A stretch of 63,528 nt of DNA, counting the filler, from Asterionella formosa (taxonomy: Eukaryota): NCBI GenBank assembly GCA_002256025.1. It is 20 parts of 20 records of this genome, joined end to end, with 100 filler letters (N's around TTAATTAATTAA, not from the genome) between each part and the next. Parts side by side here need not be neighbours in the genome. Positions count along the whole stretch, not along the records: positions 1 to 19,789 come from NKIB01003549.1; 19 more parts are not named here. The stretch is one strand, 5' to 3'. How positions within the stretch are numbered: position 1 is the first letter of the stretch; the number at the start of each line of letters is the position of its first letter. Positions 1 through 63,528 of the stretch are shown one piece after another. A program made the translations under genes and the position numbers. The notes beneath the pieces were generated by a model, which saw only the letters and a program-made list of their open reading frames with translations, did no database searches and was not told where the DNA came from.

Positions 1-1
1 A

Positions 2-103
2 CATAGCATGCTGGAGAATGATGGAAGCAAATCGATTTACGAATACCGTCGCCTAGTGCCGATATTAGGTTTCAAGTTTGATCCAGCCATGATGTCATCG
101 TAA
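2..103 (+). CDS. possible 3' end of an unidentified gene (partial)
   Basis: Open frame HSMLENDGSKSIYEYRRLVPILGFKFDPAMMSS* runs from the window edge to TAA at 101-103 and is followed by an intergenic GGTACC cluster; too short to identify. Confidence 0.3.
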   Translation, partial: HSMLENDGSKSIYEYRRLVPILGFKFDPAMMSS

Positions 104-442
104 GTACTGGTACCAGGGTACCTGTGCCCACCATGGTACCAGTACCTACCAGGTACGATACCTGGTTACTACAAGCATAGCGCTATTTGGCTGTCCTGTA
201 GTCGATATATGTACTTAAAAATATATTTGTCTATGAATATATTGCACAGTTCGTATTCTGTTGAGCCGTTGCAGTGGACGATGCAGGAGAGTCGTGCTAC
301 GCTTGGCTCCTCACGAAGGAGACTCGCCGACGTAGGATTGTACCCCCAGGTACCATATGCTATGGTAAACTATCGTATGTATATATACTCTGGAATATTT
401 GTTCAGCCGTTACGCGATGACATTGAGGTGCACCTTTGACGG

Positions 443-522
443 AGTACCAGGTACCTGGTACCTGGTACCTGGTACTGGTACCGTATCTGGTCTACACTAC
501 CTGGTACCTGGTACCTGGTACC
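443..522. repeat. TACC(A/T)GG / GGTACC palindromic micro-array (representative copy)
   Basis: Tandem taccagg/tacctgg/tactgg units. Similar clusters at about 106-165, 3918-3962, 7258-7385, 8760-8848, 11255-11332, 18618-18735, 31925-31965, 35695-35770 and 60305-60331. Confidence 0.9.
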
Positions 523-627
523 GGAAAGTAGGAGGAGTGATCTAAAATTGAGTTGCATTTCAGTTTGCTTGTTTACCGGACACTTCGACATTTACGTAGG
601 TGAGATATGAACAGGCTACATACAATG

Positions 628-712
628 AATTCTATACACGATTGTAAAACAGGACAGAATCCAGAATCCGTGCGTTCGTATACCATACTTGATGTCGAAA
701 TAGGGCAACAAA
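628..712 (+). repeat. dispersed repeat R1, copy 1
   Basis: aattcta-acacga...caggac-gaatccagaatccg...cgtat-ccat-cttgatgtcgaaat is shared with 43951-44030. Confidence 0.8.
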
Positions 713-897
713 TTGTAAAATACAATGCATGTATGAAATCGTGCATGGATTTTGTACTGACACTCAATGCACCATATGAAAAGCATTTTGAGTTACCGGT
801 AGCAAGCAGTACCCATGTCATGCTATTTCGATGTGGTGTTGGATATGATCTCACATCATGACAATAAATAGCAATTCAGATCGAATTTTTTGGCCTG

Positions 898-1260
898 CTA
901 AGATTTAACTGGCACCAAATGGTCCAACTTTGAATCTTCAGGAAATTCATCAGAGGAATTGTCACTTGTAACATCAGCAGGTACAGCATATGCCTTCCCA
1001 AGTTTAGCAAGAACTTTATTACTCTCTTTGGCATTCAGCTCCTCACCTTTCATTACCTTCATGACAGGAGCCGACTCAAACAGTTTGTCATGCAGAATTT
1101 GTGCATTAGTGGCAAAGTGATTTTTGAGCTTGGGATAGTAGTCTTCAAGCACATGATCAAATATTTCACATACTTGCAGAGATGTGATTCCTTGTCTCTG
1201 GAGTGTTACTGTGTCTTTACTGAACTTTAGTATGTGCTTAAATACCATTTGTAACTCCCT
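898..1260 (-). pseudogene. degenerate hAT-like (RNase H-fold) transposase fragment of the oomycete/diatom type
   Basis: TVTLQRQGITSLQVCEIFDHVLEDYYPKLKNHFATNAQILHDKLFESA resembles the T-x-x-LQ...V-x-x-(I/L)FD-x-V-x-EDYP...A-x-I(V/L)H...FESA block of stramenopile hAT-like transposases (recognised from memory); no intact ORF, CpG-poor. Confidence 0.55.
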
Positions 1261-1424
1261 CACTCCCACAATATTGCATAAGAGAAGCAAGAGCATCGAC
1301 CCTCTCAATTTATAAGTTGATCTCAAAGAAACATTTTATCATGGTATACTGAGATGACCATGATGTTACACTTTCTGTGATTACCACATGAGGATTGTAT
1401 TGTCTTAGAGCATCCTACATCTAG

Positions 1425-1755
1425 GTATGCACAAAGGAAACCTTAGCTATATTATTTACATCTGTAGAACGAAATATTTTTGTCCAGAAACACATGCTTG
1501 TCAATTTGTTTAGCTATTTTTTGTTGGGATTAATAGCAAATAAAACATACGCCGATACAGGAAGTCAGCAGTATGCTGGCCAATGAAAATCAATAGCCCT
1601 TAATGATCCACATGTATCGCTATTTAGCATTATACTCGACTAAATATACTAATCTAACCGACATACCCATCCACAGGAGCATCGTCTTACATTTAAAAAT
1701 TATATTTCTTCTACAGAGGGATTCTTGAAAAGATGTAAAACTAGCCGGGTTAGTC
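1425..1755 (+). repeat. dispersed repeat R2, copy 1
   Basis: Colinear similarity with 31070-31386 (tgtagaacgaaata...gctggccaa-aaaatcaatagccct...gctatttagcattatactcg...cagaggg...ggttagt). Confidence 0.85.
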
Positions 1756-2114
1756 CACATGGAACATCTGTCATGTGCAGATAGGATTTTTTGCTCTGGC
1801 ATGTCTCTACTTTGAACTTTTAGTAGAAGCCTCGTTCTTAAAGGATACAAATCAATTTAGCTCGTCCATTTTTTCTTTGTTCAAATATTTTTTGATAAGT
1901 TTAGTAGTAGAAACATCGAGACCTCCTCCCTTGCATAGCTCGATAAGCATCATCATCATTGCTTGTTGTTCACGTAGTAACTGCCGCAACCGATCCATAG
2001 TTCTGCAAACGTGGAAATTGAAAACACATACTAAGTTACTACAGATTCAGGTGTACCAGGAGCCTACAGGTAAGGCTACGTAGTGCTTTGGTTGAACGTC
2101 GCCTCCTCCCCACC

Positions 2115-3071
2115 ATGGTGGATACCCCCATCCCCAAGGAAACGACGATAATTGAAACCACTTTGAATGTTGCAGCTGCAGAATCCTTTAAGGAAGCATC
2201 AAACACAGGAGGAATGGCGACAAGCGATCATGAAGCTATTGATTTCGAAGCAGAATACTTGCTGCTTATGAATGAACCTTCATACAAAACCAACTACAAT
2301 GCAGTCGCAACGATTCTCACAAACAACACAACAGCGCCATATCTACCGACTAAGGACACAATGCACAACTCAAGGCAATACCAGGTAGCGGACAGTAGCA
2401 TCAAAAACAACGACAATCGAAGTCACAGAATTTCCAGTGAATGGAATACCAAAAACTACGAGAAACATGCAGCAGGTATTCTAAAGTCACCAGTGCGATT
2501 ACAACAGCAGAACGACGAAATGAATAAATCAAGACAATCCAAGGCGGCGGATATGAGCATCTGTAACCATGACAATCAGAATAACAACATCTACAATGAA
2601 TGGAATACAATAACCGATGTGGCAGTGGACATTAACATCAACAACAATGATAATCTGAAAAACAAAAACTACAATGAATGGCATACAAAAACCGACGTGG
2701 CAGCTGACATTAACATCAACAACAATAATCAGAACAACAGCTTTTACAATGAATGGAATACCACAAACAACATGGCAGTAGACATTAACATCAACAATGA
2801 CAAGAAGAAGAACCACAGCAGTGACAATGAATGGAATACAAAAAATTCCGCAAATGATAATCTAGCACAGACAGCAGAGCAGTCATCAGCACCATTTGAC
2901 CCAATTAACCACGCAATGAAAAACTCAAGACAACCCAAAGCAGTAGGCAATTGCATCAACAACGAAGACAATCGAAGTCACAAACACAATGCATCATTGA
3001 AGGAACATACTCCAGCACGAAGGGAATGGTTGGAGGAACGTCATCCTTGGGCCCATCATTGGCCCCCCTAA
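2115..3071 (+). CDS. Asn-rich repetitive ORF carried by the 1999-3165 insertion (ORF1-like fragment?)
   Basis: 318 open codons from ATG 2115; repeated NEWNT..DVAVDININN and MxNSRQ...DNRSH motifs; no recognisable domain. Confidence 0.45.
   Translation: MVDTPIPKETTIIETTLNVAAAESFKEASNTGGMATSDHEAIDFEAEYLLLMNEPSYKTNYNAVATILTNNTTAPYLPTKDTMHNSRQYQVADSSIKNNDNRSHRISSEWNTKNYEKHAAGILKSPVRLQQQNDEMNKSRQSKAADMSICNHDNQNNNIYNEWNTITDVAVDININNNDNLKNKNYNEWHTKTDVAADININNNNQNNSFYNEWNTTNNMAVDININNDKKKNHSSDNEWNTKNSANDNLAQTAEQSSAPFDPINHAMKNSRQPKAVGNCINNEDNRSHKHNASLKEHTPARREWLEERHPWAHHWPP
2593..2845 (+). repeat. 75-78-bp coding tandem repeat, three copies plus a partial
   Basis: acaatgaatgg(a/c)atac recurs at 2593, 2671, 2746 and 2824, with gacattaacatcaacaa in each full unit. 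Confidence 0.9.
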
Positions 3072-4798
3072 TGCTTATCATATTCCCCCCGTGTCTATCC
3101 AGGCACAAGTGCGATTATTAGCTTAGTTTTAATGTACTTTAAACATTTTATTTACCCTCCTCCTTCTGCCGCAACCGATCCATCACCACCACCTGTTGGT
3201 TGCACCAGATGAGGGACTATTACAGCTAAAATGGAAAGAGTTGTACTAACTAAAAGTGCTAGTTAATTATAGGCAGATGTGCTATGTAATTGGAATGCTT
3301 CTAGTAGTAGTAGGTTTATTTAGCATCTAAGCATCATTGAGGATGATTGTCATTGATTTGCCAATTGTTGACTCTATTCCCAATTGTTGTCCTCTATGAT
3401 CATCTATGTGAAGATTCCACCATTACATTCTATTCGATTGCACTTCCACAATAAAGAAGATGAGGCCCCAGCCCTTTCCTTGCTTGCTGGCCATCTGTCT
3501 GAATATTGCCAGCCAGTTACATGGAATTCTGGCTGGAGCTAATGTTGTTTCCAAAATATTTTGCACCTTCAGCTGCATCTCGAAAATTGTAAGTCAACAA
3601 TGCTCTCTCCATGACATCTCAAATGCAGCTGTCCATCAGTGAGTCAAGGGTGAATTGGGAGGGTTATTGTCTAAATCTATTTACGATAAAATTATAGATG
3701 CTTATGTTTTCATTAACTTACTTTGAAAACATACTATTGCCCAAATTTCGATTCATGGCATCTTGCAGTATCAAAGCTTGGTTTGATGAAAATGTAACTT
3801 TGTCAAAACAAGTATGTATGGAATTTCTTGTAAGTGTTTTCAGGGATGTATCCTTTGGTTACAGGTGGGGTGCTCAAGAAATGCTTTTACTGGTAAAGAT
3901 ACATAATCAAGGTAACTGGTACCCTTGTACCCTGGTGGAGTACTAGGTACCAGTAGTACCATTGGCAAAGCATTCAGGCAATTAGCATATACCGTACCCA
4001 TAGTAAGTACTGGTAAAAATCTCGAGTCTGAAGGTCGAAACATGACATCTGAATCCTATCGTATGTATCTGGACACGACAAGTCCTATGTGGTGCTGAGT
4101 GTTGCAACTATGTATACATACCCGGTATGTACTGGTAAACAACAAAAATAGTATGTCCTTCCTATTCAGTCATAGCTATAAGCAAGCAAAATATAAACTA
4201 GTGCTGAACTTATCACGACGAAAGCATATGCCGCCGGACACAGAGAAATACAGTTACCAATTGTTTAATTCTACTAATGTGTGCTCTATAAATTCATTAC
4301 ATTCCTTGCTGGGTCAGCATACTGCAGGTAGCAGTAGTACGCTGTCTATCATAAATCCATAAATTGAAGTACTGGCACATACCCACATATGTATCTTCCA
4401 ACATACCGGTACTACATACTGTTGATGTTCACCATTGAATGACTTTATCAGAGGTATGCTGCAATATTCCTCTGCTAGGTATCTAGATTAGTTCGAATAC
4501 CGGTGGCAGAAAAATGCAAACTATATTTATTAGCCACCATCAGCTACGGGTACTGTATACATATGCACACCCAAAACAAATTCAATGATGACACTTACCA
4601 CCTACCCGTCACAATTATTTATCTATGGCCTGTCGTTGTTGCCCTCCCATGGCAGATCCGCGATTTGATTTCCCCCTCCGTCGCTTAACATATAAGCAAA
4701 ACTAGATATTGTACATCATCATGGTGATCTCACCCTTCAAGGGTGACAAGGGCAAATTCGAGACTCTGCCAATTGTTTTTCGTTCCAGACAAAGTGTC

Positions 4799-6032
4799 AT
4801 GTCGAGCAATTCAATTCTGGACGACGGCTTAAGCGATAGACGATCGCCAGATGGAGAAGAAGTTGTCAACGACAACAACAGGAAAAGTTGCTCCACCAAT
4901 GGAACTCCTACAGTGGAGCATGTGGAGCGGCCTGAAATTAGTGAAGACGAAATCTATCGTCCAAGCAATGAATACGTGTTGGTACGTTCGCTTTGTTGAT
5001 ATCGCTGTTTTGGAATAGCTGTACTTTGGCATGAACCACAACCATTGTTAACCCACAAGATCCTATAGAACATTGCATTCTTTTCGTTTTTAGGATTCAT
5101 GGCCGTGCAAGCCATCTTTGCCCTTGTGGCTCACTCTGAATCCTTATTAACCGATTCGGCCGCCATGTCCGTCGACGCTCTCACATATCTATTCAATCTT
5201 TGTGCAGAACGCATAAAATCACGTCCCTACACTCCTGCAGAAATTGACATGCCAAGATGGAAACGTCTCCGAACACGCAAATTGAAACGGTTGTATTTGG
5301 AACTGGTGCCTCCCTTGATTAGTGTTTCCACATTACTTGCAGTCACCATCGTTGCCTTTCAGGTTAGTATCGAAACCTTGTGGAACTACGGTGATACATC
5401 GAATAAAGAAGATGATGTCGATGATGTAAATGTTGGAATCATGTTATGTTTTTCGGCTTTGAATTTACTTTTGGATTTGGTGAATGTCATGTGCTTTGCA
5501 AAGGCACATCAGGCATTTGGATTGAATACTTCCATTATTGCAACACCCGGACAGCAGCAGAAGGAATTACCAATGACAGAACGGACACCTCTCTTAACTC
5601 AATCATCACAGGGTGGTATTGAAGTCGAATTAGAAGCAATGTCTGTGGACCATTTGGAGGACGAGGAGGAGGACGACAATGATAACGATGGGATTAGAAT
5701 GAATCTGAACATGTGTTCGGCATGGACAGTACGTTGAAGTAACATTGCTGCTGTATTGTTTGCTCGACTTTATTTCGCTGACATTTTTCTTGTTGTACTT
5801 TATTTAGCACGTGTGTGCAGACACTCTTCGATCCATTGCTGTCTTGATTGCAGCTGGTATTGCGTCCGTCTTTCAAGGAGTTCAGAATGATGCAGCAGAT
5901 GCAATGGCAGCCATGGCTGTTTCTATCATTATTGTTGTATCTCTATTTCCATTATTACATGGATTATTCTTGACAGCTCAAGAAATTCACAGCTTGCAAA
6001 TGAAGCAAAACGGAATGAGCCTTTGCAAATAG
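4799..6032 (+). CDS. cation diffusion facilitator (CDF/cation efflux) family transporter, 3 exons
   Basis: Exons 4799-4981, 5069-5728 and 5808-6032 join in frame across GT-AG introns. TM2 SESLLTDSAAMSVD and TM5 NLNMCSAWTHVCAD (HxxxD) motifs. An upstream ATG at 4721 is an alternative start. Confidence 0.88.
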
Positions 6033-6071
6033 GGATGTTTAGGAGAAAGGACAGTTAGATAATACTAAATA

Positions 6072-7169
6072 TCACAATGCTAGCATGGCATCATTGAGCT
6101 TCGAAAAGAACTCGTGCACACTTTGTTTGGGCTCGTTTACATCTAGCACATCATCCACGTTCAATACAACGCCAGTTGTATCCACCATATGCTGCATAAC
6201 TTGCTTAGCATCTTTCCAACTGCATCGTTGTGACGCCACTGCAACACTAGGTTCTACTCCATACGTTTGATGCCACCAATGGGCTGGAATGACAAGCAAG
6301 TCGCCCGTTTGCTGCACTGTTGACCACACTGTTTGTAAATGCGGGAAATCGGCTTGTAGCAATGACGGTGACGATGCAATGGTGGATAAATACTCCAGTC
6401 GTTCCGCCTCGTCCAAATTTTGATACATGTCCCTTGCAGATGGGATTGTTTCATGTCGATGTGCATATAGCCGAAAGTCGGATTGCCACCCTGCACTCAA
6501 CCCTCGGTCGTCCCAGGACGTTGATGGCAATCGATAACTGCCTAATAGTTCATCCACAACATGTACATTGTCATTTGGTGGCTCTATAAATCTCCATATT
6601 TTGGTTCCTTCCAAACATATGCTTGTTCCCGTCCATTCAAATGGGTCTCGATGTAGTGTTGACATGGAGCCTTCCCCAGCAAAAACGACACAGTCTGACG
6701 GCACAAGGTCTGTAGGAAAGTATTGAAACCAATCTTCATTAGAAAATACAGATTCCTTGACATTTTGCAATTCTTGCCTAATCTCATTGAACATTGGCTC
6801 GTCCAGCAATCCCTCCTGGAAACACCAAAATGCATCGTCATGTGACGATTTCAACATGATGTAATCAATGGCTTGTTTCATTCCGAGGTCATAAATGTCT
6901 ATGGCGATTTTTCTTCTCCGTTGTAGTTGAACTTGAAGAGATGGTTGTTGCAATATGGCTTCGCAAATAGCTTCACATTGTTGGGCTGTCAATACGTGTT
7001 CAATAATGATGGGGGTTTCTCTAGTGGTGGATGCTTTATTATTGCTGTCGTACACATGATGATGTCGAGCCAAAAAGTCCTGAACGGAAACTCGTGGAAT
7101 GTCGACGTGATGTTGAAATGCTGCCGCGACAGAAACGACAGCGACGAAGGCGATCCACAAATAACTCAT
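6072..7169 (-). CDS. JmjC/cupin-like 2-oxoglutarate Fe(II) oxygenase with signal peptide
   Basis: STLHRD (HxD), GTKIWRF and GDLLVIPAHWWHQT motifs; hydrophobic N-terminus ending VSVAAA-F. Confidence 0.9.
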   Translation of the reverse strand: MSYLWIAFVAVVSVAAAFQHHVDIPRVSVQDFLARHHHVYDSNNKASTTRETPIIIEHVLTAQQCEAICEAILQQPSLQVQLQRRRKIAIDIYDLGMKQAIDYIMLKSSHDDAFWCFQEGLLDEPMFNEIRQELQNVKESVFSNEDWFQYFPTDLVPSDCVVFAGEGSMSTLHRDPFEWTGTSICLEGTKIWRFIEPPNDNVHVVDELLGSYRLPSTSWDDRGLSAGWQSDFRLYAHRHETIPSARDMYQNLDEAERLEYLSTIASSPSLLQADFPHLQTVWSTVQQTGDLLVIPAHWWHQTYGVEPSVAVASQRCSWKDAKQVMQHMVDTTGVVLNVDDVLDVNEPKQSVHEFFSKLNDAMLAL

Positions 7170-7670
7170 GTGATAACATGGACGACAATAAAATGAAATT
7201 TAGTCGATGGATAAGAAAAATTTTCTTTGTGGTCGACTCTTGATTTACCGGTAAGAGCACCAGGTACCCTGGTACCAGGTACAGTAGTCTTGTTAGCACC
7301 TGCTCTCGAGGTAGGAGTACCTGATACCGGGTACCTCGAGTATCAGGAATCAGGACCATCATGTACCAGGGTACCTGGTACAATACACGGAACTCCGTTC
7401 TTTTATGCCATAGGCCGCCGTAGGCTATGTGACGGCATGTCTGCACAGCCTTTCTGTACGGTGCGTCGTGGATACTAGGTACCAGTAGCATGAATTTACC
7501 CTGATGCATGCTGCCGTCGAAGGCGAACGACGATATCAATATGAGATTCATGTATATGTAATAATATAATGAACACAATCGTATCAGGCAGAAGGTGAAG
7601 GAACCAGTGACGAAAAAGGGATGCAAGCCAAACAATCGTTCACTCCTTTCCCAGACAATTGAACGAAACC

Positions 7671-8481
7671 ATGAACAATAAGTACGCCATCACCATCGTT
7701 TTCACAGTTTTCTTTTCTCTTGGCTTGAATAACGTTGACGCCTTTACCACCACATCAAAACCGATTGGTCGGCCTCGCCAATGCTTCGCACCTGCGAAAT
7801 CAACTCGTCATCAGGCTACCAAATTGCAATTGGATCTTTCATCATGGAATACAATCTTGTCCCCAACCAGCATCCATGATGCCTTTAGTGTCGCAACATT
7901 TTTTCCTCAGCCGTTTTGGCTGCTCTTGGTATTTTTGCCAAATTCAGGAATTGCGAAGAAGATTATGGGTGGAATGGGTAAGTGCGCAAGCGAGTATGCC
8001 CAATGGTTAAATTGTGTGTGTCCGTATGTATACCATCGTTGCATATCCATACATGTGGAGAACTCACATGCGTTTAACACCACCACCATTTGTTACAACA
8101 GAAATTGTCACTTTGTGTTGCTTAGTTCACATTTTTATTGTATCAGCATCAATTGTCCAACCAGAAGCAACAGCTCCACTTGCGGAGTTTTCAGGAGTCT
8201 TTGATCCTGCAGGCGATCCTCAAAAGGCTTTTATTGGGATGATGCAATATCCTAATTTTATATCTGAAGAATGGTCCCATGTACTCACATGGGACATTTT
8301 TGTGGGTCGTTGGATTTGGCTAGATGGGATCAAGAGAGGGATTTTCACATCACATTCTGTGTTATTGTGTAATTTCATTGGACCACCTGGTTTATTGTTG
8401 CACTGGGTCACATGTCTAGTTTCAGGCAAGGGCATTGTAGAGAATGAGGTGGAAAGTATTGTGGAGGAGAGAGTAGCCTAG
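7671..8481 (+). CDS. ABA4: ABA DEFICIENT 4-like / DUF4281 plastid membrane protein, 2 exons
   Basis: Exons 7671-7977 and 8102-8481 (gtaagt...caacag intron, in frame). PFWLLLVFLP, WSHVLTWDIFVGRWIWLDG and HSVLLCNFIGPPGLLLH motifs; signal peptide ending VDA-F followed by a Ser/Thr/Arg-rich transit peptide. Confidence 0.85.
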
Positions 8482-9154
8482 AAATGCCATTGAAGCAAGC
8501 AAGGAATGATAGTAAATCTGCATAAATTGACTTTTTAAGGTAATTGTGAACATATTTACTCTCTTTTGACATGTGAGGATGATACCAGCATTATTATCTC
8601 TCTATTTAGTATAGATTGAGATTAGTTATAGAGACTCATAACGACTGAACCTTTGGGAGGCTCCAGTACAGATAAAAATCATTTTGGGTTGCCCAAATAC
8701 CGGTGCGGTAGCATGGCTCATTTGTTCTACCGGTATTATGGAACAAATTGAGCCATATTAGCTACCTGGTACCGTACCGGTAATGCATATACCAGTAAAC
8801 TGGTACTGGTACCAGTGTACGTCCCGGGTACATGGTACAAGGTACCGTAGATGTTCATGTTGCAGTTGATGAGTCCAGGTTGCGCGCCATATTTTCATAT
8901 ACGGTAAATATATTGTTGTTTCGTAGACCTATTTTTCTTACCAGTACAAGAGAGAGATACAATCTACATGTCGTTTTTCCTTTTATTGGTATCCCAGCCA
9001 TCCTTGTTCGTGTACATATGATCAATCATTATACCAGGTACCAGGCACTGGCAGTCTAGTCTACCGATATTATTGGTTGTATGTATGATTGGGAGTCCTC
9101 TGGTCTCATTCAGTCATCACTCGGCGAAACCAAAGGCTCAACAACCCTCTCATC

Positions 9155-10075
9155 ATGTCCTCCACGACGGATTCGTCAAGTCTGGTGACCCTTCTAGATC
9201 CCTCCGTCAACTCCAAAACCCTTCAAACAGCCAAAATAATCTCGTTGCCACATCCCAGCGACAATGAGGCGCAAGACTTCATCTTTCTCCCTCGTACTGC
9301 TGCTTCTAACCAACCCGCCATAATTCTTCAAGTTCAATCCTTCCAAAAGTCCTACGGAAGTTTCCTGGTGGGATCACGCGTCATTTCCAATGGTGCGTTG
9401 CATGTTGCTACTCCAGTGGATCCCTTGTTTTTTGTGTTGGAGGCATTCGCAGCTGCTCCTCAAAAGTGGCAACCTCTAGAGCAATTATTAGTGGGAGTAC
9501 CAGACTGCGTCCAGGAAAGCATTTCATCCCCCCTGCAATACAAACATTTGTGTTGCACAAACGATCAACTTGGAGACGACATGATTTTGTACAAGTTTCA
9601 AACGGAGTTGGCCTTGGCATGGCTGACCAAAAAATTCAATGCCGCCAAGCAGGTGTTGTTGGACCAGCAGCAACGGGGTGTACTATCTGGTGGTGCTTTT
9701 ACCAAGACGTTTCATCATGTCCCGGATACCCCTTTGGATCAAAGTGTTCTGGAACAGGAATCCTGCCAAGTTGTCTGTGACTTTCTTTCTGCGGAATGGA
9801 CACGAACATTAATGCACCAGTTGAACCTTGCCATCATTAGTACTCCAGTAACAACCACACCCAAGCGCCAATGGGGAGAAATGGCAGGAGCTGACTCTCA
9901 TGAGGTGTTGCTAGAAATGACACTTGGCAATGTTGTATCTGTTGAAAAGGCCAAGCAAAAGGAAGGAGTCCAAAAGAAACTCAAGGCACAAACCAGTGGT
10001 CTCAAACAATTGGCCAAAGTCAAGACCAAGGGAATGAAGAGCATGAGTTCCTTTTTCAGTGCCAAGACCACCTAA
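9155..10075 (+). CDS. RNASEH2B: ribonuclease H2 subunit B
   Basis: ISLPHP and SFLVGSRVISNGALHVATPVDPLFFVL motifs, plus C-terminal PIP box KGMKSMSSFF. Confidence 0.88.
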   Translation: MSSTTDSSSLVTLLDPSVNSKTLQTAKIISLPHPSDNEAQDFIFLPRTAASNQPAIILQVQSFQKSYGSFLVGSRVISNGALHVATPVDPLFFVLEAFAAAPQKWQPLEQLLVGVPDCVQESISSPLQYKHLCCTNDQLGDDMILYKFQTELALAWLTKKFNAAKQVLLDQQQRGVLSGGAFTKTFHHVPDTPLDQSVLEQESCQVVCDFLSAEWTRTLMHQLNLAIISTPVTTTPKRQWGEMAGADSHEVLLEMTLGNVVSVEKAKQKEGVQKKLKAQTSGLKQLAKVKTKGMKSMSSFFSAKTT

Positions 10076-10168
10076 TAAAAGCCAAGGGAGGCTGCTACTA
10101 CACAAAGTCAATAAAATATAGTTCCTACATCTATCCATACGTATGTACAGCGCCATTCCATGGCTCAG

Positions 10169-11121
10169 TTACTGCCGCAAATGCGTCACTTTGCAATTGA
10201 TATCTTTGCAAGCACCTTGCTGTTGTCGATGCGAGACAAAGTTCGATGCCAACAACATGGCACATCCTCCAATATTCACAACACGATGCCAAAATCCTTC
10301 ATGTATGGTATGTAGTAACTCATGAGGGATTCGATGCAACAGCCATCCATCGTGCGCGTTTGCAGCGTAAATGAGAATCAGACCAGCAAATGCTGGAATC
10401 GAAATCCTCGCTTTCTTATGCGACAGGAAATTCATGGTCGCTGCTGTTCCCCCGACTGTTGTAGTACCACGGGAACGAGTAGAGGGTGAGTATTCGATGA
10501 ATGAAACAGAATATAAGATGGTCGGTAAAAACTGCAAGATATAGAAACTTCCTTACCCGGCAATACAAAGAAAATGGCGACGGAATGGCCGAACTCATGC
10601 AACCATTCCATGTGACCCGGCGCTGCCATGCCCAAAAGCGGGAACAAAATAGTGACAATGGGCAGTACGGTGCAATCAATTACACACAAGATTGATGCCA
10701 AATTGGCCAAGCGGACCAACCGTTGCGATGTGGTTTGCCAGAAGGACTCCTTGTCCGTCGCGGAGGGAGAGGGGGTATCCACAATTTCCTGGCAAAAGCC
10801 ACCGCGATATCGAATGCTGGAGGGACCGGCGGGAATAGACACTTGACGCATCATGGCTCTATCGGACGGTTCTGATAGAATTTGCTGCAGTTGGATGGAT
10901 TTTCCGAAGAAATCAGATTCTTCTGACGCTTGTCGAAAAAAGAGCAGCGACGGTTTCTTGGAATAACTACTGCTCGGCCGTTTCTTCGGAGGCTCTGAGG
11001 CGACGAGGCTATGACTTGTTGAAGCGTTCATTAAGACCAGCGATGCAACCAAAACAGGAGAGCGCAACGCAAGCATTCGAAGTAGCGCAATGTGCACTGT
11101 TGATTTTCGAATTCTGCCCAT
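10169..11121 (-). CDS. MerC-domain membrane protein, 2 exons
   Basis: Exons 11121-10557 and 10455-10169 (gtaagg...caacag intron, in frame). ASILCVIDCTVLP matches the MerC TM1 S-x-LC-x-(I/V)-x-C motif; further TM helices and a Cys/His tail. Start could be 11076. Confidence 0.75.
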
Positions 11122-11623
11122 TGTCGTTCGGCAATGATTTACCAATACGACTGAACAAAGTTGGCCGTTGTTCCAAATATGAAGTCTGCAATTTTTTGTC
11201 GTCATCCACCCGAGCCGAGGCCTAAAAAAGGGCCTGACGGCAGCTATAACATACGTACCTGGTACCAGGTACCCTGGTACCATCATAAAAGACACATGAG
11301 ATGTAGCTGGTACCCTGGTACCTGGTACCTACGATACTACATACCAGCATCCAAATTTAGAAATGCGTGGTTTCTGTAGGAGACTGGTAGTAAACTAACT
11401 GTACTACGTATGCCTGTCAGTTTTAACTATGTAGACGACCTGACACAATGTACCCGCATGGCACGTAAATAGAATGTATGTGCGGTAGTCGTCAGTTGAC
11501 GACGTCATGAGTGCGTCAGATTTGACATCTGGCGGCCGTGCTTCAATTTTCTCGCCCCGCTTGTTGTTTGCCTATTACCGGTACCGGTATTCTGCTAGAA
11601 TGTCTTTTTCCATTTACCGGTAT

Positions 11624-11695
11624 ACATTCCTCAGACTGCACCTATTCTTCGGACACCTGTCAACGTCAACAGCCTAACAGACACATTCTGACATA
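11624..11695 (+). repeat. dispersed repeat R3, copy 1
   Basis: acattcctcagac...tcttcggacacctgt..ac.tcaacagcctaacagaca.a.tctga is shared with 56392-56460. Confidence 0.85.
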
Positions 11696-12340
11696 GCAAA
11701 AGGGGTGCTGATCAGGATTATAACAGAGATAAAAATTTATTATTTAATATCGAAAAAATTAGAATCATTACAAAGATACAATTCACAAATATATTTCAGT
11801 AATGGCAAAACAGGCAGCCTTTTTCTTCTTGTCTCCTCAAAAATGTGCATCAGACTCAGCAAAAAATAGCAATGGGCAGTTAATTATTACCATCTGCCTG
11901 ACAATCATCATTACTCAAATGCATGAAATAGTTAGCTACTGCTTTCTTTTTTCAAGAAATCCATTCATCACTGCTTGTTTCTCTTTTTTTGTTGCGGGAA
12001 GTTTCAATGGATTATGCTGTGTAAGAGTTCACAGCAGCATCAAGGAACATTTGAAAGATTGCAAAAACAGATGTAAAAGAGGGGCCCTATGCATGGCAAA
12101 TGAAAATGAGGTTTCCGCCAGCAAGCCAGCCAAGGCCAATAGAAAAGATTCAGCTCTGTATAAGTATGCTGATTTGTGCTGTTTATACCAGAACTTGCAT
12201 TTGATTTGACAGCATCAACTGTGATGGAAAGTCGACGAAGTAATTTCGGTAGGTGATTGAAAGCTTGAAAGGACATGTGATATTCTTAATCGCATGGATG
12301 CACTGGAGCTACTATAGAAGGGTATTTACAGCCTATCACT

Positions 12341-12584
12341 GGGAGAATGGCTTAGTTGTGGTTAGCACTCCTCACGAGGAGACGGTTTCGATTTCTGCAT
12401 TATCTGCCTGACTTCCTTTTATGTACTAGTCCCTAGGTTTCCGGTGTGTGTGGCTGACAAAGAGACAGGTCCTAGCTATTGTACCGTATTTACAAATAAA
12501 ACCAGCTCAAATCATTTCCATTCATGTGGGCACCAGTGCGATTATGGATGGTATAACATAATATAAGATTTATTTAACATTTTT
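12341..12584 (+). mobile_element. tRNA-derived SINE, full-length copy A
   Basis: Head gggagaatggcttagttgtggttagc...ggtttcgatttctgcatt (A/B boxes), shared body gacaaagagacaggt, AT-rich tail. Flanked by 18-bp TSD tatttacagcct(a/t)tcact at 12323-12340 and 12585-12602 (1 mismatch). Confidence 0.85.
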
Positions 12585-12771
12585 TATTTACAGCCTTTCA
12601 CTAAACCAAGAAAAAGGGATTATGAAGGCTTTCTTCAAGCATATTAGTCTGGACCTTTTACCATGTCATATGGATTCAATGTTCAAGCTGTTTGAAACAG
12701 TAAGAAGTAACAGAAACATGAACAACAAATGCAGCTCATTAGTTTTGCAATTTTTTACAAGTGATGAAAAT

Positions 12772-12930
12772 GGGGGATCGCTAACTTGGCTAGCATGCCT
12801 TCCAAGGTGGGATTCGATTCCTGCATTCTCCACTTGTCTTTCTTTTTCATGTAGTCATTAAGATTCTGGGTGCATGGGTAATAAAAAAGAGACAGGTCCA
12901 TTGTACTGTATGGACGAATAAAACCAGTAC
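12772..12930 (+). mobile_element. tRNA-derived SINE, copy B (head and body; 3' part diverges)
   Basis: ggattcgattcctgcattctccac...ctttttcatgtagtc...aaagagacaggtcc...gaataaaaccag aligns with copies A and C; no convincing TSD found. Confidence 0.75.
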
Positions 12931-13546
12931 TGATCCCATCATTCCAGCACCCAAAATCATTTTGTTTGTTCGGATGATACTGGGTTCTTCTTGGTAAGTA
13001 AGTATACAAACACCAGGACTGGCAACGCCAGGAAGCGCTACGCATTCCACCCTTCTAGCAAATGAGCGAGTAGTCTTAAAGCGCTTCATATAAGGGAAGT
13101 TAAATTTTAGAAGCGATGATAAGCATAATTACAAGAGTAGCAATAATAATTGCTGTTGATTACTCCTCCCAAAAATCATTTCCATCATTGTTGCTGTTCA
13201 AGACAAAAGTGGTGTCTTTGTTGATTAATTTAATTACATGACATACATTAAATTTATAAAAATAGTGTTGCCTACACTGTATCTGCAACGATACACACAG
13301 ATAAACATTTCGGCGCAGCAAAAAATGTGTTGCTGCAAGTACAAGCAACATGGCTGAGATACAAAAATTCGGGCTTTTATATTAGCAACATATTTTTCCT
13401 TTTTGTGTCTCTATGATTTAGGCCACCATAGAAAAGGCCGATTTTGTCGAATTTTTGGACAACAATAGCTCAACGTTGGCTAGGCCTGAAGGCAATTTAG
13501 ATACCTAGATAGTTTTCAAACAGTATCAGTACGGTATATTTCTTCC

Positions 13547-13877
13547 GGCAAGAAACTGCAGAAAGGAACTTCGGTTTTTACTATAGCAAATAAACAGATT
13601 TCCCCTGAGTTTTCTAGTCTTTTTAGCATAGTAGCTAAAAAAACTGAAGTTCCTTTCTGCAGTTTCTTGCCAGAGCGATCCATTATCCTGATGATATATA
13701 GAGTGGACCTACACCCCTACTTTGACAGAAGACTGTATGTAAGCATATGGAAAGGGTTTCTATTGGTGTAAGCTCCACAGAGCATTATATATATTTATTT
13801 TGTGAAAAATACGTGTTTGATTAGTCTGACTCAATATTATTTTTCTAGCCCTACCTCGAGCTAGGGGTTCAGATGCA
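13547..13877 (-). repeat. dispersed repeat R4 containing a 33-bp inverted repeat
   Basis: Arms 13547-13579 and 13639-13671 are reverse complements (1 mismatch). About 13600-13877 is the reverse complement of 59257-59553. Confidence 0.85.
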
Positions 13878-14081
13878 TTGAAAAGAGAATCTGTTTCCAC
13901 GAGAAAGCCCAAAACTGTCGTTTTGTTATCCCAGACAGATTCTTTTAAGCAGAAGCTAACTCGACCAAGATCTATAGGCCAGACGGCCTATGCTATATTC
14001 GTATTCAATCAAGCTCAAGATATAGCACTGTGCGCAACAAACTAAACCATCATTCTATCTATGATTTCTCTTTGAGTCAGT

Positions 14082-17000
14082 CTATGCACGAACAGCCTGA
14101 TTGAGGACCTCCTGGACACCGCGTCTACCAGCCTTACTCTTCTCACGTTTGAGTTTTGCCTCGCCATGTCGCAGCCACTCCACAGGGTCGGCTCCAGCCA
14201 GATCGACTAGACCTGTTTCCTTTAAAATATCTTGTTGACGACACAGCAGGCGAAGATAAGCCATGTCACCTTCCTTAGGCGGTGACCCATGAACTTGGAC
14301 GCATTCCTGAAGCATCATGAGTGCAGATCCCACCTGCTCACGTTTGGCATAGTATTCGATTAATGAGCCATAGGATGCAAGATCCATTTTGCGACCATCT
14401 GATTCAATCTTTTCCTTGAATTCCAAAGCGCGAGATAGGCGTTTGTTATTCACCAACATTTGTAAAACCAGTCGGTCACTGTATTCGTTAGGTTCAACAC
14501 CATACCCCTTGAATTGCTCGTCGTGCACGGCTAAAGCCCGGCCAACCTTTCCGGCACTTGTGACGACTTGGAGCATGCCATTCACCATATGACAGTCAAC
14601 GAGATTGTCTTCTTTGGCCTTTTGAACGCAAAAGTAGGCATTGAGAATGTTCCTTCTTTTCAACCAAGCATTGTCAACCCGGTTCGGCATATTCTCTCTC
14701 AGAAGTGGAACCAATGTTATCATTGATGGGTAGCTTAATGTTGCAGCAAAGGCTTCGCGAACTTTGACGAGTCTATTTCGAGGCATTCCAGGTAGGACCG
14801 CCTCGAGATCCTCCAAGTCGTAGTCTAAGGCTGACTTTCCTTCAACAATAGACGCCATATCCTTGCTATTGTCACTTTCAACTGGGAACGATGCCGATAC
14901 GTCTTCGCCATTTCCACCAGACATTTGATCGTCAACAGAAACGGAATCTTCATCTGAGGGTGCGTTGAACAGATTCGCAATCATGTTGTCAAAGTCATCC
15001 TCCGTGTTTCCACCAGGTTTCATATTTGTGAGCAACTTCTCAATTTCAGGATTTTTCAACATGCTTGCCATTGTGCCATCTGGATCGTAAAAACCAGCGG
15101 AGCCTCCCATCTCTGGAGTTTTCTTCAAGATATCATCCAGCTGTATATTGGGTCTATCTTTCCCTAAATATTCCGATTTCGATGCGCGCTGCTCATTGAA
15201 ACTTGCGTCTTGGATTGTTGTCATCTTACGAATTTTAGTTTTGGAAATTTTTAAACCCAACGAACACGTAGCTTCTTCGGCGAAGTCAGGATCAGTTGCC
15301 ACTTTCTCGTCAAACTCTTGTTTCATGGATTTGTACATCTCTCGGGCATCCTCCTCAGGCATGACTGATCCACCCATTTCACTTGACATCAGAGTCTTGA
15401 AGTGTTCATATGTGAATGAGCTTTCATCATCTTCAGCTTCGTCAAACAGAGAATTGTTCTATAAAGTGGGGGAAGAGGATAAAATGTGAGTGTGGAAGCC
15501 AATAACGCCCAAGTTTCGGGAGGTGAAGGATGAGAGATCGTGTCTTCAAATATTATTCCCATGCATCGATCCAGTGAGAACAATGACTAGGCTCAATAAA
15601 GAGAGTGTTCCGCTGGCAACGTGCAAGTTAAGCATGGGATTGTAATGGAAACAAATACTGTTACTCACCGTCGCACTGGGCCGTTTGTTTGATGTTTGTG
15701 CTGCAGAGAGTTGCCCTTTACTTGCTTGGGCTTCTTTTTCAAACATGGTGAGGCTAGCTTGTACTGCCTTAGGACGGGTCTTCCACTTCATTTCATCTTG
15801 GTCGAAGTAGTACTCCTCCTGCACTTCCTCTGTTTCAGATGTGTCAATTTCTAAAGTGGTGGTCGTGTTGCTACGTTTTGATACCTGAGTTTTCTGCTCA
15901 GCAATGACTGCCTTAGGATCCACCATTCTCGATTTCCATTTCATTTCATCTTGATCGAAATACCACTCCTCTTTCGGCTCGGTAACTTTCGGTGTCATCA
16001 CTTCTGGCTCTGAAATTTTCGGCTCCACAACCTTTGGTTTGTCCACGACCCTACCAGTTCGATTGCTTGGCGTCCTGAATGCCCATTCACTGGCCTTCTC
16101 ATCCCACACGAAACCTCCTTCTTCTTCAAGCCCTGTCCGTGGTACGACTTTTCCAGACTCAGCATTGTAGTACATACTGTTGGCATGTTGGATTATTTCG
16201 GGTATTTCCTCGTCGACATCCCCTTCGTCGAGCATAAAATTTGGGTCGGGCATTCCTGTCCAATCGCGACCTTGAATCAAATGAAGACGCCGCATAGTTT
16301 CTTCGTGGCTATCTTCAATGCGTTTCTGATAATCGTCTTCGTACATTTTATAGAACTGGGGATCAATTGTATCCATGTCAAATCCCCAGTCCGGGTCTTC
16401 TTTGCCGCCTTCGTACTTGGCTCGACGCAGGCGCTTCGACATTTCTTCAGCCCCTTCGTCTTGAAGATTCATACCACTCAATCCCACCTCTGTTCCACTT
16501 GTTCCGGGAATGGTATTGTCGTGGTACTGCGGTTTTTGGATGGAAGCAATGAGTCGAAGCGAGTTTTCGTGAAGGTAGCCCTTGTTTTCCATACCACTCC
16601 ACATGTCACCCATACCCTTTGGATCAATGGCAGACGCGCATGCCTTCATCAATGCTGTAAGGACACGATTGTCTTTTCCGCCATACTCCCTTTCTTCAAA
16701 GGCAGTCCGGCTCTTGCGAGCGTTCATTAGCGAGGCAACGGCGGGACTTACGTCGCCAGCGTCGGACAAAGCAACATCCTGACCATCCCCAGTCCAATTC
16801 TGTACTGCATTCCCTGGCATTACCATGTGCTTGACACCTCCACTCACTTGTGCCAGTCCATTGACAATATCTTGCTGTTCCAATCCTGTCCCACGTAATG
16901 CCGCTAAATGTGATTCAGGTCCAATAGTTCTTAAATGATCCATCCGTCTAACTTCACTTGCCAACAAAATAGCCTTTGCCGTAGCCGAGTCTCCTGCTGC

Positions 17001-18470
17001 GGCGGCACACAACATGAGTGCTGCAACAAATCCATCGTCTTGCACCACTTCTGCTTGTTCCGCCTTGATAACAATATCTCGGGTCATTCGACCGTGATAG
17101 AGGGTAAGTTTTTCTCTACGTCGGAATCGTCGTGAGGCCCCATTCTCATATCTAATGGAAGTTTCATGAGATCTTGCTACAGCCTTAAGGGCGGCAGTAA
17201 AACACAGGGTAGTTGGCTTGACCTTAAATTGTCTCATTTCATCCAATATGTTAATGGCTTGTTCTGCTCGTCCCTGTGCGGCCAAAAGTCTTAAAATGGC
17301 ACCATAAGCCATGGGATCGGCGTCTATTCCATTGATCCGCATTTGCTTCCATTTTTCCCATCCCAGCTTTCCTGCTTGAGCCCGAATACTTGACGCTACA
17401 TGTCCCGCGTTGCACACTTTGAAACAAGCAGCCAGCAAGGAAGTGTACGCCGGTAGATCTGGTGGAACTCCGGCCTCCTTCATTTGGTCCATCACTGAGT
17501 TGCATCCTTCAAAGTCACCAATACGTGCATGTATATCAATTAAAATGGACCAACTGTAGACGCAAATGGGTACATCACGTTGAGTCATGATCAACATTAC
17601 TTTTGCGGCTTCCTTGGGTGTTTTGCAGCAAGTCAGAAGAGTAGTATAGCACTCTTGACCAAAAAGGGTGGTTGGAATCTTCAATTCTTCGATAACGTGA
17701 TTTAATGCATTGTGCAGTCCAATGGGCTTTGCTTTAGTACCGTTCTTGTCGCGGTACGCCCGAAGGACAAGGGCCACTTGTCGATCGCTGGGCGGGGGGA
17801 CTAGTGGAATGGCCGCCTTTTGTTCGTCAGTGGCCGCAACCAGTTGCTTGGCTGAGAATTTTTCGTAGCGCGCCATGGTTTTCTGTACCTTTTTGAGCAG
17901 TCGGCCGTGATAGTCTCCCAAATACACGGGTTCCGGCGACGGCGTCGATGACAGGTGCGCCGTGTTGCCCATCAAATCATCGAGTAGGGCGTCACTGAAT
18001 CCATATTCTCCTCCTCCCAAGGCCGACGTTTCCTCTTCTTTTTTGCCGCCTCTCTTCCTCCATTCGATCAGTTCTTGTGTTTGTTGCTCGACCCACTGTC
18101 GCCTGGGACCTGCCGTGGACCCCGGTGCTCCGTGCTTCCCCTTCCTTTCAAATTCCACTGCGGCCTTTCGTCTGTTTTCTTTCTTGACTCCCTTTTTGTT
18201 CACCTTACGTTGTTTGAAGAAAGATTTGCTACCGTCGTTACGTTTGAACCGGAATTGTGTATGGCAGTGCAGGTGATTGGTGGTGATGGGAGACGACGCG
18301 AGTGTTGGCACAGCGATTGCAATGGAACTGTAACATCGACGACGCAGTTCATTGATGGATGTTCTTGTTTGGATTTCGGCAGATCCTCTGCTACTGCTGC
18401 TGAACAGTGACAAACTATGAACCGATAACGGAAGTCTTCTCTTTGTTGCAGCCCGTGAGATCATCATCAT
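14082..18470 (-). CDS. pentatricopeptide-repeat (PPR) protein, about 1392 aa, probably mitochondrial, 2 exons
   Basis: Exons 18470-15669 and 15458-14082 (gtgagt...ttatag, phase 0) join the two long ORFs. PPR motifs (VYSWSILIDIHARIGD, LPAYTSLLAAC, MAYGAILRLLAAQG, LASYGSLIEYYAK); Arg/Ser-rich N-terminus. Confidence 0.9.
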
Positions 18471-19173
18471 GGTGAGTCGCTTTTTGATTTGGAAGCATGT
18501 CGAGATGTATTTGATTTTGTTATGGAATATTATACCGGTAGTAGCAGTAGCATTCTTCCTCGGTATTAATTTAACGAACGGTGAGATTCGATCCCCAAGG
18601 AGAATGATTGATGGCTGGTGGTACCTGGTACCTGGTAGCACTAGCCATGGGCGGTACCAGGTAAAGGTACCTAATCATACATACAGCTACCGGTACTACT
18701 ACATACCGGTACATACATCTAGGTACGGAGTACCTTAGTAGCAGATGCAGAGGCACGGACAGCCATCGATTCTTCGTCTTGGGCTGATTCCAAGCACGAT
18801 GGCGGACGGACGAGATCCAGACAATCCACCATTGCCTGTCATGGCATCACCCGACTCAGCTTTTATGACCTGAGATGTGACAATATATTTCTGAAAAATA
18901 TGGAATGTTTGCTGTTCTTCCTCACTGATTGATGGTGAGTCCTTGATGATAGTAGCTGTTGTTACTGTTGAAGATGTTGTCATTGGAAGTCGAAGCCAGG
19001 GCCTAAATTGAGATTTCTTGAACACAGAGAACTCCATGCCTTTCTTCCTTTTCTTGAACTTGTTTTCAAAAAAAGCGACTGACAGCGTGGTGCAGCAGCA
19101 GCTGCTGCCTTCTTGTTGTTATGTTAACCTGCAAAAAATGTCAATTAAATTTTATAGTAAGACATTAAAGCTA

Positions 19174-19789
19174 CCGTATACTTCATTGTCCTGGACCCCC
19201 TATACATTTTTCGAGGTGGCACCAAATACCCAATAATTTTCTAGACATAGACAGAGTAATGTGCTACATCTAAGCCGCGTATTACGTGAAGTGACCATCA
19301 CGTAAATAAGCCTAGTTGATTTTGAATGGATCACATGAATTAGTTGAATACATCAAAATGCTTACTTGAATATATCTATATATTATCTGAATACATCACG
19401 TTAATTATTTGATCAGAGTATCATGCATGCATTCCTGATCATCACTATATTACGTGATCACCTTCACATAATTATTTGAAATACTTCAATTAATTCTGTA
19501 ATTCAGTTCACATTGCCTTAAATTTTTGTTCACGTAATGGTTCACGTAATTTATTAAATTTTTTTACGTATTTTATAAGTACTATCAAATAATGTTGATT
19601 ACTAATTCACCAACCGGTATTTCACATAACATGGGAAACAAATCTCGATATGCAATCAAACGAAGCAGTTCTTTCAGAATGGCATCTTCAGTCTTGAGAA
19701 GGCAGGCATTATGAGAAATCTGTAAGGACAATGCAAGACAAACAGAAGCCATGCATTCTGAATGAAAAAATCATTCATTCTTGAAGAGG
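19174..19789. mobile_element. left end of a TA-flanked TIR element (pogo/Tc1-mariner-like) with subterminal TCACGTAA repeats
   Basis: TA|ccgtatacttcattgtcctggaccccc matches 25/27 to the reverse complement of 34466-34492|TA; followed by tcgag(g/a)tggcaccaaa, also seen at 33915; truncated by the contig end. Confidence 0.65.
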
Positions 19790-19889
19790 NNNNNNNNNNN
19801 NNNNNNNNNNNNNNNNNNNNNNNNNNNNNNNNNTTAATTAATTAANNNNNNNNNNNNNNNNNNNNNNNNNNNNNNNNNNNNNNNNNNNN
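19790..19889. other. artificial contig linker N44-TTAATTAATTAA-N44 (first of 19)
   Basis: Identical 100-bp spacers start at 19790, 21117, 22444, 23771, 43658, 44984, 46302, 47628, 48954, 50280, 51605, 52930, 54255, 55580, 56905, 58230, 59554, 60878 and 62202. Confidence 0.99.
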
Positions 19890-20012
19890 CCTACATAATA
19901 TATAGTATTTACATTATTTGTTTACAACCTCATAATTTGTTATCAACTGTTTTATGTAGTGCTAGCTAGTTCCATAAATTGCATTTTAACATACATTACT
20001 AGTAAACCAGAG

Positions 20013-20476
20013 AGGAGGATACAACAAGGGATTTCGGAGCAGATTCTCCGCTTGTGTTGAACCCGACAGATGCCATTATTGATGAAGAAATCTTGAAATC
20101 AACTCAAGTGCAAAACGCATGGGGAAAGATCAAAGCATACCTGAATGGTGTACCTTTAGTCAAAATGAAAGCTGCCTTGGAGACGGAACCGCAAACGGAT
20201 GTGGGGCCCTACTTGCGCAAGGAATTTGACTCTGTGGCACTCCGAACGTCGCTCAATACAAGTCAATACAAGTCAATCAATTCAGCCTTTGATGAAGACA
20301 CACAGCGTGGGACGGATCGTTTGATTCGAAAAATTATGCAAGATATTACGGAAGGAGAAACAAGCAATAGACAAAAGCCAGGAGTGCCTAGAAGTGACAT
20401 TCGATTGAACATTATGAAAGGCAAGCTCGACAAGTTGGCCAAGGCCTTTGGAGATTATTTGGCGTTTCCATCATAA
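20013..20476 (+). pseudogene. degraded copy of a conserved algal helical plastid protein (tentatively Psa29/PsaS-like PSI subunit)
   Basis: FDEDTQRGTDRLIR..MQDITE and KLDKLAKAFGDYLAF recall a conserved diatom plastid protein (identity from memory, uncertain). No ATG or presequence, apparent frameshift near 20035, internal duplication caatacaagt-caatacaagt near 20274. Confidence 0.45.
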
Positions 20477-21216
20477 ATCAGATAATGCGGGAGTGAAGGA
20501 ATATGTTACTAATTGCGATTATGAACAAACGAAGCTCTAGACACGTTAGAATATTATAACCCAAAGTAATAACCACAGAAAACATGCTATTAATCAAGCT
20601 TGTACATTTAATTATCAGGTAAAGCTGCGAGTCAAATGAATAATTCATTCATAGAACCACCTGACTAGGAGCACAGCAGGAGGCGCTGACGAGAGCCAGA
20701 GCTTTATCATTATATCATCGTGAGGGTGAGTCCTAGTGATGCACGAACTCGAGAACCGCGAGCACCAGCACACAATCACCACTGTAAAAAGTTAGTGGAG
20801 TGGAGTGCTGATTGAATGCAAGGCTTGTCAGAAAGCCATCGCAATGGTCAGAAAAACTACCGTCTCTACCAGTTGGAAGGATTCAACATTCTCTTGAACA
20901 AAAAGATATTCATTCTGGAGTTGATCATTTCTAGGAATATTGGAGAATCCATAAGAGTTTTTTGCTCATCCGTTGACTTCTCGGCCCATGGTAAAGGAAG
21001 TATACCAGCTGAACAGAATGGGCTCCAATTTTTTTCCATCACAGATTTTACCAAGTTTGATTCCGTATCAGTGCATACATATGGAAACGATTCCATCTCA
21101 TTAATTATTGATGAGANNNNNNNNNNNNNNNNNNNNNNNNNNNNNNNNNNNNNNNNNNNNTTAATTAATTAANNNNNNNNNNNNNNNNNNNNNNNNNNNN
21201 NNNNNNNNNNNNNNNN

Positions 21217-22443
21217 GTGATCGCCCGATGTAAATTATAACTACAACGTATCCTGGAAACCAGCTCAACTCTATGCTATCATGTGAATTGTTTCATCGTA
21301 AATCTATTGTAAACATGATCATAATTCTAATCACAAGCATTGCTCAAAATAGATTGAAATGGATCGTAATTTAACTATCAAATTAAGCAATGCTATCTAT
21401 TAATCTACATGCCAGCGACCCAACGTTTCTCTCTCTACTCGGCTCAATGTATATCCCTTTCTCGCTCTGTCTTCCTCTGATCTGAATCGTGTGCGAGGCA
21501 GTGCCCTACTGATGCTGCGTCTCTTTCCCTGCTGTAAGTGTCATTCTGAACTTGCCGACTATTCCGTTGTTTGATTGTTTTTATTTTCCTATGCATGCTG
21601 TTACGGTTACAATGAGAAGGAATGGTTTGTTAGCTAGTCATGTTTATTTTCCTATGCATGCTGTTACAGTTACAATGAGAAGGAATGGTTTGTTAGCTAG
21701 TCATGTTACATTGACACAAGAACACGCAATTCCATCGTATCCTCTTGCTTCACTTACCACAAATCAATGCAACTGATGCATAAGTCTGTAATAGTAACTT
21801 GTCAGTAAGCCAAATTCTTGAATAAGTAAGTTTCGGGTATCCAATGTTGTGGAATAAAACTTACCGATTCATTTTTCTCATCTTAACTTTGAGAGAATAT
21901 AAACGTTTTGTTAGTTTTGTTCCAACAGAAGTGAACAGGTCCAACGAGCGACAAGAGCACTTATGCAATTTGGTTTGGTTTTGTTTTACATTGGTGCTCC
22001 CCAACAAGCGAAACGAGCTGTTGAATCAACTGAGAAAAAAGGAAATGTGGCTGCGATTAGTTAACAATTTGTTGTTTTGCTGCCTGTCTCCCAACGATTG
22101 TCATCCAAGTACCACATTGATGGCTTCATTACCTTAGACATTCTCCATCCTTCGAAGGCGCAATGTGTCGAAGTCACAATGTTTTTCGTTATGTATTGCG
22201 AAAACTTTCTTTTCTTGTCATGTGCTTTACTACGATGTATCTTTTCATGAAGCAGCAGGCATTGTCTGTTAACATGACAGAAGGATTTCAAAAATATATA
22301 TGCCATGAATATAGAAATAAAATTTGTAAATATATATATATATATAAAATTCAAAGGCGCTCTCGATATGGAACATCTGATATGGTTTAAATGATCATAC
22401 TCGCATATACATAATTCGAAAATACTCAATGCATTATATGTTC
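21217..22443. repeat. contig nearly identical to 22544-23770 (haplotype or repeat copy); contains a 63-bp tandem duplication
   Basis: Same length (1227 bp), same ends, about a dozen substitutions. 63-bp unit duplicated at about 21579-21706. Confidence 0.95.
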
Positions 22444-22543
22444 NNNNNNNNNNNNNNNNNNNNNNNNNNNNNNNNNNNNNNNNNNNNTTAATTAATTAAN
22501 NNNNNNNNNNNNNNNNNNNNNNNNNNNNNNNNNNNNNNNNNNN

Positions 22544-23770
22544 GTGATCGCCCGATGTAAATTATAACTACAACGTATCCTGGAAACCAGCTCAACTCTA
22601 TGCTATCATGTGAATTGTTTCATCGTAAATCTATTGTAAACATGATCATAATTCTAATCACAAGCATTGCTCAAAATAGATTGAAATGGATCGTAATTTA
22701 ACTATCAAATTAAGCAATGCTATCTATTAATCTACATGCCAGCGACCCAACGTTTCTCTCTCTACTCGGCTCAATGTATATCCCTTTCTCGCTCTGTCTT
22801 CCTCTGATCTGAATCGTGTGCGAGGCAGTGCCCTACTGATGCTGCGTCTCTTTCCCTGCTGTAAGTGTCATTCTGAACTTGCCGACTATTCCGTTGTTTG
22901 ATTGTTTTTATTTTCCTATGCATGCTGTTACAGTTACAATGAGAAGGAATGGTTTGTTAGCTAGTCATGTTTATTTTCCTATGCATGCTGTTACAGTTAC
23001 AATGAGAAGGAATGGTTTGTTAGCTAGTCATGTTACATTGACACAAGAACACGCAATTCCATCGTATCCTCTTGCTTCACTTACCACAAATCAATGCAAC
23101 TGATGCATAAGTCTGTAATAGTAACTTGTCAGTAAGCCAAATTCTTGAATAAGTAAGTTTCGGGTATCCAATGTTGTCGAATAAAACTTACCGGTTCATT
23201 TTTGTCATCTTAACTTTGAGAGAATATAAACGTTTTGTCAGTTTTGTTCCAACAGAAGTGAACAGGTCCAACGAGCGACAAGAGCACTTATGCAATTTGG
23301 TTTGGTTTTGTTTTACATTGGTGCTCGCCAACAAGCGAAACGAGCTGTTGAATCAACTGAGAAAAAAGGAAATGTGGCTGCGATTAGTTAACAATTTGTT
23401 GTTTTGCTGCCTGTCTCCCAACGATTGTCATCCAAGTACCACATTGATGGCTTCATTACCTTAGACATTCTCCATCCTTCGAAGGCGCAATGTGTCGAAG
23501 TCACAATGTTTTTCGTTATGTATTGCGAAAACTTTCTTTTCTTTTCATGTGCTTTACTACGACGTATCTTTTCATGAAGCAGCAGGCATTGTCTGTTAAC
23601 ATGACAGAACGATTTCAAAAATATATATGCCATGAATATAGTTATAAAATTTGTAAATATATATATATATATAAAATTCAAAGGCGCTCTCGATATGGAA
23701 CATCTGATATGGTTTAAATGATCATACTCGCATATACATAATTCGAAAATACTCAATGCATTATATGTTC
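22544..23770. repeat. contig nearly identical to 21217-22443
   Basis: Colinear end-to-end match. Confidence 0.95.
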
Positions 23771-24115
23771 NNNNNNNNNNNNNNNNNNNNNNNNNNNNNN
23801 NNNNNNNNNNNNNNTTAATTAATTAANNNNNNNNNNNNNNNNNNNNNNNNNNNNNNNNNNNNNNNNNNNNCGTCTTGTACTATTTATCTAGTAGGTACTA
23901 GATGCAGGTGCTAGGATTCGGACACAAAAACATTGCAACTAGCTACTACTGGCTTCCTGCCTGTTTGTTGGAACAGAAAAACTGCCAGCCATCCTCACAT
24001 GACTCTATATTTCTCTAATAATTGCACTTTTTCGCAACAATTGCGTTACTCTCCTCTTCTCTCTTTCCTTTCTCCCTTCGAGACTTCTTTCTCGCTCAAG
24101 AACAGACCAGCCAAG

Positions 24116-26963
24116 ATGTGCGATGGTTTCTGTCCTTTCGAGGATCACAGGGCTCAGTATGGTGATGATGATACTATGTATCCTCATTACCACATCAAGA
24201 CGAATTTCAGTGTTCCTTTCACTACTGACTAGTTTAAGAGTAATTGCGACAGTATGGACAAGTTACTTGAGATTGGTATGTTCAAGGACTTCCAGAGAGA
24301 TCCTGACTTGTCAATGAAGAAACTCTATCTTCGATTGATCATCACGTATGAGAATGAGTCCTTTCTCCCTCAACGCTATTGGTTGGTCCTCTTCAGTCTA
24401 GAGTCTATGAGTCTGATCCGCAAGGGATACAGGACTCATGTGGATTATCCACTGCTCTATTTTCTTGCTATTTTCACTCATGTGAGCAAAAGTCTCGAGG
24501 CTTTAAGAAGATTGTACATTGGTTGCATCAATGTACATGACCCTAATGCTCATGATAGGCAGTATAAGTGGAAAGTTAGGATGACCCAAATTACCCTTGA
24601 CACCTTCGCCATCTCTAAAATCCCTTTGGAGATCAATGAGATTATGACTTTCTTGTCCAAATCTTTTGGTAATGATTGGAAATCAGTCTTTACCAACCAA
24701 GCTTTATACGCAAATCAGCTCGAGAAGAAGCTTCATGGCAACTTCGTCATTACCATTGAAGAGAGGGAGAACTTGGGGAAGAAGTTCAAGCCCGTAGCTA
24801 TGGTTGTTGTGGAGCAAAAAGAGTTTCCAACTCCTATTGCTTGTATTCACTATCTGGTGAAAAGTAATCATAACTCAAGCCGCGATTCCCAGCAAAAAAA
24901 TATCGAAACCCGACTCCAAACCAGCTGCCATAAACAGGAAAAAAGAATCCAAACCGGATTCCAAATCAGCTGCCACCTCCAGCAAAATGGTTTCCAGACC
25001 GGATTCCCAACAAGTTTCTGTGCCAATAATCAAGAAACGGTCGAAGGCTACCTGGCCCCCTTCTAGTTCTATTTCCAAGAAATCACGAATTTCTTTCAAG
25101 GACAATGATCTGATTAGTCTAACAGATGAGGATAGTAGTGAGTCAAAGGCAACTGCCTCAAAGAATGACCTCCTCCATTGTGTCAATCCTGAACTACCTT
25201 CTTTTGTAAATTTCGACCAAAGTAACCAGAATGTGATCAAGTTGGAACTCATCCTGTCCCACCATGGGATAAGGTCGAAACAATTTGACCTAGCAGGAAC
25301 TCTTGGTTCACGCCGAGCAATCGACACTCAAATGTTCAGCTCTCAAGGAAGTTTCAAGGGTGTCACTAGCTAACACAGCAAATATTTCAAGCTTGCTCTA
25401 TCAGGCTGATGCAGCCTACCACCAATTTCGTCAGGAGTGTTTGCAGTATGCGGAACGAGTGTTGTCCCCATTGTCAAATGAAGATTTGACGAAAAATAAT
25501 AGCAAGTCGCCTCTCATTGGGAACAAGAGTGTGGAAGAGAGTGCAAAGTGGATGCACAGTTTTCAAGGCCCCTTTTTTGGCGTTTCCAACAGGGTTGACT
25601 CCAAGAGAATTGTTGATGTTCAGGTCCTACCTTCACCACGCACCTTTGACCAACATTAACAATGAGGGGCGTAAAAACATCGAGGAAGAAACCTTGATTT
25701 CCAAGGAAAAGAACATTCAAAAGGCCAAAGAAGCTGTTGTCCCTACCCCACCAGCTTTGCTTAACAATATTCCTAGTCCAATCAAAAATCCCGTCCACTT
25801 GAGATTTGACTGGAGCTCCAAGAATTATGATTCAAATACTCATGATTCAGTTCTTGAATCAGCAGTTCAATCAGAGAAAACTGCGTGCAAGGAAAATAGT
25901 GGCAATGCCACCACTGTGTTTCCTGTTCATCGACCACCTCCAGTCGTATTAGACCCTGCCCTCAAACCTGTGCCCTTAACAAAGCACACAACCAAGGCTA
26001 ATCGACAAGGCAAAGACGAAGAAGATATTTCCATCGCCTTAGAGGATGCCTCAAAGGCTGGTCCTTCTTTGGATTTTCCCAAGTCTGTTGAAAAACCGAA
26101 TATGAAGTTGCCTGGGGTAAACAACAAAGAACTTAAGCAGGTCGAGAAGGGTCCACATCTTACCATCCAGCGAGATAGGAACCCAGATGATAATTTATGT
26201 GAAACCTGGTCTATCATCAAGCTCCCATGTTCTATCTCCCTCCGGCAGGATCATGTCAAACCTGCTGGTCTGAAACCTGTGCCTCCAACAAAGCATATCA
26301 CCAGCCAGGGTGATTCCGCAAGGCAAAGACGACGACGAAGATAGTTCCATTGTCTCAAAAGATGTTCCTTCTTTGGAATTTCTCAAGTCTGTTCAGAAAG
26401 AAAATGTGAAGGTGCCTGTGGTCGACCACAAGAATAATGAGGTAACGAAGCAAGGGTAGACTTCTTATTCTCCAGAAGGATCATGTCAAACCGGTACCCA
26501 AACCTGTGCCTCCAACAAAGCACACCAACAAGCTGAATTCACAAAGCCAAGACGAAGATATTTCCAATGTCTCTGAGGATGGTCCTTCTTTTGAATTTCT
26601 CAAATCTGTTGAAAAATCCGTCAAAAGAATCCAACCTACTGTCCCAGCACCTTTCTTTGCAAAGAATGAAGTTAATGTTGCTCAAAAAGAAAAAGGTAAT
26701 ACGATCCCCAAAAAGGCCTTCAAAAATATTCTATTCTCTCTGAGAATGTTTCCATCCCAGGAAAAGTTCTCATCCATGTCCCTGCCGATGGCGAGAATCT
26801 TTGACGTTCTCCATCTACAACCCCATCCTCCTCTGAAACCTCGTCGTCTGCTGTGTCCTCAACTAGTTGTGAAACCTCTACTGGTGGTGAAAAATCGGAT
26901 TCCAAGTTAGATGAGGAGGACAGGTACAAAGTGATTGATTCTGACTATGAATCTGCATTGTGA
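24116..26963 (+). pseudogene. large disrupted ORF convergent with the Plavaka-type transposase (probable second transposon gene)
   Basis: ATG 24116, in-frame stop 24230-24232, then frameshifted segments ending ...YKVIDSDYESAL*. Globular-looking N-terminus, 45-bp KPDSK repeats (24906-25016), three KPVP(L/P)TKH repeats (25964, 26273, 26500). Confidence 0.6.
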
Positions 26964-27168
26964 GTAAATGAGTGAATGTTTAGCATCTCCTACTACCATA
27001 CTAATCAATCAAGAAGATTAATGATTTCTATAAAAATTGATAATTGTATGTTACTTCCCCTGTTTGTTAATTTTGTATTAATATTAATTGTTTCCACATC
27101 TTTATCTACCAATTTTTTCTTTACATTTCTTTCATAGATTGCTTTATGCAATCGTATCATCCAGCAAA

Positions 27169-29975
27169 TCAAAAATGGAATAGGGATGCCCAGGCAGACT
27201 GCGGCTTGATTTGAATCACCTTACCTGAAGTGGCTCCTAAATAATGAATAAAAACAGCAGGAAAATGAATGCAATCCACGGGAACAAACAAAAGTCCTTT
27301 GTTTCCATGTCGATCCAATGTGAGATCAGCCCCTAACAGCAACCTTGAGTAATTGTGCAAAGGTTCTGAGGCAGATTTACAGGAGTGAATAATTGCAAAG
27401 ACACCGGGGCTTTGATTTCTCAAGGATGATGGTAATCTTGGATCAGTGAAATTGATCGAAGACGGACCCAATCCCAATTCAATGAAACCGTAGATCTGGC
27501 CAAGCACAATTGACTCAACTTCTGTCTATCCATCTAACCAAGCAAACTCTGCCCAATCATACCAGGAATGACCTCCACGGTAGCTTGGATGGGCATGAAA
27601 TATTACGTTGTCAATACAAGTGTGGTCGCACAGCACTTCAATTTCCATTGACAAAATGAAAGGAAGGAGTTGTGCGCCTAGAACTCGCACCAGATCTCGG
27701 TCAACCTCAGTTTTGCAGATGCTACTTGATGATGATGAAACCCTGGCAATCTCAAATTCACCATTTCCATCTTCTTCAATCAGAAGAGAATATCGAGTAC
27801 CTCCTGTTTTGGATTTCACAATTCCAATGTCAACTGGGACAACTTCCAACTTTTATTGTAAATCTCCAATATCTTCGCCAAGAAACTGACTAGTATAAGC
27901 AGTTCCGATCACCATGTTCTCCACCATTCTCGCCCCACTTTGAATATCCATCACATCTTTGCGTTTCTGGGAAGTCCTGGCTGGTAATTTACACAAGAAT
28001 TAAAGATTCTTTTACATTGGGCCTCCATTAAAAACCCGTGGACTTCCGAAACGATGAAACTTCGCAAGCTTCCATCCTTGAGAGGTTGTTGTTCTCGGGC
28101 ATTCTTTTACCAGCTTGATAAAATAGTTGACAACGCTTTGGTGTTCCTGCGGTAAATATTCCACATCATAGCTCTCTTTACTAAACCAGGCATTGTAGCA
28201 GAGAATCCCTTCGAATAGACCTTGAAAGTTTCGAATGTGTTGATTGGTCATCATACCTTTTCTTCTTGGCAGATTTTGATTCCAGCATCACATGTCATGA
28301 CAACACAGGCAATACTAAGCATCACTCCGATTCTTTCGTTAACAGTTATTTTCGTTTTGCAACCATGGAAGCCGAAATTGAAGGAACAACGAGGAAGATC
28401 TCGGTCACTCTGGTGAAGGAAGAGTTTAGATATTTTGTTGAACAACTGGTCAAAAAGTTTTCGATTGGAATTACCCTTCACTGTTTTGGGGCGCCCAATG
28501 ATAAAATTATAGCTCCATGAGGTGATCCATTATTCCTTCTTGAATGGACTGGAGTTTTTCAGGAGGAATGTGCCCATTAACACCAAGAGGATCGCCACCA
28601 AAACACAACTGATACCAAAAGGGACAGATGAATCTTTGGCTCACATTATCCAATAAATCTTTTATGCCCTGGATTAATAGTTCCTCGTAATCAATCTGAC
28701 CTACAGGACTGCATTAATGAGATGGATTGTCTGTTTGATCAAACGGACAATCGCATTCACGACATATTCTGGCAGTCTTTAGACATGTTTTCTTTCGCCC
28801 GCATTGTCCATCTAAACCTTCAGCATCACCGAGAATTAGACCAACCGGAACTTTCACATTAAGTGTAAATTGATTGCCTCCGAAATTGAAAACGTGTTTG
28901 AATCCACCAGCTTGTTGGACATTCTTGACCCCCTCAAGAATCACACCAAGGACAGCGTGATAATCGTATTCCTTTTGATCAGGGTTTAGGGACTGGATTT
29001 CAGAGAGACTTGATGGAGTCAGCTTTGGGATCAATCCAATTGGCTGGCCGCCATGCATTAACCTGATTTCTCACATTGGTAGTAAATATACCAAGTGACA
29101 TTAGGACAGGCTCCATTGTGTACTTTCCTTTTTCAACTGTGTGTGTCTTGTCAATAAAGAACATGAGTGGAACAAGGAAGTCATTTGGCTGAGAACATAA
29201 ATATTCATGGGCATCTATCCACCAGGTACCAGTGTGAAATTCGGATCTGACACTGGTGGCGGACTGTGGTGACATTAGTGTGTCATTCGTCAAGAGATTC
29301 TTAACCTGAGCCATGAAATCAAAACATACAACATCAATCAGTTTTCCATCATGCATCATGGCCTTTTTCACCTGGGGAGTTAAGAACTCATTCATATTAA
29401 ATCGGTTTTGAAATTCTTTCAGAACAGTGGTCTTCCTGGGAGGACAAGATTCAAAAATTAATCCAGCTTTCTGAGATGTGCTGCATAAATTCATGATTTG
29501 ATCATACATATAAAGAGGAGAACGAGTGCCAAGCAAAAGACTAAGCATTCGAGACTTCATAACATCGCCAACTGAGAATGGTATGCATGGATACCAGGAT
29601 CGGCGGAGGAGAACTTAATCCCTGTGGTGCTCAGGACTGGAATAGTGTTGGTTTAATCCTGTACCACTATTTCGCTTGTATTTTATTCATCTTCTTTTTG
29701 ATCAATGTCATATATATTGGTATGATCGCCAAAGTATAGTGTTTGAACAGACAAAATTTGGCCCTTTTCATTAATGACGACGAAAAGTCATCAGCAGGTG
29801 ATGGTGGAGATTGATGAACTCCATCATATTCTTCATGACCGTCGTCTGGACCAGTTGCTGGTTTACGAAACAACTCTGCAGCTGTTTCGCATTCGGGGCT
29901 ATGTGCGTAATGACGGTAAAGGGAAACAAATGGACCCTTACCACATGTCAAACAGCAATCATTGTCGTCGTTCAT
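27169..29975 (-). mobile_element. Plavaka-type (CACTA-related) transposase pseudogene
   Basis: N-terminal CxxC...H...C finger; FHTGTWW, VPLMFFIDKTH, EPVLMSLGIF, AWRPIGLIP, ILGDAEGLDGQCG, CRECDCP, LAKFH and FHAHPSYRGGHSWYDWA motifs. Stops, frameshifts and a deletion relative to the open copy at 47728-48953. Confidence 0.8.
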
Positions 29976-30827
29976 GGTGAAAAAACACGATTAAATAGCG
30001 ATTATGTACCAATATTTGTTTTATAGAAAGAGACAACGGCCGATATAGATATTTGATCCATCATTTGTAAAACCGCAAAATAAATCTTCTCATTCAATTC
30101 GATTTAACACAGCTATACATCCATTGCTACTTTCCCTCAGGCCAGCCACTTGCTAGAGATATCACTGTTGACTATTTAATGTATCTCGGAAATACCTCTC
30201 ATTTTCGACTGACTACAACGATATTTGATGTACAATAATATAGTACTGGTATGCGACTCCTTTTTCCATAGAACACCGGTTGCCAGACAAATTGTAGCCT
30301 TTCCGAAAAGAAATAGCTTTGGTTGCAGCTCTTATTTTCTATTGAGCCCGACTACAATGACATGATCATCAGATGAACGCGAATACCTGCAACAGCTATT
30401 TATGTGTAACAAAATTCGCATATTCGATAGATTTGCTACAGCTAGATATATTCCCTGTTAGAGTCTTCATTGTAGCGGTAGTTTTGCTTGTAGACGCTCC
30501 GAAAAGGTGGAAAAGTAGTTGAATTAATTCAGACATCCTATGTAATGCAATCTAGCGGCATTACTGGTACTAACCCTTTGCAAATCACAACGTTGAAAAT
30601 CGTGACGATTCACCATGTTCGTCAGATTTTCGTGAGGTCTGCATTGCTCGCCAAAAAGTATACTGACAAAGCATAGACTGCGCGCCAGCTTTTTGCCATG
30701 TAGAATGTACACATGGCTAGTACAAAGCAAAGGTATAGGAGGAGGACCGTCTGCGCCAGGTTTCTTTTAATGAAAAACAGCTACTGGCTAGAACGTGGTG
30801 AAGGAACAAATTATATTCATCGTGGTT

Positions 30828-30828
<1 letters not shown>

Positions 30829-30905
<77 letters not shown>

Positions 30906-30906
30906 G
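30829..30906. repeat. (TTG)26 microsatellite
   Basis: 78 bp of perfect ttg repeat. Confidence 0.98.
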
Positions 30907-30914
30907 GAGGCAAC

Positions 30915-30941
30915 GTGCTTAACCACTAAGCCATTCCCTCC
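30915..30941 (-). mobile_element. 5' fragment (A-box) of the tRNA-derived SINE, copy D
   Basis: Minus strand gggaatggcttagtggtta is identical to the start of copy C. Confidence 0.6.
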
Positions 30942-31069
30942 TAACGGTGTATATAATATATTTTCTAAATAGTTGATAATTAGAACATCGCCAATTGATC
31001 GTCTCAAAACCTGAAAAGGGAGGCTGATGAGTCTGTCAACATGCATGGCCAACTCATCATAAACCCGTG

Positions 31070-31386
31070 TGTACACAAAACTGTAGCTATGTTATTCGAC
31101 GTTTGTAGAACGAAATAGGTTTTGTCTGGAAACACACGCTCATTACTTTATTTAACTTTATCTCTTTGGTAGTAATTGCCGATATTAAACACACATATAC
31201 ATGAGCTGGCCAACAAAAATCAATAGCCCTAGTTAAATGATGCATATGTTTTGCTATTTAGCATTATACTCGCTTAAATATTCTGATCTAAACGATGTAC
31301 CCATAGCCTGTATTGTCTCACGTCGAAATTTTATTGTACTTCTCCAGAGGGCTTCTTTCAAGGACATGGATCAAGCCAGGTTAGTT
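31070..31386 (+). repeat. dispersed repeat R2, copy 2
   Basis: Colinear with 1425-1755. Confidence 0.85.
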
Positions 31387-31817
31387 GCTGAACATGTCGT
31401 TGCAACTATACCGGAACAGAGGGAGTTCCATTTAGTGCATCAAAGCCGTTCGATGTGCCTCAAAGCCAATTTTATTTGGTTAGAAATATTGAATTTATAA
31501 TACTTTAGAAGTTGAATTTGAGTGCCTGTTGGGGCTTTATTTCCTTTTTTTGGCAAAATGACCACAACTTGCAGACAAGGGGTTGAAACTCCTTTTCAGT
31601 TGTTGGAATTTAATAATAATGGGTGCACTCTGATAATAAAAGATATTACATCATGTGTGTATTATAAAACAATTTTTTTTGTGATTTGATATATAATATC
31701 GTCATTGTGCTCTGATAATCGAAAAATTTTGTATTACCTATTGGAACCCCCTTCAGTAAATTAGTCAAATTCAATATTGGCAGTGTACATTGTTGGGAGG
31801 GATTCCAGGAAGGCCCT

Positions 31818-31878
31818 GTAAAACACGTATTTTACTTAAGAAAAGATTGAGCCAAATATCTCGACTACCGGACCTTCC
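31818..31878 (+). repeat. dispersed repeat R5, copy 1
   Basis: gtaaaacacgt...acttaa...agc.aaatatctcga.taccgg.cctt is shared with 38910-38968. Confidence 0.75.
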
Positions 31879-32288
31879 ACAGGACAAAGGAAGTGTACAG
31901 TAATATTCCATTCCTTTATGTATGGGGTACCAGGTAACTGGTACCAGGTATACCGGTATACTACCCGGTGGAAGGTAAAACCGTCTTTACAGGACCTTTC
32001 TGGTGGTAAAAGACGGTTCTTACTTTTATATAGGAAAACGCGGATAAATTGCTCATTTATCGCACCTTGCGATGAAAAACAATGAAAGTACCTGAGTACC
32101 AGATACGGCACCGTTAACTGAACTTGTACACCATACCGGTATGCACTTGTCAATGTACATACAGTGCAAGCCTACAGGTACATAGATAGGATGTGTATAG
32201 CAAGTAACAACATGTACTTCATCGACGACCGCTTTATGTCACCCTGTTCTCCCGTTGATGCTCCCAACCATATCATTCTTTATTCAGC

Positions 32289-32624
32289 ATGTCAGCAATA
32301 GCAACAGCGTTCCGGTTGATGGCTCGATCGTCGTTGGCGCAATCATTTCAGACAACTCGGACAATGGCGAAGAAGAAAGCTGGAGGATCCACCAGCAACG
32401 GCCGCGACTCAGCTGGACGTCGTCTTGGCATTAAGCTCTATCCAGGCCTTGAAGCCAAAGCAGGCGCTATTATCATTCGGCAACGCGGCACGAAATTTCG
32501 CGTTGGCGAGGGCGTGGGAATGGGAAAAGACCACACCATTTTTGCATTGGGACCAGGAATCGTCAAATTTACCAGATATGAATGGAACAAGAAACGTAAC
32601 GTAGTCCATGTGATTCCTGCTTAG
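32289..32624 (+). CDS. MRPL27: mitochondrial ribosomal protein L27 (bL27m)
   Basis: [34 protein letters not shown] and [11 protein letters not shown], preceded by an Arg/Ser/Thr-rich presequence. Confidence 0.95.
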
Positions 32625-33874
32625 ATCATCAGGGAATTTACATCTCCCCGAGGTCATGGAATGAGGTAGCCTAAAGAAAAAATGACTTATAGTGACCTGG
32701 GTTCTTGTGAACAGTACGCATTTCCCTTCATTTGTTTTCTCCATGATGCCAGAAGTAGAAATTGCTATCAATCAGGGGAATTGATGGTATTGTTAGTCGG
32801 CATAATCAAGGACATCAAGACAAGACTGATTCCAAGTCACTTCACTCTACTTCTAGCTTCAATAAAACCTTTAAATAAACTTGTAAAATCAATGTTTTGG
32901 GACATCACTGGTAATTTCAACGCCCAGCCTATATGACCTGGCCTTCTGCCGGCATGTCTATTTTTCACCCCTTGTTTGCAGAAGGAAAAATCCAATCGTG
33001 ATTCCCCAGAAAGGAACTACTAGTAGCCTATCTTGCATGTTTCTTGATATCTGCTTTTTTCCCATTAGCTTCAACAATGAGTACTCCCAGCAGCCAGCAG
33101 TAATCATTTTGATTGAGTTTTCTGCATAAACTTTCTCCATCTCCTTGGCATTCCCTTGCATCATCATACCCTGGCTAGTAGTACTACTGATGGCTCCACC
33201 ACTACTACCACTGGCTACCTTTCACTTTACTGGAACTGTGCCTCCAGCTCCACCCACTCATACTACTGCACACATCCTCTGGGCAGATGTACACTCATTC
33301 CAACCATGATGCAACTTTGTTGGCAGATTCAAAGGACCTTGAACATGGCTTGATCTTGTGGTAGTGCTGCCACTGTGCTCTTGACAGATCATCCACTCTG
33401 GAAAACCTTCTGCTCTAAAGAGGCAATCATCAAAATCAAAAAGAATTTTGTGATTACTAAGCTTCCAAAACTCTCATTCCAATTCCTCTGCCATTCATGA
33501 CTGGTACCACAAGTTCACCAGACTACATCCAGCATCCAGATTGACATGAGCCCTTTACTTCACTTCAAAAAGATACATGCTATCTGGCCTCATAATAGTC
33601 CTCTCCCACTTGATTTTGAAATTGGTAGTTTCATCCTATTGAAACTTCAATCAAAAAATGCACTTGACCTCTTCTAGCTAGTACCTTACCTAAGCTCTCA
33701 TTTCATAGCTATTCTGACAGCATGGATGGGTATTTCTTGTTGCATGCATCTCAGTTAGCCCATGCTGAGGATTACCTCCTCCATCTCTGTACTTGCTTCT
33801 CTACGCATACATAGACTTAGATTCTGCTGACCCTGTCAGTTCTGCCTCAGCTTTCTTGGCTTACTAAAGTAGTG

Positions 33875-34492
33875 CTATATAATTAAGTGTCCTGTATCAC
33901 TCTGTATATTTTTCTCGAGATGGCACCAAACACCTTAAAATGTTCTATTCATAGGCAAAGTAATGAGCTCTAATTCTCATTGAACTCCTAGGCACTGGTA
34001 TATAGCTATTTAGCTGACCTAATGCGATTCTTTTGTGCACGTAAAACACTTGAGTGTACCAGTAATGGTTGTGAACAGCCAGACAGAAGAATAATCCTGC
34101 ATCACGTCCTTTTTGCCTTGACCATGACAAAAATATCGAACATCTAAGAAAAAGTTAAGAACGACGACGCTAAGCAACTTGATACATATTTCAAGCACAC
34201 CATAGACAATCCAATCGTAAAAGAATATTTGTAAAAACAAAGATATTGGCAATGAAAATTGAAGTTGCTACTAGAACCGTGATGTCGTGTTTTTCTTGCA
34301 AGATGAAGAACTATCCCAAATTTGACTTTACAGAAAATGGTGACCATATTAATAAAGATTAGAAAGGAACGCGCCGTAGAACTAATGAAATTTACTTTCG
34401 AATGGTAAAAGGGAAATTTCATCATAGTCGTGGACCCCCCTGAAATAAAGGGAGTTTACATTCTTGGGGGTCCAGGACAATGAAACATACGG
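33875..34492. mobile_element. about 620-bp MITE-like element of the same TIR family as 19174
   Basis: Right TIR gggggtccaggacaatgaaacatacgg|TA at 34466-34494; degenerate left end ctatataattaagtgtcctg...tcgagatggcaccaaa aligns with 19174-19230. Confidence 0.6.
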
Positions 34493-37400
34493 TAGGCAGG
34501 GAAAGAAATGCAAACACTCCCAGTATACCAGCCATGAACTCTCTCCACTTTATTTAATCGTGAGCTTGATCTACATTCTTTTCCAATTCAGCTAGTACAG
34601 GTCAAACAGTTAAGGACCTTGCCCCTGATTCCACTGTCCCTCCTCATCCCCAATTTGTCATTTGATCTTCAACTTTCTAATTAAAACTGCGGTCCTGTAG
34701 ACGTAAACCTAGATTGGTGTAAACTTTGCTAGCGTTGTTAAAATAAACAGTACAAGGAATTCTTGGGTGATCATCCTTCCCAAAAATCATATATCAGTCG
34801 AACTATATTTTTTTTGTTTTTTAATGAACAATTATTTAACAAAACATCCAGTCACAAGAATAATATCCTGATGATAACATTTATGCACTTAAAAATTACG
34901 ACTCCAATATTGTGGCGACAGTTGAAAAATCCAATCGGAGTGACGTTTTGGTTAAGGATTGCTCGACGTTGGATGGGCCTTGTAAAGATTAAAACCATAG
35001 TCATGTACCTTATAAAATCAGGATTTACCATTAGATTTTTTACTATTTTTGATAGCCAGGCCTTTTTCAATTTTTGGGATAGTAAGAATTCCAAATAGAG
35101 ATAACTGAATCTTCTCTCCAGAAATGAGGTCCTTAAGCAAATATCTTAAAATAGAACATACCCCTAAGCCGGGAATCGGCAAACATTTGTAACTACGCAT
35201 ATGCAAATCGGTGAAAATGTTGGATGAACCTACTTTTATCTTGAACTATAATTATAGGTTGTACATTGCTAACGTGTGGATTGAGGCACACGATATAAAT
35301 GTTTTTGGTAAAATTTAGACCTCGAACTGCTAAAATGAAAGGTCTCTCTTGTCCACCAGAAAATCTTTGCCACCCTCCTCATTGAAGTTATTTGAGATGC
35401 ATGACTCATGCTTCTTTTAAGGATGTGCGTTGCAGCTGATCTGAATGCAGCTGATGGTGGTGATATAATCCTATTCCAGCATCTCGACAACATCACTGGT
35501 AACTGGTCCCACCGAATGTGTCATCTGCCACACTTGCTGCTTCTTCCCTCAGTTTGATGTATAGCTGAGCCTTCTGTTCTACATACCCTCTGTAGAATGG
35601 ATCGCTTACCGGTAATGATAATTTTGAATTGAATCATTTGACATTGTATTCAAACCAACCGGCCATATGGAGTACCGGAAGATTAAATTTTGTTCGTACC
35701 TAGTACCTAGTACCTGGTACTTGGTACTCCCTCTGTCCAAGAGTAGTTGCATCGATTCACCGGTACCACTGGTGTCTTAACTGTTCGCATATGAAGGATA
35801 ATGTAGCCAACATATCATCTTGCCATATATTCCGGAATAAATAAAAATATAATTCGAACTTGTACCGGTAGTCCTACATATGGATATGAAACCATGCAAA
35901 GGTTGAGATGCACAACATATCGATACCAGTACCTAATGGACCTACTCTGCCTAGCTACTAAACTAATCCAATAGAGCTGTCCAGAACCTCTTCACACAGT
36001 ATCATAAGTACAAAATACATGCATTGAGCATTGTCTAAAAATAGTAACATCATATACCAGGCATGAGAATATATTGCAGCGAGTGCCAGTATGTCATGAA
36101 ACCAACCCTTGATAAACTGTCGATTTCAATGATAATGCAAGAGATTTTCTTATTTGTCGATGTTCTTTTTAGTACACAAAAAGAGTCATTTAGAATTGAG
36201 TTAGGAAAATTTCTATCATTGATAGAAACGATTATTGATTTTCTAGATATTGAGTCAAAAAGGGTAGTCCTGAGTTCCTCGGACTAACTCAGCACACCAT
36301 TATGCATTTTCGGACACTTTTAGTATGAAAAAGTGTAGGGGACCTTCTGATGATGATATTATTGAATAAATTTATTACGCGCCTTAATGCTACTCTATTG
36401 TGGGCACTATCTTATAAAGACTTAGAAAATTCGGAGGAAATTAGTTTATTCGGCATAGTGAACAAGCCGAAGTTCCTTTCTGCAGTCTCTCACCATATCA
36501 ACTTCGGAGGCTATGCAGATTTGATCTATGTTTGTAAATATCACTCAGAGCCAGTCGATGTGAGCAATAGCCATCGTGTTGGGCCTAGTAACACTTTTTC
36601 ATCACTATTGACCACCCCAAAAATATCGCGCGCAGTATAACTTGTTTTTTGTTATTGATCATACATTCATTGTTATTGATCATAATTTCAACATTGCACC
36701 ATGATACTTTCCTGGTTAATATCCCCACTCTCTTTAATTTTCTAGTACAAAGCCTAATGTCGGCAGTCTCTAGCGCTGCTGCCGACACCCTGCTCCTCAT
36801 TCACCATGTCCTCTTTGGACACAGACGCTCCCTTCGCTTGCTCCTCCTCCACTTTTATTCTTGCTCAACTTGCTCTTTTAGACCTGCCGGTCACTCCACA
36901 GCAAAAATCATTCAAATCCGCCCATTCCATCCTGAGAAAACCAATTTCGCCTACTTTGCACACCTCTCACAGCGATTTCTTCACGCAAATGCTTATTCCT
37001 CCACCCATGACCTTCCTGTCTCTCTCTACCACTTCCAACTCTCTCATATTCACCTGGAAGACCGGTCAGTAGACTCTCTGGAAATCCCAAGGAACTGCTT
37101 TCCATTGCTGCTGCCACCCACACTCTCTGCCATCTCTCAGGCACCAAAGGCAACAGGAATAACACCTTTTCCTCTGATCTCTCTACTGCATTGTCAATTA
37201 TATAGTTGCAAAGAAATTTTTTTAGTACGCGCTGTAGAGAATCGACCATGGTCATGATCTATCTTACACAAATTAATTTTAATTGTTGGCACGCCAAAAA
37301 CTAAAGTAGTTAAAACAGTTGTTTTGTTATTGTTTGACAAACTTCTGCATTTATTCTCCTTTCTTGCTTATCATGATGTCCATCAAAGGAACAAAAAGAA

Positions 37401-37699
37401 ATGCTAAAATAATTGGTGATAACTTCTATCCAAAGACATACTGCAACAGCAATCATGATGAAATTTCTCTGAAAAAGCCCTCCTCTTCATGTCAATCAGA
37501 GCAGACGTTTTGGTAACTCCTTCAACGAAATCTCTCCTCATTTGTTAGTATGATGACATGGTCATGATTACAAGACTATGTAACAAATTAATGTTCTCTG
37601 AAAAGAAACGACCTGATCGTCAAGCAAGATCAAAATTCTGACAAATGTGTTCATTCCAAAGTTCATTTCCCGGTAACAAGATGATGCCGCCTTTTTATT

Positions 37700-38350
37700 C
37701 ACCCCTTCAAAGAAGAAGTGAGGATATAGCAAATATTGTGGAGGTACAGCTCGGACACCAATCAAAAGCATATCTCTCAATTTCACCTTAGCTGTGTTGT
37801 CGAAATTGAGGTTTGTCTCATTATTATTGAAAATGCTGCCTGGAGGAAGTTGAATTGTACAAATATGTTTGTTGATACTACAGGCGACATAATCCCTGAT
37901 TTTCTCCTCGTTAAGCCTTGTGTTCTGGGCAACATGAGTCACATAACAATAAATTTTAATCAAATTTTATAGTACCTCAAAGCTACCTAATAATTGCACT
38001 TGGACCCAAGTAAATGGACACAATTAGCTAGTACCAGTTTTATTTGTCCATGTGATACAACTTCACCTGTCTTTTTGTCAGCTGCCCCCCCTCCCAGAAC
38101 CCTAGGGACTACATGAAAAAGACAGGAGGTGGAGAATGCAGGAATCAAACCCGCCACTACAGAAGGTATGCTAACCACTAAGCCATTCCCCAACACGAGT
38201 CACATAACAGATGATGATCTGCTCTTCAAGTGCCTCCAGCAACACAAGCATGTTTGTTCCCTAGGGGCCTCTTCAGCTCAAAACTTAGCATTCTAGCTAG
38301 TAGTAGTACAGGTCCTATCTTGGAGCCATAACTGCTTAAAAATAACCTTC
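37700..38350 (-). pseudogene. pogo-family (DDE_1) transposase remnant interrupted by SINE copy C
   Basis: VTHVAQNT...PPGSIFNNNETNLNFD resembles the pogo THxAQ...NMDET block. Removing the SINE and one TSD gives a continuous EQIICYVTHVAQNT. Confidence 0.65.
37949..38190 (-). mobile_element. tRNA-derived SINE, full-length copy C
   Basis: Minus strand (G)GGGAATGGCTTAGTGGTTAGC...GGTTTGATTCCTGCATTCTCCA head, shared body and AT-rich tail. 19-bp TSD caaca(t/c)gagtcacataaca at 37930-37948 and 38191-38209. Confidence 0.88.
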
Positions 38351-38909
38351 AAGCCTTCAAAGTCAGCAGTAGCACTACTTTTGGGGAGTGGCCCAGGTGA
38401 GCACCTTTCTTCACCAACTTCTCCTGCCTCTGAATGAATAACTCGTTTTGAATTTTTCTTTCTGCCACCACTGGCATAGGTGTGCAATATACACTTCCAG
38501 CTCCTGACTGAATGGGCTGAACTGAATATGCTCAGGCAGCTGCCTTCTATGCAAAATGATAAGAACAGCCCTTTATGTGTGGACAGGACATTTTGGATTT
38601 CCCCGAATTCATACAAGAATGCTGTGTACCTGTTATGGTACCACTTGTGCCACCCCCTTCGGTGTCCATGATGATGATATATCGGTAGATGCATAATGTT
38701 GACAATGTAATCCATACTCCGTGCCATTTATAAATGTACATAGTCTAGTACATACAGACATACAGTATTTAAAAAATAGCTATATTGTACCGAGCATAAT
38801 AAGATATACGTAGGATGTCAAAAACGGTGTGCTTTCACAGCCATTATGTCGTGCAGTCAAATAATTATGTACCGGTATTGTTTGGCGGTGCTATGTAGCA
38901 GATGGTCCA

Positions 38910-38968
38910 GTAAAACACGTTTTAAACTTAAAAACGGTCAAGCTAAATATCTCGATTACCGGCCCTTT
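38910..38968 (+). repeat. dispersed repeat R5, copy 2
   Basis: Matches 31818-31878. Confidence 0.75.
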
Positions 38969-39189
38969 CTATGAAACCTATCATGAATGCTATGTATGAG
39001 TGGGTGACGAACAGACCAAATCTATTCCGTCCTAGTACTACAGTAGAAACTACGTATGTTCTCTGGTACCGGTACTAGATATTCAGTACCGATAAGTTCC
39101 CGAAATCCACATGTGGATTATCACAAATCACGAAGCAGTGAAAAAGTCTCTGTCCTGCATGCATCGTGCAGACAATCCTATTTATTACG

Positions 39190-39241
39190 GGTCGCTTCGA
39201 TCTCCCTTGATTAACGGTCGCTTCGATCTCCCTTGATTAAC
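39190..39241 (+). repeat. 26-bp perfect tandem duplication upstream of PP2A B'
   Basis: ggtcgcttcgatctcccttgattaac occurs twice. Confidence 0.95.
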
Positions 39242-39305
39242 GAACTTCATTATTCGACCCTTGCATTCATTCATTTTATCAATAAGAGAATAATCTTATT
39301 CAACG

Positions 39306-41871
39306 ATGCGTCTGATGAAGAAAAAGGATCCCAACAAGGGAAAGGTCAAGGTACGATCAATCAGGTTTACCCGAAGTTTTCTCTGTTGTCGTCGCAAGGT
39401 ATTTTTCGTATTCCGTGTTTGTTGCTAAGTCACGATTCCTCATGTATTCGAAACGCGTGCGCGCCTGCCCTCCTACCGGTAGTCTACGTCTGCCGCATCC
39501 GCGCCCAATTTAATACCATTGCTCATTGTCGTAGTATCGCATGCTTCCCTCCTCGACGAAGAGTGGCTCAGCCATGTCATCGTAAAACAGCTTCTTCATA
39601 ATGGCAACATCACGAATGTCTCCACATACTTCTGATAATGTCTCGTCTGGAGGGTCGTGGCCGCCTCGAGCAAGCCCTCTTCCAAAGATCGACATCTTGG
39701 CATGTCCACCGGCCGGTAGCGTTCGCGGAGCGAGGCGGCAACTGAAAGGATCATCGCCGTCAAAGTTTCCGATAAGAAGAGCATCTTTGCCTCATCATTG
39801 GAGCTGGGTTTGTTCACCCACTATGGCAAACGCTCACATTTACGACGAGGACGCCTTTCATGAATGTGCCAGTTTGTCTGCTGAAGGAATGGACGAGTTA
39901 ACGGCCGTCCAACTGTTTTACCGGCAAGAGCCTAGCTCGGGCTTTTCGGAAAGGCTCAGTGAAGCCTTTTCGAATGGAACCCTCTTTCCTTACGTCTGGT
40001 CGCTCGTATCTGAACCTCTGTCGATGGACGAGGAGTCTTCCGTCATGAGGACGGAAGCATTCGTAAAACCTCCATTTCAGCCCGTAGAATTTTTGCTTCC
40101 TCTCGGGCCTTATCCAGCTACAACTCGGCAGAGGCGGTCAAAGCGAAGACCCCGAAGGAGCATGGGCAGGCAGAATGTGGTGAATGTTGTGGCGGACCAC
40201 ATGCATATCGAAGTGCTCAGAGCATTACTGGTGTGTTTTTCATTTTCAAATCTTTAGTTTCGCATTTTATACTTTCGTCATGCAATCAACCCTCTGGTGT
40301 TTATGTTTTGCACTCACATTCACCTTCTTTCTAATTCCCAAAAGTCACAAAATGAAGATCCACCAGCTGCCGTTGCTCCTGCTCAGAACAAGCCCTCTGC
40401 CCCTCGAACATCCCGTCGCCCACCTGCCCCTGCGAATAGCATGTCCATACCTACTCCTGGTGGCGCGCCGGCTCAAAGTCAGAAGCCCAACCCTGTCGCT
40501 CCGGTCCGATCACCTCCTATCCGCCCCGTATCCTCTCCGCCTTCTGTTACTTCTGAGGACGTAGTCATGCAGACACTCGGGGCTGACCGTTCGGCCTTGA
40601 AGGAGCTTCCTGCCTTGAGAGAAGCTGCACCGGCGAAGCGGGAGGAGCTGTTTGTTATGAAACTTAAGCTCTGTAGTGTCATTTTCTCCTTTGATGACCC
40701 CACGACCGACAAGAGAGGCAAGGACATGAAGCGTCAGACCTTATTGGAGTTGGTGGACTATGTCAATACTCCTGCTGGTCAGAAGATTTTCACGGAAAGC
40801 GTCATGGGCGACTTGATGGCTTGCGTCTCAGCCAATGTCTGCCGGGCCTTGCCTCCAGCTACAGATGACTTTGATCCTGAAGAAGACGAGCCGGTGTTGG
40901 AACCTGCTTGGCCTCACCTTCAAGTTGCGTATGAGTTCTTTTTGAGATTCATTGTTTCTTCGGAAGTCAATGCAAAAGCTGCCAAAAAGTATGTCGACCA
41001 GAAGTTTTGCCTTCAATTGGTTGAACTCTTTGATTCGGAAGATCCACGTGAACGTGACTATCTGAAAACAATTCTTCACCGTATTTACGGAAAATTCATG
41101 AGCCACCGTTCATTTATCCGGCGGGCCATTTCAAATGTATTTTATAGATTTGTCTACGAAACGGAGCGTCACAATGGTATAGGTGAACTGTTGGAGATCC
41201 TTGGTTCAATTATCAACGGCTTTGCAATCCCACTCAAAAAGGAGCATCTTCAATTCTTGGTGCGCGCGTTGATTCCGCTTCACAAACCCAAGTGTGTTGC
41301 CTTGTACCACCAACAATTGTCTTACTGCATTATTCAATACGTTGAAAAGGATGCAGATACAGCAACTCCCATTTTGAATGGATTCTTCAAATGCTGGCCA
41401 TGGTCCTGCTCTAACAAGCAAGTCATGTTTTTGAATGAACTAGAAGAGATTCTTGAACTTCTCGGTGCCGATCAGCTGGCCCAAGTTTCTACCATGTTAT
41501 TTACGAACTTGGCCCGTTGCCTTGATTCGGACCATTTTCAAGTTGTTGAGCGTGCGTTGTTTTTGTGGAATAATGAACACCTGGTCAATTCTGGTTGTCT
41601 GTCTCGCCTGAATGCCCAGACTGTTCTTCCCATTATCTACGGGCCTCTCTACAAGAATTCTAGTGGTCACTGGAATGCCACTGTTGAAGGGTTGGCGCAG
41701 AATGTCTTAAAAATGTACATGGAGTACGATCTTGTGCTATACGATAAATGCACAGCTTCTTATTTCCGGGAAGAAGAGGAAGCGAAGAGAAAGTTGGAAG
41801 CGATTGCCGAGAAGTGGGAATCCTTTGAAAAGCTGGCAATCGCGAATCAAGCAATTATCATGGCCAAGTAA
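39306..41871 (+). CDS. protein phosphatase 2A regulatory subunit B' (B56 family)
   Basis: FDPEEDEPVLEPAWPHLQ, LFDSEDPRERDYLKTILHRIYGKF and HFQVVERAL motifs in exon 40345-41871. First exon inferred as 39306-39350 (MRLMKKKDPNKGKVK|gtacga); the 5' structure is uncertain. Confidence 0.92.
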
Positions 41872-42434
41872 GAACGCAAGAGCGACTGCAGTGTGAAGGC
41901 TTTATTTTTAATTTGGACTATTTATTCCAAAAGATGAATCGATAAGAATATAGGAAGAACATTGTTACCTTGATTTCGTGCCTATAGTTGCTTCCTCTGC
42001 CGTAGACGTCCTATTGCTGAGCCCCTTGGTCCCTTTTCAGCAAGGGCAAACATGAAGATCAGCATGAGTGAGGCAGAAAATAAGAATGGTATTGTTGGGA
42101 AAGCAAACCAATATACCACTAAAAACTCAAGGTGTGGCAAGCAAACGAGTGACTCAATCACTTTTAAGTGGTTACGGCAACAGTATTAAGCTCAATGGGT
42201 AATCAATACAATAAATGAGAGCCGAAACCAGTGTCTTTCTCGTTTATTCGTTGATGCAACTCAACCGAGCAAAGGATATGGACTTTGTACAATATTGCGC
42301 AGATCTTGAGGAACAAAGATGAATGAAAGTATTTGTTAACTAGTTTAGTCATAGACATAGTCGGTTTCCTAATCGTCGTCGGAGCTGCACTCAGCGAGTC
42401 GAAAGGATTCAAGCTCCTGCCTGAGTGCATCAAC

Positions 42435-43657
42435 TTAAGAAGTCCTTGAGGTTCTATCAGCGGTGGCTGGTATTAGGCCGAATGAAGGCTCGTTTTTCGA
42501 GGAATTGCCGGTTGATCGTGTTTGAATGGTATCTCTCGCGTTTGCATGTACTCCTTCGCTGCCTTCAAAATTCTGGTTCTCGCTGATACGATCAAACTGC
42601 CCAGGGTATATCTCGTCGAAGACAGTTTTAAATAACTCCTTAAGGTCGAGAAAAAAGCTGGGACAGGGTATGGTGAACCAAAGCTGACGGGTCGGGATGG
42701 CGATATGTATAGTTGATCGGACCGAAATAGGTTCACTTTCTTTTGTAATGAATGCCGAGAAATCAATTCTAGGTAGGATTGACTTAATCTCTGCAATTTC
42801 CACCATCCAAACGATTGATCCAGTTCGAAGTGTGGTTCTTGCCCATCCAATTAGTACAATGTAGTCTCTTCCTTGTCGAAGGCTTTGTTCATCTTGACAC
42901 CAACGTCGAAAGCTGCCGCCATGAACAGTTCCGAAGGAGAATTGCCTGTCAACTTTTTCCTTCGAGGCCTTTGATTTTATCTCAAAACAGCTTCCACACT
43001 TCATGCACTTCAAATCCTTCCATGAGTTGGAACTTCCTCCACACCAACGAAGAGATTCTCGCATCTTGCAATGGTAACAAGCTTCAGCATGAACAGCGTG
43101 AGATGCAACAATTGCTTCAAATGCATTTCCTTCCATGAAACCCTCACTTCTATACGTCAATTCAAAGCTTCGATCAGCCTCAATTATCCCACGCACTCGG
43201 TCAAAATCATCTTCCGCTATCCAGAATCGTTGTAATGGATCCAGGTCATGCCCTTGGAATCGAGCAAATTGCCGCTTTTTACCAATAAATTCTTTCTTGG
43301 TCCAGTTGTCTGTACCAATGTAGAAAGGGGGTTCAAAAAGAATTGTTCCTACGTCGGAGTGCTTAAGTTTATGCTTCAATGCATCAGTGCAGCATCGACT
43401 TAAGATTCGTATATCATCGCTACAGTGTGCGCCTTCAACCTCGAGCCGGAAGATCAACTTGATCGCTTCCAACATATCCTTAGGGATTGTTTGCCATTCG
43501 TCTGTTGCCTCAATTTCCTGCCGGTGGCATTGTTGAAAAAATTCGAGCTGACTGCCACAGGACAGGCGTGAAGGGTATAGTAGACACGAGAGAGTACAGT
43601 ACTACAGTTAAAACCGTACAGCCGCTACCAAGAGTTACCTGGGCTGACGTGGTAAAA
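42435..43657 (-). CDS. DpnI/Dam-replacing (DRP)-like Zn-finger PD-(D/E)xK nuclease domain protein; 5'-truncated by contig end, probable intron
   Basis: E...CYHC...DLKCMKCGSCFEIKSK...VHGGSF parallels DpnI E...CPNC...DFYCNHCSEEFELKSK...INDGAY. Frame is open well upstream of ATG 43475; putative GT-AG intron 43638-43548. Confidence 0.65.
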
Positions 43658-43950
43658 NNNNNNNNNNNNNNNNNNNNNNNNNNNNNNNNNNNNNNNNNNN
43701 NTTAATTAATTAANNNNNNNNNNNNNNNNNNNNNNNNNNNNNNNNNNNNNNNNNNNNAGGCGGTGGAGAGGCTCAAACTTCAATTGGAGCAGGATCAGGA
43801 AAAAATTAATAATGTAATGCCATATTGGTAAATACCAATATAGAATAGCTTGTACTGATGTACCATGCGTCGTACCATCCATACAAGCAAATGCAATTAT
43901 ACTGCTGCTGTGGCCGCTGCTGTTGCTTTCCCATCAGGCAACATACAGTA

Positions 43951-44030
43951 AATTCTACACACGAGTGTACCACAGGACGGAATCCAGAATCCGTTCGTAT
44001 GCCATCCTTGATGTCGAAATCGGCAGAACG
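43951..44030 (+). repeat. dispersed repeat R1, copy 2
   Basis: Matches 628-712. Confidence 0.8.
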
Positions 44031-44266
44031 GCGTGATAAATAAAATTTTTAATTTTTATCATACACATACATATATATGCCGGTATTATGTTCAAGGAGC
44101 ATGGTGATATGGCACACTACCTGTAACCTGGTACCCTGCAAGTTGCGGTCATTTTGCCGAAAATGGAACGCGGCGCCGGCAAGCACTCATATTTTTACTC
44201 CCCGCTGATATTACTTTCGCGCTGGCCAATATATTTCATTATTATCAAAATCTAATTTTTAAGAAT

Positions 44267-44637
44267 AATTTTCCGAACTTGCTACGAATTTTCCGAACTT
44301 TCTACGATTAGGGGGGTTTCCCCCCAATCACAATTTTGAGTTTCAAGACTCCTTATTCCAGAAATCTCCTAGTTTATGTGCATTTCTATTTCGGTATAAG
44401 GCCCCGTCTTACGGCGCCCGAATTACGAAGATTCAGTCGCCCGGATACCTGTTGGGCGTTTAATCTTCGTATTTTCGTCCCTTGCGGACTAAATAACTCG
44501 CAAATCCCCCCCGATTACGAAGATTAATCTTCGTTTGCCCGAATATTTCGAGGGTCATCCCCGATATTGACCCAATCTTCGTATTTTCTTGAACAATCTT
44601 CGTTTCCCGAAGATTAATCTTCGGGCAAACGAAGATT
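44267..44637. repeat. array of CGAAGATT/AATCTTCG inverted motifs and palindromes
   Basis: Palindromes acgaagattaatcttcgt (44517-44534) and cccgaagattaatcttcggg (44606-44625); half-sites near 44424, 44462, 44574, 44595 and 44629; tandem aattttccgaactt(g/t)ctacga at 44267-44308. Confidence 0.85.
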
Positions 44638-46401
44638 GTCTCCACCAATCAGAATGGCGGAAACAATATATAATCGTCATCACATATACTGATGATATAG
44701 CATTCGATACTTCGATACTTCGATACTTCTATTGTAGTATTATTGTCATTATTATTACTGTAGATATTATTAATATAATAATTCTTACTTTTAATATTTT
44801 TGTTTTATGATAATAATTTGTAACATGATGACTCCGCTGTTGAAATTGCGTCCCGAAGCACTCTATGCTTTCTTGTATCCTGTAAGGACACGTCAGGGAC
44901 CAAATAGGCTGTAGATATAACAACGATGTCTCCGTGATCGATTGTAATCGTTCCTAAGAGTTTTAATAGAATTATGGGTTTTTNNNNNNNNNNNNNNNNN
45001 NNNNNNNNNNNNNNNNNNNNNNNNNNNTTAATTAATTAANNNNNNNNNNNNNNNNNNNNNNNNNNNNNNNNNNNNNNNNNNNNATATTGCTCAAAATCCG
45101 CCCTCTTACCCATAAAGTAGCATCCAATGTGAGGGGCTTTTTCATGATCCCTTTTACTAAACTGTTGCAGCCTTTGGAGGCTTGTTGGCTTCAATATCTA
45201 AGTAAATATGAAATAGTATACCAGTAGTATTTCGAGTTGCACGGGAATCATAAATTTGTACATTTTGGTTGAACATCCTTGGGATATGAATGATCTCTGA
45301 TCGAAAATCCGTCCTAAAAATTAGTTGCTCGGCATTCGCGGCAATTCTTATGTTCAACACAGAAATGGGGACGAGTGCAGTACTGTTTCTACATAATTCG
45401 AAACACAATGATCCAGGGTACCTATGTATTACTTGTAAAAATCAACCCAGGTTGTATTTTTCTGTAGGCCTCAAGTATCGTTCTACTGCGGATGGTAAAA
45501 TACCTTGACGGTATTTTTCCGTACTTGATCACGAGAAAATACAGTATTGCACAACAAAGAAAAAATCAACCCGGTTGCATTGACGGTTGATTTTGTACTC
45601 CCTTTTTGGTTGAAAAATCAACTCTGATTAGTCGTAGAAAGGCCGGGATGTGCGTGATGATGCATAAAAATATGCACATGAAGCAAGATGGTGGTACCAG
45701 GTACCTGGTACTCAGCTTACCGGCAAGTTGCGGTAATTTTGCTAAACGAGCAGTATCCAAACTTTAGTGCTACATACGTCATCGTGCTGGCAATAGTGAT
45801 TCCAATTCCAAATTGATTCATGTGTATCTCTTTTGATTTTTCATTTAATAAACCACCTGACCACCTGGTTGTTTGGAATTGTCTGTAACTTTAATCTGAT
45901 TTAGCCTACAATATTGAGACCTAGGATTTTTTACTTATTCTGCCAGTTGGTACCATAGTAGCTAGGATTTGCTTAATGTTTGACCATTTTGATTAAAGTA
46001 TCAATTTCCCTTGATGTGTGATGTCATCATTTCAACCCAAATGCCATCACAGCCACATACCAACATAACACTGAAGTTAATGATGATACAACATACCGGT
46101 AAACATAAGGTGAAGTAAGCAATGTATTGCCCATGAAACATGCAATATATCATACACCTTTTGATGGATTCATATACAGGGTACCTGAGGTAGCCCACAT
46201 AGGCACTAGAATGTAATTATTTAGCTTAGATTATGCTTTTTCTATATTTAATACACTACAGTGTAGTCATTCTGAATGGCTGGAGAGCGAATATTGCATA
46301 ANNNNNNNNNNNNNNNNNNNNNNNNNNNNNNNNNNNNNNNNNNNNTTAATTAATTAANNNNNNNNNNNNNNNNNNNNNNNNNNNNNNNNNNNNNNNNNNN
46401 N

Positions 46402-47627
46402 AGCCCCAATGTGAACACTCGCGGAGGGTTCCCAACTCGGGGCACGGACAAAACAGGGATGTTGCCCTGGCCTTCGCCTTACATTCTCATGGTGGACCGA
46501 GGTGGGTGCACCTTTGTGAACAAGGTCAGGAACGCGCAAAGATCTGGTGCGGCCGGAGTCATCATTGCTGATAATACTTGTCTTTGCAGCGCTGTCGACT
46601 CCTGCACTTCCACGGCAGGCGTGGCATGTGAAACGCGGGAACCGATCATGGCAGACGATGGATCTGGCTCGGATATTTCGATTCCCTCCTTTCTCATTTT
46701 CAAGCAAGACGCTGACCCTATCATTGCCGAGATGAAGGCTAACCATGTGGTTCGTGTCGAGATGTCTTGGTCGCTTCCCAACCCTGATGCGCGGGTCGAG
46801 TACGAGCTTTGGACTACACCAACAGACACGGTTAGCCGTGAATTCCAGCGTCAGTTTAAGGAAGCTGCCATTGCTCTTGATAGCCATGCATACTTCACTC
46901 CTCACATGTACATTTATGACGGATTGAAGTCTGGTTGCCAGGACTCGAAAGGCGAGAACCAGTGCTACAACCTCTGTACCAACAACGGAAGGTACTGCGC
47001 CACTGACCCTGACAATGATTTGGACAAGGGCATTTCCGGGGCTGATGTTGTCAAGGAGAGCCTGCGTCGTCACTGTATTTGGAAACTCTACGGAGAAAAC
47101 AATGGAATTGGAAAGGAATGGTGGGACTATGTTAACGAGTTCATGTTTAGGTGTGACAATGAAATGTTCTTTGCCAACGACGAATGCGCCAATGATTGTT
47201 TTAGCCACGCCAATATTGAGCCAGGAAAGATCGATAGCTGCATGAAAGATTCCGGAGGACTAGAAGGTGACAACACAAATACCATATTGGAAGTTCAGCT
47301 TGCCGATAAAGATGCTAGCGGTGTTGTCATACTTCCTGCTGCCTACGTAAACTCTGTTCCAATTCGTGGATCACTCGAGTTTGCCACTATTTTTAAGGCC
47401 ATATGTGCCGGTTACGTCAAAGGATCCGAGCCCACTGTCTGCAAGAAATGCGCGGGTTGTGTGGACGAGTTCAAATGTGTCGTCGATGGCAAGTGCCCAG
47501 GGGCTCCCGGCGCAGTATCAGTGCCAGTCTTCGCTACCTCACTGGCTGTATTGGTTGCTGTCTTTTGCTGCTGCGGTTTAATCCAATGGAGCCGTAGTCA
47601 ATCACAGATGAGAAATCAAGTGAAGGG
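46402..47627 (+). CDS. vacuolar sorting receptor (BP-80/VSR family), internal fragment
   Basis: PA domain MVDRGGCTFVNKVRNAQRSGAAGVIIAD; RVEYELW, FTPHMY, CTNNGRYCATDPDNDLDKGISGADVVKESLRRHC; C-terminal TM helix. Open across the whole contig. Confidence 0.93.
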
Positions 47628-47727
47628 NNNNNNNNNNNNNNNNNNNNNNNNNNNNNNNNNNNNNNNNNNNNTTAATTAATTAANNNNNNNNNNNNNNNNN
47701 NNNNNNNNNNNNNNNNNNNNNNNNNNN

Positions 47728-48953
47728 TTTTACCAGCTTAGTAAAATAGTTGACAACGCTTTGGTGTTCCTGTGGTAAATTTCCCACATCAAAACTCTCT
47801 TTACTAAACCAGGCATTGTAGCAGAGCATCCCTTCGAATAGACCTTGAAAGTTTTGAATTTCTTGATTGGTCATACCACTTTCTTCTCGGCAGATTTTGA
47901 TTCCAGCATCACATGCCATGACAACACAGGCAATAAGCATCACTCCGATTCTTTCGTTAGCAGTTATTTTCGTTTTGCAACCATGAAAACCGAAATTGAA
48001 GGAACAACGAGGAAGGTCTCGGTCACTCTGGTGAAGGAAGAGTTTAGATATTTTGTTGAACAACTGGTCAAACAGTTTTCGATTGGAATTACCCTTTACT
48101 GTTTTGGGACGCCCGATCATATAAGAATATAGCTCCATGAGGTGATCCATTATTCCTTCTTGAATGGAATGGAGTTTTTCAGGAGGAACATGCCCATTAA
48201 CACCAAGAGGATCGCCACCAAAACACAACTGATACCAAAAGGGATAGATGAATCTTTGGCTCACCTTATCCAATAAATCTTTTATGCCCCGGATTAATAG
48301 TTCCTCGTAATCAATCTGACCTACAGGACTGCATTCATGAGATGGATTGTCCGTTTGATCAAACGGACAATCACATTCACGACACATTCTGGCAGTCTTT
48401 AGATATGTTTTCTTTCGTCCGCATTGTCCATCTAAACCTTCAGCATCACCGAGAATTAGACCAACCGGAACTTTCACATTAAGTGTAAATTGATTGCCTC
48501 CGAAATTGAAAATGTGTTTGAATCCACCAGCTTGTTGGACATTCTTGACCCCCTCAAGAATCACACCAAGGACAGCGTGATAATCGAATTCCTTTTGATC
48601 AGGGGTTAGGGACTGGATTTCAGATAGACTTGATGAGGTCAGCTTTGGGATCAATCCGATTGGCCGCCATGCATTGACCTTATTTCTTACATTGGTAGTA
48701 AAAATACCAAGTGACATTAGGACAGGCTCCATTGTGTACTTTCCTTTTTCAACCGTGTGTGTCTTGTCAATAAAGAACATTAGTGGAACAAGGAAGTCAT
48801 TTGGCTGAGAACATAAATATTCATGGGCATCTATCCACCAGGTACCAGTGTGAAATTCGGATCTGACACTGGTGGGTTGTGGTGCTTTACACGGATTGAC
48901 GAAATCAAATGACACATTTTGTGGTGACATTAGTGTGTCATTTGTCAAGAGAT
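47728..48953 (-). mobile_element. Plavaka-type transposase, internal fragment with open frame
   Basis: Uninterrupted frame across the contig, closely paralogous to about 28105-29298. Confidence 0.82.
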
Positions 48954-49053
48954 NNNNNNNNNNNNNNNNNNNNNNNNNNNNNNNNNNNNNNNNNNNNTTA
49001 ATTAATTAANNNNNNNNNNNNNNNNNNNNNNNNNNNNNNNNNNNNNNNNNNNN

Positions 49054-50279
49054 ACCTGGCCGGCCGGCAGGCCGCGCATGCCGGCGGTGCCGAGCGAGGC
49101 CAGGTCTTCCGTGGTCAGGGTCTTGATCTGATCAGTCGAGATGGCCGCCACCTGGCCCGAGCTCATGGCCCGGAACTGCGTGGTCGTGAAGGCATTCAAG
49201 TCATCGCTGGACAGGCCTTGGATCTGGCCGGCCGTCAGCGCATTGACCTGGGCGGTGCTGAGCGCGCCCAGCTGATCGGAGGCGAGGGCGCCCAACTGAT
49301 CCGTGGTCAGGTTGCGCAGGGCACTGGTGTTGATCGCCTGCAGGTCATCGGTGGCCAGCTTGGCCACCTGCTCGCTGCTCAGGCCGGCAATCTGCACGCT
49401 GTTCAGCGCTGCGGCTTGCTGGGTGGTCAGGGCGATCACCTGGTCGGTGGTCAAGGCGCCCACCTGGCCGGCCGTCAGACCGCGCAGGCCGCTGGTGCCG
49501 ATGGCAGCCACGTCCTCCGTGGTCAGGGTCTTGACCTGGTCGGTCGAGATGGCCGCGACCTGACCCGAGCTCATGGCGCGGAACTGGGCCGTGGTCAGGG
49601 CATTCAAATCGTCGCTGCTCAAGCCCGCGATCTGGCCGGCGGTCAAGGCATTGACCTGGGCCGTGCTCAGCGCGCCCAGCTGGTCAGAGCCCAGGGCGCC
49701 GAGCTGGTCGGTCGTCAGGTTGCGCAGGGCGCTGGTGTTGATGGCCTGCAGGTCATCGGTGGCCAGCTTGGCGATTTGGTCCGTGGTCAGGCCGGCAATC
49801 TGCACGCTGTTCAGCGCCGCGGCTTGCTGGGTGGTCAGCGCGATCACCTGGTCGGTGGTCAGGGCGCCGAGTTGGCCGGCGGTGAGGCCACGCAGGCCAC
49901 CGGTGCCGATGGAGGCCAGGTCTTCGGTGGTCAGGGTCTTGACTTGGTCGGTGGTGATGGCACCCACCTGGGCCGAGCTCATGGCGCGGAACTGCGCCGT
50001 GGTGAAGGCGTTCAGGTCATCGCTGGAGAGGTTCTGGATCTGGTTGGCCGTCATGGCATTGACCTGGGCGGTGGTCAGGGCGCCGAGCTGGTCGGAGGCC
50101 AGCGCGCCGAGTTGGTCGCTGTTGAGGTTGCGCAGGGCGCTGGTGTTGATGGCCTGCAGGTCGTCGGTGGCCAACTTGGCGATCTGATCGGTGCTCAGGC
50201 CGGAGACCTGCACACTGTTCAGCGCGGCGGCTTGCTGGGTGGTCAGGGCGACGATTTCATCGGTCGTCAGGGCGCCGAC
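49054..50279 (-). CDS. bacterial octapeptide-repeat protein fragment (LTTxQxxA type), high GC
   Basis: Open across the contig; strong GC3 bias; 8-aa repeats nested in a 408-bp (136-aa) higher-order unit (markers at 49393, 49801, 50209). Confidence 0.85.
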
Positions 50280-50379
50280 NNNNNNNNNNNNNNNNNNNNN
50301 NNNNNNNNNNNNNNNNNNNNNNNTTAATTAATTAANNNNNNNNNNNNNNNNNNNNNNNNNNNNNNNNNNNNNNNNNNNN

Positions 50380-51134
50380 TCCTTATTCGTTCTTAAAAAG
50401 AAACTGCTGTCTTTTTCAAAATCACTTAAACTCTGCATCGGTACTCCCAATTGCCAGATAGGATTAGCAGGGAAATGATCATAATAAAATGTATTGGCAT
50501 CTTTATAAAAATAATCTTGAACTGGTCTGAACTTAAATTTGGGTTTAATTTTAATGCCATCATTTTTCTGACCAGATAAGAAATTTATTAAATAACCCCA
50601 GATGGTTCTTTTGTGGTTGATGACATATCCTGCATCCCAGGTATTATCAATATAATGCCATTCATTGTTGATGTAAACTGCATTCCAGATATGTTCATCC
50701 ATGTAAAACTTATCATTGATATCGGTAAGAATCCCTTTTGTATATCCGGGAATCTCGGTAGAAACAATGCCTGCATGTTTGCATAACTCATTAAACAAAT
50801 CGGTATATCCTGTACAAATGGCTTTTCTTTTTTTTAGAATAGTTTTTATTGGTACCCTGCTAAAATCGTATTTCTGACCTTTACTAATATCATATTTGAT
50901 ATGATGTGTTATCCAGCAATGAATGGCTTCCACCTTATCCTTGTCATCATCTAAATCCTTCGTTAGTTGATTGGCTAATTTTTCGGCATTTCTACTGCTA
51001 AAATAGCCTACTTTTTTTGTGCATTTGTTTTGTGCATTTGATTGATTAATGCAGAAAATATTTAGAATGAGAATTAGAAGAAAAAGAAAAGGTATTCTTA
51101 ATTGAACTTGTTCTTGGGGGTAAAATGAATTCAT
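50380..51134 (-). CDS. bacterial secreted transglutaminase-like domain protein (3'-truncated)
   Basis: Cys-His-Asp triad in AICTGY, EHIWNAV and IDNTWDAG; Sec signal peptide ending SNA-Q; AT-rich, intronless, Bacteroidetes-like. Confidence 0.88.
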
Positions 51135-51236
51135 AGCTTAAAATTTGTTAAAAATAAGAGTCAGTTTTATCAAATGCAAATTGTATTGGCATGATTTTAA
51201 TTTAGCAATTATATTGACACAAATTAATTTGATGAA

Positions 51237-51604
51237 TCAATTCCCTTGAATTTTGTATTGTCTCATTTTTAAACAAGAAGGGCTGGGAACATTGATTTCT
51301 TGACCGATTTTTTTCAATAATCCACTTTTTTTATTTCTCCTAAATACCACTATGTTATTAGAAATCATATTGGCTACTAGGATATAATTTCCACTAGGGT
51401 CAATGCTGAAATTTCTTGGATGTTCACCACCTGTTTTTTGATGCCCTTTTAAATTTAATTTACCTTCTTTATTTATGGAAAAGATGGCAATGGTATTTTC
51501 ATCAATCCATCTATTGGAAGCATATAAAAATAAGCCATCTGAAGATACATGTATATCAGCAGAGCCATAAGTATCCTGTGTTTTTTTATAAGATTTGATA
51601 CTTT
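51237..51604 (-). CDS. pgl: 6-phosphogluconolactonase (YbhE/lactonase beta-propeller family), 3' part; absent from the ORF track
   Basis: Manual translation: SADIHVSSDGLFLYASNR...NTIAIFSI...TGGEHPRNFSIDPSGNYILVAN...SNNIVVFRRNKKSGLL...VPSPSCL*. Confidence 0.88.
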
Positions 51605-52696
51605 NNNNNNNNNNNNNNNNNNNNNNNNNNNNNNNNNNNNNNNNNNNNTTAATTAATTAANNNNNNNNNNNNNNNNNNNNNNNNNNNNNNNNNNNNNNNN
51701 NNNNACAAAGAATGATCGAAATTTGCCGCCGACAGCTGCGACGCAGAATGATAACGGCGAGGGCCGTGGATACAGGCGATTTCGGCGTAACGATGATTGA
51801 AATGCTCGCGATGCAGTAGAGAATGAAGAAGGTTGGTAAAAAAGAAAGGGAAGGACCATACTCGATGAACGCGGGTGCCAACAAAGTTGTGGCAAAGGTC
51901 TGTTAGGGGCTGTTCCAGCTGTTGGCATTTATGTTCTCCAGGCGATCGTTTGTCTTTCTGTTCGATCACAGTGAGGTGTGGAGGCGTTTCGATTTTTCAG
52001 TTGTCACATGCGCTTTAGATAATGGATGGAGGTGATGTGGTGTCGAGTAGTGCTGAACGGCATCAGTGGGAGGAGCTGGCTTATGTGTATAGACTTTCAA
52101 ATGTATTCCCAGCAAAAAAAGATCAACTATGAAATCGACTAATTCTCCTATCAAACAGGCGATGGGGAGAATACTGAACCTAATGTTGCAATTAGCGCTA
52201 TCGAAGGGTACCACATAAAAGAAGTAATCACAAAGCAATATCCAACACAACTTGTTGGATGGGAAAAACTCGACATATTCCAGACAAGGATTACCCACTC
52301 AAGGATGACCAAAATGCACGCTGGTCCTACAGGCCGCTAGTACCAGGCGCCTGCATGTCACAAGACAGACCTCGCAGGAATACACCTAACGGTTTCCCCG
52401 TTGAGCATACGCCTGAGACACCCTGACGTATACCCAGAATTTACCAGTCCCCCCACGGTGGTAACCATGCCAGATGCCACCATGAAAACGCTCCTCCATT
52501 GCAACAATAACGACCGGTTCTGCCAGTGATCTTCATCACTCAGTCCATTTTGGGCTGTACCATGTATTCCGATTCGCAACCCACTGTCTTCCTATTCCGT
52601 TTTGGAAAAGAACAGTAGTCATTGAACCTTGTTCTGTATCAAACATCACTTAATATCGCTCTCAAGCAATGTTCTAATAGATATAACAGAAACAAT

Positions 52697-52929
52697 TTAA
52701 TATAAAACACTCCTGGCAAAATGATAAAACGGCACCCCAGTGAGTATTTTCGTTAGACCATCAGAGCAGTTAGCCTTACCAGGTTCATGTGCAACACGCG
52801 CTGATCCGCATGCACAAGCCTCACAACACTTGTGATAAGCAATCGCATTATGCCTTTTATTTAACGTTGACTCAGGCCTAGTCACATTCTTTACCACACT
52901 TGCGTTGTCTCCAAACACATTTGCGGCAC
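52697..52929 (-). mobile_element. Ty1/copia (diatom CoDi-like) RNase H C-terminus
   Basis: FGDNASVVKNVTRPESTLNKRHNAIAYHKCCEA...NCSDGLTK. Confidence 0.88.
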
Positions 52930-54978
52930 NNNNNNNNNNNNNNNNNNNNNNNNNNNNNNNNNNNNNNNNNNNNTTAATTAATTAANNNNNNNNNNNNNNN
53001 NNNNNNNNNNNNNNNNNNNNNNNNNNNNNTTGCCTTCGCAATCATTGGAGTGGCAGTTGCATCATACTATTCGAAAGTAGAACTCGACAAAATTCTAGCT
53101 GAAGGGGACGATCAATCATCATCCTCGCCATTAACATTATGTACTGACCAAGATCAGGGTGGAAGACATAGTGGTCAACAGGAACAAGTTCTGGAGCATG
53201 TTTAAATGTAGTTGATTTATTTTGAAAGCTTGTTCGTTGTTTAGTTTTCCAGGAATAGTCTATGTGTTTCTGTATCTCTCTATTTGCCATCTCACCATTT
53301 CGACTCTTCAATTGAGGAATACTGTTCTGTTTCTTAGTAAAGTAATCAGAGTACGCAAAACTGTGTAATGCTGTACATTTGCTCAGTGTTGACTTTGAAC
53401 CAGAAATCGAAAATTTACAAATATATCTCAGTAAGGCCAGGTCTTACCAGAGATTCAAAATGGAAAAAATATGTTGCTTGGCTCAATTTTTTGTATCTCC
53501 AACATGTGGGTTACATGTTGCTTCCAGCTGCACTTTTTTGTTGCTCCAAAATGTGTATCTGCGTAATGATTTTGGGAGGAGGGATCAACATCAATTATTA
53601 TTTCAACTTGTTTGTAATTATGCTATTCAACATTTGAAAAATTACAATATTTACAAGTTGTGCTTGAAGTTTTGTTATTGTTACTTCGTCGCATGGCGTC
53701 ATTTAATTCTTCAGACAACGAAAGTTACTCTATACCTAGGAAACTAGATGACAAGTGGGTTGTAACTATCAATCCTACTTATTTACTCACTGATAGTGAA
53801 GGAAGATTGACGAAGTTTAGAAACATAGCCATTCACCAGATATCCCTACTACAACTTCAGCATGGCTGTCTGTCTGTGTTTTCTTTAAACTTTCCGGATA
53901 TAGAAATAAAACCAAGACCATAAACTCTACACTTATTATGAATTGGTTAAAGAAGTGTTGACCTTCGAGATATGATGGGGTACAACAAAAACCAGAAAAA
54001 TGAAACAGTGTCTGAAAAAAAGGAACTCCTGAATCATCAAAAACGCACATCAACAAGGAAGTCTCCTTGTTGTCTACTATCAAAGCAGTTTCCTGCCACC
54101 AGAAAAGATATTGCTACTGATTCTAGAACTGATTCCAAAATTATCGCCTTCTCAATTGTCTGCTTTTGCATATCCAGTGACTGCCAACATTTTAATAGAC
54201 AATGACTCTGAGAAATATCCCCAGATTGATAAAAATGGACAGCAACCTATTGCCNNNNNNNNNNNNNNNNNNNNNNNNNNNNNNNNNNNNNNNNNNNNTT
54301 AATTAATTAANNNNNNNNNNNNNNNNNNNNNNNNNNNNNNNNNNNNNNNNNNNNCAGGAACAAGCGTATGCTGTAAAAATATATATTCAGGAAGAGACAC
54401 AAGTCTAACAGCAATCGAATACAAATCTCCAGAAAAAGTACAAAATCGTTGGGGATGTTATCAAATGATCCACAGGGCAGCCACAATGTAGGGAATAAAA
54501 GACAGTTTTACACAAAGTAAAACGCATCTGAATGTTTCAACGAGTGGACTGTGATGATGGCTGATGCTTTTGGGACATGAAGAATTTCTAAACAAGATAC
54601 CGTATACATAGTACACCATTAGTATGATGTAGGAGCCTCAATACCGGTATTCTAAAATACCTGTAAATGCATTACTTGATATTATTTTAGTCTAGCATGA
54701 TGAGTCTACCGGTATTTAGTAATGCAGTACTGCTGGAATGTCCCAGGTATTACTCCTTCTTGTCTTGTTTCAATGGTCTATATAGCTAGTACCTGGTACT
54801 GGTAAACTAATATTCAAATCAGCCATGCAATTAATTGCGCGTGATGGTGGCAATATATATACCGGTATATATATTTTTATTATGATTAGCTGCGAGCATT
54901 TCATTTCTCGTTATCATGGCCTGATATTTAGTTATATTTTATTACAAAATACTCCGTTCACAACGAATTGTTGAAACC

Positions 54979-55579
54979 ATGACGATGGGAGAGGGACTAT
55001 TACAGGAACTATGGTTCTCCACCGAACTGCTCTTTCAATCCAAACTGACATGGCTGCTCCTGCTGGGTCCTTTGGCGTTATTTGGGGATGCAACGGGAGC
55101 ATTTGGCGAGGCCTTTTGCTTCGCTTGTTCTGGCATTGCGTTGATTCCATGCGCGGAACGACTCTCCTTTGTGACCGAACAAGTCGCATATCATACCAAC
55201 GGTACCATTGGCGCCTTGCTCAACGCCACATTTGGTAATGCTCCAGAGCTTTTAATATCGGCAGCTGCTCTCAGGGCTGGCTTCTATCGCGTTGTTCAAC
55301 TCGCGATGCTGGGCAGCATGCTGACCAACTTGCTTTTTGTCTTTGGAGTCGCCTGTTTAGTCGGAGGCATGCGATGGCAGGTGCAAGAATTGAGAATCAC
55401 ATCTGGAAACGTCTCTGTGGGACTTTTGTTGGTGGCAACAGCTGGAGCGCTCTTACCGGCTGCGTTGGTGATGTCAGGGGAACTGAAAACCGACGAAGGT
55501 TCTCGTGATGGGGTTCCATCGGAGTCAGAACTCGCGTTCTGTCGAGTCAATGCTGTAGTCATGATGTTTATGTATGTTT
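54979..55579 (+). CDS. CAX: Ca2+/H+ exchanger (CAX, CaCA family), 5' part
   Basis: ALIPCAERLSFVTEQVA, GALLNATFGNAPELL and LGSMLTNLLFVFG alpha-1 motifs; truncated at the contig end. Confidence 0.92.
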
Positions 55580-56391
55580 NNNNNNNNNNNNNNNNNNNNN
55601 NNNNNNNNNNNNNNNNNNNNNNNTTAATTAATTAANNNNNNNNNNNNNNNNNNNNNNNNNNNNNNNNNNNNNNNNNNNNAACGAATTTTAATCTTGCAAA
55701 ATTCATAATAATGCAATCTCTTTTTGATTTAGTTGATTTGTAAATCTCCCAAAAGCTATATAGAAGTCCTGAATGGCAAGAACTTCTTGATTGGTTTCTC
55801 TGATATATTAATATAGACATCCCTGAAAATGCTTAGCAGGGGTGAGCGTTGCATATATTTCATTTGGGCTGAGAGATACAGGTTGACAGCTGTTGGCTGA
55901 TACCTCTCAATTTCTCAGGATCTTAAAACTATGAGGGAAATAGAAGAATCACTTGGTAGCTACAATGTTCAGCAGTCTTGAGGTCTTAATGTGGTGATAC
56001 AAGGATCAGCACATTAATCTGGTTTGTATTTGACAAGAGCTGGAGATAGTCCAATATCCAAAAGTACGACCCAAATGCATATCTTAACTTAAGAAAAGGT
56101 TGGACAGGGACTAATGCTGACTAAATAATGACAGTACTATGACATGTGCATCAGTGGGAACAGCAAACTGCAGTACTGGTGTATCATGTCAGTATCACTG
56201 GGCACAGCAAACTGCAGTAAGAATGGTGTACATGTGACCATCAAAGCCATCATCAGTGCATTAGTGTTGAAATATATGGCGCCTCTTCTAGTGTGCTTCA
56301 GTACTGCCCTGGAATGACTGGTCAAAGATCTTTCTCGTGCCACTCCTTTGCATATTATTCTGCTATATAAATCCTGTCTATTTCCGTTTAG

Positions 56392-56460
56392 ACATTCCTC
56401 AGACAACCTAGTCTTCGGACACCTGTAGACATCAACAGCCTAACAGACATACTCTGATAC
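56392..56460 (+). repeat. dispersed repeat R3, copy 2
   Basis: Matches 11624-11695. Confidence 0.85.
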
Positions 56461-57004
56461 ATTTGACCTTTTTCACGTATAGTGGGATGTAACATGTAAT
56501 TACCGGCACAAACATGTTATATGTAGACTCTACCGGTACGTGGGTCCCGGGTATTTTGGAACCGGTTTTACTTTTGATACGAATGAAAAATGGCACGAAG
56601 CAAATGCCGAACGTTCTTACGGTACTTCTAGCGGTACCTGGTAGTTTGTTTGATGTTCATTACCGGGAGTAGAAAACGGGCCAAACGATGATAATTTTCT
56701 TCCAAAAACGCATCAATCATCAGTGCGCGTTATTAACTCAATAGTGAGTTGAAACAAGAACGCAAAAATGACCTCTCGTGCTAATGCCGGTGCTGGTACC
56801 TGGTATATTCCAGGAAATGCATTTCTACTGCCCTCGTTCAATATTTTAATGCGCCGGTTTGCATTTCAGTGAACAAGCCCAAACTCGTACTAAAAGTTCG
56901 AACANNNNNNNNNNNNNNNNNNNNNNNNNNNNNNNNNNNNNNNNNNNNTTAATTAATTAANNNNNNNNNNNNNNNNNNNNNNNNNNNNNNNNNNNNNNNN
57001 NNNN

Positions 57005-58229
57005 CGTGCGAAACGAAATAATACGGTTGCCTATGCAAGTTTGATTATGGCATGTCAGAGTGGACCATTTGGATACGTAAATGGTGCCAGAAGTGAAGAG
57101 TTCCCCAATGGAAATGCGAAGGAAGCGTGGGACAAGTTAGTGTCTACGTACGAGTCAAGTAATATGGCAAATGTGATTGCCTTGTCAGGTCAGTGGACAA
57201 AATGCACGATTAACGAGAATGAGAACCCCGACATTTGGTTTGTGGAGTTGGATAGAATTCGAGAACGATTGAGTCATACGAGCTCCGCAATTTCGGATGG
57301 TGCCTATGTGGCCCATGTTATCAACAACCTACCGGAAGTCTACAAGAGTTTGGTGGTTGGAAAATTTGGTCTCGCGAGCTCCGAGCTCACGATCCAAGAG
57401 GTCAAGAAGAATGTACGCGACTATTACGATTTGTATGTGCGTGACGAAACCAAGACAAATAAGAATGGCGAGCAGGCCTTCTTTTCAAAAAGCAAGTTTA
57501 AAGGAGACTGCAGGAAGTGTGGCAAGTATGGCCACAAGGCAGTTGATTGCCGAAGCAAGGGCAATACTACAGAAAAGAGAGAATTAACTCCTGAGCAACG
57601 AAATAAGAGAAAGAATGTGAAGTGTTATAATTGCCAGAAGATGGGGCACTATGCCAGTGAGTGCAACAATCAAAAAAATGCACCAATCAAACAGAAGGGA
57701 GAAGACGCCAATACTACTACGCAAGGAATGTTCGTGGTGACGTGTATTGAGGCAAGGTACAATGAAGAGGTAAATTATACGTGCGTGCATAAGGACCGTT
57801 GGCTACTAGATAGTGGCGCTACGGTACATATATGCAATGATGAGCGCATCATGTAGGACAAGCGCGCAGTGCGTGAAACTGTTCTTGTGGGAAACGGCGC
57901 AGCAATTGTTGCGACCGTATCAGGCACGGTGACCCTTACGACGACAGACAAAGGAAAAGTGTTGAAACTCACCAATGTGCTCTATGCACCGGAGTTCAAG
58001 CAGAACATTATCAGCATTTCGAGAATTATTGACAAGGGAAATAAAGTTATGTTTGACGATGATAAGATGACGATCAGAAACAACAACGGATTTTTGATAT
58101 GTAAACGTGATGAAACGAGGACAATTGGTGCAATGTACCATGTGCAAGGAACGCCTATTCTAAAGGAAACGGTGTTGGAGGTTGAACAAGAAAGCGAGAA
58201 GCCAACACAACAATCCATCGACTATGATA
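57005..58229 (+). mobile_element. Ty1/copia gag-protease fragment with a premature stop
   Basis: Gag (AWDKL, NPDIW, NNLPEVY), two CCHC knuckles, protease WLLDSGATVHI, LTNVLYAP...NIISIS; in-frame TAG at 57854-57856. Confidence 0.92.
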
Positions 58230-58329
58230 NNNNNNNNNNNNNNNNNNNNNNNNNNNNNNNNNNNNNNNNNNNNTTAATTAATTAANNNNNNNNNNNNNNN
58301 NNNNNNNNNNNNNNNNNNNNNNNNNNNNN

Positions 58330-58570
58330 TTTCATGAACTCCAAGTTCCGTGGCGACTTCAAGCTCTTGCTTCGTCAGACCATTCGTCGGACACTTCGCA
58401 TCTCGAATCCGACTTGGGGACGATTGAAAACTTGGAGTAGTTCGTACTCGTCGAGAAGCTTCAGAGAGTTCTGTAAACTGCCAAAGCATCCTGTGAGCCG
58501 CAGCGTCACCCCATTCGATGGATTCTCCACCAATCAAGGGGAGGAGAACGGGCCGTTTCTTTTTAGCCAT
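58330..58570 (-). CDS. 5' end of an unidentified host gene (partial)
   Basis: ACCATGG start, open to the contig edge, gene-like composition, GGTACC cluster upstream as for other genes here. Confidence 0.4.
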
Positions 58571-59256
58571 GGTGGTGAATCCTGAACCCGTCTGGGGCAC
58601 TTTTTTTAATGAGCGACTGAAAGTCGATACTGGAGTGCAATTGGTACCATGGTCTTACTAGGTACCACGTACCTTGTTAACATAATAGTGTTCTCATTCA
58701 ACAAGGAAAAGCTACATAGCTCTTCTTTTGCGTTTTGGACATGAATCGAAGTGCTGCATGAAGTCCTGTACCGAAACTGTATACAATGAACATGTGTGAC
58801 CTGTATACGGTACCTAATACTCCAACAAGGTACGAAAAAAAGAATATTTTAAAATCTATATATATCGGCAAGGATGCCGAGTTCACATCCAGGGACAGTT
58901 TGTTGTCCATATTCTTATATATCCTACAGCAATTGAATTTCCTCCTCAGCACCATGTCCTTCACGAGGTCTATGTATTGCATGGTACCTGTTACCATGTA
59001 GTGACATGTGGAACCTCTGTATGTACGTGGTCCCGGACCCGGACCGGGTTCCAGGTACCTGGTAAATACTGATCCCAGGAAGGAACGGGGAAATCCTCAC
59101 TTGAGTTTTTCTTCAACTTAGTATGCATCATAAATATACCGGTATAAAAGGTAAGCATAGGTACATAATGCATAGAGACGATTAATAAATGAATTTTATG
59201 AATGCATGTGGCGAAACAAATCGTTGAATCTTAAAAATATAAAAAATTAAGGTTCC

Positions 59257-59553
59257 TGCATTTGAACCCCTAGCTCGAGGTAGGGTTAAAAAAATAATAT
59301 TAAGTCAGAGTAGTCAAACATAGACTTCTTACGAGTAAAACGTAAATGTATATCGCTAAACGGAGCTTTCACCAATACACACCCTTTCCACATGCTTAAA
59401 TACAGTCATTTATCAAAGTAGGGGTATAGGTCAACGCTATATATCGTCAGGATATAGGATCTGGCGAGAAACTGCAGAAAGGAACTTCGGCTTTTTAACT
59501 ATGCTGAAAATAGTGGATTTTACCGGGCTAACTCGTTTATTTGGCCTAGTAAA
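59257..59553 (+). repeat. dispersed repeat R4, copy 2
   Basis: Reverse complement of about 13600-13877 (gaacccctagctcgaggtaggg...gaaactgcagaaaggaacttc). Confidence 0.88.
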
Positions 59554-60979
59554 NNNNNNNNNNNNNNNNNNNNNNNNNNNNNNNNNNNNNNNNNNNNTTA
59601 ATTAATTAANNNNNNNNNNNNNNNNNNNNNNNNNNNNNNNNNNNNNNNNNNNNGGAGTCGTCTTTATTAGAGTTCGCCCCTTCTATCACGAATCCATGTA
59701 CCAGTATTTGTGGGTCTAGCTATGTAATTCGGGTGTCAATCTCGATTATAGATTTCCCTCCAGCCATATTATTCTTTCCTCTGTTTGACGGGAAAGATGT
59801 CACATGTTCATGGACCTGACAGCGTGGCCCCGTTGTTATGACTTCGGTCGAAGCAAAGCATTTTGTACCCTGGTACCGTACTCCAGTGGGACGAGGAATA
59901 CAGCAGACTATACTCTGATACCAGATACTTACAAGTCACGGCTCCACTCTCGGGTTTGACTGCACAATTTAAATTTGGCTATCTACGATACACTTCAGTG
60001 GGTCATCAATCAACTGATATGGATTTCATTCTCCAATCTAGCTACCGGTAGCTAAATACAACTGAGGTACATCCACATCTGTAGGTACTTTGTAGTATTG
60101 AAATAGAAGGAAGTAAACCCTAGATTTCATCTGACCCACTATGCCAGGCAAAGGCCTTTGCTTAGATCTACTACCGGTACGGTACCTAGAAACATCCATG
60201 TGTTTTTTTTCTGATAGAAGGACCAGGTACCGAAACCATGGAGTGACTGGTATAAGTGGCACTATAGCGGTACATGCCAGTACGTAGGCTAGCCAACAAC
60301 AGGTCCCTGGTACCTGGTACCAGGTACCGTATTTATTAAGTCCCGTCGCTCATGCAGAACTGGTTGAGAAGAGGAAGGCATCGTACATTCTAGGATGCAC
60401 GAATAGAGTCATTTATTACAGACCAACTGATGACACTTTCGACGGCACTTGCTGGCCAAATTTCTTCGATTGTCCTACGTCGGACAGAGGACCAGTGCGC
60501 ACGTGAGTGAAAAAGTCACAACGATTGTGAGAAAAAGTGCGTATGTATGAAATGAGGCTCGGCTGGCTCGCTTCAGGAGCAATATCTCACATGTACTGTG
60601 TTGTTAGCCAATACATTGATAATAATGCTGCTGACATTAAACTTTTTGACACCTTTGGTCATCAAGCTTGACACTCTTGTTTCGTGCGTTGATTCCTGGC
60701 AGCTGACGATCGCATAACTTTTCTCACAATTCCTCCTGTGATACCGGCAATTTAGTAGAGCCTAGCTTGATAGCTACCCCGAATTCGGTTGGCGATCAAA
60801 GCTCATACATAAAGTGCCACGGACCAAACGTGTCTGGGAAGTCTCGATTGGCCTTTGAGTGATTTTCATTCACTTACNNNNNNNNNNNNNNNNNNNNNNN
60901 NNNNNNNNNNNNNNNNNNNNNTTAATTAATTAANNNNNNNNNNNNNNNNNNNNNNNNNNNNNNNNNNNNNNNNNNNNAC

Positions 60980-63528: not shown

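Follow-up and report, generated by a model that had tools for sequence, protein, structure and literature searches.

The tails of SINEs derive from the 3' ends of their partner LINEs and are recognised through them, as excerpts of two papers describe (PMC5786205, PMC3747384). UnaSINE1/UnaL2 and CR1-like LINE/SINE pairs are named as tail-sharing pairs in PMC2323293. Non-autonomous elements with other layouts are HAL1 (half-L1), a derivative of L1 that is described as encoding ORF1p only (PMC5753468), and RIME, which corresponds to an ingi that lacks the central 4.7 kb (PMC2323293).

The window analysed here is a stretch of 63,528 nucleotides (filler included) of the Asterionella formosa genome. 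At 1999-3165 it probably carries a young member of an mRNA-like, non-autonomous and LINE-dependent family of retroposons that uses the same machinery as a tRNA-like SINE. The earlier note had put forward such a second non-autonomous family with the tail of the SINE as one of its readings, and it is the one upheld by the multi-copy nature of the element, its sharp common 3' end, the significant likeness of its tail, a target site duplication (TSD) of 18 bp as in both intact SINEs, and the lack of reverse transcriptase (RT) and endonuclease. Since it is multi-copy, derived from RNA and ORF-carrying, with no copying enzyme of its own and with a SINE-like 3' end and footprint, the element counts as a commonplace type of genomic parasite, found here in a freshwater alga that has been little studied. 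A literature search gave no publication about SINE/LINE pairs from the group to which this alga may belong, which is not a claim that the family is unpublished.

The insertion and its family

The insert spans 1167 bp and is bracketed by an exact direct repeat, CTGCCGCAACCGATCCAT, identified by repeat search of the window (Table 1). The chance of an exact pair of 18-mers in a stretch of 2.2 kb is estimated at ~3.5e-5 (2200^2/2 divided by 4^18). The ORF-bearing insertion with an exact 18-bp TSD that was previously claimed is borne out, with identity at 18/18 positions. The repeat search found no terminal inverted repeats in the insert, and its sequence has no A-run directly before the 3' TSD (position 3166). 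The left junction is spanned by record 1 of DNA run X1, and the right junction by record 7 of X1 and record 24 of X3. Record 18 of X3, which extends just 28 letters to the right of 1998, was left out of the left-junction bridges. A clean allele of the empty site was not seen: the sole contig linking 1961 with 3215, from X2, has 28 letters on its shorter side, which is below the reliability bar, with unread letters in between, and its joint differs from an exact 1998/3184. The insertion is likely to be recent and to represent a young copy of an RNA-derived mobile element. It provides a dated, probably polymorphic insertion marker.

Table 1. Features of the insertion and of the tail-bearing elements of the window
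Feature	Position	Strand	Description and basis
TSD, 5' copy	1981..1998	.	18 bp, 100% identical to 3' copy
5' leader, 116 nt	1999..2114	+	conservation in relatives starts no later than ~2080 (P0011 reads through there)
ORF, 318 codons plus stop	2115..3071	+	Asn-rich, acidic, nested repeats
Internal repeat	2406..2849	+	five copies of 75-78 nt (25-26 aa), each ending NEW(N/H)T; repeat search
3' untranslated part (~85 nt)	3072..3156	+	includes SINE-like tail of ~65-70 nt (3086-3155); shuffles, alignment, nhmmer 3086-3155
Copy-specific extra bases, ~9-11 nt	3155/3157-3165	+	between tail end and TSD; sequence, L082 and tail alignment
TSD, 3' copy	3166..3183	.	18 bp
SINE A	12341-12584	+	18-bp TSD (17/18) at 12323-12340 and 12585-12602; tail related to that of the insert
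Tail-only fragment	19140..19208	-	same tail family; shuffles, nhmmer
SINE C	38190-37948	-	18-bp TSD (17/18) at 38208-38191 and 37947-37930; weak tRNA-like head

The insert is one member of a dispersed multi-copy family whose copies have diverged. In the DNA runs X1, X2 and X3 the summed contig depth over 1967-3181 is ~10-30x that of the flanks, a metagenome depth and not a copy number. The region is matched by 236, 1059 and 228 contigs of these runs, respectively, with likeness ranging from >99% to <90%. A set of 11, 16 and 14 contigs (X1, X2, X3) stops matching at 3143, runs on for about ten more letters of the tail and then diverges into unlike flanks, and the common 3' end of the family lies at ~3154-3156. 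A common 5' boundary with similar support is absent among the loose ends listed; note that contigs break at repeats. The number of internal repeats also differs between family copies, as seen from contig joints 2397>3024, 2589>2677 and 2645>2574.

One independent metagenome copy, L082, is 82.7% identical to the window copy over insert positions 224-1158; it has its 3' end at the same place as the window copy's tail and continues into an unrelated flank. L082 has decayed neutrally. The two copies differ at 11.5% of first, 14.2% of second and 11.5% of third codon positions and at 12.7% of the trailer, and indels of lengths that are not multiples of three are present. Frameshifted fragments occur also among the 23 relatives (see below). 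The commonest family differences listed include 26 sites in the ORF (9 first, 6 second and 11 third codon positions), too few to argue for or against selection. L082 is the one confirmed copy, among the matches listed, of a protein-guided metagenome scan that gave at least 594 pattern matches; its Asn-rich patterns were poor and are uninformative on rarity. BLAST detected no second copy of the insert in the window, with matches limited to internal repeats and low-complexity sequence. In genome_contigs there were no matches to a 20-mer pattern of the tail nor to a 22-mer pattern of the ORF. The 81 viral_contigs loci that carry a 16-mer of the tail are chance matches, because they have no further similarity to the insert or to the SINE at E <= 1e-3.

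The element is also represented in RNA contigs. In the poly(A) library X8 the contig depth is above zero in every bin of 1967-3181 and zero in 1400-1966 and 3182-3424. One contig of 481 nt matches 2573-3053 exactly, and one contig ends in a plus-sense A-run shortly after 3147. An X8 contig also links at least 255 unrelated letters with the tail at 3091, and four X3 contigs have their joint at 3102. Being contigs, these data cannot prove strand, ends or transcription. Carry-over of DNA in X8 is possible, but the silent flanks argue against it.

Coding capacity and 3' tail

The Asn-rich ORF noticed earlier in the insert was confirmed on the plus strand: 57 residues of its 318-aa product are Asn (18%), and the pI is 5.8. 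The probability of an open frame of 349 codons at the base composition of the insert is ~1e-9. The product matches no Pfam family and has no PDB relative. Its AlphaFold2 model is mostly low-confidence and disordered (mean pLDDT 51.6, pTM 0.25), with one long helix at residues 126-192 whose pLDDT reaches 91 in places. Among 1.84 billion representatives 23 relatives were found, all of 220 aa or less, and no homologue outside the family.

The claim that no RT or endonuclease is visible in the insert holds: neither domain was found in the ORF by Pfam or PDB, and the 23 relatives show no fusion to a longer protein or to an RT or endonuclease domain. None of the 118 ORFs of the window matches an RT or endonuclease family. 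As its ORF encodes neither enzyme, the element relies on enzymes acting in trans. An autonomous LINE was rejected as a classification for lack of an RT or an APE or REL endonuclease domain (Pfam, PDB, relatives), an L1-type processed retrocopy for lack of an A-run directly before 3166, and a SINE in the strict sense because of the length of 1167 bp, the ORF of 318 codons and the missing small-RNA head. Note that no tRNA was found in the insert, and that 1900-3250 has no Rfam family, with the exception of one chance sub-threshold match.

The tails quoted in the earlier note for the insert, for SINE C (near 38000, minus strand) and for SINE A (near 12530) agree with the sequence. Their resemblance exceeds chance. 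The local score of the insert tail against the tail of SINE C, the one most like it, is 45 versus 16.2 +/- 2.3 for shuffled sequences and was reached by 0/500 shuffles; the scores against SINE A and the fragment at 19140-19208(-) were reached by 1/500 and 0/500 shuffles, respectively. The proposal that insert and SINE end in the same 3' tail stands in this respect, but the tail does not adjoin the TSD, from which it is separated by the copy-specific bases. Comparable stretches of 8-9 nt follow the tails of SINE A and SINE C. All three intact tail-bearing insertions of the window have TSDs of 18 bp (18/18, 17/18 and 17/18 identity; n=3), while no TSD was found within 650 nt of the fragment at 19140-19208. 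An nhmmer profile of the tail run over the window matched just its four source tails, the next best match having E = 0.73. Several tails of stringent LINEs carry secondary structure. As a point against the reading favoured here, no significant or conserved structure was found for the tail of the insert: its fold is no better than that of shuffles (single sequence, z = -0.48), and RNAalifold predicted no pairs on five tails.

Mode of spread and origin

The spread of the family could proceed as follows. A source copy would be transcribed from the plus strand and polyadenylated, the RNA contigs being observed and the polymerase presumed. The RT of a sequence-specific ("stringent") LINE would recognise the ~65-nt tail common to the element and the tRNA-like SINE. 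The 118 ORFs of the window and the collections searched (viral_contigs, metagenomes, genome_contigs) yielded no LINE carrying this tail, so that we infer this recognition from SINE/LINE biology. The RNA would then be copied into a target whose two nicks lie 18 bp apart, a mechanism that would generate the observed duplication of 18 bp. Inserted copies would decay neutrally, as observed for one of them.

Two origins of such a retroposon deserve consideration. It is conceivable, though it falls well short of being probable, that the element arose from a LINE by internal deletion, as the other reading of the earlier note has it and in the manner of HAL1 or ingi/RIME; the 5' end and ORF1 would have become fused to the 3' tail with loss of the RT-encoding ORF. 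A leader, a single ORF and a SINE-shared tail are the layout that such a deletion would leave, precedents are found in HAL1 (ORF1p alone; PMC5753468) and RIME (ingi minus 4.7 kb; PMC2323293), and the long helix of the AlphaFold2 model is compatible with this origin. However, the ORF product lacks relatives in Pfam, in PDB and at greater distance, is acidic and is mostly modelled at low confidence or as disordered. Nucleic-acid-binding ORF1 proteins are usually basic. A somewhat more doubtful origin is a cellular or selfish protein-coding gene whose 3' UTR gained the SINE/LINE tail and whose mRNA was repeatedly retroposed into a swarm of retrocopies. This would agree with the mRNA-like unit of leader, ORF and short trailer found in poly(A) RNA contigs, with the pseudogene-like decay of the copies examined next to the 318-codon frame kept by the window copy, and with an ORF unlike any known LINE protein. 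Against it, a parent gene with introns is not known, the search of 1.84 billion representatives gave no homologue outside the family, and an Asn-rich repeat protein of variable repeat number shows no sign of a cellular role. It is a rather unlikely prospect that the ORF is not a LINE relic but a lineage-restricted gene for an acidic Asn-rich repeat protein, which captured the tail in its 3' UTR and spreads through the genome as an independent retroposon, on the LINE machinery like a SINE; intact transcribed copies, this one among them, would still make protein.

Explanations other than the favoured one fare less well. Truncation at the 5' end is usual for LINEs, and an insert that is a 5'-truncated copy of an autonomous LINE, with the ORF as an extra frame downstream of the RT, would account for RNA record 25, which carries 168 further letters upstream of 2006. 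Because of this contig longer forms may exist, and the 5' end of the family may lie upstream of 1999. The RT ORF of LINEs is normally found directly before the 3' UTR; here that place is taken by 954 nt of an unrelated ORF, fusion to a longer protein is not seen in any relative, and the ATG-initiated ORF with its conserved leader (P0011) looks like a complete unit. Such a truncation is therefore improbable. Still less credible is the case that the earlier note had named as refuting its proposal, namely that the interval is a minus-strand spliceosomal intron flanked by duplicated exon sequence. GT and AG dinucleotides are present on the minus strand near 3154 and 2003, but splicing at them shifts the frame and leads to a stop ~15 codons later. 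Removal of the insert does restore a minus-strand frame, as had been reported; this frame is however just ~60 codons long from stop to stop, with its first ATG inside the repeat. It has no Pfam match, and its sole near-length relative is the same locus in another assembly (47/48 residues). RNA contigs of the poly(A) library on the putative intron, with none on the putative exons, argue against this view, as does the occurrence of the interval as a dispersed repeat with other flanks elsewhere. A DNA-level event, either a cut-and-paste transposon or a repair-mediated filler insertion, can be given equally little credence. A flanking direct repeat alone does not specify the mechanism, but the insert has no terminal inverted repeats, and its 18-bp duplication is, to our knowledge, longer than in any DNA transposon superfamily. 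The sharp common 3' end with no equally supported 5' end and the tail common to the tRNA-like SINE also speak against such an event.

Comparison with known systems

The LINE-dependent retroposon favoured here defines a second tail-sharing family beside the tRNA-like SINE, both of which leave an 18-bp footprint. The combination of the 65-nt tail and the 18-bp stagger provides a precise handle for finding the LINE that drives both families. If the ORF proves unrelated to any LINE protein, the element would clearly exemplify a coding gene that spreads by mimicking the tail of a SINE; if not, the family would be a routine addition to repeat libraries.

The insert resembles the processed retrogenes and pseudogenes of L1-type LINEs, as described in part of PMC3747384, in its mRNA-like unit, flanking TSD and neutral decay of copies. 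It differs from them by the absence of poly(A) before the 3' TSD, by its high-copy family, by its SINE-type tail and by the lack of a known parent gene. With HAL1 it has in common that it is a non-autonomous retroposon with one ORF and no RT. The ORF of HAL1 is demonstrably ORF1 of L1, and L1 works by way of poly(A), whereas the ORF of the insert has no known relative and its DNA copy has no A-tail but a specific tail common to the SINE. The ingi/RIME pair and the L1Tc/NARTc pair of trypanosomes offer a further parallel, namely a non-autonomous partner derived from or paired with a LINE and not a small RNA, according to excerpts of PMC2323293. RIME and NARTc are short elements without coding capacity whose parent LINEs are known, in contrast to the protein-coding insert. 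The TSDs of ingi/RIME have a regular length of 12 bp. The SINEs of SINE/LINE tail-sharing pairs differ from the insert, which measures 1.17 kb, lacks a small-RNA head, carries an ORF of 318 codons and is present in poly(A) RNA contigs. As in those pairs, its ~65-nt tail is common to the tRNA-like SINE, it encodes no enzyme and its TSD has the same length as that of the SINE.

Footprint and dispersal of the insertion

The 1167 bp at 1999-3165 lie between two exact direct repeats of 18 bp (1981-1998 and 3166-3183), identical at 18/18 positions as the earlier note had claimed. The estimated chance of such an exact pair within 2.2 kb is ~3.5e-5. The locus sits within the contiguous stretch 1-19789. 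Its left junction is spanned by contigs of the DNA metagenome run X1 and its right junction by contigs of X1 and X3. The insertion therefore did not arise during assembly of this record, with the caveat that the window itself may derive from one of the bridging runs. A clean empty allele was not seen in contigs of X1, X2, X3 or the RNA library X8.

The insert is a member of a repeat family and not a one-off. Contigs of the three DNA runs were aligned at a likeness of at least 80%, the runs containing the locus being labelled freshwater or algae metagenomes. The alignments comprise 236 (X1), 1059 (X2) and 228 (X3) contigs whose likeness ranges from >99% down to <90%. Summed contig depth over 1967-3181 is ~10-30x that of the flanks in all three runs (~9,000-39,000 versus ~950-3,000 in X2), metagenome depth not being equivalent to copy number. 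The match ends at 3143 in 11 (X1), 16 (X2) and 14 (X3) contigs, all of which carry on for some ten further letters of tail before parting into unlike sequences; the copies thus have a sharp common 3' end at ~3154-3156 with differing flanks beyond. No comparably supported 5' boundary is found among the loose ends listed for these runs, which fits ragged 5' ends without proving them.

Another metagenome contig (L082) carries an independent copy that matches insert positions 224-1158 at 82.7% identity, and its unrelated flank begins at the same end point. Mismatches between the two copies amount to 11.5/14.2/11.5% at codon positions 1/2/3 and to 12.7% in the untranslated trailer, and their indels are not multiples of three. 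Element copies would accordingly decay neutrally, as shown for this one copy. The window copy retains its frame and a perfect target site duplication (TSD) and so is either a recent insertion or akin to a source copy.

A distinct repeat lies in the left flank at 1540-1730 (core ~1569-1660). Its summed depth is above that of the insert family (59,035 in the X2 bin 1562-1642), X1, X2 and X3 all show its sharp loose ends at 1569 and 1659-1661, and its second window copy (31205-31357) is 75.6% identical.

Other genes of the window are eukaryotic and code for PPR proteins, a PP2A B56 subunit, an RNase H2B domain, a copia-type gag and an ABA4-like protein. By eye, the ABA4-like amino terminus resembles a signal peptide with a Phe after it, an arrangement found in algae whose plastids are complex and of red type, and the source may thus be such a complex-plastid alga. 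The copia-type gag and a Plavaka-type fragment show that other mobile elements are present. In 19790-23870 and 43658-62301, 44 N + TTAATTAATTAA + 44 N, a six-frame stop linker, recurs every ~1326-1327 bases; these regions are therefore artificially joined ~1.2 kb pieces and not contiguous genome. Two of the pieces, 21217-22443 and 22544-23770, share 99.1% identity, and long 441-aa "ORFs" spanning N runs are artefacts.

Features of the window
Feature	Position	Strand	Remarks
ORF of the insert, single, long	2115..3071	+	318 aa
ABA4-like protein	7611-8478	+	split over two frames or intron
SINE A, tRNA-like, intact	12341-12584 (with TSDs 12323-12602)	+	18-bp TSD, 17/18 identical
Partial SINE copy	12771-12931		without tail
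Tail-only SINE fragment	19140-19208	-	
Plavaka-type transposase fragment	29000-29614	-	
SINE C, tRNA-like, intact	38190-37948 (with TSDs 37930-38208)	-	18-bp TSD, 17/18 identical
Copia-type gag	56957-57856	+	zinc knuckle

Reading frame and transcripts

The insert ORF contains 57 Asn (pI 5.8) and five repeats of 25-26 aa, each ending NEW(N/H)T. A 349-codon open frame has a probability of ~1e-9 at the insert's base composition, so the frame is real or was lost only recently. The ORF has no Pfam family and no PDB relative, and its AlphaFold2 model is poor (mean pLDDT 51.6) with the exception of one long helix. Rfam returned nothing real over the insert. Reverse transcriptase and endonuclease families, of which the earlier note saw no sign, were found in 0/118 window ORFs scanned outside N-masked stretches. 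Protein searches gave only family fragments (4/1558 candidates belong to the family). The 23 matches among 1.84 billion representatives are 52-220 aa long and 49-88% identical; none is fused to a longer protein, and several are frameshifted readings or continue into the tail. One database protein joins a bacterial-looking lipoprotein amino terminus to the last ~40 residues of the ORF family and is probably a chimeric metagenome contig.

Contigs of X8, a poly(A) library from the same sample as X2, cover every bin of 1967-3181, with depth 0 on 1400-1966 and 3182-3424. One of 481 nt is identical to 2573-3053, another, which stems from a copy of 95% likeness, terminates in a + sense A-run soon after 3147, and others represent family members without 2398-3023 or with one extra repeat unit. 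A further contig reaches 168 letters past 2006 on the upstream side, so the window copy may start short of the family's 5' end. At least 255 unrelated letters are joined to the tail at 3091 in yet another, which points to a third transcript with this tail, possibly that of the LINE. As contigs are no proof of strand, ends or expression, the RNA evidence is suggestive only.

The RNA pattern is the reverse of that of an intron. The minus-strand intron envisaged in the earlier note is rejected on this ground and because the proposed GT and AG, if used as splice sites, would shift the frame to an early stop. Removal of the insert does restore a minus-strand frame, as had been claimed, but one of only ~60 codons stop to stop, with its first ATG inside the repeat and no Pfam match; the only relative in the near-length class is this very locus from a different assembly (47/48 residues).

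The tail shared with the SINE

The tail sequences quoted earlier for the insert, SINE C and SINE A read as written. The last ~65 nt of the insert align with SINE tails with scores of 45, 29 and 28 (shuffle means ~16, sd ~2.4), values reached by 0/500, 1/500 and 0/500 shuffles for SINE C, SINE A and the tail-only fragment, respectively. Outside the tail, the insert has no resemblance to the SINE. All three intact insertions carry 18-bp duplications, and 8-11 poorly conserved bases separate the conserved tail from the TSD in each. Common tail and common footprint length point, in these three sequences, to one integration machinery for insert and SINE. The SINE C head matches the Rfam tRNA model weakly (21.5 bits, E = 0.039; gathering score 29), and ARAGORN found no tRNA in the window SINEs.

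Origin and relation to known elements

The best-supported reading is that of a non-autonomous, mRNA-like retroposon. Direct observation covers the 18-bp footprint, the dispersed family, the tail in common with the SINE, the missing enzymes and neutral decay in one copy; recognition of the tail by a LINE reverse transcriptase, like the LINE itself, is inferred. The tail-recognising LINE behind the SINE would mobilise this element in trans as well, inserting it by target-primed reverse transcription at a break with an 18-bp stagger. A strict-sense SINE, a LINE and a DNA transposon were all rejected as its class, as was an L1-type processed pseudogene, the insert having no A-tract.

Of the two origins offered by the earlier note, a second non-autonomous family with the SINE tail is supported by the multi-copy family, tail similarity, 18-bp TSDs and lack of enzyme; the other, an internally deleted LINE, may account for the element. 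The LINE itself is needed to choose between that origin and a coding gene that captured the tail and spreads by tail mimicry, which we consider unlikely.

The element is of interest mainly to annotators of algal repeats. A general principle, stated in PMC5786205 and PMC3747384, is that LINE 3' ends are the origin of SINE tails. Documented analogues are HAL1, described in PMC5753468 as coding for ORF1 only, and ingi/RIME, presented in PMC2323293 as a deletion derivative.

Follow-up and report, generated by a model that had tools for sequence, protein, structure and literature searches.

tRNA-derived SINEs are common in eukaryotes and make up the SINE2/tRNA class of Repbase; the plant p-SINE1, Au and TS SINEs are of this kind, as are the vertebrate tRNA-SINEs, which carry LINE-derived tails. 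They also occur in other stramenopiles, namely the oomycetes, where Whisson and colleagues are said to have described the infSINE families of Phytophthora infestans in 2005. By this account, the infSINEs are likewise tRNA-related SINEs in a stramenopile, with a host class different from that of the family described here.

For diatoms, a "putative SINE" was obtained from an automatic pipeline in Phaeodactylum tricornutum, with 13 annotations covering 1,454 bp (PMC5859163), and SINEs were annotated by RepeatMasker in Cyclotella cryptica (PMC7466962). Elsewhere, SINEs were stated to have been reported previously in two other diatoms only, Skeletonema costatum being named (PMC8147415), and they appear as a category in Pleurosigma pacificum (PMC12803021). 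The role of diatom SINEs was described as poorly understood in three of these papers (PMC5859163, PMC7466962, PMC8147415). The remark in the original prediction that SINEs are poorly documented in diatoms was thus fair but modest: in the available parts of these papers SINEs are listed as automatic annotation categories, and among the literature sources available in part, no structurally characterised SINE family in diatoms was found. These "putative SINE" annotations (PMC5859163, PMC7466962, PMC8147415, PMC12803021) share the host group and the class label with the present family. As far as the available text goes, head, boxes, TSDs and consensus are undescribed for them, whereas anatomy, insertion signature and distribution are given here.

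The present family was analysed in a stretch of 63,528 bases (the window, meaning the whole stretch of DNA analysed). Its anatomy, TSDs, empty paralogous site, common 5' end, high copy number and spread over related genomes were established as described below, and it probably consists of tRNA-derived SINEs, a class of non-LTR retroposons that are non-autonomous, residing in the nuclear genome of a pennate-type diatom from fresh water. Like tRNA-derived SINEs, the element is about 240 bp long, has a 5' tRNA-related head with A and B boxes followed by a tRNA-unrelated body, and lacks an ORF. It also resembles them in having TSDs within the 7-20 bp typical of LINE-mediated insertion, 5'-truncated copies and a high copy number. 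The 3' end is not poly(A), as is also the case in SINEs whose partner recognises a specific tail. Unlike in tRNA-derived SINEs generally, a hairpin of some 12 nt is all that is left of the anticodon arm, so that the head measures no more than 62-65 nt, and a run of four to six T lies directly behind the head in nearly every copy.

The window was composed of 20 contigs, joined through linkers in which TTAATTAATTAA stands between two runs of 44 N. Two of the contigs were long (1-19789 and 23871-43657) and the other 18 were about 1.2 kb each. The long contigs were eukaryotic and code for a PP2A B56 subunit, PPR proteins, a JmjC/cupin protein and others. In a protein database comparison, the B56 ORF (40258-41868) had 97% identity to a JGI protein; its best named matches were all from diatoms, namely Nitzschia (91%), Cylindrotheca fusiformis (89%), Cyclotella meneghiniana (87%) and Amphora coffeaeformis (86%). 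The stretch 11700-13400 was present in part in 20 rows of sequencing runs from 16 studies, labelled mostly as freshwater or lake metagenome and once as "algae metagenome". These matches and labels identify the host as a diatom of fresh water that is probably pennate.

Copies in the window and their insertion signatures

The two long contigs, 39.6 kb together, carry five pieces of the element (Table 1). Copies A and B are located on contig 1-19789 and copies C and D on contig 23871-43657. In blastn, copy A was 67% identical to copy C over 251 columns (E 1.7e-13) and 70% identical to copy B over 152 columns (E 2.5e-11). The copies were 68-91% identical to the consensus, with copy B the most decayed at 68%, and indels, internal deletions and truncations were seen among them. 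Copy D has 19 exact bases in common with copy C and was matched weakly by nhmmer (E 0.7-0.95); by simple arithmetic, the chance of one given 19-mer occurring in this window is about 5e-7. Copy E was revealed when the window was searched with an nhmmer model built from seven copies. Between the TSDs the element measures 243-244 bp; each of the six frames is interrupted by stops, and no open stretch exceeds 66-67 aa. An AT-rich 3' tail is closed by a short T-run (T5 in copy A, T4 in the metagenome relative L001), and neither poly(A) nor a simple repeat is present.

Table 1 Positions of the element copies and of their parts in the window
Feature	Position	Strand	Remarks
Copy A	12341-12584	+	Full length, 244 bp; 82% to majority consensus of 7 copies (blastn, nhmmer, alignment)
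5' TSD of copy A	12323-12340	+	18 bp, abuts the element; 17/18 identical to 12585-12602
3' TSD of copy A	12585-12602	+	17/18 identical to 12323-12340
A-box-like motif of copy A	12348-12358	+	1 mismatch to consensus TRGCNNAGTGG
B-box-like motif of copy A	12385-12395	+	2 mismatches to consensus GGTTCGANNCC
T4 run after head of copy A	12417-12420	+	Would-be Pol III terminator
Terminal T5 run of copy A	12580-12584	+	
Copy B	12772-12985	+	Near full length, model positions 1-208; 68% to consensus; tail missing; without TSD
Copy C	37949-38191	-	Full length, 243 bp; 87% to consensus (blastn, nhmmer)
5' TSD of copy C	38192-38209	-	17/18 identical to 37931-37948
3' TSD of copy C	37931-37948	-	17/18 identical to 38192-38209
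tRNA-like head of copy C	38130-38191	-	Rfam RF00005, 21.5 bits, E 0.038, model positions 1-71; fold
A box of copy C	38175-38185	-	0 mismatches
B box of copy C	38141-38151	-	1 mismatch
T5 run after head of copy C	38116-38120	-	
Copy D	30914-30940	-	Head fragment of ~27 nt, then (GTT)27 microsatellite (TRF)
Copy E	~3101-3152	+	5'-truncated 3' end, model positions ~171-240; nhmmer E 0.0038 and local alignment to copy C

The original prediction had named two full copies of about 243 bp on different contigs, each with its own TSDs, and partial copies at 12772 and 30915. The two full copies were recovered as described: both that have both flanks available carry their own TSD of 18-19 bp with one mismatch, and for neither copy A nor copy C did any of 2000 shuffles score as well. 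The TSD of copy C reaches 19 bp when an ambiguous G is included. The TSD pairs of the two copies are unlike each other, and their flanks are also unrelated. As for the partial copies, the one at 12772 proved to be nearly full length and to lack a TSD, and the one at 30915 was reduced to a short head fragment. No TSD was detectable for copy B, where 1936 of 2000 shuffles scored as well, and the search at copy E gave nothing above chance. Around copies A and B no convincing terminal inverted repeats were found.

The target of copy A could be compared with related loci, since its flanks (12160-12285 and 12585-12694) are part of another repeat, R. Sequencing run X18 contains the exact copy A locus (record 12, with 1 differing letter in 348 nt) and also two R paralogues (records 13 and 14, about 85% alike over 12585-12694) that match from 12585 on. 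Upstream of this point, the paralogues have a 30-nt consensus that was compared by eye with window positions 12290-12322, which directly precede the 5' TSD; 23 of the 30 positions agreed, with a single gap of 3 nt. As judged from this comparison, the paralogous R contigs represent the empty site, where the target occurs only once. The TSDs of copies A and C, together with the empty paralogous site of copy A, indicate that the element was inserted.

The 5' end of the element was examined in translated and in DNA copies. In all eight database ORF translations that extend upstream of the element, similarity ends at the codon before "GNGL", which corresponds to the first bases of the element, and the residue at that codon, which is L, W, Q, S or R, can in every case be encoded with G as the third base. 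The loss of similarity at this point and the G-ending codons indicate that these copies all begin at GGGGAAT, preceded by unrelated flanks. The same 5' end was found by alignment in the DNA copies A, C, D, L004a and L004b, and all copies with a 5' flank available begin at G1 of the head. Truncation at the 5' side was observed in copy E and in the L008 copy, which begins at model position 33. Beyond the two full copies, the common start was found again in all eight translations, and TSDs were not found at copies B and E.

Copy C had further been thought to interrupt a pogo remnant, and this part of the original prediction was not sustained. None of the 10 ORFs of 36329-38744 matched a transposase family at E up to 1, the stretch 37571-37966 gave no usable match in the ESM Atlas, and blastn of the copy C flanks found no second copy in the window. 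Pogo-type transposases have an N-x-D-E-T motif; the surroundings of copy C contain an N-x-x-E-T stretch, whose likeness to that motif is at motif level only and was not counted towards insertion.

The tRNA-like head, its boxes and T-runs

The first base of the element is G1 of a tRNA-like head, which measures about 62-65 nt and contains the A and B boxes. In this head the acceptor stem has 7 bp and includes the pair G3:U70, the D stem has 3 bp, the anticodon arm is replaced by a hairpin of some 12 nt, the T arm is normal, and the discriminator is A73. Behind the head come a run of four to six T, the conserved tRNA-unrelated body and finally the AT-rich tail; the body and tail, which had been proposed earlier, were both recovered.

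In copy C, the first 62 nt cover positions 1-71 of the Rfam tRNA model at a score below the gathering score of 29, with the 7-bp acceptor stem including G3:U70, the 3-bp D stem, a shortened anticodon arm, the T arm and A73 all recognisable. The head of L001 is the best-preserved relative and scored 30.0 bits (E 9e-4, positions 1-71), above the gathering score. Its minimum-energy fold is a cloverleaf (z -2.72) with acceptor and D stems of 7 and 3 bp, a T stem of 5 bp closing a 7-nt loop and, where the anticodon arm would be, a stem of 4 bp with a 4-nt loop. When five complete heads were placed on the cloverleaf, 89% of cells were paired; with the 3' partners shifted by 1-3 columns as a control, the share was 46-52%. 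The replacement hairpin was kept, with differing sequences, in several copies. Acceptor pairing with a collapsed anticodon arm, in a head that can be aligned to a tRNA, had been put forward in the original prediction, and the Rfam alignment, the folds and the paired cells are in agreement with it. Covariation in the cloverleaf was not above shuffles in the five heads, as would be expected for decaying genomic copies and a set of only five sequences.

In most copies the signal of a tRNA is weak. The Rfam tRNA model did not match the heads of A, B and L004a, and the cloverleaf fold is gone from those of A and B, which are too decayed. At gathering thresholds, the Rfam search of the whole window returned nothing, and at E ≤10 the stretch 12300-13000 gave chance-level matches only (snoR31, mir-375 and bicoid 3'UTR). 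ARAGORN predicted no tRNA in the window, and none at the heads even with relaxed thresholds. At its laxest setting it made six calls in the seven copies, none of them at the heads and with differing isotypes, and these calls were discarded as spurious.

The alignment to the tRNA model in both sequence and structure supports a tRNA-derived head. G3:U70 and A73 are identity elements of tRNA-Ala. Position 3:70 is G:U in three of the five heads, A:U in one and unpaired in one, and the discriminator is A in the consensus; no anticodon survives in the heads. An origin from tRNA-Ala is therefore plausible, resting as it does on G3:U70 and A73 only.

The eukaryotic A-box consensus is TRGCNNAGTGG and that of the B box is GGTTCGANNCC. 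Measured against these, the A box has no mismatch in copies C and L004b, and the B box has none in L001 and L004a and one in copy B. The earlier assignment of A and B boxes to the head was accordingly confirmed in several copies without any mismatch, and the two boxes are the best-conserved portions of the element.

A run of four to six T was found 8-12 nt past the head in six of the seven copies examined. The Pol III terminator of a tRNA gene sits just after the gene, and the position of the T-run suggests that the head may have been copied from a tRNA gene along with its trailer. Since the run lies at the site of a tRNA terminator, full-length Pol III transcripts would need to read through it, and it should halt most Pol III transcripts before the body. 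The terminal T-run (T5 in copy A, T4 in L001) fits termination of transcripts at that point.

Abundance and relatives in other assemblies

The stretch 12100-13200 was matched at ≥80% identity by 1036 contig pieces of run X1, 185 of X3, 19 of X18 and 117 of the RNA library X19; this stretch also contains the repeats R and R2, so that the piece counts include those repeats. Over the B-box/acceptor segment of copy B the depth summed to 248,952, against 867-990 for the exact-locus contigs, a ratio of about 250, where depth is not equal to copy number. Depth and contig pieces together mean that there are many copies, "many" being as far as the figures go. The original prediction of an abundant and diverged SINE family is in line with these data and with the five pieces in 39.6 kb. 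RNA-library contigs (X19) match the element, and such contigs give neither the start, nor the strand, nor independent transcription.

A body motif common to copies A, B and C matched eight metagenome contigs, three of which (L001, L004 and L008) carry family members. L004 contains two copies, L004a and L004b, of which one lies inside the other. A single insertion is probably recorded by both L001 and L008, as their copies and downstream flanks are alike. The remaining five contigs (L002, L003, L005, L006 and L007) share a short motif match only and were not counted as family members.

When the open frame of copy C was used as the query, 10 spurious ORF "proteins" were retrieved from ENA/JGI assemblies. 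A profile of the translated relatives matched 45 cluster representatives at E ≤0.001, 21 of them at E ≤1e-10. At least one of the 45 was rejected as a false positive, namely P0158, a bacterial repeat protein without relation to the family, and P0174 (3862 aa), a weak profile match, may be another. A pattern scan of genome contigs gave one match, in Bacillaceae, which is neither a tRNA nor the element and was attributed to chance; the scan of viral contigs gave no match. A bacterial promoter and terminator scan of 12200-13100 was set aside as having no bearing on a eukaryotic element.

Proposed propagation of the family and its meaning

The reading of the element as a tRNA-like SINE, made in the original prediction, was retained on the grounds of its short length, the lack of a long ORF, the tRNA head with its boxes, the shared 5' end, the TSDs, the empty site, the truncation and the high copy number judged from sequencing runs. 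For a SINE of this kind, transcription by Pol III would start from the internal A/B-box promoter, and a fraction of the transcripts would read through the T-run behind the head and stop at the terminal T-run. The reverse transcriptase/endonuclease of an autonomous LINE would recognise the 3' body or tail, and target-primed reverse transcription into a staggered break would then produce the 18-19-bp TSDs and, at times, 5'-truncated copies. LINEs, including LINE/Ambal, have been reported in other diatoms, according to the available parts of two papers (PMC7466962, PMC12803021). The window ORFs of ≥90 aa were also scanned (86 of 118, the scan omitting 32 ORFs in overlapping frames), and no LINE-type reverse transcriptase or endonuclease was found among the 86. 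Plavaka transposase remnants and one Copia gag/pol piece were the sole mobile-element domains in the ORFs scanned.

The T-run behind the head gives some room to another explanation, in which the family is still a retroposon with a front derived from a tRNA gene, and still mobilised by a LINE-type reverse transcriptase, but does not rely on a Pol III promoter of its own. The T-run would end Pol III RNA at about 75 nt, and full-length templates would be supplied by Pol II read-through or by host transcripts; alternatively, the head would act solely as an RNA structure. The presence of the run in six of seven copies fits this explanation, as do RNA-library contigs with element pieces that exceed the length of the element and extend into its flanks (e.g., a 638-nt contig over 12819-13067). 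However, the uniform start at G1 points to an internal promoter or precise processing rather than random Pol II read-through, and the A and B boxes are the best-conserved parts. The shared sharp 5' end argues against Pol II templates without excluding them, and we consider this explanation unlikely.

Considerably less probable is that the repeat is not a retroposon at all and was moved in another way, as a DNA transposon or MITE, a Helitron fragment or a segmental duplication, with a tRNA pseudogene inside it by chance. To our knowledge, TSDs of 18-19 bp match no known cut-and-paste superfamily, and convincing terminal inverted repeats were absent around copies A and B. Both full copies show sharp ends between unrelated flanks, the tRNA-like unit is always at the extreme 5' end in a single orientation, and a 5'-truncated copy is present. 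These observations stand against the lack of a partner LINE in the ORFs scanned, the absence of poly(A), the lack of TSDs at copies B and E and the nest of other repeats in the surroundings, all of which such an origin would accommodate. Finally, the copies could be functional genes for tRNA-like non-coding RNAs, retained because of a role in the cell and not as mobile DNA. This would agree with the conserved A and B boxes and with the anticodon-arm hairpin kept under different sequences, but it is highly improbable in view of the 68-91% identity to the consensus with indels, internal deletions and truncations, the lost cloverleaf fold in the heads of A and B, the insertion indicated by TSDs and empty site, and covariation that is not significant.

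Accepting the tRNA-derived SINE as the preferred explanation, a more far-reaching version of it can be considered, which we regard as speculative and on balance rather unlikely. In this version no earlier high-copy SINE family would have been structurally defined in diatoms; the present one would be common to several freshwater diatom genomes, and its head would be a tRNA-Ala gene together with its own Pol III terminator, so that propagation would take place by read-through or without any part played by Pol III. Both TSDs are about 18 bp long, which could mean that a partner enzyme makes a fixed long stagger, unlike the variable stagger of the L1 type.

The diatom family adds to a well-known kind of element, the tRNA-derived SINEs, and may already be catalogued. 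As such SINEs are common in eukaryotes and known in other stramenopiles, the finding is useful rather than surprising. A family with a consensus, defined ends, TSDs and an empty site provides annotators with a real seed model, and the presence or absence of its insertions offers a marker system for the populations and phylogeny of freshwater diatoms. It is also a handle on which diatom LINE is active, and a natural test of how diatom Pol III behaves at an internal T-run.

Composition of the window

The window is not one continuous piece of DNA but is made up of 20 separate contigs. Two of them are about 19.8 kb long, and the other 18 measure about 1.2 kb each. Between one contig and the next (at 19790-19889 and 18 other places) stands a linker composed of 44 N, TTAATTAATTAA and another 44 N. 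Two of the short contigs, each of 1227 bp, were identical at 1216 of 1227 positions and are alleles or uncollapsed duplicates. Another short contig had a G+C content of 67.7%, compared with 31-51% in the other window contigs, and contains a 408-bp tandem array that codes for 14 ALTTAQ repeats, matching Pfam PF20080 with E 1e-111. This contig looks bacterial, and therefore the assembly or bin is mixed.

Repeats and other mobile elements

The full-length SINE copy A (12341-12584, +) was flanked on both sides by a repeat, here called R, which was found in many contigs of the sequencing runs with about 85% identity. Terminal inverted repeats were sought at these flanks and none was found. Downstream of the decayed copy B (12772-12985, +) lies a second repeat, R2, which is split in the first contig by a 114-bp insert and matched a segment of one short contig at 70-80%. 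A stretch downstream of copy B was likewise repeated in the sequencing runs. Elsewhere in the window, Plavaka-type transposase domains mark two ORFs as remnants or copies of DNA transposons, and part of an LTR retrotransposon of the Copia type was also present.

Coordinates of repeats, mobile elements and short contigs in the window
Feature	Position	Strand	Details
Repeat R, flanks of copy A	12160-12285, 12585-12694		
Repeated stretch after copy B	12991-13150		
Repeat R2	13103-13180, 13295-13412		
R2 match in short contig	53449-53643	-	
Plavaka-type ORF	29003-29614	-	E 5.8e-8
Plavaka-type ORF	47728-48951	-	E 1.5e-13
Copia-type piece	57005-58228	+	gag, zinc knuckle, Pol beta-barrel domain
Near-identical contigs	21217-22443, 22544-23770		
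G+C-rich contig	49054-50279		

Family members in metagenome contigs

Among the metagenome contigs that carry members of the SINE family, L004 contains two copies, one of which is inserted into the other near position 92 of the outer copy. The nested copy has itself lost about 20 nt internally, and the B box with them. Two further contigs, L001 and L008, have a common coding-like sequence downstream of the element (at about 484-550 and about 352-416, respectively), at differing distances from it. Both probably carry one shared insertion that was later altered by deletions, the contigs coming from two related genomes or from paralogues.

Follow-up and report, generated by a model that had tools for sequence, protein, structure and literature searches.

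The locus and its genomic context

The window, which is the whole stretch of Asterionella formosa DNA that was analysed (63,528 nucleotides; GCA_002256025.1), is a chain of 20 contigs with 19 N/TTAATTAATTAA spacers between them. At the right-hand end of one of these contigs (23871-43657, 19,787 bp) lies a minus-strand gene for a protein with a DpnI-like nuclease domain (Table 1). An earlier note on this DNA had placed the gene on a 19.8-kb contig together with PP2A B' and MRPL27, and in a diatom nuclear rather than a bacterial context. Both statements hold: a B56 gene and a Ribosomal_L27 gene are located on the same contig, as is a fragment of a Plavaka transposase, and among relatives of the B56 protein that carry an organism name, the closest are those of Amphora coffeaeformis (95% identity) and Nitzschia (93%), followed by Stephanodiscus, Cyclotella and Cylindrotheca (91%), Triparma (85%) and oomycetes (73-75%). 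Identity of 91-95% to diatom proteins supports the description of the sequence as a diatom nuclear contig. The G+C content of the DpnI-like gene is that of its surroundings, and an Rfam scan of 41800-43662 gave no match above threshold.

Table 1. Positions, within the window, of the DpnI-like gene of A. formosa, its parts and other features of its contig.
Feature	Position	Strand	Remarks
Plavaka transposase fragment	29003-29614	-	
Ribosomal_L27 gene	32259-32621	+	109 bits
B56 / PP2A B' gene	40258-41868	+	537.5 bits
RNA-contig end zone, putative transcript 3' end	42359..42375	-	weak hint
Relic of the family C-terminal tail past the stop	42369..42434	-	reads VDALRQELESFRLAECSSDDD, then TAG
TAA stop, premature relative to the family	42435..42437	-	cluster members and four runs
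Open reading frame P0001 (window protein)	42435-43601	-	388 codons, stop-to-stop frame
Coding part of the gene within the window	42438..43529	-	364 codons, residues 57-420 of P0024; intronless
DpnI-like PD-(D/E)xK nuclease domain	42663..43148	-	residues 152-313 of P0001
Catalytic and zinc motif	42969..43118	-	E162, C175-x2-C178, D196-x2-C199-x2-C202, E207-x-K209-S-K211
N-terminal family-specific region, part present	43149..43529	-	includes LDP-x-x-RF (P122, R125, F126)
High-copy terminal block, outside the gene	43531..43657	.	127 nt at the contig end

Gene structure and the 5' end

The 5' end of the gene was defined by comparison with a full-length member of the same cluster from another assembly (P0024, 420 aa), which carries the N-terminus of the family, and with contigs of four sequencing runs aligned to 42150-43662 (X2, DNA; X9, X12 and X14, RNA libraries). 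P0024 runs unbroken through ...TLEVLGRHSS-CHRQEI..., where the window has ...LEFFQQ-CHRQEI instead. The X2 contig (4,443 nt, depth 101.6) and the contigs of X9 and X14 match the window up to 43530 and diverge beyond it, and the reverse complement of their continuation encodes TLEVLGRHSS. Because the gene-bearing contigs depart from the window exactly at 43530/43531 and lead into the family N-terminus, approximately 56 N-terminal codons are absent from the window. Between 42359 and 43530 the contigs, whether from RNA libraries or from DNA, follow the window colinearly, with zero splice joints in the four runs; the gene is therefore intronless in this interval. In all, the window covers 87% of this intronless nuclear gene of a diatom, counted from its 3' end.

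The sequence at 43531-43657 is of another kind. Its depth in the X2 DNA is 22,174-28,006, as against 101.6 over the gene; it sits within separate RNA-library contigs (779, 917 and 598 nt) whose flanks are unlike the window on both sides; and no second copy of it was found within the window. Two origins are conceivable for this block: a chimera made in assembly, or a repeat insertion restricted to the source strain. The block contains the upstream exon and most of the intron of the gene model in the earlier note, in which a 91-bp GT-AG intron (43638-43548) joined FTTSAQ to LEFFQQ. That intron must be given up: the contigs exit at 43530 unspliced, and P0024 continues differently. Likewise, the span of 42338..43657 that had been assigned to the gene is not confirmed at its upper end, as 43531-43657 falls outside the gene in all four runs. 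The GT and AG dinucleotides of the proposed intron do exist in the window sequence.

RNA-library contigs from two studies cover the gene, one of the libraries being of the poly-A type and from the probable source sample; such contigs attest presence in RNA libraries and are by themselves no proof of transcription. Where RNA contigs do not cover the gene in a single run, as for X12 at 43332-43530, this is no evidence either way. The RNA contigs of X12, X14 and X9 start at 42375, 42362 and 42359, respectively, and the X2 DNA contig extends past these points.

C-terminus, stop codon and polymorphism

All four cluster members inspected (P0002, P0018, P0021 and P0024) end with ...DRTSRTS at the TAA of 42437-42435, which lies within unspliced RNA-library contigs and shows neither variant nor splice in the four runs. 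Past this stop the reading frame continues into a short relic that aligns with the C-terminal consensus of the family, IDELRSSL...V-x-x-W-x-D, except for the Trp. The acidic, Trp-containing tail is kept in 33 of 60 full-length members of the family and is missing from the other 27. The TAA is a fixed truncation in the lineage that removes a tail conserved in the family. The suggestion of the earlier note that this copy is C-terminally truncated or decaying therefore stands with regard to truncation, and decay is one of the rival explanations considered below. The copy is shortened at both ends, for different reasons. An alternative genetic code in which TAA is a sense codon was rejected, since the neighbouring B56 gene terminates at TAA and the standard stop therefore applies; a mini-intron around the TAA was also rejected, since the sole GT..AG combination spans 16 nt and the RNA-library contigs are colinear across it.

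Eight nucleotide differences were found among the four runs in the coding part, and all eight are nonsynonymous (K369T, A355V, D218A, S191F, M156I, F155L, H81P and E45G), none of them touching a catalytic or Cys residue. As every difference changes an amino acid, the copy would appear to be under relaxed or diversifying selection, although eight differences are a small sample and a result of 8/8 has a probability of approximately 0.1 under neutrality. The pattern argues against strong purifying selection in the species and fits decay and diversifying selection alike.

A large family with a DpnI-like motif

A word-index search with the window protein retrieved 16 relatives at 27-41% identity and one twin at 100%. 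An exhaustive profile search extended the family to 351 representative clusters (defined at 50% identity) with E<=1e-3, of which 268 reach E<=1e-10 and 146 reach E<=1e-30. Members derive almost entirely from metagenomes, metatranscriptomes or MMETSP. Of 30 clusters looked up, a single one has an organism name, that of the diatom Ditylum brightwellii, from which it contains a UniRef 'Uncharacterized protein'; none of eight proteins retrieved by a profile word-index search bears such a name, and a contig of 1.05 Mb carries one of the members. A search for related loci with profile A1 gave one short metagenome locus (L001) and zero in IMG/VR. Searches of Pfam, NCBIfam and PDB sequences with the window protein yielded chance-level matches only, among them weak matches to zinc-ribbon models of Pfam, and the family is registered in none of Pfam, NCBIfam and PHROGs. 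No description of the family was found in the literature searched; it appears to be undescribed so far.

The motif reported in the earlier note is located as claimed on the minus strand: GNAFEAIV begins at 43130 (G158 of P0001), CYHC is followed after 17 residues by DLKCMKCGSCFEIKSK, with C175 to K211 at 43079-42969, and VHGGSF ends at 42909. The segment that follows the spacer reads D196-LK-C199-MK-C202-GSCF-E207-I-K209-SK. Its spacing, D-x2-C-x2-C-x4-E-x-K-S-K, is that of verified PF06044 proteins (alignment A3), and the candidate residues are not only intact here, as the note had stated, but conserved throughout: E162, C175, C178, D196, C199, C202, E207 and K209 (E43, C56, C59, D77, C80, C83, E88 and K90 in domain numbering) are invariant in 101 of 101 aligned family members, D196, E207 and K209 being the Asp, Glu and Lys whose conservation in homologues the note had proposed to check. 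Of the 175 proteins collected, with fragments counted, 135 contain the motif. On the basis of sequence, shared spacing and invariance of this kind lie far beyond chance.

Outside the core, an alignment of 60 full-length sequences contains further invariant or near-invariant positions, including an N-terminal Trp-Gly and LDP-x-x-RF, and the N-terminus of the family shows a conserved SL-x-EWG ... H-x2-F pattern. No known Pfam domain was found in the N-terminal region, and no fused Pfam domain in twenty longer members (449-1194 aa). The extra N-terminal region and the lack of a winged helix that the note had remarked upon are features of the family, the winged-helix domain PF17726 (DpnI_C) being absent from the 17 + 20 members scanned; two phage DpnI proteins included as controls score 116.5 and 120.6 bits with the same model.

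Kinship with DpnI

Single-sequence comparison places the family at the margin of PF06044. With the threshold relaxed to E<=10, PF06044 still fails to match the window protein, which with its twin makes up the two of 17 A1 members that lack a match; the other 15 match at 12.2-21.6 bits (E 1.9e-4 to 0.14, model positions approximately 18-96). Among the twenty longer members two match, at 21.0 and 22.3 bits. No scanned member attains the PF06044 gathering cut-off of 26.7 bits. The mREase_II model of PADLOC weakly matches two of four members, and searches of PDB sequences with profiles A1 and A2 missed DpnI.

For a comparison of profiles, genes of the DpnI family were fetched from IMG/VR by a degenerate DNA pattern of the shared motif (14 loci), and all 12 of the loci that were scanned pass the PF06044 cut-off; the resulting alignment A3 consists of two phage proteins with the full DpnI + DpnI_C architecture (281 and 274 bits) and ten giant-virus proteins with PF06044 scores of 28.9-42.8 bits. 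Alignment of the family (A2) with these 12 proteins by hhalign gave a probability of 95.3% and an E value of 2.2e-8 over 74 columns, which are the first 74 of the approximately 160 columns of the domain, so that the half of the domain that would contact the bases lies outside the alignment. The helix Glu, both CxxC pairs, the Asp, the ExKSK and the next Gly are all paired, and the motif residues are mapped onto E25, C34, C37, D53, C56, C59, E64 and K66 of the PF06044 proteins. In DpnI, E25, D53, E64 and K66 make up the active site, and four Cys bind the zinc ion, one pair lying between E25 and D53 and the other in the hairpin between D53 and ExK (PMC3424567).

A first, full-length structural model had a pLDDT of 66.2 and matched DpnI in Foldseek only at E 0.035. 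A model of the domain made from the 101-sequence alignment had a pLDDT of 90.4 and a pTM of 0.84, and at E<=1e-3 it gave two Foldseek matches, both of them chains of DpnI (4kyw_A, 1.6e-4; 4esj_B, 4e-4). Next in rank are PH1033, at E 1.2e-3, and numerous YTH domains, at E 3e-3 to 3e-2 (prob 0.8-0.99). A second structure search, independent of Foldseek, returned PD-(D/E)xK nucleases in all of its best 23 rows, as judged by titles. The ESM Atlas ranks PF06044 clusters first (features 0.90; structure TM by row 0.67), with 141 of 256 features shared, fewer than the 170 typical of same-family matches; a second query gave only phage-like clusters, at 0.89-0.90. Among solved folds, the catalytic domain of DpnI comes nearest to the domain model, and the earlier identification of a DpnI-like catalytic domain is upheld at the level of distant homology. 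The core of the family is a true yet distant homologue of the DpnI catalytic domain, forming a sister family outside PF06044 as Pfam delimits it.

The distance is considerable. R.DpnI of Streptococcus pneumoniae (PDB 4esj and 4kyw; PF06044 + PF17726) is a type IIM, Gm6ATC-dependent restriction endonuclease, with which the family shares 16% identity. The family differs from it in its eukaryotic host, in the absence of the C-terminal winged helix, in approximately 150 extra N-terminal and 120 extra C-terminal residues, and in the spacers of the motif (13 versus 9 residues from the Glu to the first Cys pair, and 18 versus 16 from Cys to Asp).

DpnI-type proteins of giant viruses, phages and prokaryotes

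A motif scan of prokaryotic genomes found at least 113 loci, and 112 of the 113 ORFs listed are recognised by the DpnI profile A3. Over all 127 loci fetched, 126 motif ORFs match A3 (12 of the 127 rows match by construction), the exception being a fragment of 45 aa. These bacterial, archaeal and phage DpnI or Dam-replacing proteins (approximately 255 aa) have the same motif as the family, but among the matches listed none belongs to the eukaryotic family by its HMM, which scores at most 23.5 bits in 88 of the 113 prokaryotic loci and gives no match in 25. No true family member was found by family patterns or motif scan among the prokaryotic matches listed or the IMG/VR sequences.

Giant-virus proteins (GVMAG / IMG-VR) are the PF06044 subgroup closest to the family by HMM score: all 12 match, at 13.5-31.5 bits, whereas the two phage proteins are unmatched. 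Like the family, they have a stand-alone DpnI-type domain without a winged helix. Unlike the family, they pass the PF06044 cut-off (10/10 scanned, 28.9-42.8 bits), are only 180-230 aa long, have an N-terminal CCHC knuckle (C-x2-C-x3-H-x4-C), are devoid of the family's N-terminal region and its acidic tail, and come from viruses, not from chromosomes. No zf-CCHC match was found in the N-terminus of the family.

A quick, unrooted IQ-TREE phylogeny was built from 103 rows and 173 columns, comprising the window protein, ten of the 12 giant-virus proteins (two near-duplicates being excluded), two phage proteins and, for both the family (86 usable segments) and the prokaryotes (68 usable sequences), the first 45 entries. 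The family forms one clan (46/46 rows, SH-aLRT 97) and the giant-virus proteins another (SH-aLRT 93), and a branch with SH-aLRT 97 splits these two groups from bacteria and phages. As each of the two groups has a long branch, their union may reflect long-branch attraction, and because the tree is unrooted no donor can be named.

Predicted activity and possible role

The homology, the fold, the residue conservation, the structure of the gene, its diatom context and its occurrence in RNA libraries are established here, and we hold this part of the account with high confidence. By sequence criteria, the family protein is probably an active nuclease. The homology, the fold and the invariant residues make a Mg2+-dependent, zinc-stabilised endonuclease its most likely activity: E162, D196, E207 and K209 would form a Mg2+-dependent phosphodiesterase site, C175, C178, C199 and C202 would hold a structural Zn2+ in a DpnI-like arrangement, and the substrate would most likely be double-stranded DNA. 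Because the winged-helix domain is missing, targeting in the manner of DpnI would be impossible; its place may be taken by the conserved N-terminal region of approximately 150 residues and, in about half of the members, by the acidic Trp tail.

Dependence on N6-methyladenine, which is unlikely, is proposed solely because the isolated catalytic domain of DpnI is methyl- and sequence-specific, cleaving Dam-methylated and sparing unmethylated DNA (PMC3424567). A role against foreign DNA, as in the domesticated restriction nuclease of the earlier note, is doubtful. Giant viruses methylate adenine widely (PMC7253447), and one diatom tested has 5mC only (10.1101/2024.10.28.620566), so self DNA may be safe. 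Together, viral adenine methylation and diatom 5mC are circumstantial indications, compatible with a restriction-like role. No dsDNA virus that infects diatoms is known to carry adenine methylation. The fullest form of the proposal, that diatoms and probably other protists carry a chromosomal, fast-evolving set of DpnI-type enzymes that cut adenine-methylated viral or bacterial DNA while sparing that of the host, we regard as quite improbable. If it were true, a common ancestry with the giant-virus DpnI-domain proteins would make the family one side of a methylation arms race, and eukaryotes would possess in it an equivalent of type IIM/IV restriction.

DpnI-type enzymes are regarded as prokaryotic, and a 2012 census of the PD-(D/E)xK superfamily places PF06044 under Bacteria with a patchy distribution (PMC3424549). 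The family described here is large, lies in a eukaryotic chromosomal context, and keeps the whole DpnI active site and zinc site in a new architecture. If active, its members are candidates for restriction-like immunity or controlled DNA degradation in eukaryotes, and novel modification-dependent nucleases might be obtained from among them. Through its link to the DpnI-domain proteins of giant viruses, the family offers a concrete, testable case of gene exchange between host and virus.

Alternative explanations

The family might instead consist of active nucleases that cut independently of methylation in the DNA metabolism of the host (repair, recombination, or organelle or programmed DNA degradation) and share only a scaffold with DpnI. 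This is somewhat unlikely: a housekeeping enzyme would be expected in annotated references, but a UniRef name occurs in only one of 44 clusters inspected, and the many small, strongly diverged clusters, together with the all-nonsynonymous polymorphism, weakly suggest genes of conflict. It is unlikely, too, that in a family functional as a whole the copy of A. formosa is a decaying gene, transcribed but without function. The TAA directly precedes a tail motif conserved in homologues, no Trp is left in the relic that follows the stop, the coding differences are all nonsynonymous, and the high-copy block that replaces the 5' end may be a real repeat insertion in the strain. Nevertheless, 364 codons are open, none of the differences affects the eight catalytic and Cys residues, all of which are intact, the complete ORF of 420 aa exists in another assembly, RNA-library contigs of two studies cover the gene, the Trp tail is also absent from just under half of the full-length members aligned, and the differences are too few to weigh heavily.

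A gene of giant-virus origin, lodged in the diatom genome as an endogenous viral element with no host function, is very improbable. The nearest PF06044 proteins by profile score and by tree are indeed those of giant-virus MAGs, the family HMM scores them at 13.5-31.5 bits and the listed prokaryotic proteins at no more than 23.5 or not at all, the bipartition of family and giant viruses from bacteria and phages is well supported, and the nearest feature clusters in the ESM Atlas are Nucleocytoviricota. However, the flanking genes are cellular, the G+C content is unremarkable for the contig, the viral proteins are short, with a CCHC knuckle in place of the N- and C-terminal regions of the family, family patterns and the motif scan find zero family members in IMG/VR, and the family is a clan of its own whose grouping with the viral proteins may be long-branch attraction. 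Finally, the domain could be a non-catalytic reader of modified bases (PUA-like, of YTH or EVE type) or a zinc-ribbon binder, which would accord with the PH1033 and YTH matches in Foldseek and the weak zinc-ribbon matches in Pfam but is extremely improbable; these Foldseek matches rank after DpnI, and a YTH or EVE reading of the domain is disfavoured.

Domain architecture and C-terminal tail of DpnI-domain proteins

Twelve giant-virus proteins of about 180-230 amino acids carry a CCHC-type knuckle (C-x2-C-x3-H-x4-C) at the N-terminus, together with a DpnI/Dam-replacing (PF06044) domain, and have no winged helix; all ten of the twelve that were scanned passed the Pfam cut-off. In the eukaryotic family to which the diatom gene belongs, 33 of 60 members carry an acidic C-terminal stretch with a single conserved tryptophan (D/E-W-E/D-x-L/M/F type), which looks like a short linear interaction motif. 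Within the gene itself (window 42438-43529), all eight single-base differences found in a comparison of four public runs are nonsynonymous (synonymous, 0).

Features of the DpnI-like gene, its family and giant-virus relatives
Feature	Position	Location
Acidic Trp tail, examples	C-termini	Family members P0003, P0046, P0071, P0078
Relic of tail	42369-42434(-)	Window
High-copy block, 127 nt	43531-43657	Window, contig end
DpnI-type motif	1501-1548 per locus	IMG/VR contigs of giant-virus loci L002-L007, L009-L013, L015

Terminal block and composition of the window

The terminal block reaches a depth about 200-fold above that of the gene in one DNA run, matches nothing in Rfam and has no further copy within the window; separate RNA-library contigs of 600-900 nt contain it internally. 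The window consists of two contigs of about 19.8 kb and 18 of about 1.2 kb each (19890-23770 and 43758-63528), the latter ranging in G+C from 0.32 to 0.54, and its adjoining stretches need not share a single organism of origin. The gene's diatom contig also bears an ORF fragment (29003-29614, minus strand) matching Plavaka transposase (PF18759; 32.8 bits).
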